Both the position numbers and the translations under genes were made by a program. The notes under the pieces are model-generated. The model saw nothing but the letters and a program-made list of their open reading frames with translations. It made no database searches and had not been told where the DNA came from. Positions 1 to 64,000 of a stretch of 64,000 nt of DNA are shown here, piece by piece. The DNA lies in the NCBI GenBank assembly GCA_964016885.1, contig OZ024742.1, positions 260,586,001-260,650,000 on the forward strand. Direction: 5' to 3'. This stretch comes from Eledone cirrhosa (lineage: Eukaryota). How positions within the stretch are numbered: position 1 is the stretch's first letter; each line of letters opens with the position of its first letter.

Positions 1-1116
<1,116 letters not shown>

Positions 1117-1535
1117 TTTGGGTTTGTACCAGGGAGAGGCACCACTGATGCCCTCTTCCTTGTGAGGCAATTACAGGAAAAGTACCTAGCGTCACGCAGT
1201 AATACAGGGTACCCGACCTCCCATGGGTACATGCTGAAGCATATAAACAATATGCCCCCAATCCCCCCACCGCAAGGTGGTCGTGGAGGTGCCACGGCAA
1301 AAAAGCACCCAGCCCACACTGTAAAGTCGACGTGTAGGTGCCACGAAAAAGCACCCAGCACTCACTGTAAATGAGGTTGGTGTTAGGAAGGGCATCCAGC
1401 TGTAGAAATCAAGCCAGATCAGTTCCTGTATGAGCAAGGCATGGTCAGCCGACTAGACACTGCCCACAACAGGACAACCCGTCTAACCCATGCTAGCGTG
1501 GAAGAACGGACGTAAAACGTGATGATGATGATGAT
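1117..1535 (+). mobile_element. RTE-clade LINE remnant (family A), RT fragment joined directly to the ORF2 end/3' UTR
   Basis: FGFVPGRGTTDALFLVRQLQEKYLA (cf. 4149-4222) jumps at ~1190 to sequence matching 5388 onward; ends in a stem-loop and (GAT)n. Confidence 0.9.
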
Positions 1536-1542
1536 ATATATA

Positions 1543-1595
<53 letters not shown>

Positions 1596-1624
1596 ATATT
1601 TATTTATATATATATTTATTTAAG

Positions 1625-1920
1625 AGGGTGTTAAATTTTAAATATTTTTCTCCCCATAACGGCATTCCTGTCTTAACGACATCACCACTTTCTCCGCTTG
1701 GCCTGTTTTTCCCCCCTTTTGGAACTTTTCCCCCGTTGATGGGCGTGAGCCCGAAATATTGGGATTAAAATCTCTACTACGGTAACCCTTCTGCCTTTGT
1801 TTTGTTTTCATCTTTGTCTCTCTCAACTTTTACTTTCACCTGTTTTTCCTATCTATATTTCACTTCCTACCTCGAGATTTCCCTTTGCATTGTTGTGGCT
1901 TTCTTAAATACGTATTTTTA
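1625..1920 (+). mobile_element. Penelope-like terminal (pLTR) fragment with degenerate hammerhead motif
   Basis: ccgttga-t-GGGC gtga GCCC-GAAA-tatt-ggg at 1731-1763, T-rich flank, bounded by (TA)n on both sides. Confidence 0.5.
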
Positions 1921-1996
1921 TATATTTATTTATATATATATTTATATATATATTTATATATATATATACATTTATATATATATATATATATTTATA

Positions 1997-2044
<48 letters not shown>

Positions 2045-2046
<2 letters not shown>

Positions 2047-2190
2047 CGAAACAGCGAGTTGGTTTGAAATTATTAGAAATGTAAGCTATCGCCGTATTTT
2101 GACTAAAGAAATTATTTAGCCTGATAGTGGGGTTAAGAACCCTCGGAGAAATGGAAAAAGATGAGTATTGACGTATATACGTCAATACTC
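2045..2190. mobile_element. Half of a palindromic MITE-like repeat
   Basis: Resembles the left arm of the 19225-19432 fold-back and ends in the perfect palindrome gagtattgacgtat|atacgtcaatactc (2163-2190). Confidence 0.65.
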
Positions 2191-2198
2191 GTGTCAAG

Positions 2199-3511
2199 GT
2201 GAGAACACACCTCAGATCATTGACACTGACGGTGGCGATGACGAAGAATGGGGTTGTTCCGAAGGACTGGCGTAGCAGCATCATCGTTAACTGTTACAAG
2301 GGTAAAGGAGACGCCCTAGAATGGAGTAACTATGGAGGCATTAAATTAATCGACCAGGTCATGAAGGTCACGGAAAAAGTAATAGCGCAACTAATCAGAG
2401 AGAGAATTGATCTAGATGAAATCCAGTTCGGGTTTGTGTCAGGCAAAAGTACCACAGACGCTCTTTTCATTGTACGACAACTACAGGAGAAGTACCTAGC
2501 TAAAAGTAAACCCCTATACTTAGCTTTTGTCGACTTGGAGAAAGCCTTCGACAGAGTCCCCCGTTCCATTATCTGGTGGGCTCTTAGAAAACTAGGTGTT
2601 GACGAATGGCTTGTGATAGCCATACAAGCCATGTATAAAGAAACAGTCAGCAAGGTTAGAATTAACAACGAATATAGTGAAGAGTTTAGCGTAAAAGTTG
2701 GTGTCCATCAGGGCTCTGTTCTTAACCCCCTACTATTTATTATTATAAACGAACTAAGGAAAAAATTAGAAATAAGAGGGATCAGATGTTGTTTACTCGA
2801 GAGAAGGCTACGTTGGTATGGTCACGTGATGCGCATGAAAGACGACAGCTGTATAACAAAGTGCAGGGCAATAAAGATAGATGGTAGCCACAGAGTAGGC
2901 AGACCCAGAAAAACCTGGGACGAGCTGATAAATTCCGACCTCACACACTTACACCTCTCCAAGACAATGTCACTGGACCGAGACCTTTGGCGGTACTCAG
3001 TAACAGATAAGACCCGCCTTACCTAAATACAAAGTAAAACCTACTAGTCAGTAGGCATCTCTAACAAAATACACCCCCGTCCCACCCCATCCACACCGCC
3101 CCCTTCAATGCAAAGTTATGTTGGTGCCACAACATCCAGGCCGAAACAAACGAGATCGTGTAGGTGTCACGACAAAAAAAATACAGTCCACGCTGTAATG
3201 TGACCATGTAGGCAACACAGTAAAAACCTCCCAGCCCCACACTGTAAATGTGGTTGGTATTAGGAAGGGCATCCAGCTGTAGAAAACACACCAGACAGTC
3301 CACGCTGTAATGTGGCCGTGTAGGCAACACGGTAAAAACCTCCCAGCCCCACACTGTAAATGTGGTTGGTGTTAGGAAGGGCATCCAGCTGTAGAAAACC
3401 CGCCAGACAGTCCTATGCGAGCAAGACAACCGCTCTTGCCTCAAGTGGGAAAAACCCCGTCCAAACCCATGCAAGCGTGGAACAGGGATGTTAAACGATG
3501 ATGATGATGAT
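2199..3511 (+). mobile_element. RTE LINE copy, 5'-truncated and internally deleted
   Basis: ORF 2199-3026 has RT motifs (YKGKGD, QFGF, AFVDLEKAFDRV, GVHQGSVL) fused in frame to ERRLRWYGHVMRM; YADD region absent; 3' UTR and (GAT)n tail. Confidence 0.92.
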
Positions 3512-3580
3512 ATATTCACACACACATATATATATATACACACACACATATATATACACACACATATATATATACATATA

Positions 3581-5704
3581 TGTTTTGCAACGTGAGGACC
3601 AGAAACAGGAGGTATTCAAGATTGCGAGGCAGTGTGTCAGAGATAGTTGTGATGTCATTGGAGAGCAGTGTATCCGGAATGATAAAGGTGTGCTTGCCCT
3701 CACAAGTGCTGAGAAGAAAGATGCATGGAAGAGTCATTATGATAGATTACTAAATGAGGAGAATGCATGGGAAGAAGAGACCCTACCCCAAGTAGACCCT
3801 ATAGAGGGACCAGCAGTACAAGTCAGCAGCAGCGTAGTAAGTAAGGCAATCAAAGATATGAAGATGGGGAAGGCAACCGGTCCATCGGGTATAGCTGCCG
3901 AGATGCTGAAGGCATCTGGGTCTGTAGGTCACACTATAACCACACGTATTGTTAACCAAGTAATACTAGAAGGTGCCATACCAAAAGATTGGTGCAGTAG
4001 CATCATTGTCAACTGCTACAAAGGTAAAGGTGATGCACTAGATAGAGGAAACTATAGAGGTTTAAAGTTGATGGACCAGGTCATGAAAGTAACAGAAAGA
4101 GTTATAGCACAGTTGATTAGGGACCGGGTGAAAATAGACGAGATGCAATTTGGGTTTGTACCAGGAAGAGGCACCACTGATGCCCTCTTCCTTGTGAGAC
4201 AATTACAGGAAAAGTACCTAGCTAAAAGTAAGCCACTCTACTTGGCATTTGTTGACCTTGAGAAAGCCTTTGACAGAGTTCCACGTGCTGTAATCTGCTG
4301 GGCTCTTAGAAAACTAGGAATAGATGAATGGCTTGTGAAAGCGGTACAAGCCATGTATAGGGGAGCAGTCAGCAAAGTTAGGAATTTAGCGTACAGGTTG
4401 GTGTCCACCAGGGCTCTGTTCTTAGCCCTCTCCTGTTCATCATAGTCCTGCAGGCAATAACGGAGGAGTTTAAGACCGGATGCCCATGGGAACTCCTGTA
4501 TGCTGATGACCTCGCACTCATAGCTGAATCTATGGTAGAACTAGAGAATAAATTCCAAACTTGGAAGCAGGGACTAGAAAGAAAGGGTCTCAAAGTCAAC
4601 ATGACAAAGACTAAGGTCCTTGTAAGTAGACGAGAAAACAGAACCCAGATCCCCTCAGGGAAATGGCCTTGCTCAGTATGTAGGAAAGGTGTAGGTAGGA
4701 ACTCCATTCTCTGCCCCAAATGCAAACAATGGGTACACAAGAGATGTAGCAGGATCTCAGGAAGCTTAATTAAGAATGTAGGCTTCACATACAACAGCTG
4801 TGCTGAGACAGCAAACAGCCACAGGAAACAAGTACCACCAATCTCTGGGAGGGCTCTGTAGAAACAGTAGACAGCTTCTGCTACCTAGGTGACCGAATTA
4901 GCAGCGGAGGTGGAGGGTAAGAACGGGATGAAAGAAGTTTAGGGAACTACTACCACTGCTAGCTGCAAAAGGTTTCTCCCTCAGAATGAAAAGCAGACTG
5001 TATGATGCGTGTATCCGAACAGCAATGTTGCATGGTAGTGAGACCTGGGCACTGAAGGTGGAAGACTTACGTAGATTAGAGAGAAACGAAGCCTGCATGC
5101 TCCGATGGATGTGTAACAGTAATATACATGAACGACAAAGCATAAATGAATTGAGAGAAAGACTGAGCATAAGAGGAATCAAATGCTGTGTGCAGGAGAG
5201 GCGGTTGCGCTGGTATGGACATGTGATGCGTATGAAGTGTGACAGCTGAATAAAAAGGTGCAGAGCACTAGAAGTTGATGGAAACCGCGGAGTGGGGAGA
5301 CCCAAGATGACCTGGGATGAGGTGATAAAAGCCGACCTTACCCAATTACACCTCTCAAAGGCAATGACACATGACCGTGACTTCTGGCGTCACGCAGTAA
5401 TACAGAGTACCCGACCTCCCATGGGTACAAGCTGAAGCATATAGACAATATGCCCCCACACCTCCCACCGCAAGGTGGTCGTGGAGGTGCCACGGCAAAA
5501 AAGCACCCAGCCCACACTGTAAAGTGGACGTGTAGGCGCCACGAAAAAGCACCCAGCACTCACTGTAAATGAGGTTGGTGTTAGGAAGGGCATCCAGCTG
5601 TAGAAATCAAGCCAAATCAGTTCCTGTATGAGCAAGGCATGGTCAGCCGTCTAACCCATGCTAGCGTGGAAGAACGGACGTAAAACGGTGATGATGATGA
5701 TGAT
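3581..5704 (+). mobile_element. RTE LINE (family A), 5'-truncated, disrupted ORF2
   Basis: RT motifs including LYADDL (~4496-4513), Cys-rich insert (CSVCRKGV..CPKCKQWVHKRC), RLRWYGHVMR, repeated 3' UTR module, (GAT)n tail. Confidence 0.95.
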
Positions 5705-5806
5705 ACACACACACACACATATATATACATATATATACACACACACACATATATATATATATACATATATACACACATATATATATATATATATACACAC
5801 ATACAC

Positions 5807-5848
<42 letters not shown>

Positions 5849-5899
5849 ACACACACACATATATATATATACATATATATACATATATATATATATATA

Positions 5900-8496
5900 T
5901 ACAACTTTTATAAGCAACCGCAATGACAGAGGACGGAGACATCATTATGCTAGCAGGGGACTTCAATGGGCATGTTGGACAGCTCCAGGATGGATACACT
6001 GGGGTACATGGTGGGCACGGTTATGGCTCAAGAAATGAAGAAGGAGTGAGACTTCTTGAATTTTGTGATGCAGGTACACTGACTATTTGCAACACAAACT
6101 TCCAGAAACCTGCCAATCACCTAATAACCTACAAATCTAGCGAGCACATAAGCCAGATTGACTTCTTACTAGTTAGGCAGTGGGACAGGCAGATAGTGTC
6201 TAATACCAAGGCATACTCTGGGGAAGAATGTACGCCACAGCATAGGTTAGTCGTTAGTGATATCTCAGTAAGCAAGAGATGGAATGAGACATACAGGAAG
6301 GTGTGGAGAAGAAAGGTCTGGAAGCTAAAAGACCTTTCACTGAAATACAAATTTAGGAAAGCCCTTCAAGATGTATATGACGAAAAAGAAGACGATTTAG
6401 AGACGTATGACATAGATAATAACTGGAATTTCTTACGTGACAACTTGCTGCAGGCTACTGATGAAACTTGTGGCTGAAGCAGAGCTCCAACCAGACAGAG
6501 AGTGACCTGGTGGTGGAACAGCACAGTAGATAAGGCCATTAGAGACAAAAGACTAGCATGGAAGGCTTGAAAAAAGGGTGGGAGTAGGAAAGAATATACA
6601 GCCGCTAAGAGAGGAGCTAGACGTCAGGTGTACTTAGCACACAGGGAGGTGGAGAGTAGGATTGACACATTGCAAGGCAGTGTGTCAATGCAAATCAGGA
6701 TGTTGTTGGAGATAAATGTGTCCAGGATGATGCCGGTGTACTTAGTGTCACGAATGATCAGAAAAATGAGGCCTAGAAATGTTATTATGAGAGACTGATG
6801 AATGTGGAGAACGATTGGGAGAGAGAGAAATTACCCTTAGTAGATCCGACAGAGGGACCAGCTATTGACGAATATAGGGTCCAAGAGGCGATTAAGGAAA
6901 TGAAAAATGGTAAGGCTGCTGGACCATGGGGAATAGTTGCTGAGATGCTGAAGGCATCAGGGGACGTAGGCACTAAACTGGTTGCACATATCATCAATCA
7001 GGCTATATATGGTGGTGTCATACCCAAAGACTGGTGCAGCAGTATTCTCATAAATTGCTCCTCTGGAGAGGAGCAATTATAGGGGTATAAAACTGATGAA
7101 TCAGGTTATGAAAGTGGCAGAAAGGATATTAGAAAGATGAGATGCAGTTTGGTTTTGTGCCTGGGAAGAGTACAACAGATGCCCTCTTCTTGATGAGACA
7201 ATTGCAAGAGAGGTTCTAAGAGAAAAATAAGCCACTATACTTAGCCTTTGTTGACCTAGAGAAGGCCTTTGATAGGGTACTCCGATCTGTCATCTGGTGG
7301 TCCCTAAGGAAGCTAGGTGTTGAGGAATGGCTTGTGAGGACAGTGCAAACTTTGTACAGAGGTACTCTCAGTAAAGTGAGGGTAGGAATGGAGTTTAGTG
7401 AGGAATTCCAGATACAAGTAGGAGTACATCAAGGTTCGGTCCTCAGCCTGCTCTTGTTCATTTTAGTCCTCCAAGCCATAACAGAGGAGTTTAAGACTGG
7501 CTGTCCATGGGAACTTCTCTATGCTGACAATCTGGTTCTTATAGCAGAATCAGTAGAGGAGCTAGAGAATAAATTCTGGCTATGGAAACAGCAGTTGGAA
7601 GCAAGAGGAATGAGAGTGAACCTAGCTAAGACAAAAGTGTTGAGTAGAAAAGAGGACAAAACTCTGATTCCATCAGGGAAATGGCCATGTTCGATATGCA
7701 GAAAATGAACTGGCATAAATTCTGTAAAATGCACACAATGCAGATCCTGGGTACATAAGAGATGTAGCGGGATAGCAGGCAAACTAACAGGTAGGAAGAA
7801 ATATGTATGCAGTAGATGTACAGGGAAATTAGACAGTAGAAGTCGCATTGATAGACACATTTTTCAAATGCATAGAGCACTATAGAAGTGGTGGATAGCT
7901 TCCGGTACCTAGATCAGATTAGCATGGGAGGAGGGTGTTCCGAGGCCATAGTATCTAGAATAAGGATGGGTTGGAAGAAGTTTAGGGAGCTGCTTCCTCT
8001 GCTGACGAAGAAGGGTTTCTCCCTGCATACGAAAGGCCAGTTGTATGATGCCTGTGTGAGGAGCGTGATGCTGCATGGTAGTGAGACATGGGCAGCAACT
8101 GCAGAGGATATGCGACAGCTGGAGAGAAATGAGGCAAGCATGCTCCATTGTATGTGCAGTGTAAATGTGCGTGAACGACCCAGCATGAATTTCTTGAGAG
8201 AGAAACTGTGTCCGAGAGGGATAGAATATAGTGTACGGGAGAGGAGACTGAGATGGTATGGACATGTGATGCGCATGGAGGATGACCGATGGGTGAAGAA
8301 GTGCCAGGAAATGCCAGTTGAAGGAAGACGTGGTAGAGGTAGACCATGAAAAACATGGGCGGAGGAGGTGAGAATAGACCTCAGATCGTTGAAGCTCATG
8401 GAGATGACAAAGGACCATGACGAGTGGAGAGATGCTGTGCTGAATAAGACCCGTCCCACCCTTGCAAGCAGGGAAAAGCAGGCGTAAAATGATGAT
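5900..8496 (+). mobile_element. RTE LINE (family B) with APE endonuclease and RT, degenerate
   Basis: GDFNGHVG, RNEEG, QIDFLL and QHRLVV endonuclease motifs; RT LYADNL; many stops/frameshifts; very short 3' UTR ending cccttgcaagcaggg...(GAT)n. Confidence 0.95.
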
Positions 8497-8508
8497 ATAC
8501 ATATATAT

Positions 8509-8555
<47 letters not shown>

Positions 8556-8556
<1 letters not shown>

Positions 8557-8611
8557 TCCAAACCCATGCTAGCGTGGAAGATGGACGTTAAACGATGATG
8601 ATGATGATGAT
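8556..8611 (+). mobile_element. Ultra-short RTE 3'-end insertion (stem-loop plus GAT tail only)
   Basis: ccatgctagcgtgg...ggacgttaaac(GAT)n flanked by TA tracts. Confidence 0.8.
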
Positions 8612-8828
8612 ATACATATATATATACATATATATATACACACACACACATATATATATATATATACATAACAAAGGAATTTTGGTAAGGAACCAGATGG
8701 ACCATAACACACCAGAGTACTCAATACTTAGGGTAGTAGAGTGGGAAATAGGTAAAAGTATGACCCCGACGGCAGAGCTCAAGCCATTTCGACAGCTATT
8801 TCTGGACTAAATTAGAATTTTTTGTATG

Positions 8829-8860
<32 letters not shown>

Positions 8861-8973
8861 TATATACATATATATATACACACACAGAGAGAGAGAGAGA
8901 GAGAGTTATATATATACATATATATATACACACACACATATATATATATTTATATATAGTTATATATATACAT

Positions 8974-9004
<31 letters not shown>

Positions 9005-9512
9005 CAAATATAAATTTACCGAGAATCACATTTCGGCCGGTAGAAATTGGCGAAACGCAACTTCTGTATTGTGCAGACAATCGCTCCATGGATATGAAGA
9101 TACCAGAGCTATAAACATAAGTTAAAATGGTCATACAAACTGAGACGATGGTTAAGAAGCCATTAACCACTAGAGCCAAATAAGCAAACCAGCTAAACGG
9201 GTCAAACAAAATAAGATATGATTGAAATAGTTACCCGGACCCTCGGGGAAGATGGAATACTCTGAATTTGGGTTTCTGCAACACCTAAATCAATAATACT
9301 GTCTGCTTATAAAGAATAAGTTTTGGTATAATGATCGAACAAGGCATCACTTTCTCAACAGGCATCTTGTTCTTCGTGGTCCAGAATCTCACAGGTTATG
9401 AAAGTACATGTGAGGTTCTAAGGGGAGAAAACCCCTATTTTGGCCAGTGAATTCAGCGTGTGTAGTTATTGCAAAAATTTGCAAAAGTAGCACAAAACGA
9501 ATAAAGCTCTCT

Positions 9513-9548
<36 letters not shown>

Positions 9549-9550
<2 letters not shown>

Positions 9551-9825
9551 GTGTTGTTTCCTGGGTGATGTGTTGTTTCCTTGAGCAAGACACTTTATTT
9601 CACATTGCTCCAGTTTACTCAGCTGTAGAAATGAGATGATAGCGACTGTGGTCCCTATCATTCCACTGCAAAGTGGTCGTGTAGGTGCTACGGCAAAAAG
9701 CACCCAGCACTCACTGTAAATGAGGTTGGTGTTAGGAAGGGCATCCAGCTGTAGAAATCAAGCCAGAATCAGTTCCCGTTCCACCCTTGAAAGTAGGGAA
9801 AAGTGGACGTAAAATGATGATGATG

Positions 9826-9827
<2 letters not shown>
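9549..9827 (+). mobile_element. 5'-truncated SINE with RTE-type tail
   Basis: Same body and tail as the full SINE at 41381-41768, lacking the tRNA head. Confidence 0.85.
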
Positions 9828-9872
<45 letters not shown>

Positions 9873-9879
9873 CACACAC

Positions 9880-9923
<44 letters not shown>

Positions 9924-10079
9924 TAGTTACACGATTGTGGCACCTACGGAAGATCACCCTAAAAGAGCAACTTCAAGCAGGAATTCATCTGTTGAGTCAA
10001 AAGCAATGGTATACAGACACAGTCCTCGATCCACATTACTGAGATTCATTGATTGAAATAATGGAAACCAATTACTAAT

Positions 10080-10119
<40 letters not shown>

Positions 10120-10125
<6 letters not shown>

Positions 10126-11115
10126 AATGGCAATTTCTGTCTGTTTGTGTGTGTGTTTGTTTGTGAACCTAAAACTCAAAAGCTACCACACCGATCTTGA
10201 TGAAACTTGATATGCGTGTGGCTCTTGTGCCCTTTTGATTTTTTACGTACTTTGAAGTTTTAAAAAATCGATTTTTTTTTATAAATCAATAGGACATTTG
10301 CATGCAAATGCTCATATGAATGTTATTTTCTGCCATAACTTTTAAAGCTCTCAACTTATTTCCTTCAAAATTGAAACACAGATAAATTATGTGCTGAGGA
10401 TGGCTTTATCCCAGACAACTCACGGAAGGCAAAAAGGCGCACAAACCTATTTTTCATTTGGTTTGTTTCTTCTGATATGAGCAACCAATTTGCTTTAAAC
10501 TGTACAGGTGCATTATTTATGTATCAATAAGGTGTTAAAAGTTTCCCCAGGAAACCTTAATAAAGCGAAAACACCGCAAATATTAAATGTCGCAAATGCT
10601 TTTTTCGAACATCATAGTTACACCACTTATGTGCAGTGGATGGTTTTCTCCAGCAGGACAGAGGGTTGTACAACAATGGGATGGATAACAATTGAATTTG
10701 CCCTCCATGGGCCGAGTTTTACCCAGACAAATGGGATTTATGGGCTCTGGTTGGGTAATGCGGGGTTAGTTTCCAAAAATGTATACCGGACGGAACCCTT
10801 TGCGAATCGAATAGAAATCTTCAACGGGCCACAGTTGACACGCAGGCTGTAAGGATATTTAAAAATTACCTACCCACCCTAGGCTGTGTCATCTTTGCTG
10901 CTAACATGCGTATATTTAACCGAATGGAACATCTTATGGGACGGATAGAAGGCCTCTGCAGGTCGCATTAACCAGTTGGCCGTGGTGTGGACATACCCGA
11001 CGATGACCGTGTTTTCCTATAAGACTTAATTCAACCAAGAGCTTTATCAAGTGTTATTTCTGCACAAACAATTGTATTACTTAAACCCTAGCAACGCTGG
11101 GTAAACTCAGCTAGT
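10120..11115 (+). mobile_element. Non-autonomous Helitron-like element
   Basis: 5' TATACATAAA then ctgtctgtttgtgtgt; 3' hairpin ccctagcaacgctggg followed by CTAG|T. Confidence 0.7.
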
Positions 11116-11194
11116 ATATATATATATATGCAGATGTGTATACTTATATATCTGTGTGTGTGTATGAAAATGTGTATATGTATATTAAGTTACA

Positions 11195-12110
11195 GTAATG
11201 GAAACGGAATTTGGAATCAAAAGGTCTGAGAGTATTTGTGTTTGGATAAATGGCACTAAATCGAAACCATTCAATGTGGGAGTCGGACTCCACCAAGGGT
11301 GCATACTGTCACCTCTTCTGTTCATTATTTACATGAACAGGATTGACATGTGCAGACGGGTTGGAAATGGTATCATGATTGGTGGGTATAAAATCAGTCA
11401 GCTGGAATTTGCAGATGATGTGGTGTTACTTAACTCAACAGAAGGTGATCTCTGACTAACACTTGCTAGGTTTGATGCTGAGTGCTGCATGGCTGGAATA
11501 AAATCAGTGCTGAGAAAACTGAGACACTTGTCCTCTCAGAGGAGCCTGTGCAGTGCACTTTACATATGAATGGAGTCCCACTGAAGCAGCTAAAGTTCAA
11601 GTATCTTGGGGCTATGTTCATGAGTGATGGAAGGCAGGAGGCTGAATTAAGTACAAGAATTGCAGGAGCTGGTGCAGCATTAGCATTCTATAATCATAAG
11701 AAGGGAGTTAGGTGCAAAAGCCAAACTCGCTATCTTCAATTCGGTAAACATGGCAACCCTTACCTATGGTCATGAATCTTTGGTAATGACCAAAAGAATA
11801 CGATCATAAATGCAAGCAGCCAAAATGGGGTTCCTCCAAAGGGTCTTTAGAGTAATGTTGTTCAATAGAGTGTGTAGCTCAGAAACCAGAGAGTCACTCC
11901 AGATTGAGTCACTTCTTCTCCAAATTGAGAGATCACAGCTCCGATAATATGGGCATGTGGCTAGAATGTCACAGGAAAGACCCCGAGCAAGATGGTTGAA
12001 TAACATCCATGAGCTTGGCTAGCCATCGCTTGGGGATCCAAGATGGTTGGTTCTGGCAGGACCCACTGGAATGAGTGTTTGGGGACTCTTCCCCAACGAC
12101 CCTTTCAGGA
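11195..12110 (+). mobile_element. Divergent RTE-type LINE fragment (family C)
   Basis: GLHQGCILSPLLF, EFADD, FKYLG and LTYGHESL motifs with stops. Confidence 0.85.
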
Positions 12111-12114
12111 ATAA

Positions 12115-13015
12115 GTGGGTGAAGAATAAGAAGGTCTGCGAGTAAACTTAGCCAAAACTAAAGTGTTAGTGAGTTGGAAAAATAGGATCCTGATCTCTTC
12201 AGGGAAGTGACCCTGCTCAATGTGTAGAAAAGGAGTAGACATAAACCTCATACAATGTACACTGTAAATTTTGGGTACACAAGAGATGTAGTGGGATAAC
12301 AGATACACTAACAGGAAAGGAAAAATGTTGTATGTGGAAGATGCGCAGGAGTAATTGAGAGGAAAAGCATCAGTGATATAAACCTTTTCAAGTCACAGGA
12401 AGGGTCCAGAGAAGTGGGTGATAGCGTCTGCTATCTAGGTGACTTAATTAACATGGGGGAGGGTGCTCTGGGAGCATAATAACTAGAATAAGAATAGATG
12501 GAAGAAATTTAGAGAGCTACTCCCATTGTTGACCACAAAAGGTTTCTCCCTATGTACAAAAGGATGACTGTGTGTGAAGTGTGATGTTACATGGTAGTGA
12601 AACATGGGCAGTGACTGCAGAAGACGTGTAGACTGGAGAGAAATGAAGAAGCCATGCTTCGTTGGATATGCAATGTAAGTGTGAGAGAAAAGCAGAGCTT
12701 GGATGAACTGAGGGGGAAGCTGGGTTTAAGAGGAATCTGAGGTTGTGTGAAGGAGAGAAGAATGTGTTGGTACGGACATGTGATGCATATGGTTCATGAT
12801 AGATGGGTGAAGAAGTACCAGGAAATGCCAGTGGAAGGAAGCTGCAGTATGGGTAGACCAAGGACGACCTGAGGAGAAGTGCTAAGAGCTGACCTTAAAT
12901 CGCTGAAACTCACAGAGAAGATGATGAAGGAACACAGCGAGTGGAGAGATGCTGTACTGAGAAGAATCTGTCCAACCCAGGCAAGGGTTGAAAAATGAAC
13001 TTAAAGATGATGATA
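12115..13015 (+). mobile_element. RTE LINE 3' fragment, degenerate
   Basis: GLRVNLAKTK, Cys-rich insert, WYGHV and short GAT tail. Confidence 0.85.
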
Positions 13016-13264
13016 TATTTAGAAGTGTATGATAAAGTCATATCTGTATAAATACAGTATGTGTAACTGAGACTGCACTAATGCAAATAAAATGTATACA
13101 TGCCTACATATTAGATATGTATATATATATCGGAAAATATGAGTTTCCCTGTAAATTGAAAAAATGAGAAACACATTCAATCAATTTTTGGATCTATTTG
13201 GACCCTCATCAGAAGGCGTGTATATCATCCTATCAACCACAAGGAAACATTTTTTTGATGGATA

Positions 13265-14095
13265 TATCATCATCATCATTTTATATCCGCTTTTCCCTGC
13301 TTGCAAGGGTGGGACAGGTCCTATTCAGCACAGTATCTCTCCATTCGTCACTGTCCTTCGTCATCTCCTCTGAGGTCAGCTCTCACCACCTCCACCCATG
13401 ATTTTCGTGGTCTTCCTCTGCTGCATTTTCCTTCGACTGGGATTTTTTGACACTTCTTTACCCAATGGTCATCCTCCATGCACATCACATGTCCATACCA
13501 ACGCAGTCTTCTCTCCCACACACTACAGCTTATCCCTCTTATACACAGTTCTCTCTCAACTCGTCTCTGCTTGGTCGTTCACACACATTGACATTGCACA
13601 TCCAACGGAGCATGCTTGCTTCATTTCTCTCCAGCCATCGCATATCCTCCGCAGTTGCTGCCCATGTCTCACTACCATGTCTCACACAGGCATCATATAA
13701 CCGGCCTTTCATTCGTAGGGAGAAACCCTTCTTTGTCAACAGAGGAAGCAGCTCCCTAAACTTCTTGGAACCCATCCTTATTCTAGATACTATGGCCTTG
13801 GAGCACCCTCCTTCCGATACCTAGGTATCGGAAGCTATCAACCACCTCTATAGATCCTAAGTGCATTTGAAAAATGTGTCTATCACTGCGACTTCTACTG
13901 TCAAATTTCCCTGTACATCTACTGCATATGCAGTTTTCCCTACCCGTTAGTTTGCCTGCTATCCCACTACATCTCTTGTGTACCCAAGATCTGCATTGTG
14001 TACATTTTATAGAATTTATGCCAGATTTTCTACATATCAAATATGGCCATTTCCCTGATGGAATCAGAGTTTTGTCTTCTTTTCTACTTATCAAC

Positions 14096-14100
<5 letters not shown>
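13265..14100 (-). mobile_element. RTE LINE family B 3' fragment
   Basis: Reverse complement of ~7635-8496-like sequence; 5' end abuts (TA)n at 14100. Confidence 0.92.
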
Positions 14101-14142
<42 letters not shown>

Positions 14143-14148
<6 letters not shown>

Positions 14149-14385
14149 TAAAAAAACGAAAAATCAGTGATGCATCTAGACTCAGTTTATTGTGTGTTAC
14201 AATTGCTTCGTCGGCAGGTAGCTTGAGATATGATCACTGTGATCATGTCTCAAGCTACCTGCCGGCAGATAGCTCGAGACATGATCACAGTGATCATATC
14301 TCAAGCTACCTGCCGACGAAGCAATTGTAACACACAATAAACTGAGTCCAGATGCATCACTGATTTTTCGTTTTTTTTATACTAT
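14143..14385. repeat. ~243 bp near-perfect nested palindrome (probable Penelope-like inverted terminus)
   Basis: Arms are reverse complements about a gcc|ggc centre at 14263/14264; each inner half is itself a hairpin. Confidence 0.9.
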
Positions 14386-14904
14386 TCACACTCTGCTCTG
14401 TATGAATATTGAGTGCTAATTTTGGCATACCGCCTATGGAAGCACCATAGCTACAATTATACACACGTGTGTGTGTATATATATATATATATATTCATTC
14501 ATTCACTCTTAGTATTATTCAGAAATGGACATACTAATTTGCATATAATTAGCACTGCTGTTGGTACGTGATGCTGACATGACAAAAGGCACCCAGTCCA
14601 CACTGTAAAGTGGCCCTGTGCAACAAAAAGCTCCCACCCCACACTGTAAAGTTGTCATGTAGGTGTCAGGTCATTATCCTTGAAAGCAATCATCAAAGAG
14701 AAATGCATTTATTCCCAAGATTTCTTTCATCCCTTTCTCTACCAAGCTGCCATTCAAATTCTCAAGACTTCAGTTCCCTGTTAGAGCCAGTTTTGCTATT
14801 ACCATAAATAAACCACAGAGTCTCAAATTTTTCAGATTGAATATGAGAGAATCAGTTTTTACAATGGACAGTTATATGTAGGTTGTTCATTAGAGGAAAC
14901 ACCT

Positions 14905-15111
14905 AGAAATCCTCATATACTATGTATGAACTGTAAAATGAAGAATCTGGTGTATCTGGAAGATTTTTTACTGTTTTAGTTTTGTCACACACACACCACG
15001 GTCTCGCCGTATACTGTAAACCAGACAGTGCATCCAATACAGTCATTTTCTTTTCTACCAGTCTTCTGTTATCATCTGTTCACCCAGGCGAAGCTGGGTA
15101 CCTCAGCTAGT
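14905..15111 (+). mobile_element. Short Helitron-like element / Helitron 3' end
   Basis: acccaggcgaagctgggt hairpin then CTAG|T into (TA)n; 5' boundary uncertain. Confidence 0.6.
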
Positions 15112-15234
15112 ATATATATATATATATGTAATAAATATTCTACTCTGTAATTGCTTTAGTTCCAAGCCACAGTTTCAGATTCCATATGAACAAGTACAAG
15201 TTTGAAGTTATTTCTGTTCTTTATTGTTGCATAG

Positions 15235-15418
15235 GTGAAATATTGGCTGGTCAATGATGATATCCGTCAGGCAAAACAGATAGATTTGGGCCGTGACATC
15301 GAAGGAGAAATCTCAGACTTAAGGAAAGGTGTTGTCTACAACCTACGGGTAGTTGGGTACAGCCGAGGGGGTGAAGGTGCCAAGAGCTCACCTATCACAA
15401 AGTTTACAATAACAAAAG
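15235..15418 (+). CDS. Contactin-like cell-adhesion protein, penultimate coding exon (end of last FN3 repeat)
   Basis: Acceptor ttgttgcatag, donor gtaaat; VKYWLVNDD...YNLRVVGYSRGGEGAKSSP resembles the final FN3 repeat of invertebrate contactin; 184 nt, phase-1 donor. Confidence 0.85.
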
Positions 15419-16199
15419 GTAAATATTTATAACTATCTCTTCCTGTTTTATTCTTAACTTAGCTAAGCAGTTAGGATATTGGAGTCACCATCAATAAATT
15501 GTAGGTTTCAATTCCTGAACCAGGTAGCATGTGTTTTTGAGCAAGATACTTCATCAAGATACTTCATTTCAAGTAGCCTTTCATGACTGGATCTCTATCA
15601 TGAAAGCACCCAAGAAACTCAGGTTTGAACTGTAACACAGCATATATATATATCACCATTAGCATCATTTAACATCCATTTTCTTCTGCTAGCAAGGATT
15701 GGATGGGTCGACATAGACCAAGTACTGAAAGGAAGCTACTGACTTCACAGATGGGCCAGGGTCCTGTATCTTGCTTACATACATTCTTGTATTCTATGGA
15801 GTACTTACATACATTCCTGAATTCTCAGAGTTCTCCCTCAAGGTTTTTTTCTGCATAACTTTTGAAAGGATGCAGATTTTTCTCTGAAATTTGGTGACTT
15901 GTCCTAAAATTGATTCTGTTAAATGCTCAGACAACTAATTTTGAAAACATTTTCCTGATTGCCATGAAAACGGCAGGAATTGAACAGGTGGCATTGATTT
16001 TTTTCTTGTTAAAAAATTTGATTATACAGCCTTTGTAATCGAAACAATATTGCCAAACATTACCAATCTAATGCATGTGTTTTGAATGGCATAACAACCA
16101 TTTTTTATCCATTTTGCAAAACTTTTGACTTTGCACTGTTTGTTTCATTTAGTAGCAAACATGACAAAGAGAAGGTACACAACAGTACCTCATAAGCAT

Positions 16200-16582
16200 T
16201 GGACTACTAAGTTATGGGATACTAATAAACAGTAAATATACATACAGAAACAAATACATACATACATACATACATACATACATACATACATACATACATA
16301 CATACATACATACATACATACATACATACATACATACATACATACATACATACATACATACATACATACATACATACATACATACATACATACATACATA
16401 CATACATACATACATACATACATACATACATACATACACAATGGGCTTCCAGCTTTTGTCTATCAAATTTTACTTATGTGGCATTAGTCAACCCAAATAT
16501 ATAGTAGGTGCCACATAGTGGGACTGATCCCAAAACCACATGGTTTCAAAGCAAATCCTTTAGCCTCATAGCCATGCCAGCA
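16200..16582 (-). mobile_element. tRNA-derived octopus-type SINE (OR1-like) with expanded internal (TATG)n
   Basis: Minus-strand head ggcatggctatgagg...gggatcagtcccactatgtggcacc, then gaagcccattg, the (TATG)n run at 16255-16438, then cccataacttag. Family name from recall. Confidence 0.65.
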
Positions 16583-16636
16583 CCCCCTACCTACTCACAC
16601 ACAATTGATATTTTCTTATTTTTGTTCTTTCTTTAG

Positions 16637-16776
16637 ATGGCCAAGTCCAAAGAGACATGTATGACCCAATGGTGACTGAAGTTTTATTGGCAGGTTCTAG
16701 CAAGACCATTTTCACATTATCAATTTGTTGTCTAAGTTTATTACTCAGCCAACTTTACTCTTTTCTTGTCATCTGA
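16637..16776 (+). CDS. Contactin-like protein, terminal coding exon with GPI-anchor signal
   Basis: Acceptor ttctttctttag is phase-compatible with 15418; (D)GQVQRDMYDPMVTEVLLAGSSKTIFTLSICCLSLLLSQLYSFLVI*; AATAAA at 16976. Confidence 0.85.
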
Positions 16777-17109
16777 TAACAGAGCCAATGTAGTCCATCA
16801 GAGCAGCAATTCCAAAGAGTAACAGAAACATTTCTTATTTAATTATGACTTTTTTTTATCATTATTATTATTATTTTGTTTATACTTTAAACTTGACCCA
16901 TTACTTTTTCTCCAAAAAATGTTTCATGTCTACCAAGTTGATGAATTATTGATGTAGTCTAAAAGCCAATAATACAATAAAAGAATGATTTGATCCTAAA
17001 ATTAAAATACCACTAAGATATTGGAAAATAACAGTATGTATGTGACTTTCTTCAGGTTCAGCATTATTTGGATGTATATAACATATACATATAGATAGAT
17101 AGATATGTA

Positions 17110-17142
<33 letters not shown>

Positions 17143-17202
17143 GTATACATAACGTGTGTATATCTATATATTTATAACATGTGTAAATATATATATATAT
17201 AT

Positions 17203-18090
17203 ATCATTGTTTTTACGTCCACTTTTCCATACTTGCATGGGTTGGATGAGTTCTTCTCAGCATGGCATCTCTCCACACATTGCGATCCTGTGTCATCATC
17301 TCTGCAAGTCTGTGATTTGAGGTCAGCTCTCACAACCTCTGCTCAGGTCTTTCTTTGTCTACCTCTACTGCAGCTTCCTTCCACTGGCATTTCCTGATAA
17401 TTCTTCACCCAATGCGTCACATGTCTGTACCAATGCAGTCTTCTCTCCTGCACACCACCTTGGATTCCTTTTAAATCCAGCTTCTCTCTCAGCTTGTCCA
17501 AATTCTGCCTTTCTCTTACACTTGCATCACACATCCAACGGAGCATGGTTGCTTTATTTTTCTCCAGTCTATGCATGTCCTCTGCAGTCACAGCCTATGT
17601 TTCACTATCATGCAGCATTGCACTTCGCACACAGGCGTCATGCAGTTGTCCTTTTGTACGTAGGGAGAAACCGTTTGTGGTCAACAGTAAGAGTAGCTGT
17701 CTGAACTTTTTCCATCCTATCCTTATTTTAGTTATGCTCTCAGAGCACCCTCTTCCATTGCTAATTACATTACCTAGATAGCAGAAGCTATCAACTACTT
17801 CTATGGGTCCGTCCTGTGACAGGAATAGGTTTACATCACTGGCTATCTTACCCTCAGTTACCCCTGTGCATCTTCTACAAATAAAGTTTTCCCTTCCTGT
17901 CTGCCCGTTATCCCACTACATCTCTTGTGTACATTATAAGGAGTTTATGCCTACTCTCTTTCTACATATTGAGCAAGGCCACTTCTCTGAATGAATCAAG
18001 ATCTTATCTTTTCTCCTACTCACTAGCACTATAGTTTTGGCTAAGTTTACTTTCAGGATTTTGATTGTAAATTCTTATTTTCTAGATCAT
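17203..18090 (-). mobile_element. RTE LINE 3' fragment, degenerate
   Basis: Minus-strand MLRWMC...ERRLHWYRHV, Cys-rich insert and RTE tail. Confidence 0.88.
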
Positions 18091-18169
18091 TAATGGAGGA
18101 TTTGTATATAAATATATATATATTGAGAGAGAGAGAGTATTTAAGTATCGAGAGAGAAGAAGAGATAGG

Positions 18170-18620
18170 AGATACATGTAGTTATTTGCCAATAGCATAT
18201 GCAAATGTGCTCAATACTTGTGCCTGCAGTGTTAAATATTGGAAGTGTTAATATCTAGTGGGCGAGAGTATAAGCAGAGTGGATACACGTGAAGAAGTAT
18301 ATAAAGGAGAACAAACTGTTAAAACAGCACCTACGTACGTTTCGCCCGAAAGGGCTTTTAGTGTTCTGTCAGACCCAGGAGCGCTACAGGCTTCTCAAGG
18401 GCATAAAAAACTAAAGTGTTCCTTACGTGACCCAGAAGGGGTTTTAAAGAAGAATGAACTGTGATGTGAATTTATCTTTAAAACCCCTTCTGGGTCACAT
18501 AAGGAACACTCTTTAGTTTTTTTATGCCCTTGAGAAGCCCTTTCGAGAGAAACGTACGTAGGTGCTGTTTTAAATAAAGATGTTTTAACAGTTTGTTCTC
18601 CTTTATATACTTCTTCACGT
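18170..18620. mobile_element. Penelope-like terminus with inverted repeat (18287-18620) and hammerhead motifs
   Basis: Arms of ~140-165 bp around a ~30 nt spacer; TTGAGAA-GCC..-GAAAC-GTAC-GTA core in each arm; tattgagcac motif in the extension. Confidence 0.7.
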
Positions 18621-19224
18621 ATATATATATATATATATATATAACCCCTGCTAGCATGGAAAATGGACATTAAATGATGATGATATATATGTGTGTGTGC
18701 AAAGACAAGACAGAGTAGAAGTTTAAGACCAGGTAAAAGAGAAGGCACAAAGCAGATAGTCATTGAGGAGGTCACAGAATGTGTGATGAATAAGGAACAA
18801 TAAAGATAAAGTGAAAATTATATGGTGCATGTAATTCTTTCTATTGGCAACAGGACCATCTTCAAGTATAATAATATATATATATATATAATTTTTAGCC
18901 TATATGTATATGAGAAACCAAAAAGACTAGAAACAAGATCTAATGGGCCCCTATGTATATATAACATAACATCTATTCTAAGACTATTTCACCCCGTTAA
19001 AGCAAAGGTCAACTTTGTTGGACAAATGACTAGCTTTATATCTGTCATAGGGTTCATGGCTGGTGACCCTTCCTTGTGCAGTTTTAGTCGCACCTCATAT
19101 AAACCACAGGGCTTTGATGTACCTATTCTAAATCTATGTATATATTTATTATATAAACTTTTTTAATAAACTTTTTTAATACTTTTAACTATTTGTAATA
19201 ATAGCAAGTTTGTTTTGAAGCATT

Positions 19225-19432
19225 GAGTGAAGTTTGAAATTCGTTAGAAATAGAAGCTTTTGCCATATCTTTTACTAAAGAAATTTTAGCCTTTAAAATC
19301 CCTCTAAAAATGGAAAAGGATACGTCAATACTCATCCTATTTCATTTTTAGAGGGTTTTTAAATCCCACTATCTGGCTAAAATTTCTTTAGTCAAAAATA
19401 CTACAAATGTTTCTATGTCTAACGAATTTGTA
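19225..19432. mobile_element. Fold-back MITE-like element
   Basis: aaattcgttagaaataga...ctaaagaaattttagcc mirrored by ggctaaaatttctttag...tctaacgaattt. Confidence 0.7.
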
Positions 19433-19924
19433 ATACTGTTTTTAATTTTTCAAGGTTGAATTCCATATTGAAAAGTTTCAATGACACAAATCCAAACCTT
19501 ATCAATAGACTTTTATTTCAATCAATAATGTATCATATTTTTTATTATTATCAATACTTCCATTTTGGAGTATTTGTCTGGCAGGTGATTTTGTCTAAAA
19601 CATTCTGTTGACACTGAAATAATTCTATCGTATTTGTCATTTTTGCCATTTAAATGCTTTCTTACCATACTTCTTTTGAAACACACGGCCTATAATTTTT
19701 AGATATTTTTGAAAATAATATAAAATTTGGATGAATTTTAGAATATAATTTAACTTTCTCATTAACTGGTGTTTGGAGTATAACTTAACAAAGGTTCTTA
19801 CATAAAATTATGTTAGGTTTTTAGATAAATATAAACACTTTAAAACAAACAGCTTCTTATGCATACACATAAATATAAAATAAAACAAGGACGAGTGGTT
19901 ACTCCTTCATTACGTTTATTGGTT

Positions 19925-20010
19925 GGTGACGCGCGTTTCACCACTGATCAGGTCAACGTTCGATCTGTATCGATCTAGCCCAACTCTGTAATACACGGCT
20001 TGTCAGACCC
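19925..20010 (-). ncRNA. Minimal hammerhead-ribozyme-like motif with long stem-II insert (Penelope-like terminus)
   Basis: Minus strand: ggt-CTGACAA-gccg[~52 nt]tggt-GAAAC-GCGC-GTC-acc, followed by AATAAA. Confidence 0.65.
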
Positions 20011-20126
20011 CTTTTAATGGTAATGAAAAAATGATTATTTATATATATATATATATATATAAATATATATAAATGTGTTATGGTCCATCTGGTTCCTTAC
20101 CAAACTTCCTTCGTTATATATATATA

Positions 20127-20720
20127 CTAGCAGTGGTACCCGGCGTTGCACGGGATAAGGTATTTTGGAACGCGGGCCGCCAACAGACCTAATCATGGAA
20201 AAACTGCATGCCTGGACAATATGTAAAGAAAATAAACCGAATACTGTGATGGCTGGATAATCTTTAAGATTTTCCTTGATGAAGCAGGAAAAATGCAGGT
20301 TTTCACCTAATGCGGGCCCTAGGGGATCAAGAAAATAAATTTTTTTTTATGTGCATAATATGCCTTGAAATTTCGGGAAAATCGGCTAGGCGTAACGCCT
20401 CAAAAAAGCCCTGAAAAAATGTTTTTCACCTAATGCAACCCTAGGCCATAAAAAAGTTGGATTTTCTTTGCTCACGGTATGAAGAGACCAACTAATACAT
20501 AGTTACAATTTCAAGGAAATCGGTCTGACGTAACACCTCAAAAAACCCCTAAAAACCTGAAAAAACGCAGTTTTTCACCTAATGCGGCCCCTAGGGGATC
20601 AAAAAGTTGAATTTTTTATGTGCATAACACTCCCTGAAACATAATACACATGTAAAGTTTGAAAAAAGTCGGTTGGGTACTTCTCGAGTTTTAGGGATTC
20701 AGACATCCTCAGTTTTATAA

Positions 20721-20730
<10 letters not shown>
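20127..20730 (-). mobile_element. Non-autonomous Helitron-like element
   Basis: CTAG at 20127 with hairpin cccg-gcgttgca-cggg; internal repeats (ttttcacctaatgcgg x3); other end ctcagttttataaatata in (TA)n. Confidence 0.75.
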
Positions 20731-20752
<22 letters not shown>

Positions 20753-22879
20753 ATATATATATAATACGTGTATTCACATATAGTATGTGTAGAACAGCGG
20801 CTCCAAACCCGGGGATCCACAAATGTACTGGAAGTCTGAGTTAAGTTCAAATTTATAAGTACTTATTAAAAACATGATACACACACTAGATGTATCAATT
20901 CTTCTCCTTTGACTTTGTAAATTTATTTCAAGAGTTGTCTCCCATGTTCTTTAGAAATGATATACATTTGAATTGTTCCTTAACGAACATAATGCAAATG
21001 TATATAAAGAAGACTAGAACGATATTAATATCGTTCTAAAGTCGTCTTTTTTCTTCCTTATATTTCAGCCCTTATAACTCATTTATAAATCGGTATAAAT
21101 TCAGTTTAGTATCTTCACCATCAATTCTATTTCCTCATAACCTTGTTAATTAGGTATATCATTTAATGAAATTTTGCAGAGATACGTTTTCGATTATATT
21201 AATGAAATAATTTATTATTATTATTTATGTTAGTGTATATCAAAAAGTATCAGGTAAATTTAATATGTAGCTAGTTCTTTTAATTAGAAGCCTTTGCTGT
21301 GAACATTATTGCATAGTTCTGTTTGTTAATATTTTTTCTTGTTTATTGAAATAATTTTGAAAATAATCAAGAATTCGATTATATAACATTCTCATTATTA
21401 AACTGGTGTTTGGAACATAAATTAAAAAGGTTCTTACCTAGAGTTATGATAGGTTTTTGAATAAATATAAACAGTTTTGTATTATAGAACTGGGAGGGAG
21501 TTTCACATGGTTCCATATCAAAAGGGTTAAAGTTAAAATACTTCTGTTTACACAATGTCTGAAATTTATCAAGATATATGTGAAGTAGTTGTGTTTATAC
21601 CTCCTTGCAGTAAAGTTCTACCTACAACAATAACCATTATGTTTTTAATATGGCGTTTATAAAACTTCATAGTGTTCATCTTTATATTTTCACCAATCTA
21701 ATAAAATGATAATCTCAAGCATCTCATGGTCCTTGAATCTTTAATTTGTTTCAGACATGGTGGTTATGGCCATGCTGGGGCATTACCTTCACTTGCCTAT
21801 TCTTACCAGACAAACACATCACCCAGTTAGATAGAGGAGGCTGTGTTCTCTATCCATTGGTGTTTGCAGTGTGGAGTAAATAGGAAATACCCTCTCTTAT
21901 ATATGTGTAGATTTATAAATTGTCGTTCCCAAACTTTACACCTTTATATACATAATCTTAGACGAGGTGACAGATTCTATAGCCAGTAGTACATATAAAA
22001 ACATCCTCTATTATATATCTGTATTTACAAACTCTGGTTCTCCAACACTACACCTTTCTATATGCACACTTAGATAACAATATCCACTACATCTTTCTAT
22101 ATACAGACTTCGATAACAGCAGATACTCTATATAAAAATACCCTCTTCTATATATGTGTTTGTGAAGGTATGTGGCTTAGTGGTTAGGGTATTGGGCTTA
22201 TGATCAATATGTCATAGGTTCAATTTCTGGACCAGATAGTACTTTATGTTCTTGAGCAAACCACTTCATTTCATGTTGCTCCAGTCAACTCAACTGAAAA
22301 TGTGTACTAGTAATATCAGGAAGTTAACCTTGTGATGTACTAGCATCTAGAGGGGTGTGTGTGTGTCTGCATTTACCAATGTTAATTCCCCAACACTACA
22401 CCTGTTTAAACACACTATTGTCTACATTTACTGTATTAAGATATCATTTGTTTATTTTCTTTTGATATTTTACCAATATTATCATGTATAGGTGTGTGTG
22501 TGTATAAATATATTTTTTATACTAATTAAATGAATAAAAATATTTTTTAATTAAATGATTTGTTTTTCTGAATTATATTGTCATACAAACATTACTATAT
22601 ATTTACTATTGTATTTTTGTGGTAAAGGGTTTATCTCACATAATATGAGTACAATACCTTAACATCAGTATGAGTGGCAGGTTATGGCCAGTTTGAACAG
22701 AAAAGGGTAAGAGAATTCTGGCTGGTTTAAATGGTAAAGGGTTAAAACATTAAATTTATTTTACCATTTATGTGTGTCCATCACCATCTTTTCAAAAAAA
22801 GTATATCATACCCAAAACAACAGCATCAACAGTTTTCCAAGAGATGCTAACATGAATGGTCCTGTTATTTTTCTCTAAA

Positions 22880-23050
22880 CAAATTTTTTTCACCCTGCCC
22901 GTCTCCTCAATCTTTCTTTTTCTTCTTTAATTTCTCATTCTATATTCTGATGAAGGACTAGTGTCCAAAACGTTAAGACTATATTAAGCATACAACTAAT
23001 ATATTTCTTCATTGTACTGTGTGGTTTGCTTTGTTTGTCTTTTGTATATA
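22880..23050 (+). mobile_element. Penelope-like terminal fragment with degenerate hammerhead motif
   Basis: CTGATGA-a-GGAC tagt GTCC-aAAAC-GTT at 22947-22974; T-rich flank ending in (TA)n. Confidence 0.55.
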
Positions 23051-23544
23051 TATATATATATCAGTTTTATGTCCATTTTCCACGCTTACATGGGTTCGAC
23101 AGGTCCTTTTCAGCACAGCGTCTCTCCACATGTCACAATCCCTAACATCTCTGCTGTGAGTTAAAAATGTTTTTTCTGTCATTTTTCATCTTGGTGAGTT
23201 GCCAACTGATATTCAAGATTAGGGAACAATAATTCCACCATCATGCCTATGAGACTTATATAAATAACTCCCTTTCTATCTACAGGAAGACTTCCCAAGC
23301 ATTAATAGATTCTGGGCGAACTGCTCTGATTATTCGTCTCTACCAAGATATGCTCTCATGTTTGTAGTGACTTCAAAACTTTGATAGAAGTCCAATGTGT
23401 CAATTTTTTTTTTTTTTTGCAATAGGCTCGGATTTGATCAATTATTGTCGTTTGGAATGACTGGGGAAGTCTGCCTAAAATCTACTACTACTACCAAGGG
23501 GTGAATAGAGTGAAGATCAGAATAGTAATAAAGATTCTTATAGC

Positions 23545-24645
23545 AGAAATTCCAAACCTGGAAACATGGTCTTAAAGTTAACTTGTTAAAGACCAAAGTC
23601 CTAGTATGTACAAAGGAAAACAGGGCCCAGATTCCCTCAGGGAAATTGCCTTGCTCAGTGTGCAGGAAAGGAGTATGTAGAAATGCTGTGCTATGTTCCA
23701 AATACAAGCTATGGGTACATAAAAGATGTAGTGGGACCACAGGCAGGCTATCAAAGAACGTAAGTTTTATATGCAGCCGATGCACATGTGCCCACAGGGC
23801 TTGGTAGAAGTGATATAGTTTCCTGGGTAACCAAATCAGCAGTGGAGGAGGATGTTCTGAAAGTACAGTAGCCCAAGTGCTAGCTACAAAAGATTTTTTT
23901 CCCTAAAATGAAGGACAGATTGTATGATGCATGTATCCGAACAGCAATGTTGCATGGTGGTGACCCAGGCATTGTGTGCAGAGGACCTGCGAAGATTGGA
24001 AAGAAATTAAACCTGCACGCTCCGATGGATATGTAATAGTAATATACATGAACAGCAAAGCGTAAATGAACTGAGAAATTGGGCATAAGAGGGATCAGAT
24101 TACATTGGAGTGGCCATGTGATGCGTATGAAGAATGACAGCTGTATAAAAAGGTACAGGGCGATCAAAGCTGATGGAATAGGAAGACCTGGGATGAGGTG
24201 ATAAAAGCTGACCTTGCACAAGTGTACCTCTCAAAGACAATGAATCAGGATCAAGAACTTTGGCATTATGCAGTAATACAGAAGACCCGCCTTCCCATGC
24301 TCACGGACTGAAGCATACATTTTGTATGCACCTCTTAACCACTCCTACCTCCCACACCTGATCATACCACCCTTACACTGTAAAGTTGTCATGTTGGTAT
24401 TACGACTAAAAGCACCCAGCCCCCACTGTAAACTGGTTGTGTAGGTGTCACAACAAAAAGCACCCAGCCCACACTGTAAAGTGGTCATGTAGGTGTCACA
24501 ACAAAAAGCATCCAGACACACTAAATGTGGTTGGTATTGGGAAGGGCATCCAGGCATAGAAACAGTTCTGATCCGACTTGTCTCAAACGGGACAACCTGT
24601 CTAACCCATGCTAGCATGGAAAATAGATGTTAAACAATGATGATA
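23545..24645 (+). mobile_element. RTE family A 3' fragment, degenerate, with tandem ~45-bp UTR units
   Basis: QIPSGKLPCSVCRKG, GHVMRMK; repeated cacactgtaaag...aaaagcacccagc units at 24375-24530; stem-loop tail. Confidence 0.88.
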
Positions 24646-25342
24646 TGATGATTCTAGGCCATGTTTCCAGGTTTGGAATTTCTTTTCTAATTCTGCTTGA
24701 GATTTAGCTATGAGGATCTTCATTACTATTCTCATCCTCACTCTACTCCCCCACCCCACTGCCTCCTTTTCCTTCCCATCACTACACTTCCATCCACCCC
24801 CTTCTATTCTTGCTCTCTAACATATTTGCCTTAGAAGAAAGCCATCTCCCAAGCAGTGGTGCCACTATAAAATGCATGGTGTACACTCCATGAAGTGCTT
24901 CACATTCAATCAGTAATAAGAAGGTTCTTCAGTCAAATGAATGGGTTTACAACCATATTAGTGCTAATAGCACAATAAAATGCCATAAAAACGATGCCAA
25001 AAAGGGTTGAGGATTCTTCAGTCATGTTAAAGGCATAACAACCTTTCTAGTGCTGGTGGCATGATAAAAAATAGCAAATATAATAGTTGGCATGAAGGAC
25101 ATCTAGCCATGCCAAAACTGAAAGACAAATAAGTGAGATGCAGTCTCTGATGTAGCTCTGATTAAGTGTTCACTTGTTTTGTGACAACCTGTCCAACTCA
25201 TGCCAGCATGGGAAAAAAAAAAAGGCGTAAAATGATTATTATTATTATTCCTTTTTTATTCCTTCTATTTTATAATGAAAAGCTCAGTGAATGCATATTT
25301 TCATTCAAATAGGAAAAATAAACATTTTAATTGATATTCAAA

Positions 25343-25570
25343 TTACTTGTCTCCCCCACTCGTTGGTAAGGGATTAAATGTATGTAGACTCAAGTCTGAC
25401 CATTTCTGCTCTTGTTCATAGAGTGTCTCAATAGTTGGACCATTATCAGGTTCCAGTTCTGGAAGCTCCATTTGAGGCACAGCGACATCTTCCATTGGTA
25501 GTTTATCTTCTCGCCATTTCTCATCGATAAGATCAATCATACGACCTTCAATAGTTATTTGACTATCCAT
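25343..25570 (-). CDS. ANAPC13: Anaphase-promoting complex subunit 13 (75 aa), complete CDS in one exon
   Basis: MDSQITIEGRMIDLIDEKWREDKLPMEDVAVP..ELPELEPDNG..EQEQKWSDLSL matches the recalled APC13 pattern (MDS..DGR..DLID..WREDKLP.EDV..P..ELP..E.DNG..EQE.KW.DL.L); splice acceptor 13 nt upstream of the ATG; AATAAA at 25255-25260 (-). Confidence 0.93.
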   Translation of the reverse strand: MDSQITIEGRMIDLIDEKWREDKLPMEDVAVPQMELPELEPDNGPTIETLYEQEQKWSDLSLHTFNPLPTSGGDK

Positions 25571-26177
25571 ATGTAGTAAAACACTGGAAAATGAGGACAA
25601 CAATAATTTATGATTTTCTTCAACAAATTACTAAAAGATTATACACTTTTATATCACCAAAAATTATAACACTACATCCAATCTTTCTTCACTAATAACA
25701 ATCAACTGTGAAATCCTTATTGAAAGAATGAAAGCTAACAAATTTTAATGTTTTGCAATGAGATAAGGAAGGTTACGTTTTTACTCTTACAACAATGTTT
25801 AATAATTTGATATTAAAAATATAGAATCTATATAGTTGTAAATTAGTACATGCATTTCAAATAGGTATGGATGAGTGGTTAAAATTGCTTCACAACATGG
25901 TTCTAAATTTGATACCACAAATATTCAGTTGAATAATGTTTTCACAGTTAAAGCCTGCCATGTATGACAGGTTTTCTCTCAATTTCTGTTAACCAAATTT
26001 CACTGAGAAAGTATTGCCCAATTCAAGAAAATAAATGAATAAATTAAGTACCAGACTTAAGTATTGTAATACCCTATTTAGCACTAATTCACTTTAGAAC
26101 TCTCACAAGCATTCAAGTATACTTTGACATAGATCTGAGTTAATGTCAATGTGAAAGACTGAGTTAATTAGGTTCAT

Positions 26178-27415
26178 ATCATCATCATCATCGTTTAACA
26201 TCTACCTTCCACGCTAGCATGGGTTAGACGGGAATTGTCCCACTCGTATAGGACTAACTGGCAGGTTTTCTATGGCTGGATGCCCTTCCTAACACCAACC
26301 ACATTTACTGTGAACTTTTTACTGTTATCTACACGGCCAGATTACAGCATGGACTGTGTGCTTTTTTTTGTCGAGACAGCTACACGACCTCATTAGTTTG
26401 GACTGGATGTTGTGGTACCAACTTAACTTTACAGAGAAAGGGTGGTGTTGGTGGGAGTGGGTGGTGGGTTAGGGTGTATATTTTGTTAAGAGGTGCCTAC
26501 TGACTATAGGTTTCGCTTTGTACATAGGCAAGGCAGGTCTTCTGTATTACTGCGTGGTGCCAAAGATCTCGGTCAGGTGACATTGTCTTAGAGAGGTGCA
26601 AGTGTGTAAGGTCGGAATTTATCAAATTGTCCCAGGTGTCTCTGGGTCTACCTACTCCGTAACTTCCATCAATTTTGATTGCCCTGCACTTTTTTATACA
26701 GCTGTTGTCTTTCATGCGCATCACGTGGCCATACCAATGTAGTCTTCTCTCAAGTAAACAGCATCTGATCCCTCTTATTCCTAATTTCGCACTTAGTTCA
26801 TTTATGTTTTGCCATTAACTTTAAGGCCTTTTGATTCTAGGCCATGCTTCCATGTTTGGAATTTCTTCTCTAGTTCAGCCATAGATTCAGCTAGGGAGTT
26901 AGATCATCTACATATAGAAGTTCCCATGGGCATCCAGTCTTAAACTCCTCTGTTATAGCATGAAGGGCAATAATAGGAGGGTGACTAAGGACAGAGCCTT
27001 GATGAACACCAACTTTTACGCTAAATTCTTCTATATTCATTGTTAATTCTAACCTTGCTGACTGCTTTTTTATACATGGCTTGTATAGCTCCCACAAACC
27101 ATTCATCTACACCTAGTTTTCTAAGGGCCCACCAGATAATGGAGCGGAGGACTCTGTCAAAGGCTTTCTCCAAGTCAACAAAAGCTAAGTAGAGGGGTTT
27201 ACTTTTAGCTAGGTACTTCTCCTGTAGTTGTCGTACCAGGAAAAGAGCATCTGTGGTACTTTTACCTGACACAAACCCAAACTGCATTTCATCTAGATCA
27301 ATTCAATCTCTGATTAGTTGAGCTATAACTCTTCCTGTGACCTTCATGACCTGGTCAGCTAACTTACTGCCTCTAGAGCATCTCCTTTACCCTTGTAGCA
27401 GTTAATGATGATGAT
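26178..27415 (-). mobile_element. RTE LINE copy with internal deletion
   Basis: QFGFVSGKSTTDALF, LYVDDL, GHVMRMK; close relative of 2199-3511; (GAT)n tail at 26178-26192. Confidence 0.92.
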
Positions 27416-28529
27416 GCTCATAGTAAAATGTTATTTATTGAAGATTTACCCGATCTAGCTCACCATCACTGTAGAACCAGTGACACTAGAAACAACTCTT
27501 ACTATTATATTCCTCAGTAGCTGTATGACTAACTTTGAAAAAACCAGTATAATTCTCAGTAAACTTATCAAACTTTTTAGACACAATATCCTGCTTTCAA
27601 GAGAGATGACTCTTGAATATGTGTACGACATTAGATGCATTTTTCAAAAAGCAACTATTTTACTGTTCTCTCTTCTCAAATATAACCTCTTCTGTACTGT
27701 TATACTCCTACTGTTTTTCCACTGAATTAATGGTGAGTTAACAGTAAAGACAAATGAAGGGGAGATAATTGCAGTTAAACCATTTTTGAAAATTGTTAGA
27801 ATCGGAAGAAAAAAATTGAAATTTCTCTTAAACCGGATTTGTGTGTATAAATTAGACTAAATTGTTAAATATGAAAGATTAACAGGGAAGAAATTGTTTA
27901 TAACCATTTGTAATCCGAAATGCTTATTTAGTACAAAAGATACCAATTTTAAAAGCAGGGCGAATAGGAAGGGCAATACATGACACTTTTCTGGGCCTCC
28001 AAGACTTGTAAGAGGACGCGGCAGTATACATACATGACAAGGCCTCCGAGACGGTGTCCACGACACTTTTCAAGACTTCTGAGACTTGTGGGAGGACGAG
28101 ACTGTTTATGACACTTTTCAAGATCTCCAAGATATGTGAGAGTACGGGACAGTATTCATGCTTGCAACAGAATGAACTCCGCTAGATTTGTCACCCCAAA
28201 ACAAATCTATCACACAAGAACGCAAATTGTTGAAACAAATAACATAAGACATCTCGACCGATACTCTACTAATTCTGCCGCTCTGGGCTGGAGCCTAATT
28301 TTACTGAACCCCAACAGAATTAATGACAAAGTTGATGAAAACAATCATCATCATATAGTTCAAGCCGCTTAATAATAGATTGGTACCGAGAAGTATTTCT
28401 GTCCAGGTAAATATTTAAATTCGAATATTAGAATAAACACGATGTTTTACACAAAAATAGAAATAATGGAACCATATAAACATAATACACAAAAATATAC
28501 AAAGCGAAAAAGATAAATATAAGTTCAAC

Positions 28530-28965
28530 ACTAAGTGCGTTATGGTAAGACCATTTGGTCCTTTCCCATCAATCTGGATAATCCAGCAGACTCCAGAACC
28601 GAGGGTATATTTACCCGAGCTATGACCCGCTTAATGATCAAGTTTAGCTCGCCGTGGTGAGCGAAGCGATCAGCATTCAAGCGGCAAGACAAACGCTGAA
28701 GGCCTGTGGAATCAAGCGGCCTACAACAGCAATATCTCAGTCCCCTACAGACATCAGCTCACACTGCGGAGCTCATCCAGACTGAGTAGACCACCAATAT
28801 CGGCCACAGACAAGACATCGTCCCAGTCACCCGAGAATTTTGAGCTTGCAGAAAGTAGGCGACACTTTGAGAATTGATCATATTAATCCAAGAGATAACT
28901 GAACGTATCTCTCGAACGCAGATTATCCCATAGTATCTGCTTAAGTCTATCCTCACCTGTATCAA
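28530..28965 (-). mobile_element. CRE-clade non-LTR retrotransposon C-terminal (Zn knuckle / restriction-like endonuclease) remnant
   Basis: My translation across stops/shifts: KQILWD..CRLLSASSKFSGDW..LDELR.. / LDSTGLQRLSCRLNADRFAHHGELNLIIKRVIARVNIPSVLESAGLSR-DGKGPNGLTI, like the CRE pattern RH..LN.IIKR.L....P..LEP.GL.R.DGKRPDG. Confidence 0.7.
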
Positions 28966-29564
28966 GAAATAACAAACCTAGCTCTCTCCACTGCAGAACT
29001 TCATCCATCTCCGTTTTAACTAGACCATGTTGAAAAAGAGAGGATGTTACTACCTAAGAGGAGCAAGCGTGGATGGAGGGAGGAAAACAGAGAATAAACT
29101 AGAACACTATTACTATAAATATACACAAGTAATTTAAGTGATGGAAGTAAAATATGTGGTTAATTCGGTGATATATGGCTCTCGTCTAGAATAAACAGTC
29201 AAAAATAATAGTTTACAACTGACCAATTTAATAAACTAGATTAAATATATGCTTTACTAGTGTTTGTTGGATCAACTTTACTCGCTTGTCCCCAACTTTA
29301 ATATTTTAGGTTTCAAAATTAACAATTTATCAAAGCTTCAAGAAAAATAAAATACATGTAGAAGAAAAAAACGTAAAATCATTAGCAGTTTCAATATTAA
29401 AAATTTAAGTAACCTACGGTGTAATGTTTTGTTAACTGTAATTTCAACCAAATTTTCAACTAGTAGTGTGTTATTGCAGTTAACTCCCTTTATTTGTTTA
29501 CAAACTGCATTCTGATTGGTCCATTCCTTATACAATCACTTGAGGGAGAATTTGTTATTTTATT

Positions 29565-30170
29565 ATTATAAGGTTAGCTTTGCCTTTTCGTCCTTAAGGG
29601 GTCGATAAAATAAAGTGCAAGTAACGCACTAGATCGATTTAATCGACTTTTCCCTTCCACAAAAAATTTGTTGGTTTTGTGCCTAAATCTGAAACCATTA
29701 TTTGGCGTGGAAAAGTGTTGAAGTGGCAATAATCGGTAGAGCGTCAGACAACATGCTTTGCGGCATATAGTTACGGCCTTTTACGTTCTGAGTTCAAATC
29801 CCATTGCAGCAGATAAAATAAAGTACCAGTTAAGTACAGGAGTCGATATAATCGACTTTCCCTTCCCACTAAAATTGCTGACTTTGTGCCAGAATACCAG
29901 GCAGTATCAGTAGAGGGTCGGACGCCATGCTTTGACACATAGAGTTACGGCCCTTGCCATTCTGAGTTCAAATCCCGCCGAGGTTAACTTTGCCTTTCAT
30001 CCTTATGGGGGTCGATAAAATAAAGTACCAGTAATACACTGGGTAATTGCTAGTCTTCTGCCAAAAGTAGAAACAATTATTATCTAACAGTGAACTGGCA
30101 GAATGTTCGGTAGAATAGTTTGTGGTATTACGCTCTAAGTTCAAATCCCGTCGAGATCAACTTTGTCAGT
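29565..30170 (+). repeat. Tandem cluster of tRNA-derived SINE units (octopus OK-like)
   Basis: Repeated ttctgagttcaaatccc (B box)...tttgcctttcatcctt..ggggtcgataaaataaagtaccagt units. Confidence 0.8.
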
Positions 30171-31059
30171 AACCTTTTGTTTGAAGTTTCCATAAAGTGA
30201 AGGAATAAAATGAAATATGTTGGCAATAATGAATTTTGCAAAGCTCTTGGCATATAGTAGAATTACGAATTAATTTCAAAGATGCAAGAAACTCAATGGT
30301 AGATTGATTGAAACGGGTTATGTACAGAGATTACCAGATTTCTTCTTTCACTTGTGTGATAGAGATTTGGCTGCTATTGTTGTTGTTTAGTCCCAGGTCA
30401 ACCTTATTGAGCAGACTTATGATCAAAGTCATTCTAACAATAAGGATTACATTATCTAATGTTTCTTCAATAGTGGAAAAAAGACAGCCCACCCACCACT
30501 AGATATCCATTTTCTATAATATAACACATTCCAATGTTAATGTTAGCCGAATGGAAAGTTGATTGGGTAAACTGGCAAGTACAGTTATGTAGATATGTTT
30601 TGTGTGCAAGAGGTGAGATGAGGAGAGCCTCAACCAAACTCCTTTCAGTGGATAGATAAAGTAATTGAAGAAGCGAAGTTAGTGATTGTTATGAAAGAGG
30701 ATTATAAACATGACAAATACAATAATTTTGGTTAGATATATAACTTTACTTCACTTCAGCAAAAAGGAAAGAATATGATTACTTCAAATCATAAAAATAT
30801 AAAGTTCGATGGAAGCACTCACAAATGAATACAGTGTTCAAAACGTTCTCTGTGTTTTGCTGGAGAATCTTTGTTTAAATGTGATATGCACAATTAGAAG
30901 GTGACAAGTTGTAGTCAGCATAGACAGTAGTAAGGTCACAGTGCAAGAAAGCTGTGTCATCTATATCAAGAGGCAGATGATTCTCTGTGTGGTTGATGGT
31001 TGAAGTGCCAATGGAAGAATTTTTGTCGGGCCCTTGTCGACAGGGCCAAAGTTTCTTTT

Positions 31060-32362
31060 GCTAAGTGCTACCGGAATTTGATAGCACTTGTTTCCTGTGG
31101 TCATTTGCTATTTACTGTCCCATACAGCAGCTAGATGTAAAACCTATATTCTTAGCTAAACTTCCTAAGATCCCGCTACATATCTTGTGCACCCATAATT
31201 TGTATTTGGGACAGAGGATGGAATTTCTACCATTATCTTTCCTACACACTGAGCAAGGTCATTTCCCTGAGGGGATTAGAGTTCTGTTTTCTCTTCTACT
31301 TACTAGGACCTTAGTTTTTGTCAGGTTGACTTTAAGACCCCTTGTTTCTAGGCCCTGCTTCTATGTTTGGAATTTCTTCTCTAGTTACACCATAGACTCC
31401 GCTATGAGTGTAAGATCATCCATGTGCAGGAGTTCCCATGGACAACCGGTCTTAAACTCCTCTGTTATAGCCTGCAGAATGATAATAAACAGGAGAGGGC
31501 TAAAAATAGATCCCTAGTGGACGCAACCTGCATGCTAAATTCTTTGCTATAGTCATTGTTAATCCTGACTTTGCTGACTGTTCCCCTGTACCTAGCTTGT
31601 ACAGCCTTCACAAGCCACTTATCTACTCCTAGTTTTCTAAGAGCCCACCAGATTATGGCACAGGGCACTCTGTCAAAAGCTTTCTCCAGATCAACAAATT
31701 CCAGGTAGAGCAGCTTACTTTTAGCTAGGTACTTTTCCTGTAGCTGCTTCACCAGGAAAAGTGCATCTGTGGTGCTTTTGCCTGGTACAAATCAAAACTG
31801 CATCTCATCTAGATTTACCCGGTCCCTAATCAGCTGTGCTATAACTCTTCCTGTTACTTTCATGACCTGGTCCATCAACTTGATGCCTCTATAGTTTCCT
31901 CTATCTGGTGCATCTCCTTTACTCTTGTAGCAGTTGACAATGATACTGCTGCGCCAATCATTCAGTATGAAACCATTTAATATTACTTGGTTTACAATAT
32001 GTGTGGTTGAGGTGTGACTTACCAACCCAGATGCTTTCAGCATTTCAGTAACTATTCCCGATGGACTGACTGCTTTCCCGGTCTTCATATCCTTAATTGC
32101 TTTACTTACAACACTGCTGCTGACTTGTATGGCTGGGCCCTCCATAGGGTCCACTTGGGGTAGGCTCTCTTTTTCCCATGCATTCTCCTCATTCAGTAAT
32201 TTATCATGACTCTTCCATGCAGCTTTCTTTTTGGCACCTGTGAGGGCATATGCACTTTTATCATCTCAGACACACTCTCACCAGTGAAATTACAATTTTC
32301 TCTAATGCACTGCCTCACAATCCTGAACACCTCATGTTTCTGGTCTTCACGCTGCAAAACAT
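31060..32362 (-). mobile_element. RTE family A internal fragment
   Basis: Reverse complement closely follows 3581-4850 (DPMEGPAIQV, VDLEKAFDRV). Confidence 0.92.
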
Positions 32363-32369
32363 GTTTGAA

Positions 32370-32990
32370 TTTTTTATCGTCTGCTTTCAAAACTTTCCAG
32401 TCAAGAGGTATCCACACCATTATCCTTCTCTTCTCTACTTTTGCCCAGTCACACCTTGAATACTATTGTCCACTGTGGTCTCCTCACATGAAACTAAGTA
32501 TTATGAAAATTGAAACACCTCAAAGGTTAATTATTAAAAAGATAGACAACATGACAGGCCTTGACTATTGGGGTTGATTAGAAAAGCTCAAACCCTACTC
32601 TCTCCAATGCTGATGTGGAAAATATTCCATCAGCATTGGCCAAATGATGTTGGCATCACCTAAGGTTTGGGCCCTGTGCTATCTGTCCACAACAAAAATC
32701 AAACTTGCATCTCATAACACTATGGCACAATTATTTCACCTCAACTGATCCCGCTCGCTTTAACATCACACAAAAGCACATAAAAACTGAAACAGATCCC
32801 ATAAAATTCAAAATGTCTTTGGACAAATTCCACCAAGAAATTCTGGATTTACACCGAGATATATCTCCAAAAACAATAACTCTCTACTTGAGTGGGTTAT
32901 GGTGTCCAAATCATGAATTAAAAGACTTTGCCAGGTGGTGCTCTTAAGTTAGACATGGTCTGGACCAATATTGGCCTAAAGTTATCAAAG
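32370..32990 (+). mobile_element. CR1-type LINE 3' fragment
   Basis: SHLEYYCPLWSPH..KIETPQR..GLDYW..LEKLKPYSL. Confidence 0.75.
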
Positions 32991-33304
32991 CATCAAAGTT
33001 TATATAGACTTTCTCTGACGTCACATAAAATACTGTGTTTACTTGTAGATTAATTGCTACAAGTTAGTTTTGTCTTGTCTCAGACACTGTGATCATGGGT
33101 TGACCAGCAGTACCGTTGGTAGGGGTCAAAAATGGCCGATGACCCTGGAGTTCTGTACCTTTCATTTGTATTTTTATTTTCAAAAAATAATTTTTTAAGG
33201 TTTCCTCTTCAAAAAATTGTTTTTTGTTTTGCCTTCTTTTCATTCGTTGTCTTGTCCTCTCTTTGTTAATTTCCCTATGTTTATCATATATATATATATA
33301 TATG

Positions 33305-35497
33305 AGTATCATCATCATCACTGTTTAATGTCTATTTTCACACACTAGCAGGGAGACAAGTTTGAGACAAATCAGGTCAGAACTGACTGTATGAGCAATA
33401 CTGTGTCTTGCTCATACTGTGGAGCCCAGAACTGGATGGTACCGCTATGAGGAAGGAGAAGCCAGCTGGCCGCGCAAAACACATCTCATAACTGAACCAT
33501 AGTTTTAGAGCGTGGTACTGGATGACACTGATACGAGGAGGGACAGGCCAGTTGGCCGCGCCAAAACCCTTCTACAGAGGAACAGTCTGTGAGTCTGAAA
33601 TTGGGTGGTGCCGCTAAATGAGGAGGGACAGGCTAGCTGGTCGCACAAAACCCTCTTCATAGCAAAGCCATAGTTTGGGAACCACAACTATATTTACAAC
33701 CCGGTACTGGATGTCACCACTATGGGGAGGGCCAGGCCAATTGGCTGTGTCAAACCCTTCACACGGCAGGACTACAGTTTGGCTGCCACATGGCATCACT
33801 ATGAGTAGGGACTGACCACAGTCCGGGAGCCTGGAACTGGATGGCGCCACTAATGAGAAGAGACAGGCCAGTTGGTTGTGCCAAACCCCTCTTGCAGTGG
33901 AGTCACAATTTGGATGCTGAATTGCACCGCTATGAGGAAGGACAAGCCAGTTGGCTGTAGCAAACCCATCTCACAGCGGGACCATTGTTTTGGAGCTTGA
34001 TATTGGATGATACTGCTATGAGGAGGGACAGGCCAGTTGTCCGCATCAAACCTTTCTCTCATCGGAACCATAATTTGGGCACCACAACCATGTTTGCAGT
34101 GTGGAACTGGGTGGCACCACTATGGGGAGGGCCAAGCCAGTTAACCACACTGAACCCATCTCACAGCAGTACCACAGTTTTGGTGCCACAACCACATTTA
34201 CAGTGTGGAACAGCTGTGAGGAAGGATAGGCCATTTGACCATGATGCACCCTTCTCACTGCGGAAACCACAGTTTGGAACTGGATGGCACTGCTATGCAG
34301 AGGAACAAGCCTGTTGGCCATGCCGAACCTTTCCCACAGCTCAGGAACTGCATTTACAGTGTGGCACCGCTGTGAGGAAGTACAGGCCATTTGGCTGCGA
34401 CAAACTCTTCTCACTGCATACCGCAGTTTGGGAGCCTGGAACTGGATGGCACCGCTATGAGGAGGGACAGACCTGTTGGCTGCACCAAACCCTTCATACA
34501 GTGGACCCACATTTCAGATGCTACATGGCACCACTATGAGAAGGAACAGGCCAGTTGGCTGTGCTGTACCCCTCTCACAGCTGAGTCACAGTTCGGTTGA
34601 TGCATAGCACTGCTATAAGGAGGGACAGGCCAGTTGGCTGCGCCTAACCCATCTCACAGTGGAACCATAGTTTTGGAGCCCGTTACTGGATGACATCGCT
34701 ATGAGAAGGCCAGTTGGACGCACTGAACCCTTCTCACAGTGTAACTGCTGACCACGCAGAACTATAGTTTATGAGGGAGGTCATGTCAACCTTACTCATA
34801 AGTTATTGGGTGGGCCTACCGTCAACCATGTTTGTGGTGTGGGGCTGGGAGGAGCTGTGCCGGGGTTGAGTTGTCGACACGTGTCTTTTGTCGTACGTTG
34901 CAGCGCCAGAGGACTTGGTTTTGTGTCATCCTCAATGGGAGGTTCAGTTGAGTCAGGTCTGCCTTTATCATTTCATCCCACGTCTACCTGGGTCTCCTTC
35001 TTTTAGGGTATCCTGCAACTTTTAAAGACCTGCACCTCTTTAAGTAGCTTCTCTTCTGCACACAGCATTTGATCCCTCTTATGCCCAGTTTTGCCCTTAA
35101 TACATTTACACTTTGCTGTTCATATACACTTCTGTTACACATCCATCTGATCATATAGGTTTCGTTTCTTTCCAGTCTTCATAGGTCCTCAGCACACATA
35201 GCCCATGTTTTGCTACCATGTAGCATTGCTGAAGGACAATAATGAAGAGGAGGGGGCTAAGGATGGAACCCTGGTGAATTCCCACCTGTACGCTTAATTC
35301 CTCACTGTATTCATTGTTGATTTTAACTTTGCTGGTGGCTACTCTGTACATGGCCAGTACTGCTCTCACAAGCCATTTATCTACACCTTGTTTTCTAAGA
35401 GCTCAACATATTATGGGTCGAAAGCTTTCTCTAAGTCCACAAAGGCTAGGTAGAGCGGCTTGCTTTTAGCCAAGTACTTCTCCTGAATTTGCCTCAC
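33305..35497 (-). mobile_element. Deleted RTE copy whose 3' UTR holds a tandem array
   Basis: RT pieces 35000-35497; ORF2 end RPR*TWDEMIKADL..W at ~34870-35005; (GAT)n tail at 33308-33320; array in between. Confidence 0.7.
33415..34745. repeat. Diverged tandem array, ~83-105 bp units
   Basis: Recurrent actggatggcaccgctatgaggagggacaggccagttggc...cccttctcacag; first units start at 33431, 33517 and 33600. Confidence 0.9.
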
Positions 35498-36043
35498 AAT
35501 AATAATAATAATAATAATACGCACGTGGTGGATAGAGTATTATGGAATCGCTCCCATAAGTTTTTGATGTTTTACATATTTAAAACAATTGTGATAGAAT
35601 AATTCTTATTACAAATGGGACAACTCTCAGGAAGTGAGAACCCATAACACCCTGGCATATGGCTCAAATATTTAATTTTGTATTAGAAATTTTATATTCA
35701 AAAAAGAAAATGGCTACAAATGGAAGAAAATCCCTCTGTGTACACTAAATACTACAGCCAAGTAATTTCACCACCACCAACACCACCACTACCACAAAAT
35801 TTAGCTAGAAACAAACCAACAGAGGCAACAACACCATCACTACAGTACCACTACCCCATCACCACCGTCACCACTCCATCATTGCTACAATAAAATGATC
35901 TGAGAAGGACCCAAAAAGTCCCACTACTTTGGCACAAGGCCAGCAACTACATAGTCAACGGTTCGGAAATCACATGCATCACTGACGAGTTTACTCCTTA
36001 CTCTATCAGTTAGTCTTAGTGTACTTCATCCTGCTTTTAGGTC

Positions 36044-36429
36044 ATGCCTCGAAGGAAGAGATACTCCATTGGCCGAAATACTGCGAAAGTGGCAAGAAAA
36101 AGAACAAGGTGGGCAAACGAATCGTCAGTGGAATCTGCTATTCGACAGTTGCAAGATGCTGAACGTACTGCCACCAGAAGAGCACTTGAAACAGACAACC
36201 AACGAACCATTCACTGAACCGTATCAGCTTTGCAATGTCTATCAACAAATCCCAGGGTCAGACCCTAGCTGTTGCTGGTCTTCTTTTGGAAGAGTCATGT
36301 TTTTCACACGGGCAACTGTACGTTGGCTGCTCAAGAGTGGGAAGCAAGACAAATCTCTTTGCATATGCCTGACACGGAAGAACAAGGAACATTGTGTACA
36401 AGGAGGTGCTACAATCATTGTTTAGGTAG
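36044..36429 (+). pseudogene. Helitron Rep/helicase remnant: N-terminus fused to Pif1-type helicase C-terminus
   Basis: 36044 MPRRKRYSIGRNTAKVARKR...; 36220-36429 RISFAMSINKSQGQTL..CFSHGQLYVGCSRVG..TRNIVYKEVL (SF1B helicase motifs V-VI), one stop. Confidence 0.85.
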
Positions 36430-37229
36430 ACGAGGCAGAAGGGGATATACACGATTGGCTGAAGAAGGACGACACTGTGTTAGTAGTACGACCAGCGGCT
36501 GCTATCACATCAACAGCAGCAAAAACAACAACAAAAAAGAGGGAACGCAATTACATGCTTTTGAAAAATCTTAATGGAAAATTATTTGCCTAAGCACAAA
36601 ATGTAGACACCATCCCCAGGCCGAGATATTCCGTACTTATCTGTACTGTTTCAGAAAGGAGGGATAAACATGCCAATCTATGTTTAGAAGCCTGAGCAAC
36701 ACCGCGCCATTCTGTTAGTGTACTAGTCGAAAAACTACAGAACAGAACACAGACAAAAACAAACGCAACATCAAAAGAAAAGCAAAATTCAAAAGTTTTG
36801 AACGCAACACTGCCTACCTCCCTCGTTGCTATGACTACGAGCTTAGCGTAACTAAAATCAAAAACAGCAGCAGCAGCAACAACACTAGTAACTGATGTTA
36901 CTGGACTTGAAAAACAAAAAAGGAAAAACAAAGTCAGACATTCAAACATTATAATGACACCTTCCCATCCCACCACCACCGCCGTCACTACCATTGAAAA
37001 ATGAAAATAAAAATGATAATGATTTGAATGATTTGTTGATGTTGGTGGTGGTGTGCTGATGATGATAGTGATTGTTTCTGCTTTTGGAGCAGGGCCGGCA
37101 ATTGTCCCGGTGGATTGCTGCTGCTCTGTTTTGTTGACCCCGTAGAAGTGAGGAGCGGGGTTGATTGACCTCGGCGGGAATTGTGGTTCAGACCATAAAT
37201 AGCAGATGCTGATGATAATAATAATTGTA

Positions 37230-37975
37230 TTTGCTTTTGGCACAGGGCCAGCGATTGACCTCGGCAGGATTTGTGGTCAGACCATAAATTGTAGACGCTG
37301 ATGATGGTGGTTGATTCTGCTTTTGCCACGGGGCCAGCAATTATCCCAGTGTGTTGCTGGGACTCTATTTTATCAACTCTGTAAGATAATAATAATTGTT
37401 TCTACTTTTGGCACAAGGCCAGAAATTACCCAGCGTATTACTGGTACTTTATTTTATCGACCCCATAAGTATGAAATGCAAAGTTAACCTCGGCGGGATT
37501 TGAACTCAGAATGGCAAGGACCATAACTCTATGCGTCAAAGCATGGCGTCCGACCCTCTATCGATACTGCCAATCCACCGCCCTGTATCTGTAAGAAAAT
37601 AATTGTTTCTACTTTAGGCACAAGGCCAGCAGTTACCCAGTATATTACTGGTACTTTATTTTATCGACCCCGTAAAGATGAAAGGCAAAGTTAACCTCAA
37701 CGGGATTTGAACTCAGACTGTAAAGGGACGTAACTATGCTAGAAAGCATGGCGTCCAACCCTCTACCGATACTGCCGCAAGATAATAATAATTGTTTCTA
37801 CTTTAGGCACAAGGCCAGCAATTATCCAGTGCATTACTGGTACTTTATTTTATCGACCCCGTAACAATGAAAGGCAAAGTCAACCTCGGCGGGATTTGAA
37901 CTCAGATCGTAAAGGGACGTAACTATGCTGGAAAGCATGGCGCCCGACCCTCTACTGATACTGCCAATCCACCGA
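37230..37975 (-). repeat. Head-to-tail array of OK-like SINE units
   Basis: Three ~180-205 bp full units (37385-37975) plus degenerate partial units upstream; same family as 29880-30085. Confidence 0.85.
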
Positions 37976-38097
37976 ATAATGACTAATAAACAGGATTCAC
38001 ATTAGGAAAACATTAAAAACAGCACAAAAAATAATGATAGATAAATGTCACATAAATTGCCCCAAAATTTATTTATTTTATTTTATTTTTTTTTTTT

Positions 38098-41000
38098 CGT
38101 TTACGTGATGGTGTCACGCTAAAAACACAGGTGGTGATGTAACCATAAATTCACTAATCCTCGATATGAGTGTTTAAATGTCGAACCTAAACAGTTCGAA
38201 TAACAGTGAAAAGGAGACTGGAACGTCATGTGAAAGACTCTTACCCAGCAAGTGCTCCCTGGCCCAGCAGCAGGGACCTGGCTGTCATCCAAATACTGCT
38301 GGTGTTGGAGGAGGAAGGAATGGGACAAGAACCAACTGGACGAAAGAATTGAATAGAACTGTCATGAAATGTTACCTGAAAAGTAACCCCAAAGAAAAAG
38401 GCTATAGAAAACGGATGCATAACATCTGGAACAAGATTGGTCTATTTAAATTAGATGAACAAAAATTGGCCGGACAGGCTCGGGTAATAAGAACTAATGG
38501 ATGGATTAGTGAGTTGGAACTGGAGGAACTGAGCAGAGAGATTGAGTTGGAAATGGAGAATGGAGTATATCAGGCAAATGAGCCAGTGGGAAATGAAGGT
38601 GAAGAAGTTGAGAGAACTGAGGAAGCAACCGAAGCAGACAATGATCTGAATGCTGAAATAAATAATATCTGGAACAAAGATACGGCCATTGAGGAAATGA
38701 AAGCTGACGGGCTAGGGCAAGATTTGGTTGATATTCTAACCTTAGTGGTAGATGAAATGAACAATGATAGTGGAAAGCCTATGAACCTAAGATTTGTAGA
38801 CAGGAAAAATTTAAAAGAAACAACAGCTACGGTAAAAAAGGTCATCCCATACAACACAAGAAAGATCAGAACCTTGGTGGAAGAAACAACTGAATGGTCA
38901 AATCAAGGAAATGAGAAAAGACATTGGAAAGCTTGAGTCTTTACTGAATGGGACATTACAAAACATAGACACTAAAGATAGATTGAAAATAAAATACAAA
39001 ACTAGGGGAAAAGAGCTAAATGTTATCATAGAGGAACTGAAGCAACACATTGTAACAAAAAGTGCAAAGATTAGGCGGTATGAGAGCAGAGTCAGTCAGT
39101 ATAGACAGAACCGCATGTTTGACAACAACAACAAGATGTTGTTTGGACAGCTTGAAGGGAAAGAAAGAGGTAACGACATGATCCCTGAGGCTGAACAGAC
39201 TAAGACATTCTGGAGAGGAATATGGGAGCAGGATATTGAACATAATAGTCAGGCAGTGTTGATTGAGACAGTTCAAAAGGAGATTAGTGAACAAGCACAT
39301 CAACAGCCTGATTTGAGTATCACAGTTGAAACTCTTAAAGAGCAGGCCAAAAAACTAACCAACTGGAAATCACCAAGCCCTGATGGTGTGCAAGGGTATT
39401 GGATAAAAAATACAACATCCCTCCACCCAAAACTGACAGCCATGTTCAATGACTGCTTGATGTCGGGTGAAGTCCCAGAGTGGTTGACAAAAGGTACCAC
39501 AGTTCTGGTAATGAAAGACCGAATCAAGGGTAATGATGTTACCAACTATAGGCTTATCACATGTCTGTCCGTAATGTGGAAACTGTTAACAAGCATTGTC
39601 TCTGAGGAAATCTATCATCACCTCCACATAAACAATTTGTTACCTGACGAACAGAAAGGATGCCGAAACAAGTCCTGTGGTACAAAAGACCAGTTGCTTA
39701 TTGATAAGATGGTAATGAAGAATTGCAAGAGGAGGTATACTGGTCTTGCAATGGGATTATAAAAAGGCATTCGACATGGTACCTCATTCTTGGATAACCA
39801 AAAGCCTAGAAATCTTCAAGGTGGAAGACAACATCAGACAGCTATTAAGTAAAAGTATGAAGTCCTGGGAAACAGAGCTAACATCAGTTGGAGAATCCTT
39901 GGGAGGCATGAAGATCAAGAGAGGTATCTTCCAGGGAGATAGTTTGTCTCCTTTGTTGTTTGCCCTTATCCTGATACCCCTGTCCGTCATATTGTGAAAA
40001 GTGAGAGCAGAATACAAGCTGGGAAGAGGAGAGCTTACCATCAACCACCTCCTTTTCATGGACGATCTTAAACTCTTTGGGAAGAGTGAGAAGGAATTGG
40101 ATGTGCTTGTTGACACTGTCAGTATTTTCAGCAATGATATATGTATGGAATTTGGTGTTAATAAGTGTGGAGTCCTAGTGATGAAGAGGGGTAAATTCAG
40201 CAGAAGCAATGGAATCCGGATACCCACAGGTGAGATGATAAAGGAAATTGACACTGAAGAGGGATACAAATATTTAGGTGTTCTGGAGGCAGATGACATC
40301 AAGAACAAAAAAAATGAAGGAATTGATAAGATCTGAATACATAAGGAGAGTAAAGAACATACTAAAATCACATCTAAATAGTAGGAATGTCATAAGTGCA
40401 GTAAATTCCTGAGTTGTGTCTATTATTAGGTACAGTGCGGGAATTCTGAAATGGAATGTTGCTGAACAAAAAGAAATGGATAGGAAGACTAGGAAGCAAA
40501 TGACTATCTACAACATGTTCCACAAAAGGAGTGATGTTGACAGACTCTACTTAAAGAGATCTGAAGGTGGAAGAGGTCTTATCAGCATAGAGGACTGTGT
40601 TCAGATGGAGAAAAACAGTCTGCACAAATATGTGGCTGGCAGTAGGGAGCCAATGCTCAGAATTGTACTGAAGAAGACAATAGACCAGGGAATGTCCAAG
40701 GAGGAAATAACAAAGAGGAAGAGCAACCTTCATGAAAAATCCCTTCATAGTACCTTCTTTAAGAAAACGGAATTCAGAGATCCACAGACATGGAACTGGT
40801 TAAAAAGAAGAAACCTTAAAAAAGCTGCAGAAGGAATGCTAATGGTTGCGCAAGAACAACCCTTAGAATGAAGTGGGTGAAACACCATATTGACAAGGAG
40901 GAGGTTAGCTCACTGTGTAGGATCTGTGGAGAGAGAGAGAGAGAGAGAGAGGAGACTGTGGCTCACATTGTATCCGAGTGTAAACACCTAGCCCAGACTC

Positions 41001-41978
41001 ACTATAAAGGCTGGAGACATGATGTGATGGGCAGGGTGATCCACTGGTACCTATGCAAACTAAACAGTTTACCACATTCTGAGAAGTGGTATGAACATGA
41101 GCGAGAGTCGGTGATAGAAAACGATCAAGTGAAGGTGCTGTGGGATTTTAGGATACAGACGGACAAGAAATTAGAACACAATAGGCCTGACCTGGTGGTT
41201 TTCGACAAAGAAAAAAGATTGTGCCTGATTGTAGATGTAGCCTGTCCATTTGACACGAGAGTGCAAGAAAAGGAGAGGGAGAAAATTAAGCGATACCAGG
41301 ATTTAAAGTGGGAGTTAAAAAGGATTTGGAACTGCCATGAGATCAAGGTCGTCCCGATTGTCATAGGCGCACTAGGTACTATCATCATCATCATCATTTT
41401 ACGTCCGCTTTTCCCTGCTTGCAAGGGTGGGACGGGAACTGATTTTGGCTTGATTTCTACAGCTGGATGCCCTTCCTAACACTAACCTCATTTACAGTGA
41501 GTGCTGGGTGCTTTTTTTCCGTGGCGCCTACACGTCCACTTTACAGTGAGTGCTGGGTGCTTTTTTGCCATGGCACCGCCACGACCACTTTGCAGTGGAA
41601 TGATAGGGACCTCTAGTCCTATCATCTCATTTCTACAGCTGAGTAAACTGGAGCAATGTGAAATAAAGTGTCTTGCTCAAGGAAAAACACATCACCCGGT
41701 CTGAGAATTGAACTCATAACCTTTCGATTGCAAGCCCAATGCTCTAACCACTAAGCCATGTGCCTCCATTATCTCAAAGAGTTTCCAAGGATGGTTAAAG
41801 AAACCCCGTTTTTTGGAACACTTCAAAAGGCATGCTTGCTGGGAACAGCAAGAACCTTCCGATACGTCCTGAATGTTTGAGGCTGCAGGTAGTGGCTTGA
41901 TATTCATTTCAACAAACTTTCCAGTTAAATAATATCAATGACTGAGACTCAAAGAATAATAATAATAATAATAATAAT
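38098..41978 (+). mobile_element. R4/Dong-clade non-LTR retrotransposon, near full length, disrupted
   Basis: N-terminal WTKELN..VMKCY..GYRKRM..W..EQKL..Q.RVI; RT WKSPSPDGV, GIFQGDSLSPL, LFMDDLKL, YKYLG; CRIC..H..C knuckle, RHD, RPDLVV..VDVACP..KY endonuclease; QKACLLGTAR end after the SINE; (TAA)n tail. Confidence 0.92.
41381..41768 (-). mobile_element. Full-length tRNA-head SINE with RTE-derived tail, inserted in the R4 ORF
   Basis: Minus strand: A box tggcttagtgg, B box gagttcaattc, central ccttgagcaagacac domain, RTE UTR module, stem-loop, (GAT)n; the host frame ALGT|ISKS resumes after it. Confidence 0.9.
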
Positions 41979-42147
41979 GAGAAGGGCATTATCAATTTAA
42001 AAACCTTGCAAATACATTTACTGTTGTGGAATCATTTGAATGACAACTGATTGTAAAATGTGTGTATTATCAAATTTTGCCTCAAGTGTCACGTTGACAC
42101 TTGGCATGATTTGAGGAAAGAAGTAGAATTCAAACGAAGTTTCAAAT

Positions 42148-42421
42148 TGTGGGTATGGTGTGGTGTGCGGTGGCCGGAAGCTGGGGAGTGCTCGATCGGA
42201 AGAGTGCTTGACGGAAGGCTGCTTGGCCGGAAGGGTGCTCGACCGGAAGGGCCAGCAGGTCGGCCTCTCTCTAGCGGTGATTAGGAACGTGGTGGACGCG
42301 AGTTTGGCAGCTCCCGGTGTTAATGAGTTTGGATCATACGCACGTGGAAGAGGAGAAACCAGCCATGGGATTTAGTGGCGCCTATGAAAAGCGGTAAGTG
42401 AGATAGATTTTTCTAACCACA
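42148..42421 (+). repeat. 5' LTR (274 bp)
   Basis: tgtgggtat...ctaaccaca; four ~16-bp gtgctcgaccggaa units. Confidence 0.95.
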
Positions 42422-42548
42422 AGCTATTTCGGCACTGAAAACTGAGATCTGATCAAAAAAAAAAAAAAACTTTCTCGAAAACAAAGCTACTGGAAAACCA
42501 GAGAGGAGTCTGTTGTTTTTTTTATTACATACTGCAAGACAAATTAGG

Positions 42549-43292
42549 ATGGTGATGAGACTACAAACGAGCGAAGCGATTAGGGCATTTACTGGTGAAG
42601 GCGATGTTGTCGCTTGGCTGCGAAAAGTCCAGCTGGTCGCAAGCTTACAGAAGATTGAAGATGTGGCTGGCCTCATGGCACTGTACCTCGAGGGGCACGC
42701 GTTGGTACTCTTCCTTGAAATGGATGAACACAGCCAAAGGGATGCGCAAAAGATCGAGAGGCGCATGATCGAAGCGTTCGCGGAGGAACCATTAACCGCT
42801 TTTGCTAAGCTGGCAAGAATTAGATGGAACGGTGAACGCGTTGACATTTTCGCAGCGGAAATACGGCGACTAGCCATGTTGGCTGGATATCAGGCAGAAT
42901 GCGAATGCACGGTGCGGTTGGCGTTCATAAATAGATTTTCAGACGACATAGTGGTGAAACTACAGCAAGTCCCAGGTTACAAAGAAATGGAGATGCATGC
43001 ACTTGTGGAGCAAGCCCACATCATAGCAGAAGATGCCAAGAAGAGTGTCGCGGTGATGGCAACTACAGAGGCCCAAGACAGCTGGCAGCGAAATGGTGAA
43101 AGGGAGGCAACCTCGGCACGCGGTCGCCCGCGAACGTTTAGAGGCCGCTGTTTTAGGTGCCAGGGCCCGCACATGGCGAGAGACTGTAGAGAGTCAAGGC
43201 CGGAAATAATATGCTACCGGTGTAAGCGACCAGGCTACATCGCTACTAACTGCGACCAGGGAAACGATCCGGTAGTTGCCCCTTATGAGTAG
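42549..43292 (+). CDS. gag: Gag with two zinc knuckles
   Basis: Open frame with CFRCQGPHMARDC and CYRCKRPGYIATNC; start codon uncertain. Confidence 0.85.
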   Translation: MVMRLQTSEAIRAFTGEGDVVAWLRKVQLVASLQKIEDVAGLMALYLEGHALVLFLEMDEHSQRDAQKIERRMIEAFAEEPLTAFAKLARIRWNGERVDIFAAEIRRLAMLAGYQAECECTVRLAFINRFSDDIVVKLQQVPGYKEMEMHALVEQAHIIAEDAKKSVAVMATTEAQDSWQRNGEREATSARGRPRTFRGRCFRCQGPHMARDCRESRPEIICYRCKRPGYIATNCDQGNDPVVAPYE

Positions 43293-46038
43293 AGGCGCTG
43301 CCCATGGTGGAAGTCTTCGTGAGGGGAAAGCCACAGCGAGCCCTTGTGGACACGGGCTGTACGACGACACTCGTGATCGCGGGGGTGGCGCAGTGGTGGA
43401 GAGGGAAGAGCAGCGTAAGGGCAGTCGACGGTAGGAAAATTGAATGCCAAGGTCGCAGCGAGGTGGAAATAGCGGTACGGGGAAGGAAAATAAGGCTTTC
43501 TGCCATCGTAGTCAACGTGGTGGATGGGATCGGCGTGGTTATGGGCATGGACAGAATTGGCCGTCTAGGAGGCGTCACAGTGAACAACGTCGGTGTGTCG
43601 TTTGACGGCACTGCATTGGTATGCGCAATGAGTACGCGACAGGAGAACCAGAAGGCCCATGAGGAGAAATACCCCGCTTACACTGTGCAGGACAAAGACT
43701 TCAAGGCCGTGTTCGATGGGCAGCGATGGGTTGTTGAGTGGTACTGGAAGGGAGAACCACCAACACTGAAGACCAAAGTGGGCTGCTATCAACACACATT
43801 GAAGGGAGACATTAGGAGCAAGTTCGGGCGAGAGGTAGAGAGATGGATTGAGGAGGGCATACTGCTTCCCTGGAAAGAGGAGGTGAAGTGCAGAGTATTG
43901 CCGTTAATGGCGGTGGCGCACCCACAAAGAACAAGGTGAAGCTGGTACTGGACTTTCGGGAGCTGAACGAACACATGTCATGCCACACGGGTGGTGAAGT
44001 CACGGATCTCTGTGGGGAAACCCTGCGTGAGTGGAGACGCATGACAGGGGGGTTCCACAATCGTAGATCTAAAGTCGGCATACTTGCAATTGCATATAGA
44101 TGAGAAGCTCTGGCAGTATTAGCTGGACAAGTATAAGGGCTGGACATATTGCCTGACCAGGCTCGGTTTCGGGCTGAGCTCTGCACCAAAGATCATGGCG
44201 GCGGTCCTCAAGACCATTCTGGGAAAGGCCAACAAGATGAAGAGGGCCACTAATTCCTACATTGACGACATCCTAGTGGACGAGTCTGTAGTGTTGGCGG
44301 CGGAGGTCACAAGCCATTTACAGGGGTATGGACTGGCTGCGATGTCGTCAGAAGCGTTGGAGGGAGGAACCGCGCTGGGACTTAGGCTACGGCGAGACAG
44401 GACGGGTGTCTTAGTATTCCAGAGGGGAAATGAAGTTCCAGAACTGGACCCAAGTATGAGTAGGCAGGAGCTTTTCTCGGTGTGTGGAAAGTTGGTGGGT
44501 CACTACCCGATTGCTGGGTGGCTCCGGACGGCATGCAACTATGTCAAGAGACGAGCGGGAGGGGTGACTTGGAGTGACAGAGTGGGAGAGAGGACAGTGG
44601 CCATGATACAGGAGATCGTGGAGAGGTTGAAGGCCGATGACCCAGTACGGGGACGCTGGTATGTTCCCAAATCGCAGAGCGGGACCATATGGTGGATGCA
44701 GCCTGGCTTAGGAAGAAGGACGACTGCAACCACATCAATGTGGCTGAACTGGACGCGGTGTTGAGAGGGGTGAACCTCGCCCTGAGGTGGGGACTGCGCA
44801 CCATCGAGATATGCACCGACTTGGCTACTGTACTCGGATGGGTGAGATCAGTGCTCACCAGTGAGAAGAGAATGCGAACGAGAGGGGCGGCGGAGATGCT
44901 GATAAAGCGCCGCCTGGGAACTTTAGGAGAGCTGGCCACCGAGTTCGACCTGAGGCTGAGCGTAGTTTTCATGCCCTCAGAGAAAAATAGGGCAGACGTC
45001 TTAACCAGGGTGAAGAAAGCCTGGATGGAAGCGCCAGAGGATGTAGAAGAGGAGATAGCTGCCGTGTGTCGGCTGACCGAGTCGGATCTGAAAGGGTTGC
45101 ATGACATGCACCACATGGGAGTGGATAAGACTCTGTTCCTATCCAGGAGAATCGACTCGGACGTTAACAGACACAGTGTTCAAAGAGTGGTTAGAGGCTG
45201 CGTCCGATGTCAGTCCATTGATCCCGCCCCGGTTGTGCACGAAACGGGAAGTCTCCCGGTGGATCGCGACGGGAAGCGATTGGCGGTGGATGTAACACAC
45301 TACCGACAGGAAACGTACCACTCGATGGTCTACTGTGGACCGGGACGGATGGCGATATGGAGGGAGATGAAGACTGGAACGGCCGAGGAAATCATGCGGA
45401 CGTTGAGAGAGGTGTTCTTGGAGCGGTGCCCTGTGGACGAACTGCTGATGGACAACAGCGCAGCATTCCACTCGGAGGCGCTGAGGGAGATGCTCGATGG
45501 ATGGAAGGTGGACTGTTTCTTCAGAGCAGCGTACAGGCCGAGCGGGAATGGAATCGTGGCGCGACACCACCGGACGATCAAAGCAATGGCGGAGCGGGGC
45601 CACATCTCACCAATAGAGGCAGTGTTCTGGTACAACATGTCCCCTCGGGTAGGACAGGTTGAGGAATCAGTGCCACACAGAGCAGTATTCAGATATGAGT
45701 GGCGGCACCCGTGCACGCCACCACAACGGCCAGTGGGGAGAGAGAATGCATTTGTGCAGGTGGGCGAAGAAGTCTGGGTTAAGCCCCCAGATGCACGTTG
45801 CACATCTCAATGGGGAAGGGGAACGGTGACGGCCGTAAATTCCCAGAACAATGTGTTCGTGGACGGAGTACCACGTCATGTCCTGGATGTCCGTAGAATT
45901 ACTGTGTCAACGGACTCCGAGGAAGAGGAAACCCAAAGTGCCGCCCCAACACTGCGGAGATCGCAAAGAAGTCACAAACCAGCAACCTGGACAGCAGACT
46001 TTCATATGCAGAAGGACGAGGGGGAAATTGATCCTTGA
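43265..46038 (+). pseudogene. pol: Pol (protease, RT, RNase H, integrase) with stops, frameshifts and a deletion
   Basis: LVDTGC, LDFRELN, DLKSAY, YIDD, HINVAEL..TD, NRADVL, HHCC, AVD..MDN..GIVA(E>A)R; -1 frame relative to gag. Confidence 0.9.
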
Positions 46039-46050
46039 GATCAAGGGGCG

Positions 46051-46308
46051 TGTGGGTATGGTGTGGTGTGCGGTGGCCGGAAGCTGGGGAGTGCTTGACC
46101 GGAAGGGTGCTTGGCCAGAAGGGTGCTCGACCGGAAGGGCCAGCAGGTCGGCCTCTCTCTAGCGGTGATTAGGAATGTGGTGGACGCGAGTTTGGCAGCT
46201 CCTGGTGTTAATGAGTTGGATAGTACGCACGTGGAAGAGGAGAAACCAGCCATGGGATTTAGCGGCGCCTATGAAAAGCGGTAAGTGAGATAGATTTTTC
46301 TAACCACA
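46051..46308 (+). repeat. 3' LTR (258 bp)
   Basis: Direct repeat of the 5' LTR with three ~16-bp units and a few substitutions. Confidence 0.95.
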
Positions 46309-46850
46309 CAAATAATGATAATAATAAAAATGAGCATGAACAAGATTTTGATATAGTATCATTATGTTTATCCATGTGTGACGCGTGTCTCATGATCGAT
46401 CAGTAGAAGGTATGATTGGTCTCGATCAAGCACATCTCTGAAATCAATAGCTCATCGGGCTTGTGGATTCCTTAATGATTCATGGAGAAAATGGATTAAA
46501 TCTACCATACAATGATGTATGCTCCATTATTGTAGAGGTGAAATAGCACAGGGGCCCATCTGTGAGAGGTTTTAAAACTTGATGTCAACATCATTTCGTC
46601 TATGCCATGGAATATTTTTCCACATTGTACAAATTATGTAATGTCCACTGTAGAAGTGGGGGAGAACAGATGTCATTTATATAAAGAGAATTGAACAGAA
46701 TATAGTACCTTGTAGGACACCACTTACTAATTTTGTTGGTGATAAATGAACTCTATTGATCATGCTGAATGTGGCAATCTTCATTGATGTGGAAATATGT
46801 TGTGATAAGTGATAGGTGAACCAAGGTAAGTTGAAGAATTGCTGTCAAAT

Positions 46851-47836
46851 ATCATCATCATCATCATCATCATCATCATTTTACGTCCGCTCTTCGCTGC
46901 TCGCAAGGGTGGGACGGGTCTTATTCAGCACAGCATCTCTCCACTTGTCACGGTCCTTTGTCATCTCCACCGTGAGCTTCAACAATCTGAGGTCTGTTCT
47001 CACCACCTCCACCCATGTTTTTCATGGTCTACCTCTACCATGTCTTCCTTCAACTGGCATTTCCTGGCACTTCTTCACCCATCGGTCATCCTCCATGCAC
47101 ATCACATGTCCATACCACCTCAGTCTCCTCTCCCGTACACTACATTCTATCCCTCTCAGACACAGTTTCTCTCTCAATGCATTCATGCTGGGTCGTTCAC
47201 GCACATTTACACTGCACATCCAACGGAGCATGCTTGCCTCATTTCTCTCCAGCCGTCGCATATCCTCTGCGGTCTCTGCCCATGTCTCACTACCATGCAG
47301 CATCGCGCTCCTCATACAGGCATCATACAACCGGCCTTTCGTACGCAGGGAGAAACCCTTCTTCATCAGCAGAGGAAGCAGCTCCCTAAACTTCTTCCAA
47401 CCCGTCCTTATTCTAGATACTATGGCCTCGGAACACCCACCTCCCATGCTAATCTGATCTTCTAGGTACCGGAAGCTATCCACCACTTCTATAGCGCTCT
47501 CCTGCATTTTAAAAATGTGTCTATCAATGCGACTTCTACTGTCTAATTTCCCTGTACATCTACTACATACATATTTCTCCCTACCTGTTACTTTGCCTGC
47601 TATCCCGCTACATCTCTTGTGTACCCAGGATCTGCATTGTGTGCATTTTATCGAATTTATGCCAGTTCCTTTTCTGCATATCGAACATGGCCATTCCCCT
47701 GATGGAATCAAAGTTTTGTCCTCTTTTCTACTCATCAACACTTTTGTCTTAGCTAGGTTCACTCTCAGTCCTCTTGCTTCCAACTGCTGTTTCCATAGCC
47801 AGAATTTATTCTCTAGCTCCTCTACTGATTCTGCAA
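46851..47836 (-). mobile_element. RTE family B 3' fragment, young-looking
   Basis: Long open frame 47022-47836 nearly matching 7540-8349; (GAT)n tail at 46851-46879. Confidence 0.95.
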
Positions 47837-47939
47837 TAAAGAATATATAAATACAAATATGATTGAGATGTCCATGAGGATGTTTGTGAGGAGTTAAGTA
47901 ATGATTATGATGTTTTACTATGGATATAACAGTCCTGTT

Positions 47940-48772
<833 letters not shown>

Positions 48773-49361
48773 AATGTCATTTGTTGTTCAGAAAATACAA
48801 GTATAATTCCTTCTTTATATTCTTCTTTGAAATCAATTTAGGAATGTATAAAGCAAAGGGACAATTACCATACTACATTACTGAGCACTAGCTCGTGAGA
48901 TCAAAACTTACTACTGATAATACAGTCTGTTTTCTCTGATAATAAAAAAAAAATTAACACATGAAAATATCTGTAGTTATGTTGTCTCAGCTAGAGAGAA
49001 ATATGTTTCAAATTTGAAGATAGATTCATTCTTCCAGATTTTAAATTTTTAATTAAATCTAATCAACAGAATGATGGCTGTATTTGCTCCAGTACTCAAA
49101 ATATATTCACTTACATAAGGTGTTGGCCATATTTTCTATCAAATTTCTGGAGTTCATACAGAATCACCCAGGAAACATGTTTTTCTAATCAACTTGAAAA
49201 TATTTGTTAAATTAGATAACTTCTCTAATGTCTTGTTCATAAAGTAATTTCTTCAGTTTTTCACATTCCTTATAAATTTGTTGGTGTGTGTCTCATGTGA
49301 GAACTTGCCATGCCAATGGTACCAGGGAAGCTAAAATATATAGACAGTAGAATATAGAAGA

Positions 49362-49620
49362 GACAAATATCAATACAAAGTGTATCAGAGAGAAATCACT
49401 TGACTAGAGATATTGAAATACAGAATGAGTGACAGAGAGAGATAGCAGACAGAAAATATTTCATGAGTAAAGGTATTTGGTATGGACATAGAATGATAGA
49501 GAGAGAGACAGAGAAAGAGGGAGAGACAGCACAGACATATCAATACAAAGTGTATCAGAGAGAAGTCACTTGACTAGAGATATTGAAATATAGAATAAGA
49601 CAGAGAAAGAGAATATTTTC
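49362..49620. repeat. Degenerate direct duplication, ~170 bp period
   Basis: atatcaatacaaagtgtatcagagagaa.tcacttgactagagatattgaaata at ~49367 and ~49537. Confidence 0.8.
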
Positions 49621-52600
49621 AGAGAAAAGATATATAGTATAGAGATAGAGATTGTCAGTAAGATAATCAGGTAGTTTACTTTATTTAATCTCTTCAAAAT
49701 ATATAATGAAGTACATTTTCTGTCCATATTTGAACTGGTAAAAAAGTTTCCTTTATTTACAACAAAAGACATAGTGTTGTTTTCAACTTTAAATTCATAG
49801 AGATATGAAATATGTCTTTATATATCTTCCCGTCTGCATATAGCTGTATGACCAGCTAACTACTGACTTTGCATCCAACTTGGGTTCAACAATGTTTGTA
49901 CTTGAGGACCAGGAGCTAAATTTAACATGTCAAGTACTTTATTTAAAACATGATATATGCACACTATTCTCCTCTAAGTTAAATATTTCTTGTTATTATT
50001 ACAGTATAATTATCTAGGAGGGGAGTAATTGTAGCAATGGGGAGGGGATCAGTTGCAAAGTTAATTGATATAAAGAGGGTCCTTTGTAGTAAAAATGTTG
50101 GGAACCATTGATCTAAGATATCCAAAATATGACCTACCTGTAGTTTTCAATGTCTAGATTGACCAATGCCTCCTTTCTGATTTGTTTAGCACAAGGTCAA
50201 TTCTTAAAATTATAAGCACGATATGAAGGATATTTAGCTGATTGTTACTACCAGATCAAGTGATCACGTATGTGCTTTATAGGTGGCTTGGATTTAAAGA
50301 AAATTGGAATAGTGTGTAGAAAAACAAAACTAAATCAAAATTTTTTCTTTCACATCTTAATACATTCATAGCGAGAAACTTGCATGTTTATTGTACATAA
50401 ACTTATCTTATATGCCTTCATATACCCCCTATTTATGAAAGACATTATGTTAGTGCTATTGATGATTAACCCTAGCAGGTCAAGTTTGTACTATCTTTTA
50501 TTTTGCACTTTATGTAAATGAACATCAGCAGCCAATGTTTCATGCGCAAAAAGCATATAAGCTTTTAGCTTATACTTGTCTCGGTATTGGGTGATTAAGT
50601 GTGGCCAATAACGGATAAAAATCTAGAAACACACATCTGGCATTCTCACCGGCTACTGAGATTGCTATGACATGATTACAACTTAAAAGTTTCGTAAAAT
50701 ATCTTATGTATTTACTTGTAGTTTCCTACCTTTATCTTAATAAACACATGCAAATAAAATGATGTACTTTAAAATATTACATATATAATATAGATAATTA
50801 TATTAATAATACTTACATGTTAAAACAGATCCAAAGTGGACCCTGTCATATATAGTGAGAACGTAGTGGAAAATGACAGATTCAGGAGAACATTAATCTA
50901 TTATCACAAACGTCAACATAATAAAGAATATCTATTTCATTACAGAATCAATTACCTATTAGCTATATTTTGTAAACTGGAGGTGATAAAATAACATTAA
51001 TGTGTTGAAAACAATATAAATACTATAACAGGAAGTTATTTTATTTCTGGTGTTAACCTTTCAATATAAAGTTCAGAAAGTAAAATAAAAAGTTTACTGT
51101 TTGATTATTTCACCACAAGTTGAAAGTATATCCTCTCTCTAGCCTAGATGAAACTGAGGATTTCTCTCTTTAAAGTAATTTATTCCATTTTGTATGTATT
51201 ACTTACCGAACAACACCATCAATAGATCGTTCAGCTTCTAGTGTATTACCTTGACTTTAAATATATCATGGAGGAAATCTTTTATTTCCTAGCTTACAGT
51301 CATTAAGCTATGGCCATGCTAGAGCACAATTTTCAGCAAATTTTAGTCGGTCATATTCATCCAAGTACTTTTTTTAAAGTCGTATACTTATTTTATCAAG
51401 CCCTATTCATATTTATATGTTGAAATTTGAAATGCAGTTGTCCCCCATGTAAATGACTATGACAATAGTCTTATTTTTCTTCGCCGACTTATTCCTGAGG
51501 GTCGTGGGGGAAGAGTCCTCAAACACTCCTTCCAGCAGGTCCTGTCAGAAGCAACCATTTCAAACTGATCCGGCTGGATTCACAAGCGTGACCAGCCAAG
51601 CTCATGATTTTATCCAACCATCTTGCTAGAGATCTACTCTTGGGTTTCTTGCCAGTTGGTTTTGCCCGTAAAATCTATCCAGCGATTCATTCCTGAGACA
51701 TTTTAGCCACATGCTCATAGTATTGGTGCTGTGATCTCTCAATTCGGGGAAGTAGCAACTCTACCTGGAGTAACTCTGATATCCCATTTCAGCCGCTTGT
51801 ATCATAGTGGTAATAACAATAGTCAATCATTATAAACAATATTAAACAGAGGTCACTGCAAGTAATCGAATCCTGCATTTCTCAGATGTCAGGGTGATTG
51901 CATTAACCATTATGCAAAGAGCTCGCTGGACACTAATTGCTCTCTTTTAAATTTTAAGCCTGTAACCAGAAGTGCGAACCCTCGATTTAAAAAACATTGG
52001 GAAAGGGAGGTGGGGTTAAAATCCATGTAATAATAAAAATATTATTAGAAATGCCAACATATATTTTTTATAGATAAAGAAAAATGGTTAAAAAATCCAG
52101 TTTGCATTTATAATGAAATTTTCATCCTTGCAAACAAAACATTTTAATTTTCTTAGTAATGCATATTTTGCAATGATACGTTTTCCATGAAGATTACAAT
52201 TACCATCACAATTTTTGCTTAAATATATTTTATTTTTTTTAAGAATTACATTATTGTATATATTTTACTAATTCCTTTCATTACATCTTCACATTCATAA
52301 TATCATTCAGAATTATGTCATAGATTTTCTACAATTATGAATTGCAAATATATAATGAATAAAATAACCAGGATTAAATTACATTAAATAATTTAATTGA
52401 TTTACGAATGTTTCAAACAATACAACAGGAATATACATTTCTGGTGTATTGATTTCTTCAGAATCTGTTAAACATAAATAACAATTAATTTACCATCACA
52501 TGTCCACATATTTCAAGTCCGAAAACGTATATGGTTATGTAATCAACAGGACAACTTGTCTAACCCATGCTAGCGTGAAAAAATGGACGTAAAACGATGA

Positions 52601-55129
52601 TGATGATATATATATATGGGTGTGTGTATGGGTGTTAAAAGCCTTAAATTGAGAAGGTATTCTCTGGCTGACTCATGTGTGATGGGTGGGCTGGATCTCC
52701 AGAAAAGCACCAAAGTAATGATAGTTCAGGATTTGATTTACATCAGGATAGCTGGCTCAGTTTCAGTGGTTTTGTGCCTATTTTTTTCCTAGTGTCACGA
52801 GCTGGTTTGTTTTGCCTTGTTCTTTATTTGCTTAGCCAGTTCAGTAAAGGAGACGTTTGTATCATTGGATTCTGGCAGTATTTGAACTTTACGCTCTGAG
52901 TTCAAATCCCGCCGAGGTTAGCTTCGCCTTTCATCCTTACGGGGTCGATAAAATAAAATGATCAGTTTTATTTCAAAGAGAAATTTACCGATCATTTATT
53001 ATTTTACTCCAATTGTACATGTTGATACCAGGTCATCCTCGATTGTCAGTGACAGCTATAGTTTTCTGTTCAGTGTACATAAATTGTAGAATGTGGGTAC
53101 ATGGGTTAAACAGGTTGTTTAGCAACAAAAGTGGATGTTAAAATGATGATATTTCCTGAACACTAGATTAGGTACCACTGTCTACTTTTTTCCCATCTCC
53201 AGGGAATTTTGCTCAGTTATTATTATCACCATTTGCATTGGGATGCATAAATTTGAAATTTACCCAAGTCAACTGTTAAGTTTAAATATAAAGGTATTTC
53301 CTAAACTTAAATCATAGTTTGGTCTGATCAGCATTTGTTGGTTGAGTGGTGTACACTTCAGCAGATTGAAAAAAAATGATTAATTATGTTTGAAATTGTT
53401 TTCACTGTACTTTCAAGAAATACAGTCTTCCACATCACTTACTATATATATCATACCTGGGAAAAGGACATTTAGCTTAATGTGAAGGCATCTAGTTTAG
53501 TAATTATAAGTGTGTGGCTCACAATCGTAATATAATGAGTTCAATTCCTAGTAGTGTGTTGTGTCATTGAGCAAAACACTTTATTTCATGCTGCTCCAGT
53601 CGACTCAGATGGTTTTAATGAGTTGTACCTGTAATTAAAAGGGCAAATCTTGTCACACTGAATCTCCTTGAAAATTATGTTAAACTAGAATTTTTTTCTA
53701 TACGCTGAGGCATATGTGTATTTCTATATGCATACATTTATATGTAATGAGTATATAAATATAAACGCATAAACACACACACCATAATTTTTTCACCATC
53801 CCCTTCCTTTTACACACACATACATTCACGCAGACAAAGACGAGTAGTATGAAGTAGTCAAACTACTCTCTCTTTACGTGTTGTGACAGAATAGCAGAAA
53901 TTTATATATAGATGTATACACATCTGTAGAATATTTAGCCACTTTCACTATAAAACAAAATGTATTGTACTTGAAATTCAAAAGGCCAGCCATGTCACAC
54001 TGAATCTCTCTGAGAACTACATTAAGAGTACATATGTCTGGAATGTTCTGTCACTTGCAGGTTAATCTGAGGCGCAGGATGTTCCATTGATCAAACAACT
54101 GGAACACTTGTTGGAATCAATGAGGTATCCATCAATAAGAACAGCTGTGAGTAAACCATTTAGGGTCTTTGGGAGGATAGTAACTCTAATTAAATACTGT
54201 CTTGGTTGGGAGTGAAATACATCTGTTGGTAAGAGTAGTTTGTACAGAACTGGCACCAGTTTGACCAGTTAGCTGACACGTGTGGTCTTCAATGGACAAT
54301 ATGATGGGTCCAGACACACTGGTGGTTACATAAAGGTTGGGTTTGGAGGTGAAAAAAAAATTCAGCTGCCTGTCAGGGATATTGGTATTAGGGGATATCA
54401 ATTGGTTTTAGCCCCAAGGCTGCAACCCTTCTCTATCAGGCAATGTTTCAGTTACTAGTTGTTTACAGATCAAAAAGTCACCAGTTCACATTGTATTTTT
54501 AACCAAGAAGGCATGTGGCTTGGTGTTTAGGGGGCTGGATTTGTGATTACAGGATCATGGGTTCAATTCCAGTTCCAGGCAACACATTGTATCCTTGAAG
54601 TAGACACTTATTTAATGTTGCTCAAGTCTACTTAGCTGAAAAATGTGTATCAACAGCAGCAGCTGAGTGAAGGTTAACTCTTTTGATGATCTGACATATA
54701 AGCCAAGGGGGAATCTTTCTATGATAGGAATGGGGCCCCCTATCATTAAAATACCTGAGAAACCGCTTGTCGAAGGAGGCCAGCTAAACCTACATATGTG
54801 TAGACTGTAACAACAATGACATGATAGCAGTGGGGCCCCTGTCATTAAAACACCTGCTAAGTAGTTGAGAACTGTGATAACAAGAGCTCAACTTGCTAGA
54901 AAGGAGTGAACTGTAGTTTAAACAGCTTAGCATTTCCATGCTTACGTGGGTTATGTGAGTCCTCTCCAGTACAGCCTGCTGCCATTGTTTCTTTCTTTTG
55001 TCATCTCCTTTGTAAGGTTCAGTTTCATGAGATCAGCTTTCACCACCTTATCTCACCTTTCTTGCTCTTCCTCTGCACTAAATAACAGAAACCTATACAA
55101 CTGACCATAATACAAAATGTTCAGAACAA

Positions 55130-56395
55130 ATGAAAACAAAGATTTCATAAAAATATACCAGTTTTATTTTAATAAGATTGTATGATAGTTTCAAGTATTA
55201 TCACAACAGTATAGTATTCATGTATCGAGTATGGTGGGTTGTGTAGTCGTTGTTGTGTAATTCAGGGCAGTGTTACGTAAGTTAGGATGGAGGGAGAAGA
55301 GATGGGACGAGAAGGATAGACATGAGGTAAGAAGAGTGAGCTATAGGGACCTGAAAGGAAAGAATTAAACCAAATAAACAAGGTAAAACTTGTTTAAAAC
55401 AGTATACGTTTTGTGTTTTATTGTTCGTTTAGTTGACGATAGAGTGTGACGATATAGTGTGTGTGAGAGTTAAGGTTAGAATTAAAAATAGAATTAGGAT
55501 TAGTATCATTACTGTGAATGGGCACGCAGCTATTGTCTACAAGCCTTGTTGCTGAGGATTCGGTTGTCTGACAAATACATTACCAGTCAGAGTATGTGTA
55601 CTAGGTTACTCCGACTGTGTTGGGTAGGCTCATGCTTCCTAATAAAATATGCCTCTGCTATTCAGAGGTTTATCGTGTCTCTTTGTTTCGCAAGTATTTT
55701 CGTGGTTATATTTCTTCCAAATTGTTCTCTGTGTTGAACATTGCACTTGGATGTGTTCTTGGAATCTGTGGTGTAGTTTGCTTCACATGTGCAGTTCAAC
55801 TCATATAATAACATGGTCCCTCAAGTATATTGGTTTTGTGTTGTTTACCACTGAAGTATGTTTTCTGTTATTGGGCATTACTGAAGACAGCAGGTGTCTT
55901 CTATGTTGCTCTATGAAAGATATTGTCTCAACATCCACCCATGCCTTCTTACTGACACAGGGAGACCCGATCATTTGATACAATTTCTGAGATGATTTTC
56001 TGTCTGCTCCCTGTAATATTACAGATCAATATAGACCGTTTTCTGGACACGTGGTGTTTTAGGCTATGCGGGTATACGGAATCTAGGCGGAAGTCGATAT
56101 CTCTCTTCATTTACTTCTCTTAGAAGCTGATGTTGACCTTTCCTGAAGAGAAGGGTAGGGTGAAATTAAGTAGTCTTAAGGTCATTGCTATAGTACTCAG
56201 CATTTGTCGATAGCGTAGATACTCTGTTGGAAACCCCTTTAACAATCGAGTTGAGTACAGCCTTAGGGATATTAGAGTATTTACTCACATACTGCAGATT
56301 TTCATTTGGTTTGTGGTAAAGCCCAGTGATGTGTCTAAAAAGTTAGCAGTTCTCCATGTAGTTTCAATCTTGAAGCTCAGTCCAAGGCTATTTCC
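55130..56395 (-). mobile_element. Penelope-like element remnant (RT C-terminus and GIY-YIG)
   Basis: Minus-strand pieces ANFLD, YHKPNENLQYVSKYSNIP, ELNCTCEANY, RFQEH, KILAK..L*IAEAYFIRKHEP. Confidence 0.65.
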
Positions 56396-57418
56396 CTAAT
56401 GGTACCATCCTCATGTCCTCTTTCCTACTTTTAGGACTTTCGTCTTTTATAAGTTTAGTTTTGGGCCTTTCAACTCAAGGTTCTTCCATGTTTGAAATTT
56501 GTTCTAACTTTCCTATGGATTCAGCTCTAAGGACTAGGTCAACAGCATATATGAGCTCCCACAACCCTCACAAGCCATTCATCTACAACTAGCTGCCTAA
56601 GTGCCCACAGGATTACACAGCGTTGGACCCAGTCAAAGGCCTTCTCCCTATCAACATAGATACAGTGGCTTACTCTAAGCTAAGTACCTCTCTTGTAGTT
56701 ATCTCACTATAAAGAAAACATGAAATAAAATATATTTCTTGGAAACTAGATTAACCAGAGTTTAAATGAAGTGAGAAAATAAAAATGAAGCGATAAAAGA
56801 AAACAGGATCTTGCACGGAGCATGAATGGTGTAGATTAAGTAGAAATGTAAATATGAAAGAAAATTATTTTCCATACAAGGGATGTGTAAAATATATGAG
56901 GGCTACTGAGAGATGTCCAGATTGAGCAGAATTTTGAACTACTTCTTACAAAATATTTCTATTTTCGGCACTACAACGCTATTAGCTGTCAGTCCAGTGG
57001 AAAACAGGCGAAGGTGACGTCACTCGTAAAACATCGTTTATTTCCGTATTACTACCACGCGTAAGTGGAGTTTTCACGCGTTTTTTTGAGAGAGAGAGAG
57101 AGAGAGAGGGAAGACTTAAAAGGGCCAAATTAGAAAACAAATAGAAAACAAGTCATGGTTATAAAGCACATCGATGTAAGTGGAGTTACTTAAATGAAAA
57201 TATAGGTGGCCCTTAAAAGGGCCAAATTAGAAAACAAGTCATGGTTATCAATGTAGAAAACAAGTCATTCATAAATTTAAGTTTTATAATAAAATTTTTT
57301 TCACCAACAAATATGACAGCTAATAGCGTTGAAGTGCCCGCAATTCTGTATCTTTACGTATATTGCGTATACGAGGGTTGACAAAGATACTCTCATAGAA
57401 TCTTTACGTATATTGCGT

Positions 57419-57700
57419 ATACGAGGGTTGACAAAGATACTCTCATAGAATATGACCAAATGAGGTTTATTTTTCAACATAGTCTCCCTTGCGTTCCACA
57501 CACTTCTTCCATCGGTGTTGCAGTACTGAGATCAATGTTTTCCTCGTTAGTGGCAGTTGTAGGACGTCCAGACATTGGGTCATCTTCAAGAATCCCCTAT
57601 CCTTTCCTAAATTCGGCTGCCCATTTTGCACAAAGGAAAATTGTGGTACAATATTGTAAGGTCTGCTTATAGCATTATCCATCTTTCAAAAATGAAGGTC
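57419..57700 (-). mobile_element. Internally deleted mariner transposon
   Basis: KWAAEFRKG*GILEDDPMSGRPTTATNEENID joined to LQHRWKKCVERKGDYVEK*; TIR-like ta-cgagggttgacaaa. Confidence 0.8.
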
Positions 57701-58391
57701 CACATTTCGTCGACTTCAATACATTTTATTACATTTTATTGTATTGTAAACATTAACTTTTATGGAAATCTTATTACAAAATTTCAATTTAGTTCGATTT
57801 TTTGGAATTTATTTAACAAACATGGAAAAATAAGAAAAAGAATAAAATAAAAAATAATTTGATTGCCTTTAATAAAGAAGATAAACAGAGTGGAACTGAT
57901 TTCCAGGTCATACTAATGAAACAAGGTTTTTTCCATTACTGATATTATCTGTCTGCCGCAAGTCCTGGTAGAAGATGCTACACGAACTAAAGTATTTTAC
58001 TGAACGACGCAACATGCTGCTGGATCGAAGAAACGAGCCCATGACTTTATAATGGTTAGTCCAGTACTGTAACCCCTAAGGCATGTGCCTTCACAGAGGA
58101 AAGGTAAATCATATTATAACAGATTAGATGGGTACTATGTTAGATATTACTATGTGTCATATTATACCAGAGGAAGTGTGCTGTATAATAAACATTGATA
58201 TCAGGTTGATTCAATAACTACCCAGTCCCAAATATGAACCCATGAACTTATGGTCGTCAGTCAAACACTTTAACCATTGTATGTATGTATGTATACACGT
58301 ATGGATGGATGGATGTATGTATGTGTGTATACATGTATGTATGGATGTATGCATGTATGTAAACATGTATATATGTAAGTATGTATGCGTG

Positions 58392-60697
58392 TATGAGAAC
58401 AACTGGAAGGACTGCAGGAGCTCGGTCTATGAGGCTTCAGCAGAGGTCCTTGGCTTTGTCACAAGAAAACAAGGACTGGTTTGATGAGAATGACCAGGAG
58501 GTCAAGGCTCTGCTAGACAGACAACAAAAGGCACTTGATGCAGTTCTTAAAGGTGGTAGCTCTGTTGGTGACAATTATGAGCGTTACAGACAGGTAAAGA
58601 AGGAAGTGCAGGTGAAACTCAGGGCTATGCAAAATACCTGGTGGAGCAACAAAGCAGATGAAGTTCAAGTGGCATCTGACGGCAACAATGTGAAACTGCC
58701 GCACTTTCTACTCACAGAGATGTATGGCCCTTTCAGCTCTCCAGTGGCCCCTTTGAGAGCGAAAGATGGCAAGCAATTACTGCGCGACCCAAAAGACACT
58801 CGACAGATAGAGAGATCACTTTGATGAGCTCTTAAACCAGCCATCCCAGGTTGATGATGATTTCATTTGTTCCATTCCTATTGAACCAGTGAAGCATATG
58901 AGATGGCTAATGTATCTTCTCTTGCAGAGGGGACTTCTGTTGTGCATAAGCTGAACTGTGGTAAGTCTCCTGGTATGGATGGTCTGAGTGGAGCGGTTTT
59001 GAAGTGTGGTGGTGAAAACTTCACGCAGCGCCTGACTGACCTCATGAAAATGGTGTGAGAAGATGAGAATGTCCCACAAGAAGGATGCGCTCATGGTGAT
59101 TCTCCATAAAGGAAAGGACGGCAAGGACAAATGTGGCAATTATCATGTCATATCCCTTCTTTCAGTAGTTGGTAAAGTCGTGTCGAATATTGATGGATAG
59201 ATTGATCCCAAGAGTTTCTCTGAATGTGTTGCCTGAGTCGCAGTGTGGGTTCAGAAACGAAAGAGGAACAGTGGATATGATTGTTTCTGCTCGGCAGCTG
59301 CAAGAAAAGTGTATCGAACAATGTATGGACCTTTACCAGGTCTTTGTTGACTTGACAAAGGCCTTTGACACTGTCAATCAAACTGCGTTGTGGGAAAAAA
59401 ATCCAAGGTAGGGTAGAAGATTATGCATCTTTTCCATGATGACATGAAGGCTTTGGTCAGTATTGGTGGTAGCATCTCTGAACCAATATCAGTTGAAAAT
59501 GGAGTGAAGCAGGGGGACATTCTGGCTCCAACTCTGTTTTCCTTATATTTTACAATAGTGTTTCTCATAGCATTCAAATATTGTTCTCATGGGGTTTACA
59601 TCAGGTATCGCACTTCAGGAAGGTTGTTCAACACCAGGCGCTTTGGTACAAGCACAAAGGTATTAACATCTATAATCCGAGAGGTTTTGTATGCAGACGA
59701 CTGCGATCTTTTTTCACACTCACAAAGTGACATGCAGCATATTATGAACTCTTTTTCTGCAGCTTGCAGCACTTTGGGCGTCACAATAAGCTTAAGAGTC
59801 AAGAAAGCCAGTGATGCTTTTGGACGGCTGCATCAACGTTTATGGTCCAGACGAGGTATCACTATCGAAACCAAGGTGAAAGTGTATCTGACTTGTGTCG
59901 TCTCAAGGATCTGGAGAGATTTTACCAACAATCTCTTCATAAGTTACTTGGGGTGTGGTGGAAAATGTTCACCAGTGATTTGGAAGTTCTAGAACGGAGC
60001 AGGTGCATGACTATAGAGAGCATAATCTTTTGGTACCGGTTGAGGTGGTGCAATCACGTGGTCCGGATGTCTGATGATCGTATTCCAAAGCAACTTCTCT
60101 ATGGAGAACTGTGTGAAGGAAGGCGACCACCACATAAACCAAAAAGGCGGTACCGGGACTGTATCAGGGGCACCTTGGCTTGTGCTGGAATTTCATCTGA
60201 TGAATGGGAGAAAATGGCTGACGAGCGTGTGAAGTGGAGACGTTTGATCATGTTAGGTGGTGAACACTTTGAAACTCGTCGGAGAGAACACCTAACACTG
60301 AAAAGGAAGGTGAGGATTGAGACTGTTCTGAACTGCCTGCTGTTGAACATCATCTGGTTTGCCAGCACTGTGGTCTAGTCAGCCTGAGCAAAGCTGGTTT
60401 GATTAGACATGAACAAAGTCATATCAGTAGACCTCATGTAGATTATCATCTGAAAAGGTGTAAGAAATGTACAAGCATGGGAGGTCTTAAAAGATACATG
60501 TGAACATACAGCCAGAACAAAGCAATGGAAGGTTTCGGGGGAGCCTAAAGTTGCCATGTGTGTGCCAGAGGGTGCAAGTATTTGGCTGGTTTAAAGAGTC
60601 ACATTTGTGCTTCACATTTTTGAACATTTTATCGGGCGATGGCAATACTTGAACACGAGTTTGCAGCCATCATATAGTATGTATGTATGTATGTATG
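58392..60697 (+). mobile_element. RTE/BovB-like LINE, 5'-truncated, (TATG)n tail
   Basis: DWFDEND, LPESQCGFR, FVDLTKAFDTVN, GVKQGDILAP, LYADD, RIPKQLLYGEL; C-terminal C2H2-like fingers. Confidence 0.93.
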
Positions 60698-61669
60698 TTG
60701 GGTCACTCTTGAGTGCTATTAGTAACATGTAACCCAGTACAACCTGTCGCGTGGTCGGGTCGTCGGCGACTAAACCGGCAACCCCACCAAGTTTACTTGG
60801 TGAGGAGGGTGATTTTGGACACCCTGCAGGACAAAAAACAAAACCTGACAAAGGGCGGAAGATCTCATAAGAGTCAACGGCCATCCAAAAGTGCGTAAAT
60901 ATGTATATACACATGTACATATGTATGTATATGTATGTGTGAATATACATGGGTGCATGTGTATGTACATACGCGGGGACATAGAAATAATTGGGCTGGA
61001 CACCCGATTGCGCGGTTAAACCACTGGGTGTGAAGGACCCCTAGCCTTTGTCAGGGCATTCTTCTAGGTGAAGGCAACTCAGGAAACTGGGATAACTCCG
61101 ATATAAAACCTGCGGCTCAGTAGTTACCGATGATGTTGATATTTTCTTCTTTTCGGGTTATAGCTACTGTCGCTCAGAGAGTGGGATTGGCTCAGTGCAC
61201 AGTCTTTCCTCATTTAAAAAAATATCTTCATGCACAGGCATTGCACGATAAAATTAATTAATAATACGGCCCTTGCCATTCTGAGTTCAAATCCCGCCAA
61301 GGTTAACTTTGCCTTTCATCATTACGGGGTCGATAAAATAAAGTACCAGTAATGCACTGGGTAATTGCTGGCCTTGTGCCTAACGTAGAAACAATTATTA
61401 ATAATGGTATATCGTGCAATGGGCAGCCATCATGTATGCATGCATGCGTGTATGTATGTGTGTGTTTGAGTGTATATATATATATATGTGCATATATATA
61501 TGTGCATCTCCATATACATATTTATTCAGCTGATATAGGCTGGATTGGTTGGAATATTCTGACGCGAATTCTTTCTGCTCTGTTAAATCGAAACAAATCT
61601 TGACTTTTTATTTGAGGTTTTCTATATAAGAGACCGGGAGAACATGTTGATACTATGAAGGCCATTTTT

Positions 61670-62250
61670 CCTAAGCCGCCTGGACTATTGCTCCCAGCTG
61701 TGGTCACCCCATAGTATCAAACTAACCACGGAACTTGAGAAAATCCAACGAAGCTACACCAAGAGGATTGCACAATGAAGGAGATGAGCTACTAGGAGAG
61801 GCTAAAAGAACTGAAACTCTACTCCTTGGAACGAAGACGGGAGAGATACGCAGTGATATACATATGAAAAATCCTGGAGGGACTAGCGCCAAACTTTGGT
61901 ATTGAGAGCGGGACCAACCCCCGAACAGGACGTCACTGTGTGGTGACAAAGGTCCCGTCTTCCACATCTAGAACAAGAAGCAGATATTGCAATAGACTGG
62001 GGTTCAAAGGCCCTCAACTCTTCAACAAACTGCCGAGGGATTTGAGAGATCTACATGGTGTGGCCGTGGATATTTTCAAGAAACTTCTTGACACCCTGTT
62101 ATCCAGGATCCCGGTACGAAGGTAACCTAAGGGCAGCATCAACGAACTCCCTCTTACATCAATGGCCAGCCAACACAGGCTGGAGATAGAATGTGTAGCA
62201 ACAAGGGCAGTGCCCAATCATGGTCTCAGCCGGATGGCTGGAACAACTAA
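61670..62250 (+). mobile_element. CR1-type LINE 3' fragment
   Basis: SRLDYCSQLWSP, ERLKELKLYSLERRRERY, GPQLFNKLP..FKKLLD. Confidence 0.82.
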
Positions 62251-62596
62251 AAGAGTATATATATATATTTAATATAGAAATGGCTTCAACAGGACTAGAA
62301 CTGTTTCATACGGAGGAAATCATCAGAAAAGCTGACTGTCAATGTAATATGGTGGTATTTTCTGGTGGTAGGGGAGGGTAGTAAATTGATGCTAAGTAGT
62401 CAAACACATACACACTGACAGGCACTCCTAATGTTCAAGATTCATTTATTCCAAACAAAAGGTTTTCATTGAGTGGCAATATTAAAATGCTCTGCTAAAA
62501 GATATAAATGTGTGTGTATACATATATATATGTGTGTGTTTGTGTATATATATATATGTGTGTGTGTGTGTTTGTGTATATATATTTGTGTGTGTG

Positions 62597-62629
<33 letters not shown>

Positions 62630-62632
<3 letters not shown>

Positions 62633-63612
62633 CAAATTTCAATAATATTAATACACCCTAATGGGGGTTAAACTCCCTATAGTGAAAAGTTTGGCCAATA
62701 AATGGAACAAGATTTTACGAACTTATCCTCTGGTTTTGGAGATAGACCCCCATAACCATATATATTCTGAAACTACATTGCCCAGGGTACTTGTATAAGT
62801 ATATTTCATTTTAATCAAAGGGTTCATCGGGGGCACAAAACCGCCGCTGATACTTTACCTTTGATTTATATGAAATTTAAACCATAGGTAAATGACAAGA
62901 TATGATGCCTATTCACATCATTTCAGCAAATTTCAATAAAATTACAATACCCTAAATCTGAGTTAAACCCTCTATTAGGGTTCACCAGAGGGCACACAAT
63001 CCCCGCTGAAAGTTTTTTTGGTTCGATTTATATGCAATTTAAACCATAGATAAATGAAGAGATATGATGCCTATTCACAAAATTTCAATACTATAAGACA
63101 CCTTAATACTATAAGACTCTATTAGGGTTCCCCGGGGGTACAAACCCCCGCTGAAAACTTCTCCCTTTCATTTTATATGAAACTTAAACCATAGGTAAAT
63201 GACAAGATATGATGCCTATTCACAAAAGTTTCAATTGATATTTTGAAAAAAATTATTTACAAGAAACAAAATAAGAATAAGATTTAATAATGCAATTTTG
63301 ATTTGATATATTACAAAAAAATGATGTTTTCCAATTTTACATGCATTATATTTTACAGCATAGTTACGTCCCTTTATGATCTGAGTTCAAATCCCGAGGT
63401 TGACTTTATTTTATCGACCCCGTAAGGATGAAAGGCAAAGTACCAGTAATGCACTGGGTAATTGCTGGCCTTGTGCCTAAAGTAGAAACAATTATATTTT
63501 ACATTGAGTAATATTGAGTTTTTCTCCATAAATTATATCACTGATTTAAAATAAATCATTTTCTTACAAAAAAAATGAGTGAAACGCAGCAAGGCGCTGG
63601 TAATTCGGCTAG
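62630..63612 (+). mobile_element. Non-autonomous Helitron-like element with internal repeats and an embedded SINE unit
   Basis: Three ~140-160 bp internal repeats (aaaccatag.taaatga..agatatgatgcctattcaca); GC-rich subterminal cagcaaggcgctg then CTAG|T. Confidence 0.6.
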
Positions 63613-63649
63613 TATATATATATGAGTGTGTGTATATATATGTGTGTAT

Positions 63650-64000
63650 GTGTATGTAGGAGAGGTGTAGGTAGAAACTCCATCCTCCGCCACATATGCA
63701 AACTATGGATACACAAGAGATGTAGTGGGATCTCAGGAAGTTTAGTTAAGAATGTAGGCTTTACATGTAGCAGTTGGACAAATGACATCAAAGTCTGGGA
63801 GGACTTGGTAAAAACAATACCGAATTAGCAGCGGAGGGGGTGTTCTGAAAGGATGGGATGGAAGAAGTTGAGGGAGCTACTGCCACAGCTGGATACAAAA
63901 GGCTTTTCCCTCAGAATAAAAGGTAGACTGTATGATGTGTGCACATGAACGGCAATGTTGCATGGTAGTGAGAGCTGGGTGCTGTGTGTAGAAGACTTGC
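63650..64000 (+). mobile_element. RTE family A fragment running off the window end
   Basis: CRRGVGRNSI..WIHKRCSG..MLHGSESW; begins in a TA/TG tract. Confidence 0.88.

What the first reader, a model, noticed from the sequence alone, without database searches (positions are those of the whole stretch)
18326..18404. Hammerhead with U3-A8 covariation and a long stem-II insert, core apparently intact
Seen on minus: gccc-TTGAGAA-GCC[tgtagcg...aaaagccctttcg]GGC-GAAAC-GTAC-GTA-ggtgc. The usual C3-G8 pair is replaced by U3-A8, a compensatory change that argues for selection; stem III is the palindrome ACGTACGT typical of dimer-type PLE hammerheads; triplet GUA. The ~40 nt insert contains a competing GCCC-TTTC-GGGC hairpin, suggesting a folding switch. 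Best candidate in the window for an active, possibly undescribed ribozyme variant, though stem I is short and bulged.
Basis: partly seen in the sequence, partly recalled or inferred. Interest (0 to 1): 0.75.

Follow-up and report, generated by a model that had tools for sequence, protein, structure and literature searches.

The report
Hammerhead split by a retrotransposon scar
This is one worn copy of a self-cutting-RNA motif found over 2,000 times in this genome at the ends of a known kind of jumping gene, and its "insert" is a 32-letter leftover of a second jumping gene that landed in it, so it is likely a damaged fossil and not a folding switch.

Summary
The letters are as described, but the reading is mostly wrong. 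The motif is the 3'-end hammerhead of a Hydra-type Penelope-like retroelement (PLE). Its U3-A8 core pattern occurs 2,103 times in the genome (control 0), and natural U3-A8 cores were published in 2011 and 2014.

The locus is a back-to-back pair of 5'-truncated PLE ends in (TA)n.

The "competing hairpin" is the family's own stem II. The insert is 32 nt: the first and last letters of a ~366-nt Gypsy-type LTR, flanked by a 4-bp target duplication (AGCC). That duplication re-creates the 5' strand of stem II, which is why the core looks intact.

Predicted folding disfavours the active fold by 4-6 kcal/mol against an intact copy once flanks are included, and by ~30 kcal/mol in read-through RNA. In the bare 79-mer the gap is under 1 kcal/mol, so residual cleavage is not excluded. 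Cleavage is untested.

Side finding: a second, independent 33-nt ends-only LTR lies elsewhere in the genome. The scan has noted U3-A8 PLE hammerheads before on other DNA.

The parts
18125..18450 (-). Left arm: 5'-truncated 3' end (pLTR) of a Hydra-type Penelope-like element, long-ended form with ~158-nt tail (18125-18282), next to (TA)n; has a 15-nt deletion just 3' of the hammerhead
18326..18404 (-). The finding: type I minimal hammerhead, U3-A8 core at 18398-18392, palindromic stem III 18340-18333, predicted cut between 18332 and 18331
18357..18388 (-). 32-nt ends-only remnant of a Gypsy-type LTR: shares 10 nt with the LTR 5' end and 24 nt with its 3' end, overlapping by a 2-nt microhomology
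18389..18392 (-). Left copy of the 4-bp target-site duplication AGCC (A9 plus the first three bases of stem II)
18353..18356 (-). Right copy of the target-site duplication AGCC
18344..18355 (-).
18449..18619 (+). Right arm: second 5'-truncated 3' end of the same element, short-ended form; joined to the left arm over a 2-nt overlap; makes a palindrome with a ~23-nt loop
18526..18565 (+). Insert-free hammerhead of the right arm; stem II 3' strand mutated (GGGC to GAGA, so the 10.1-11.1 pair is lost)
18620..18643 (.). (TA)n target microsatellite on the right; its left counterpart is at about 18105-18123

Best explanation
This is a copy of the ordinary U3-A8 hammerhead carried at the 3' end of a high-copy Penelope-like retroelement family, split by a 32-nt remnant of an LTR retrotransposon with its 4-bp target duplication, and it is likely an inactive, neutrally decaying fossil. 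History. (1, shown) A PLE inserted into (TA)n as two back-to-back 5'-truncated arms, one short-ended and one long-ended, each with a hammerhead. (2, shown from LTR termini and duplication; the order follows from the clean sister arm) A Gypsy-type element integrated into the left arm at the A9/stem II boundary and duplicated AGCC. (3, inferred) Its interior was lost by a microhomology-joined deletion, with or without a solo-LTR stage. (4, predicted) The duplicate lets a substitute stem II be drawn, but the native hairpin and insert-to-stem I pairing are preferred, and read-through RNA would fold into a long hairpin that buries both hammerheads. In intact elements the motif would work as a dimer or protein-assisted ribozyme on the element's RNA (inferred from PMC4209133 and PMC11167929).
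For: Family motif: 2,103 matches, control 0; 22 exact 37-mers; 88 of 90 copies have a 12-13-nt stem-loop II, one has 19 nt, and only this copy has 48 nt. Link to PLE ORF: RT, CxCx5C linker and GIY-YIG-like end upstream of the motif; RWK and DKT in 3 of 4 long copies, and a direct pLTR pair 3.5 kb apart in L109. Insert origin: its 19-mer has 86 matches, control 0, all 19 other loci examined being one LTR end; 6 of those 19 are solo LTRs with perfect 4-bp duplications; the two-LTR copy L111 encodes RT, RNase H and integrase. A second ends-only LTR with its own duplication lies in unrelated DNA with no hammerhead. Decay: the arms differ by 3 of 128 substitutions plus indels, and both hammerheads are damaged. 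Folding penalty for stem II plus free core, insert copy versus L013: 9.1/4.6, 9.6/4.0, 6.9/1.9, 7.0/3.1 kcal/mol in four flanked contexts; 29.8 in read-through; native hairpin probability 0.995.
Against: All conserved core bases are intact, and a 5-bp substitute stem II with the insert as an extended hairpin can form. In the bare 79-mer the penalty is 2.8 against 2.0 kcal/mol for an intact copy. A different family in this genome carries a natural ~59-nt stem-loop II, so length alone need not disable a hammerhead. Nearest-neighbour energies ignore tertiary contacts, dimers, proteins and co-transcriptional kinetics. The dimer fold was not obtained (searches failed). Pfam support for the PLE protein is weak: GIY-YIG E=0.0028, below cut-off, in 1 of 3 pieces, and no hit for the RT pieces. 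No compensatory stem II change was seen in 88 copies, so family-level selection rests only on a variable loop 2 beside fixed stems in a search biased towards conserved cores.
Confidence: 0.88

Rival explanations
1. Same history, but the copy keeps residual self-cleavage by accident: the duplicated AGCC rebuilds stem II and the LTR remnant folds as its extension. No function.
For: Core intact; substitute stem II of 5 bp; only 0.8 kcal/mol worse than an intact copy in the tightest context; long natural stem II in another family; weak stems II are tolerated in natural hammerheads (PMC3088659 passages).
Against: A 4-6 kcal/mol extra penalty with 10-46 nt of flank; burial in a -221 kcal/mol hairpin on read-through; metazoan PLE minimal hammerheads are inactive as monomers and weak as dimers (PMC4209133); no same-strand partner nearby, as the sister arm is antisense and has a broken stem II.
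Confidence: 0.09
2. One reading: a selected ribozyme variant whose insert is a folding switch.
For: Two alternative pairings of the 3' strand of stem II do exist. The insert is real DNA: 100-nt contigs match 18330-18429 with no difference in runs X1 and X2, one sample.
Against: The insert is single-copy in hammerhead context. It is fully explained as LTR ends plus duplication. The alternative pairing is a by-product of the duplication. The same kind of remnant occurs away from any hammerhead. The arm has no 5' part of the element and carries a further 15-nt deletion.
Confidence: 0.02
3. The insert is a repair-synthesis patchwork copied from nearby sequence, or an assembly error.
For: Two 7-mers of the insert recur in the same order 30-50 nt upstream in the PLE arm (seen).
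Against: Every base of the 32 nt matches the two ends of an 86-copy LTR family, and the 4-bp duplication has that family's length. Contigs from two runs carry it exactly, though these may be the assembled sample.
Confidence: 0.01

Closest known systems
Minimal type I hammerheads of metazoan PLE pseudo-LTRs, incl. the U3-A8 variant of Schistosoma mansoni Cercyon (Cervera and De la Pena 2014, PMC4209133; parts 1-2 of 4 of the text read, figures and supplements not seen)
   Same: U3-A8 core, short stem I, small palindromic stem III, position in the pLTR, mostly dispersed truncated copies, pairs on opposite strands 100-700 bp apart.
   Different: This family has a 4-bp stem II and no extra base between A9 and G10.1 (the Schistosoma motifs have 7-8 bp and a bulged base). 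This copy is split by an LTR remnant.
Hydra clade of C-terminal EN+ PLEs (Craig et al. 2021, PMC8557442; sections 3 and 11, passages, and part 2 of 59 plus passages of the supplement read)
   Same: RWK and DKT motifs, CxCx5C linker, no two cysteines inside GIY-YIG, CxxC and CxH around the conserved E and N, (TA)n target, 3' hammerhead, inverted 5'-truncated copy; the RT aligns by eye with Hydra-1_Obim and Hydra-1_Amil.
   Different: All 26 Hydra hammerhead rows in their File S2 start with C3, whereas this family has U3-A8. The element is about 3.5 kb against 2.1-3.0 kb, owing to longer linker inserts. The tail is ~158 nt against 30-40 bp.
Natural U3-A8 hammerheads (Perreault et al. 2011, PMC3088659; passages only)
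   Same: Same core pair swap, stated there to occur in several natural examples and to be active in vitro.
   Different: Those are not this family; activity of this family is untested.
Ty3/Gypsy-type LTR retrotransposon, solo and internally deleted LTRs (class name from domain order, established knowledge)
   Same: LTR begins TG, 4-bp target duplication, primer-binding site starting TGG right after the 5' LTR, gag-like DUF7041 then RT, RNase H, integrase.
   Different: The LTR ends in AA, not CA. The remnant here is only 32 nt yet keeps both termini and the duplication. Two searches for such ends-only remnants in print found nothing specific, a shallow check.

Membership tests
Type I minimal (PLE) hammerhead | Conserved core Y3-U4-G5-A6-N7-R8-A9 ... 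G12-A13-A14 with a Watson-Crick 3-8 pair | tested here: met
   TTGAGAA / GAAA, U3-A8
Type I minimal (PLE) hammerhead | Palindromic stem III with A15.1-U16.1 and NUH triplet | tested here: met
   ACGTACGT, GUA
Type I minimal (PLE) hammerhead | Stem II closed by G10.1-C11.1 next to the core | tested here: inconclusive
   Can be drawn through the duplicated GCC, but pair probability is 0.035 in the 79-mer and at most 0.006 with flanks, against 0.12-0.86 for L013
Type I minimal (PLE) hammerhead | Stem I | tested here: inconclusive
   2 bp + bulge + 2 bp, the same as the family's commonest form; no covariation seen
Type I minimal (PLE) hammerhead | Self-cleavage after H17 | not testable with these tools
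   Needs an assay
EN+ Penelope-like element | Single ORF with RT followed by C-terminal GIY-YIG endonuclease, upstream of the hammerhead | tested here: met
   Seen in longer copies; Pfam GIY-YIG only E=0.0028, RT pieces no Pfam hit; absent from this truncated copy
EN+ Penelope-like element | pLTRs, direct or inverted, with 5' truncation and optional tail | tested here: met
   Direct pair in L109, inverted in L108; 16 loci with inverted pairs, short plus long end in 11 of 12 scoreable
Hydra clade PLE | RWK and DKT motifs | tested here: met
   3 of 4 long copies; the fourth is truncated before them
Hydra clade PLE | CxCx5C linker; CCHH cysteine pair absent inside GIY-YIG; CxxC and CxH near E and N | tested here: met
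   Translations against section 11 of PMC8557442
Hydra clade PLE | (TA)n insertion preference | tested here: met
   All 30 loci end in TA repeats (query included TA, so biased); long copies likewise
Hydra clade PLE | Placement inside Hydra in an RT tree | not tested
   Only by-eye comparison with supplement proteins
Gypsy-type LTR remnant (the insert) | Both LTR termini plus target duplication of the family's length | tested here: met
   10 nt and 24 nt shared, 2-nt overlap, AGCC on both sides; 4-bp duplications at 6 of 19 other loci
Non-LTR retrozyme | Non-coding tandem monomers each with a hammerhead | tested here: not met
   No tandem array here; copies run upstream into a coding PLE ORF

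The most novel reading that the evidence does not exclude
Nested transposition built a new ribozyme by accident: the LTR's target duplication rebuilt stem II, the 32-nt remnant forms an extended stem II, and the RNA toggles between this active fold and the native hairpin, giving a switchable U3-A8 hammerhead. A more likely but smaller novelty (about 0.2) is that this LTR family repeatedly leaves 32-33-nt ends-only insertions by a preferred route, since two independent cases share a junction within 3 nt.
Probability: 0.04. Interest if true: 0.55.

Novelty: new member of a known kind. Interest (0 to 1): 0.2.

Why it matters
As a ribozyme it matters little: one damaged copy among more than 2,000. 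It is a clear case of how a target-site duplication can fake an intact core plus a switch. Two modest by-products. First, a Hydra-type PLE family with a U3-A8 core, where all 26 listed Hydra motifs have C3; 22 exact intact copies offer better constructs for testing PLE hammerhead function. Second, two independent 32-33-nt LTR remnants that keep both termini and the duplication; repeat annotators would miss these.

Tried and rejected
Rfam: no hammerhead family at E<=1; the miRNA-precursor hits at 18386-18543 are below gathering score and reflect the palindrome, so they were rejected.

Insert as a templated repair patch: suggested by two 7-mers shared with the arm, rejected.

Insert as a subfamily feature: a 30-mer with up to 3 mismatches found only this site.

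C3-G8 sister form with the same stem III: 0 matches.

Dimer folding: scripts failed, so no result.

LTR secondary structure as a guide for the deletion: DNA folds of 3 LTRs did not bring the two break points together; no support.

Expression: no RNA holder listed.

Other individuals: RAD-seq runs X4-X6 and contigs of X3 showed no depth over 18362-18385 at 95% likeness; X5 had depth of about 1 at 90%. This is uninformative, since the libraries are reduced-representation and LTR reads can lie there.

Paper searches for C3U/G8A and U3A8 spellings found nothing. No tRNA in the window. No earlier finding by sequence.

Full report
Observation. A simple descriptor scan found 3 candidate motifs in the window, this one included. 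Rfam has no hammerhead hit here, and its miRNA-like hits reflect a palindrome. The 79-mer has no unusual stability (z -0.11).

Surroundings. The motif lies in one arm of an inverted repeat. The left arm (minus, 18450 to 18125) and right arm (plus, 18449 to 18619) align with 125 of 128 identical bases plus indels of 1, 2, 15 and 36 nt. The right arm holds the same hammerhead without the insert, but its stem II has two substitutions that remove the 10.1-11.1 pair. Both outer ends abut (TA)n.

The family. A search with the right arm gave 42 scored places at up to 95% identity from 722 candidates. The insert-free pattern has 2,103 matches against 0 for the reversed control, 22 exact 37-mers, and no C3-G8 counterpart. 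Among 90 copies in fetched loci, 89 are U3-A8, 78 have a 12-nt stem-loop II, 10 have 13 nt, one 19 nt, and only this copy 48 nt. Those rows were picked by likeness to the core, so its conservation is overstated. Loop 2 differs among subfamilies (TTTC 34, AACT 14, ATTC 12, TTTTC 9 of 88), while no stem II pair shows a compensatory change. So the 'competing hairpin' is the normal stem II, and U3-A8 is inherited.

It is a Penelope-like element. Copies are 5'-truncated and run upstream into an ORF with RT motifs, a CxCx5C linker and a GIY-YIG-like end. Three of 4 long copies have RWK and DKT; L109 has hammerheads in direct repeats 3.5 kb apart, and L108 has an inverted truncated copy. These are the diagnostics of the Hydra clade (PMC8557442 section 11), and the RT resembles the Hydra proteins of its supplement by eye. 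Pfam support is weak and no tree was built. All 26 Hydra hammerhead rows of File S2 have C3, so a U3-A8 Hydra family is not in that list. U3-A8 itself is published for ~1,300 Schistosoma PLE motifs (PMC4209133) and for several natural hammerheads, stated to be active in vitro (PMC3088659). Of 16 loci with inverted arms, 12 could be scored: 11 pair a short end with a long end, and the twelfth begins the tail but fell under my threshold. Five of the 12 came from a query that favours a short end. This fits the tail signature explained by two RT start sites (PMC11167929, section 3 part 2 and passages), though the tail here is ~158 nt.

The insert. A 30-mer of it is unique at up to 3 mismatches, but its inner 19-mer has 86 matches, 29 exact, control 0. 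All 19 other loci examined are the 3' end of one LTR, some followed by a primer-binding site. That LTR is typically 366 nt and begins with the insert's first 10 letters. Six of the 19 are solo LTRs with perfect 4-bp duplications. The two-LTR copy L111 encodes a gag-like domain, RT, RNase H and integrase. The insert is exactly 32 nt, shares 10 nt with the LTR start and 24 nt with its end, overlapping by 2 nt, and is flanked by AGCC on both sides. Because AGCC covers A9 and the first three bases of stem II, the duplication supplies a new 5' strand next to the core. Two gapped searches found just one more such remnant, 33 nt with a CAGG duplication and a junction 2-3 nt away, in unrelated DNA. 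The searches could only see remnants of about 55 nt or less, so the closeness of the two junctions is suggestive only. Contigs of runs X1 and X2, one sample and possibly the assembled one, carry 18330-18429 without a difference.

Can it still fold? The cost of forming stem II with a free core was compared with intact copy L013 at matched flanks: 2.8 vs 2.0 kcal/mol with almost no flank, then 9.1 vs 4.6, 9.6 vs 4.0, 6.9 vs 1.9 and 7.0 vs 3.1. The native hairpin has probability 0.995 in the 93-nt context. The arm lacks the element's 5' part, so RNA would likely come from read-through, which meets the antisense arm first. That RNA folds into a hairpin of about -221 kcal/mol on either strand, with a penalty of 29.8 on the minus strand. 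Against this, the core is intact, the tight-context gap is small, and another family here has a natural ~59-nt stem-loop II. Metazoan PLE motifs are inactive as monomers and weak as dimers, and one needs the element's protein. The dimer was not modelled.

Verdict. A known kind of motif in a damaged copy, with a fully explained insert. Probability about 0.88 for an inactive fossil, 0.09 for accidental residual activity and 0.02 for a selected switch. Figures and supplements of PMC4209133 and PMC3088659 were not seen and may list closer motifs. The preprint 10.64898/2026.07.22.740005 was read in part 1 of 5 only; its supplements are closed.

Noticed in passing
L113:1501-1533 (-), G000:C4:315202369-315202401: Second ends-only LTR remnant, 33 nt, with a perfect CAGG duplication; shares 13 nt with the LTR start and 22 nt with its end, 2-nt overlap; no hammerhead or long palindrome around it.
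   Followed up: partly
window 19925-20010 (-): Hammerhead of a second high-copy repeat family (47 scored places, 1,994 candidates) with a C3-G8 core, a natural ~59-nt stem-loop II and palindromic stem III; often in inverted pairs ending in (TA)n. The window copy has G8 changed to A, so it is likely dead.
   Followed up: partly
L057-L076, L111: Gypsy-type family whose LTRs begin TG but end in AA, with 4-bp duplications; LTR length 300-496 nt; the two LTRs of L111 differ at 8 of 347 positions.
   Followed up: partly
window 18125-18282 (-) and 16 loci: Inverted insertions pair one short-ended arm with one arm carrying a ~158-nt tail (11 of 12 scoreable); longer than the 30-40 bp tail reported for PLEs.
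   Followed up: yes
window 18283-18620: The palindrome would give a ~150-bp hairpin RNA if transcribed, a possible small-RNA source.
   Followed up: no
G000:C1:74795817, 74812790, 74830641: Three identical family hammerheads about 17-18 kb apart on one strand, suggesting a segmental tandem duplication.
   Followed up: no
window 42453-46038 (+): Pieces of another LTR retrotransposon: protease, DUF7047, RNase H-like and integrase hits.
   Followed up: no
window 47922-48544: 84-bp-period repeat that looks like a C2H2 zinc-finger array on the minus strand (recalled pattern, not tested); a PHD-finger hit at 47025-47957 (-).
   Followed up: no
window 33432-34700: 14 diverged tandem units of about 80-130 nt (family D5); unexplained.
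   Followed up: no
window 57184-57228 (-): Histone 3' UTR stem-loop match at the gathering score (34 bits).
   Followed up: no

What the first reader, a model, noticed from the sequence alone, without database searches (positions are those of the whole stretch)
19912..20012. Second hammerhead with extended, branched stem II
Seen on minus: ggt/acc stem I, CTGACAA (one change from CTGACGA, at a CpG), stem II gccg/tggt enclosing ~52 nt with small palindromes (tgtattaca, gatc..gatc, ctgatcag), GAAAC-GCGC-GTC with palindromic stem III and GUC triplet, then AATAAA. Unrelated in sequence to the 18326 motif yet the same enlarged architecture, so long-stem-II minimal hammerheads may be a recurring class that short-stem search patterns miss.
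Basis: partly seen in the sequence, partly recalled or inferred. Interest (0 to 1): 0.7.

Follow-up and report, generated by a model that had tools for sequence, protein, structure and literature searches.

The report
Long-armed Penelope hammerhead, core eroding
This is a broken copy of a self-cutting-RNA (hammerhead) motif at the end of a jumping gene; across thousands of copies one arm is a long paired hairpin that standard searches miss, and the youngest copies carry a changed cutting core, so the jumping gene likely spreads without efficient cutting.

Summary
The motif is real. It is a 5'-truncated, decayed copy (G8A and C11.1U) of the terminal-repeat hammerhead of a Hydra-clade Penelope-like retroelement with at least 3,800 copies. 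An 861-aa RT-endonuclease frame and a hammerhead-ORF-hammerhead tandem exist elsewhere in the genome. The family has G8 (26 of 28 copies) and a 60-nt helix II domain. Its 8-9-bp base shows compensatory changes between subfamilies; published Hydra-clade values are 12-26 nt. The domain is one unbranched rod. The 18326 motif is not a second case: its family has a 12-13-nt helix II, and that copy carries a private 36-nt insertion. The generalisation still holds: a long-arm pattern with other stem III palindromes gives 283 matches against 2 in the control. New here: the youngest, ORF-linked subfamily has the core CCGUCGA (U4C plus A6U) and keeps the arm. Cleavage and expression are untested, and copy 5' ends show no clear peak at the cut site. 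A 53-nt arm is published for a spike-moss PLE. The scan noted long-armed Hydra hammerheads before, in this and other genomes, and once an eroding core.

The parts
19865..20040 (-). 5'-truncated copy of the 3' pseudo-LTR of a Hydra-clade Penelope-like element (subfamily A); 5' end abuts (TA)n
   Evidence: homology ends cluster at about 20037-20043 and 19863-19876
20007..20009 (-). helix I, 5' strand (GGU)
20000..20006 (-). core C3-A9, here CUGACAA (G8A at 20001; family CUGACGA)
   Evidence: G in 26 of 28 other copies
19991..19999 (-). basal helix II, 5' arm (9 nt; 19993 is a near-private change)
19949..19990 (-). distal helix II rod (CAG/CUG, UCGGG/CUUGA, GAUC/GAUC helices in the family; partly decayed here at 19982, 19957, 19952)
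19940..19948 (-). basal helix II, 3' arm; C11.1 changed to U at 19940
   Evidence: C in 27 of 28 other copies
19929..19939 (-). GAAA core plus palindromic helix III (ACGCGCGU)
   Evidence: self-duplex -14.7 kcal/mol
19928..19928 (-). C17; predicted cleavage 3' of this base (GUC)
   Evidence: hammerhead numbering
19925..19927 (-). helix I, 3' strand (ACC)
19915..19920 (-). AATAAA, kept 3' of the cut site in subfamilies A-E; polyadenylation role untested
18353..18388 (-). private 36-nt insertion in the 18326 hammerhead copy (not part of this family; listed because the finding relies on it)

Best explanation
The motif is a decayed, 5'-truncated copy of the terminal-repeat hammerhead of a Hydra-clade Penelope-like retroelement, and this copy is likely inactive. 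SHOWN: it belongs to a dispersed family of at least 3,800 copies whose long members carry an RT plus GIY-YIG frame; in a tandem the hammerhead sits about 200 nt upstream of the next start codon; the 60-nt helix II domain folds as one rod whose 8-9-bp base covaries between subfamilies; the youngest subfamily has the core CCGUCGA. INFERRED: in canonical-core subfamilies (A, C, E) the RNA would cut after GUC/GUA only as a dimer through the palindromic helix III or with help from the element's protein, trimming tandem transcripts. The basal stem is selected to stay paired; the tip is tolerated payload. Most insertions are copied from uncut RNA, so cutting is not required for spreading, and the latest burst came from a lineage whose core is predicted to be weak or dead while the arm was kept.
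For: Family and core: 305 exact canonical-core copies, control 0; 174 + 3,647 copies of a 25-nt motif at the cut site. ORF link: L188 861-aa frame; L189 hammerheads at 6869 and 2060 flanking a 660-aa RT-EN frame; 357-bp pLTR; start codon 198 nt after C17, counted from the printed sequence. Clade motifs match Hydra. Inverted 5'-truncated partners and (TA)n flanks. Covariation: 20 cells changed on both sides vs 8.3 in shuffles, 1/500; 3 basal pairs; 5 families, 35 of 40 basal pairs vs 29.4 mean, reached by 1 of 120 arm permutations; 9 groups, 57 of 72 vs 47.8, 59 of 20,000. Helix III stays palindromic while changing from GCGC to AATT. Tip dispensable: 20 of 36 subfamily-B copies have 50-51 nt. 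Core erosion: 1,400 CCGWYGA matches; 74 of the first 100 listed are CCGU, counted by eye; U at position 6 in 29 of 29 D copies; divergence D2 0.028, n=12, vs A 0.075, n=17, p=0.013. Monomer hammerhead fold lies 8-12 kcal/mol above the MFE in 4 of 4 natural copies. Anolis PLE: ribozyme mutants still insert and cleavage needs the protein (PMC11167929). U4C and A6C lower activity (PMC3088659).
Against: No cleavage or expression data. RNAalifold on 29 copies did not recover the basal stem and found no pair with change on both sides. In one search two of five measures did not beat the shuffles, and the distal helices show no double changes. Folding z-scores of A-E domains are modest, -0.9 to -2.0; the window copy has z -0.26. 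The order CUGA to CCGA to CCGU is nested inside A in the tree that includes the core letters, but the tree without them has an unresolved root (25/35). A vs D1 divergence is not different (p=0.18). I found no measurement of A6U or of the double change. Pfam did not name the ORF, so the clade call rests on motifs read by eye.
Confidence: 0.72

Rival explanations
1. The long arm is a functional handle: the element's RT-EN protein (or a host protein) binds it, and that is why it is kept while the catalytic core erodes.
For: The arm keeps 60 nt and 8 of 9 basal pairs in D although the core is changed. GAGUCGGG and GAGCUGAUC recur in A-E. The Anolis PLE ribozyme is protein-assisted. The same idea stands in scan notes e1-9903353 and e1-10342994 (not independent evidence).
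Against: D is young and derived from A-like copies, so retention may only reflect short time. The CAG/CUG helix is broken in D without compensation (5 of 28 rows unpaired at that pair). The 10-nt tip is lost in over half of B. Families F, G, H have other arm sequences.
Confidence: 0.35
2. CCGUCGA is a working core variant: the long helix II or the protein makes up for U4C and A6U, so the youngest lineage still cuts in vivo.
For: G5, G8, A9, GAAA, GUC, helix I and the palindrome are all kept in D (G8 in 29 of 29). U4C viroid variants stay infectious and A6C keeps low activity.
Against: Two changes hit the CUGA turn together (structure recalled, not from a call). Among 90 loci with a non-C base at position 17, 5' ends at the cut site numbered 3 in D and 8 in A, although D is the larger group (49 vs 34 of 100 listed; p=0.03, weak).
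Confidence: 0.25
3. The arm is a neutral insertion in loop II that was fixed once in an ancestor and inherited; only the first few base pairs matter.
For: No double changes in the distal helices; weak folding z-scores. The published Hydra-1_oBim hammerhead has a near-identical basal stem with an 8-nt loop (compared by eye with family E).
Against: Covariation reaches pairs 5 and 6 of the stem. Families F, G, H have different sequences yet fold as long rods (z -1.5, -3.4, -6.5).
Confidence: 0.3

Closest known systems
Hammerheads of Hydra-clade Penelope-like elements, including Hydra-1_oBim (Craig et al. 2021, PMC8557442; seen: passages, section 11, supplement parts 1-2 of 59 and search hits)
   Same: Type I hammerhead in the 3' end; C-terminal EN; DKT, GLYRDD, CxCX5C, CxxC and CxH motifs; (TA)n targets; small helix III. 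Family E's basal stem resembles that of Hydra-1_oBim.
   Different: Core-to-GAAA span 60 nt (39-62 in related families) against 12-26 nt in the 26 Hydra rows of File S2 (counted by eye). Unit about 4.8 kb with a 1-2.5 kb 3' UTR against 'generally under 3 kb'. The youngest lineage has CCGUCGA.
PLE min-HHRs and small-palindromic-helix-III variants (Cervera and De la Pena 2014, PMC4209133; seen: text parts 1-3 of 4, whole supplementary PDF)
   Same: pLTR location, short helix I, G10.1-C11.1, palindromic helix III, predicted dimer activity.
   Different: Their descriptor allows helix II of 3-7 bp, loop of 3-10 nt and only 2 nt between A15.1 and U16.1; this family fails both limits. No extra base after A9 in A-E.
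PLE-X1_sMoe and PLE-X1_sTam hammerheads (Craig et al. 2021 File S2, marked 'deviates from canonical structure')
   Same: PLE hammerhead with a large helix II domain (about 53 nt in sMoe): a published precedent for the size.
   Different: Plant, EN-minus, rDNA-targeting elements; single consensus rows; I saw no covariation analysis or comment on the arm.
Animal non-LTR retrozymes (bioRxiv 10.64898/2026.07.22.740005; seen: parts 1-2 of 5)
   Same: Type I hammerhead in a PLE-derived repeat; many solo copies.
   Different: This family is the 3' end of an autonomous element with variable 5' truncation, not a short head-to-tail non-coding unit.
Anolis Poseidon PAc hammerhead (Frangieh et al. 2024, PMC11167929; seen: passages and section 3 part 2 of 2)
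   Same: pLTR hammerhead near the ORF start; genomic copies span the cut site; preferred 3' ends.
   Different: PAc has a short helix II that overlaps the start codon; here the start codon is about 200 nt downstream.

Membership tests
Type I hammerhead ribozyme | Core CUGANGA and GAAA..UH | tested here: met
   Met for subfamilies A, C, E. Not met in the window copy (G8A), in most of B (U4C) or in D (U4C, A6U).
Type I hammerhead ribozyme | Three helices with G10.1-C11.1, supported by covariation | tested here: met
   helix I and basal helix II change on both sides between families; window copy has G10.1-U11.1.
Type I hammerhead ribozyme | Self-cleavage after NUH | not testable with these tools
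   No RNA run listed; contigs only.
Type I hammerhead ribozyme | Rfam Hammerhead_1 gathering score (34 bits) | tested here: not met
   13.9 bits in the window, 24.4 bits in L017, each over the last 36 nt only.
Type I hammerhead ribozyme | Loop II - helix I tertiary contact of canonical type I motifs | tested here: inconclusive
   No conserved loop-loop complement seen by eye across A-E; no formal search.
PLE min-HHR (Cervera 2014 descriptor) | Helix II 3-7 bp with 3-10-nt loop | tested here: not met
   60-nt domain vs descriptor.
PLE min-HHR (Cervera 2014 descriptor) | GAAANNUH (2 nt in helix III) | tested here: not met
   6 nt (CGCGCG); fits the paper's 'small palindromic helix III' variants instead.
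Penelope-like element, EN+ | Single ORF with RT and C-terminal GIY-YIG endonuclease | tested here: met
   L188:3514-6096, 861 aa; 50 homologues at E<=1e-3, one with a weak GIY-YIG hit. Domains read from motifs; Pfam silent on the query.
Penelope-like element, EN+ | pLTR tandem, inverted 5'-truncated partner, hammerhead in pLTR | tested here: met
   L189 tandem with 357-bp repeat; inverted partners in L004, L011, L025, L027, L030, L092.
Hydra clade | DKG changed to DKT | tested here: met
   ADKTGNLY in L188.
Hydra clade | CxCX5C linker; no CCHH; CxxC and CxH around E and N | tested here: met
   CNCKKRAEC; no Cys pair between IVY and YIG; CRLC...E...N...CRH.
Hydra clade | N-terminal RWK motif | tested here: inconclusive
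   LWRAY in L188; RWRAY read by eye in L189: K replaced by R.
Hydra clade | (TA)n insertion preference | tested here: met
   Seen in most printed flanks; not counted against a control.
Hydra clade | Placement in an RT phylogeny with reference PLEs | not tested
   Reference proteins were not available as stored sequences; compared by eye with Hydra-1_Obim blocks.
Neptune clade (first considered) | DKG, CX2-5CxxC linker and CCHH | tested here: not met
Non-LTR retrozyme | Short non-coding head-to-tail units each with a hammerhead | tested here: not met
   Homology runs upstream for more than 2 kb into the ORF.

The most novel reading that the evidence does not exclude
A radiation of Hydra-clade PLEs carries a hammerhead subtype with a 40-60-nt helix II rod that serves as a protein-binding element, and its most recent burst (on the order of a thousand or more copies) came after the catalytic core decayed in two steps to CCGUCGA: a ribozyme turned into a non-catalytic RNA handle while the element stayed mobile.
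Probability: 0.3. Interest if true: 0.7.

Novelty: new variant of a known kind. Interest (0 to 1): 0.45.

Why it matters
The role of hammerheads in Penelope-like elements is open: they are near-universal, cut poorly alone, and were dispensable in one in vitro system. This family offers a natural series in one genome (CUGACGA, CCGACGA, CCGUCGA) with an intact 861-aa frame in the most changed lineage, so cleavage rate can be set against transposition success. It also shows that published descriptors and Rfam miss thousands of PLE hammerheads in one genome. The copy in the window is itself an ordinary decayed repeat.

Tried and rejected
Branched stem II: rejected (one hairpin loop in 8 of 8 majority domains). 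18326 as a second long-arm family: rejected. Neptune clade: my first reading from motif recall, dropped. The insert as a GT..AG intron: the GT exists only in some A copies, B has TTTT and no terminal AG, and removal would leave a 1-nt loop; rejected by inspection. The insert as coding: a stop-free frame runs through it but has no start codon; not pursued. An internal CUGAUCA as the true core (the part Rfam scores, inferred from coordinates): no helix I partner; rejected. Pseudoknot of the tip loop with an upstream UGUAU: possible in A and D, absent in B and C; unsupported. 5' ends at the cut site: 14 independent ends among 90 of the 174 non-C17 loci (17 called, 3 removed as one duplicate, one keeping GCGT, one local deletion), about 0.9% of copies, against about 0.6% per base background (12 of 30 broken within 70 nt; interval 0.3-0.8%), before allowing for chance matches; no clear peak. 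Expression: no RNA holder listed; the 4 runs laid are contigs of unrecorded type; no evidence either way. Rfam E-value scan of 7 whole loci was swamped by microsatellite hits (top 150 of 237 seen). Pfam, PDB: nothing. First homologue search with the partial ORF: nothing. One search used a mis-registered structure; one search is the corrected one. In one search group L was offset by one base, which lowers the 9-group score. Family J (L221, L222) has no helix I and lies antisense to an ORF; not counted as a hammerhead. A sense-strand PLE ORF was found upstream in only 1 of 50 loci, so the PLE link of families F-K is unproven. Lunse et al. 2017 could not be read; the 2017 Terminon paper with relaxed descriptors was not read; either could hold long-arm examples.

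Full report
OBSERVATION. The minus strand reads GGT (20009-20007), CTGACAA (20006-20000), a 60-nt domain (19999-19940), GAAAC GCGC GTC (19939-19928), ACC, AACC, AATAAA. A type I scan with one core mismatch gives this single palindromic-helix-III hit in the window and none in 30 Markov resamples. Rfam finds no hammerhead at gathering level. At E-value level Hammerhead_1 scores 13.9 bits here and 24.4 bits in an intact-core relative, against a cut-off of 34, and covers only the last 36 nt.

IT IS A REPEAT COPY. The window lies in a 3.0-Gb genome. A 181-base query gave 2,025 candidates, 40 scored, with 89-94% identity in the best hits. Among 28 other distinct copies, 26 have G8 and 27 have C11.1, so the window copy carries two CpG-type lesions; it has further near-private changes at 19993, 19982, 19957 and 19952. 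An exact pattern for the canonical core with a 50-58-nt spacer matches 305 times, control 0. A 25-nt word at the cut site matches 3,647 times with C17 and 174 times without, a lower bound for subfamilies A, B and D. Copies have variable 5' ends, two preferred 3' ends, (TA)n flanks and inverted 5'-truncated partners.

THE HOST ELEMENT. Walking upstream reaches, about 1.1 kb above the hammerhead, a decayed thumb-linker-GIY-YIG frame. That protein matches 150 scored places. One has an 861-aa open frame (L188). L189 shows hammerhead-ORF-hammerhead 4.8 kb apart with a 357-bp repeat, and the start codon lies 198 nt after C17. The protein has DKT, GLYRDD, CNC-X5-C, no CCHH, and CxxC and CxH around the conserved E and N. 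These are the stated Hydra-clade features (PMC8557442 section 11), and the blocks line up by eye with Hydra-1_Obim. I first read it as Neptune and dropped that. Pfam and PDB give no name; 50 mostly unnamed homologues were found. No RT tree was built.

THE LONG HELIX II. Four subfamilies share the 60-nt length: A (window), B, C, D. Their majority domains, and those of E, F, G, H, each fold with one hairpin loop. The basal pairs change together: pair 3 is CG in A and UA in B; pair 5 is CG or UG in A, CG in D and UA in B and C; pair 6 is UA in B and CG in C; pair 2 is CG in A-D and AU in E. On 28 distinct rows, 20 cells change on both sides against 8.3 in shuffles (1/500), a control that ignores relatedness; two of five measures do not beat the shuffles. 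At family level, five families pair 35 of 40 basal positions against 29.4 when the arms are permuted; only the true pairing of 120 reaches it. Against this: RNAalifold did not recover the stem, the distal helices show no double change, and folding z-scores of A-E are only -0.9 to -2.0. The tip is dispensable: 20 of 36 B copies lack about 10 nt. Helix I also covaries, and helix III stays palindromic (GCGC in A-D, AATT in E), which fits the dimer model of PMC4209133.

RECURRENCE. A pattern for long helix II with other helix III centres gives 283 matches against 2 in the control (first 100 listed).

CORE EROSION. The ORF-linked copies read CCGUCGA. A CCGWYGA pattern matches 1,400 times; 74 of the first 100 listed are CCGU and 26 CCGA (counted by eye; the pattern is looser than that and exact matching favours young copies). 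Among 120 loci chosen only by the downstream word, 57 kept a full domain: position 6 is U in 29 of 29 D copies, 4 of 17 A and 0 of 11 B; G8 is kept in all 57 (the filter allowed 2 core mismatches). Divergence outside the core is 0.028 for D2, 0.051 for D1, 0.075 for A and 0.074 for B (A vs D2 p=0.013; A vs D1 p=0.18). A tree with the core letters nests CCGA and then CCGU inside A (bootstrap not settled); without them the root is unresolved. The direction rests mainly on CUGA being the state in C, E and published hammerheads. U4C and A6C are reported to lower activity (PMC3088659 passages); I found no A6U hammerhead data.

HOW IT LIKELY WORKS. Shown: position in the pLTR, pairing pattern, core states, relative ages. 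Inferred: a tandem transcript can be cut after H17, about 200 nt before the next ORF, only when two palindromic helices III pair (-14.7 kcal/mol) or the protein folds the RNA; the monomer fold is 8-12 kcal/mol above the MFE. Genomic copies span the cut site, and 5' ends there (about 0.9% of copies) are not clearly above background (about 0.6% per base). So uncut RNA is likely the usual template, as found for the Anolis element, where ribozyme mutants still insert (PMC11167929). That would let a core-eroded lineage keep spreading.

WHAT IS KNOWN. PLE hammerheads, dimer action and the Hydra clade are published. Published Hydra spans are 12-26 nt in 26 rows and about 11-23 nt in 56 PLE motifs, both counted by eye. 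The 2014 descriptor would miss this family on two counts. A 53-nt helix II domain is listed for PLE-X1_sMoe, so size alone has a precedent. Eight literature searches listed no paper on long-armed Hydra hammerheads or on a CCGUCGA core. Lunse 2017 was not held, the Terminon paper was not read, bioRxiv supplements are closed, and 57 of 59 parts of the Craig supplement were only searched. Other texts seen: bioRxiv 10.64898/2026.07.22.740005 parts 1-2 of 5, PMC6765202 passages. Hammerhead numbering and the CUGA-turn argument are recalled. The scan's own notes report long-armed Hydra hammerheads in this and other genomes and one eroding U4C lineage; a look-up by this sequence found nothing.

VERDICT. 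A real, decayed copy of a new variant of a known kind. Interest 0.45: the arm is well supported but has a precedent and no shown function; the core series is the part that makes an open question testable.

Noticed in passing
window 18290-18420 (-) and about 18480-18600 (+): Inverted pair of a second hammerhead family (458 candidates) with the U3-A8 core variant, 4-bp helix II, GUAC palindrome and GUA site; the minus copy has a private 36-nt insertion that resembles nearby sequence.
   Followed up: partly
window 20010-20032 (-) and the same place in A, B, C, D copies: A U-rich tract and an AG just 5' of helix I recur in all four subfamilies; the D. virilis Penelope intron ends at helix I, so this may be a 3' splice site.
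   Followed up: no
window 19944-19951 (-): The 3' arm of the basal stem contains a core-like CUGAUCA/CUGAUCG in A-E; Rfam's weak hit appears to use it. It could be a trace of a core duplication that produced the long arm.
   Followed up: partly
L188:7383-9998 (+): A second, different PLE-like frame (872 aa, DKSG and YVDD motifs) sits in the 3' UTR of the 861-aa element.
   Followed up: no
L190:8582 (-), 9500 (+), 111 (-): A short-stem hammerhead family with an AAUU palindrome lies next to D copies.
   Followed up: no
L250:1390-1525: A B copy starts exactly at the cut site and follows directly on the first codons of the ORF of the same family.
   Followed up: partly
window 19765-19855 and 20121-20700: Two other repeat families flank the finding; the first has very high depth in public contigs.
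   Followed up: no
window 42453-46038 (+): Gag-protease-RT-integrase-like frames of an LTR retrotransposon, in pieces (labels from recalled motifs).
   Followed up: no
window 2172-8349, 31065-32265, 38178-41479, 47022-47957, 58363-60378: Many fragments of LINE-like reverse transcriptases; the window is mostly repeat (labels recalled).
   Followed up: no
window 57184-57228 (-) and 41701-41758 (-): Rfam histone 3' stem-loop at its gathering score, and a partial tRNA-like match, perhaps a SINE head.
   Followed up: no
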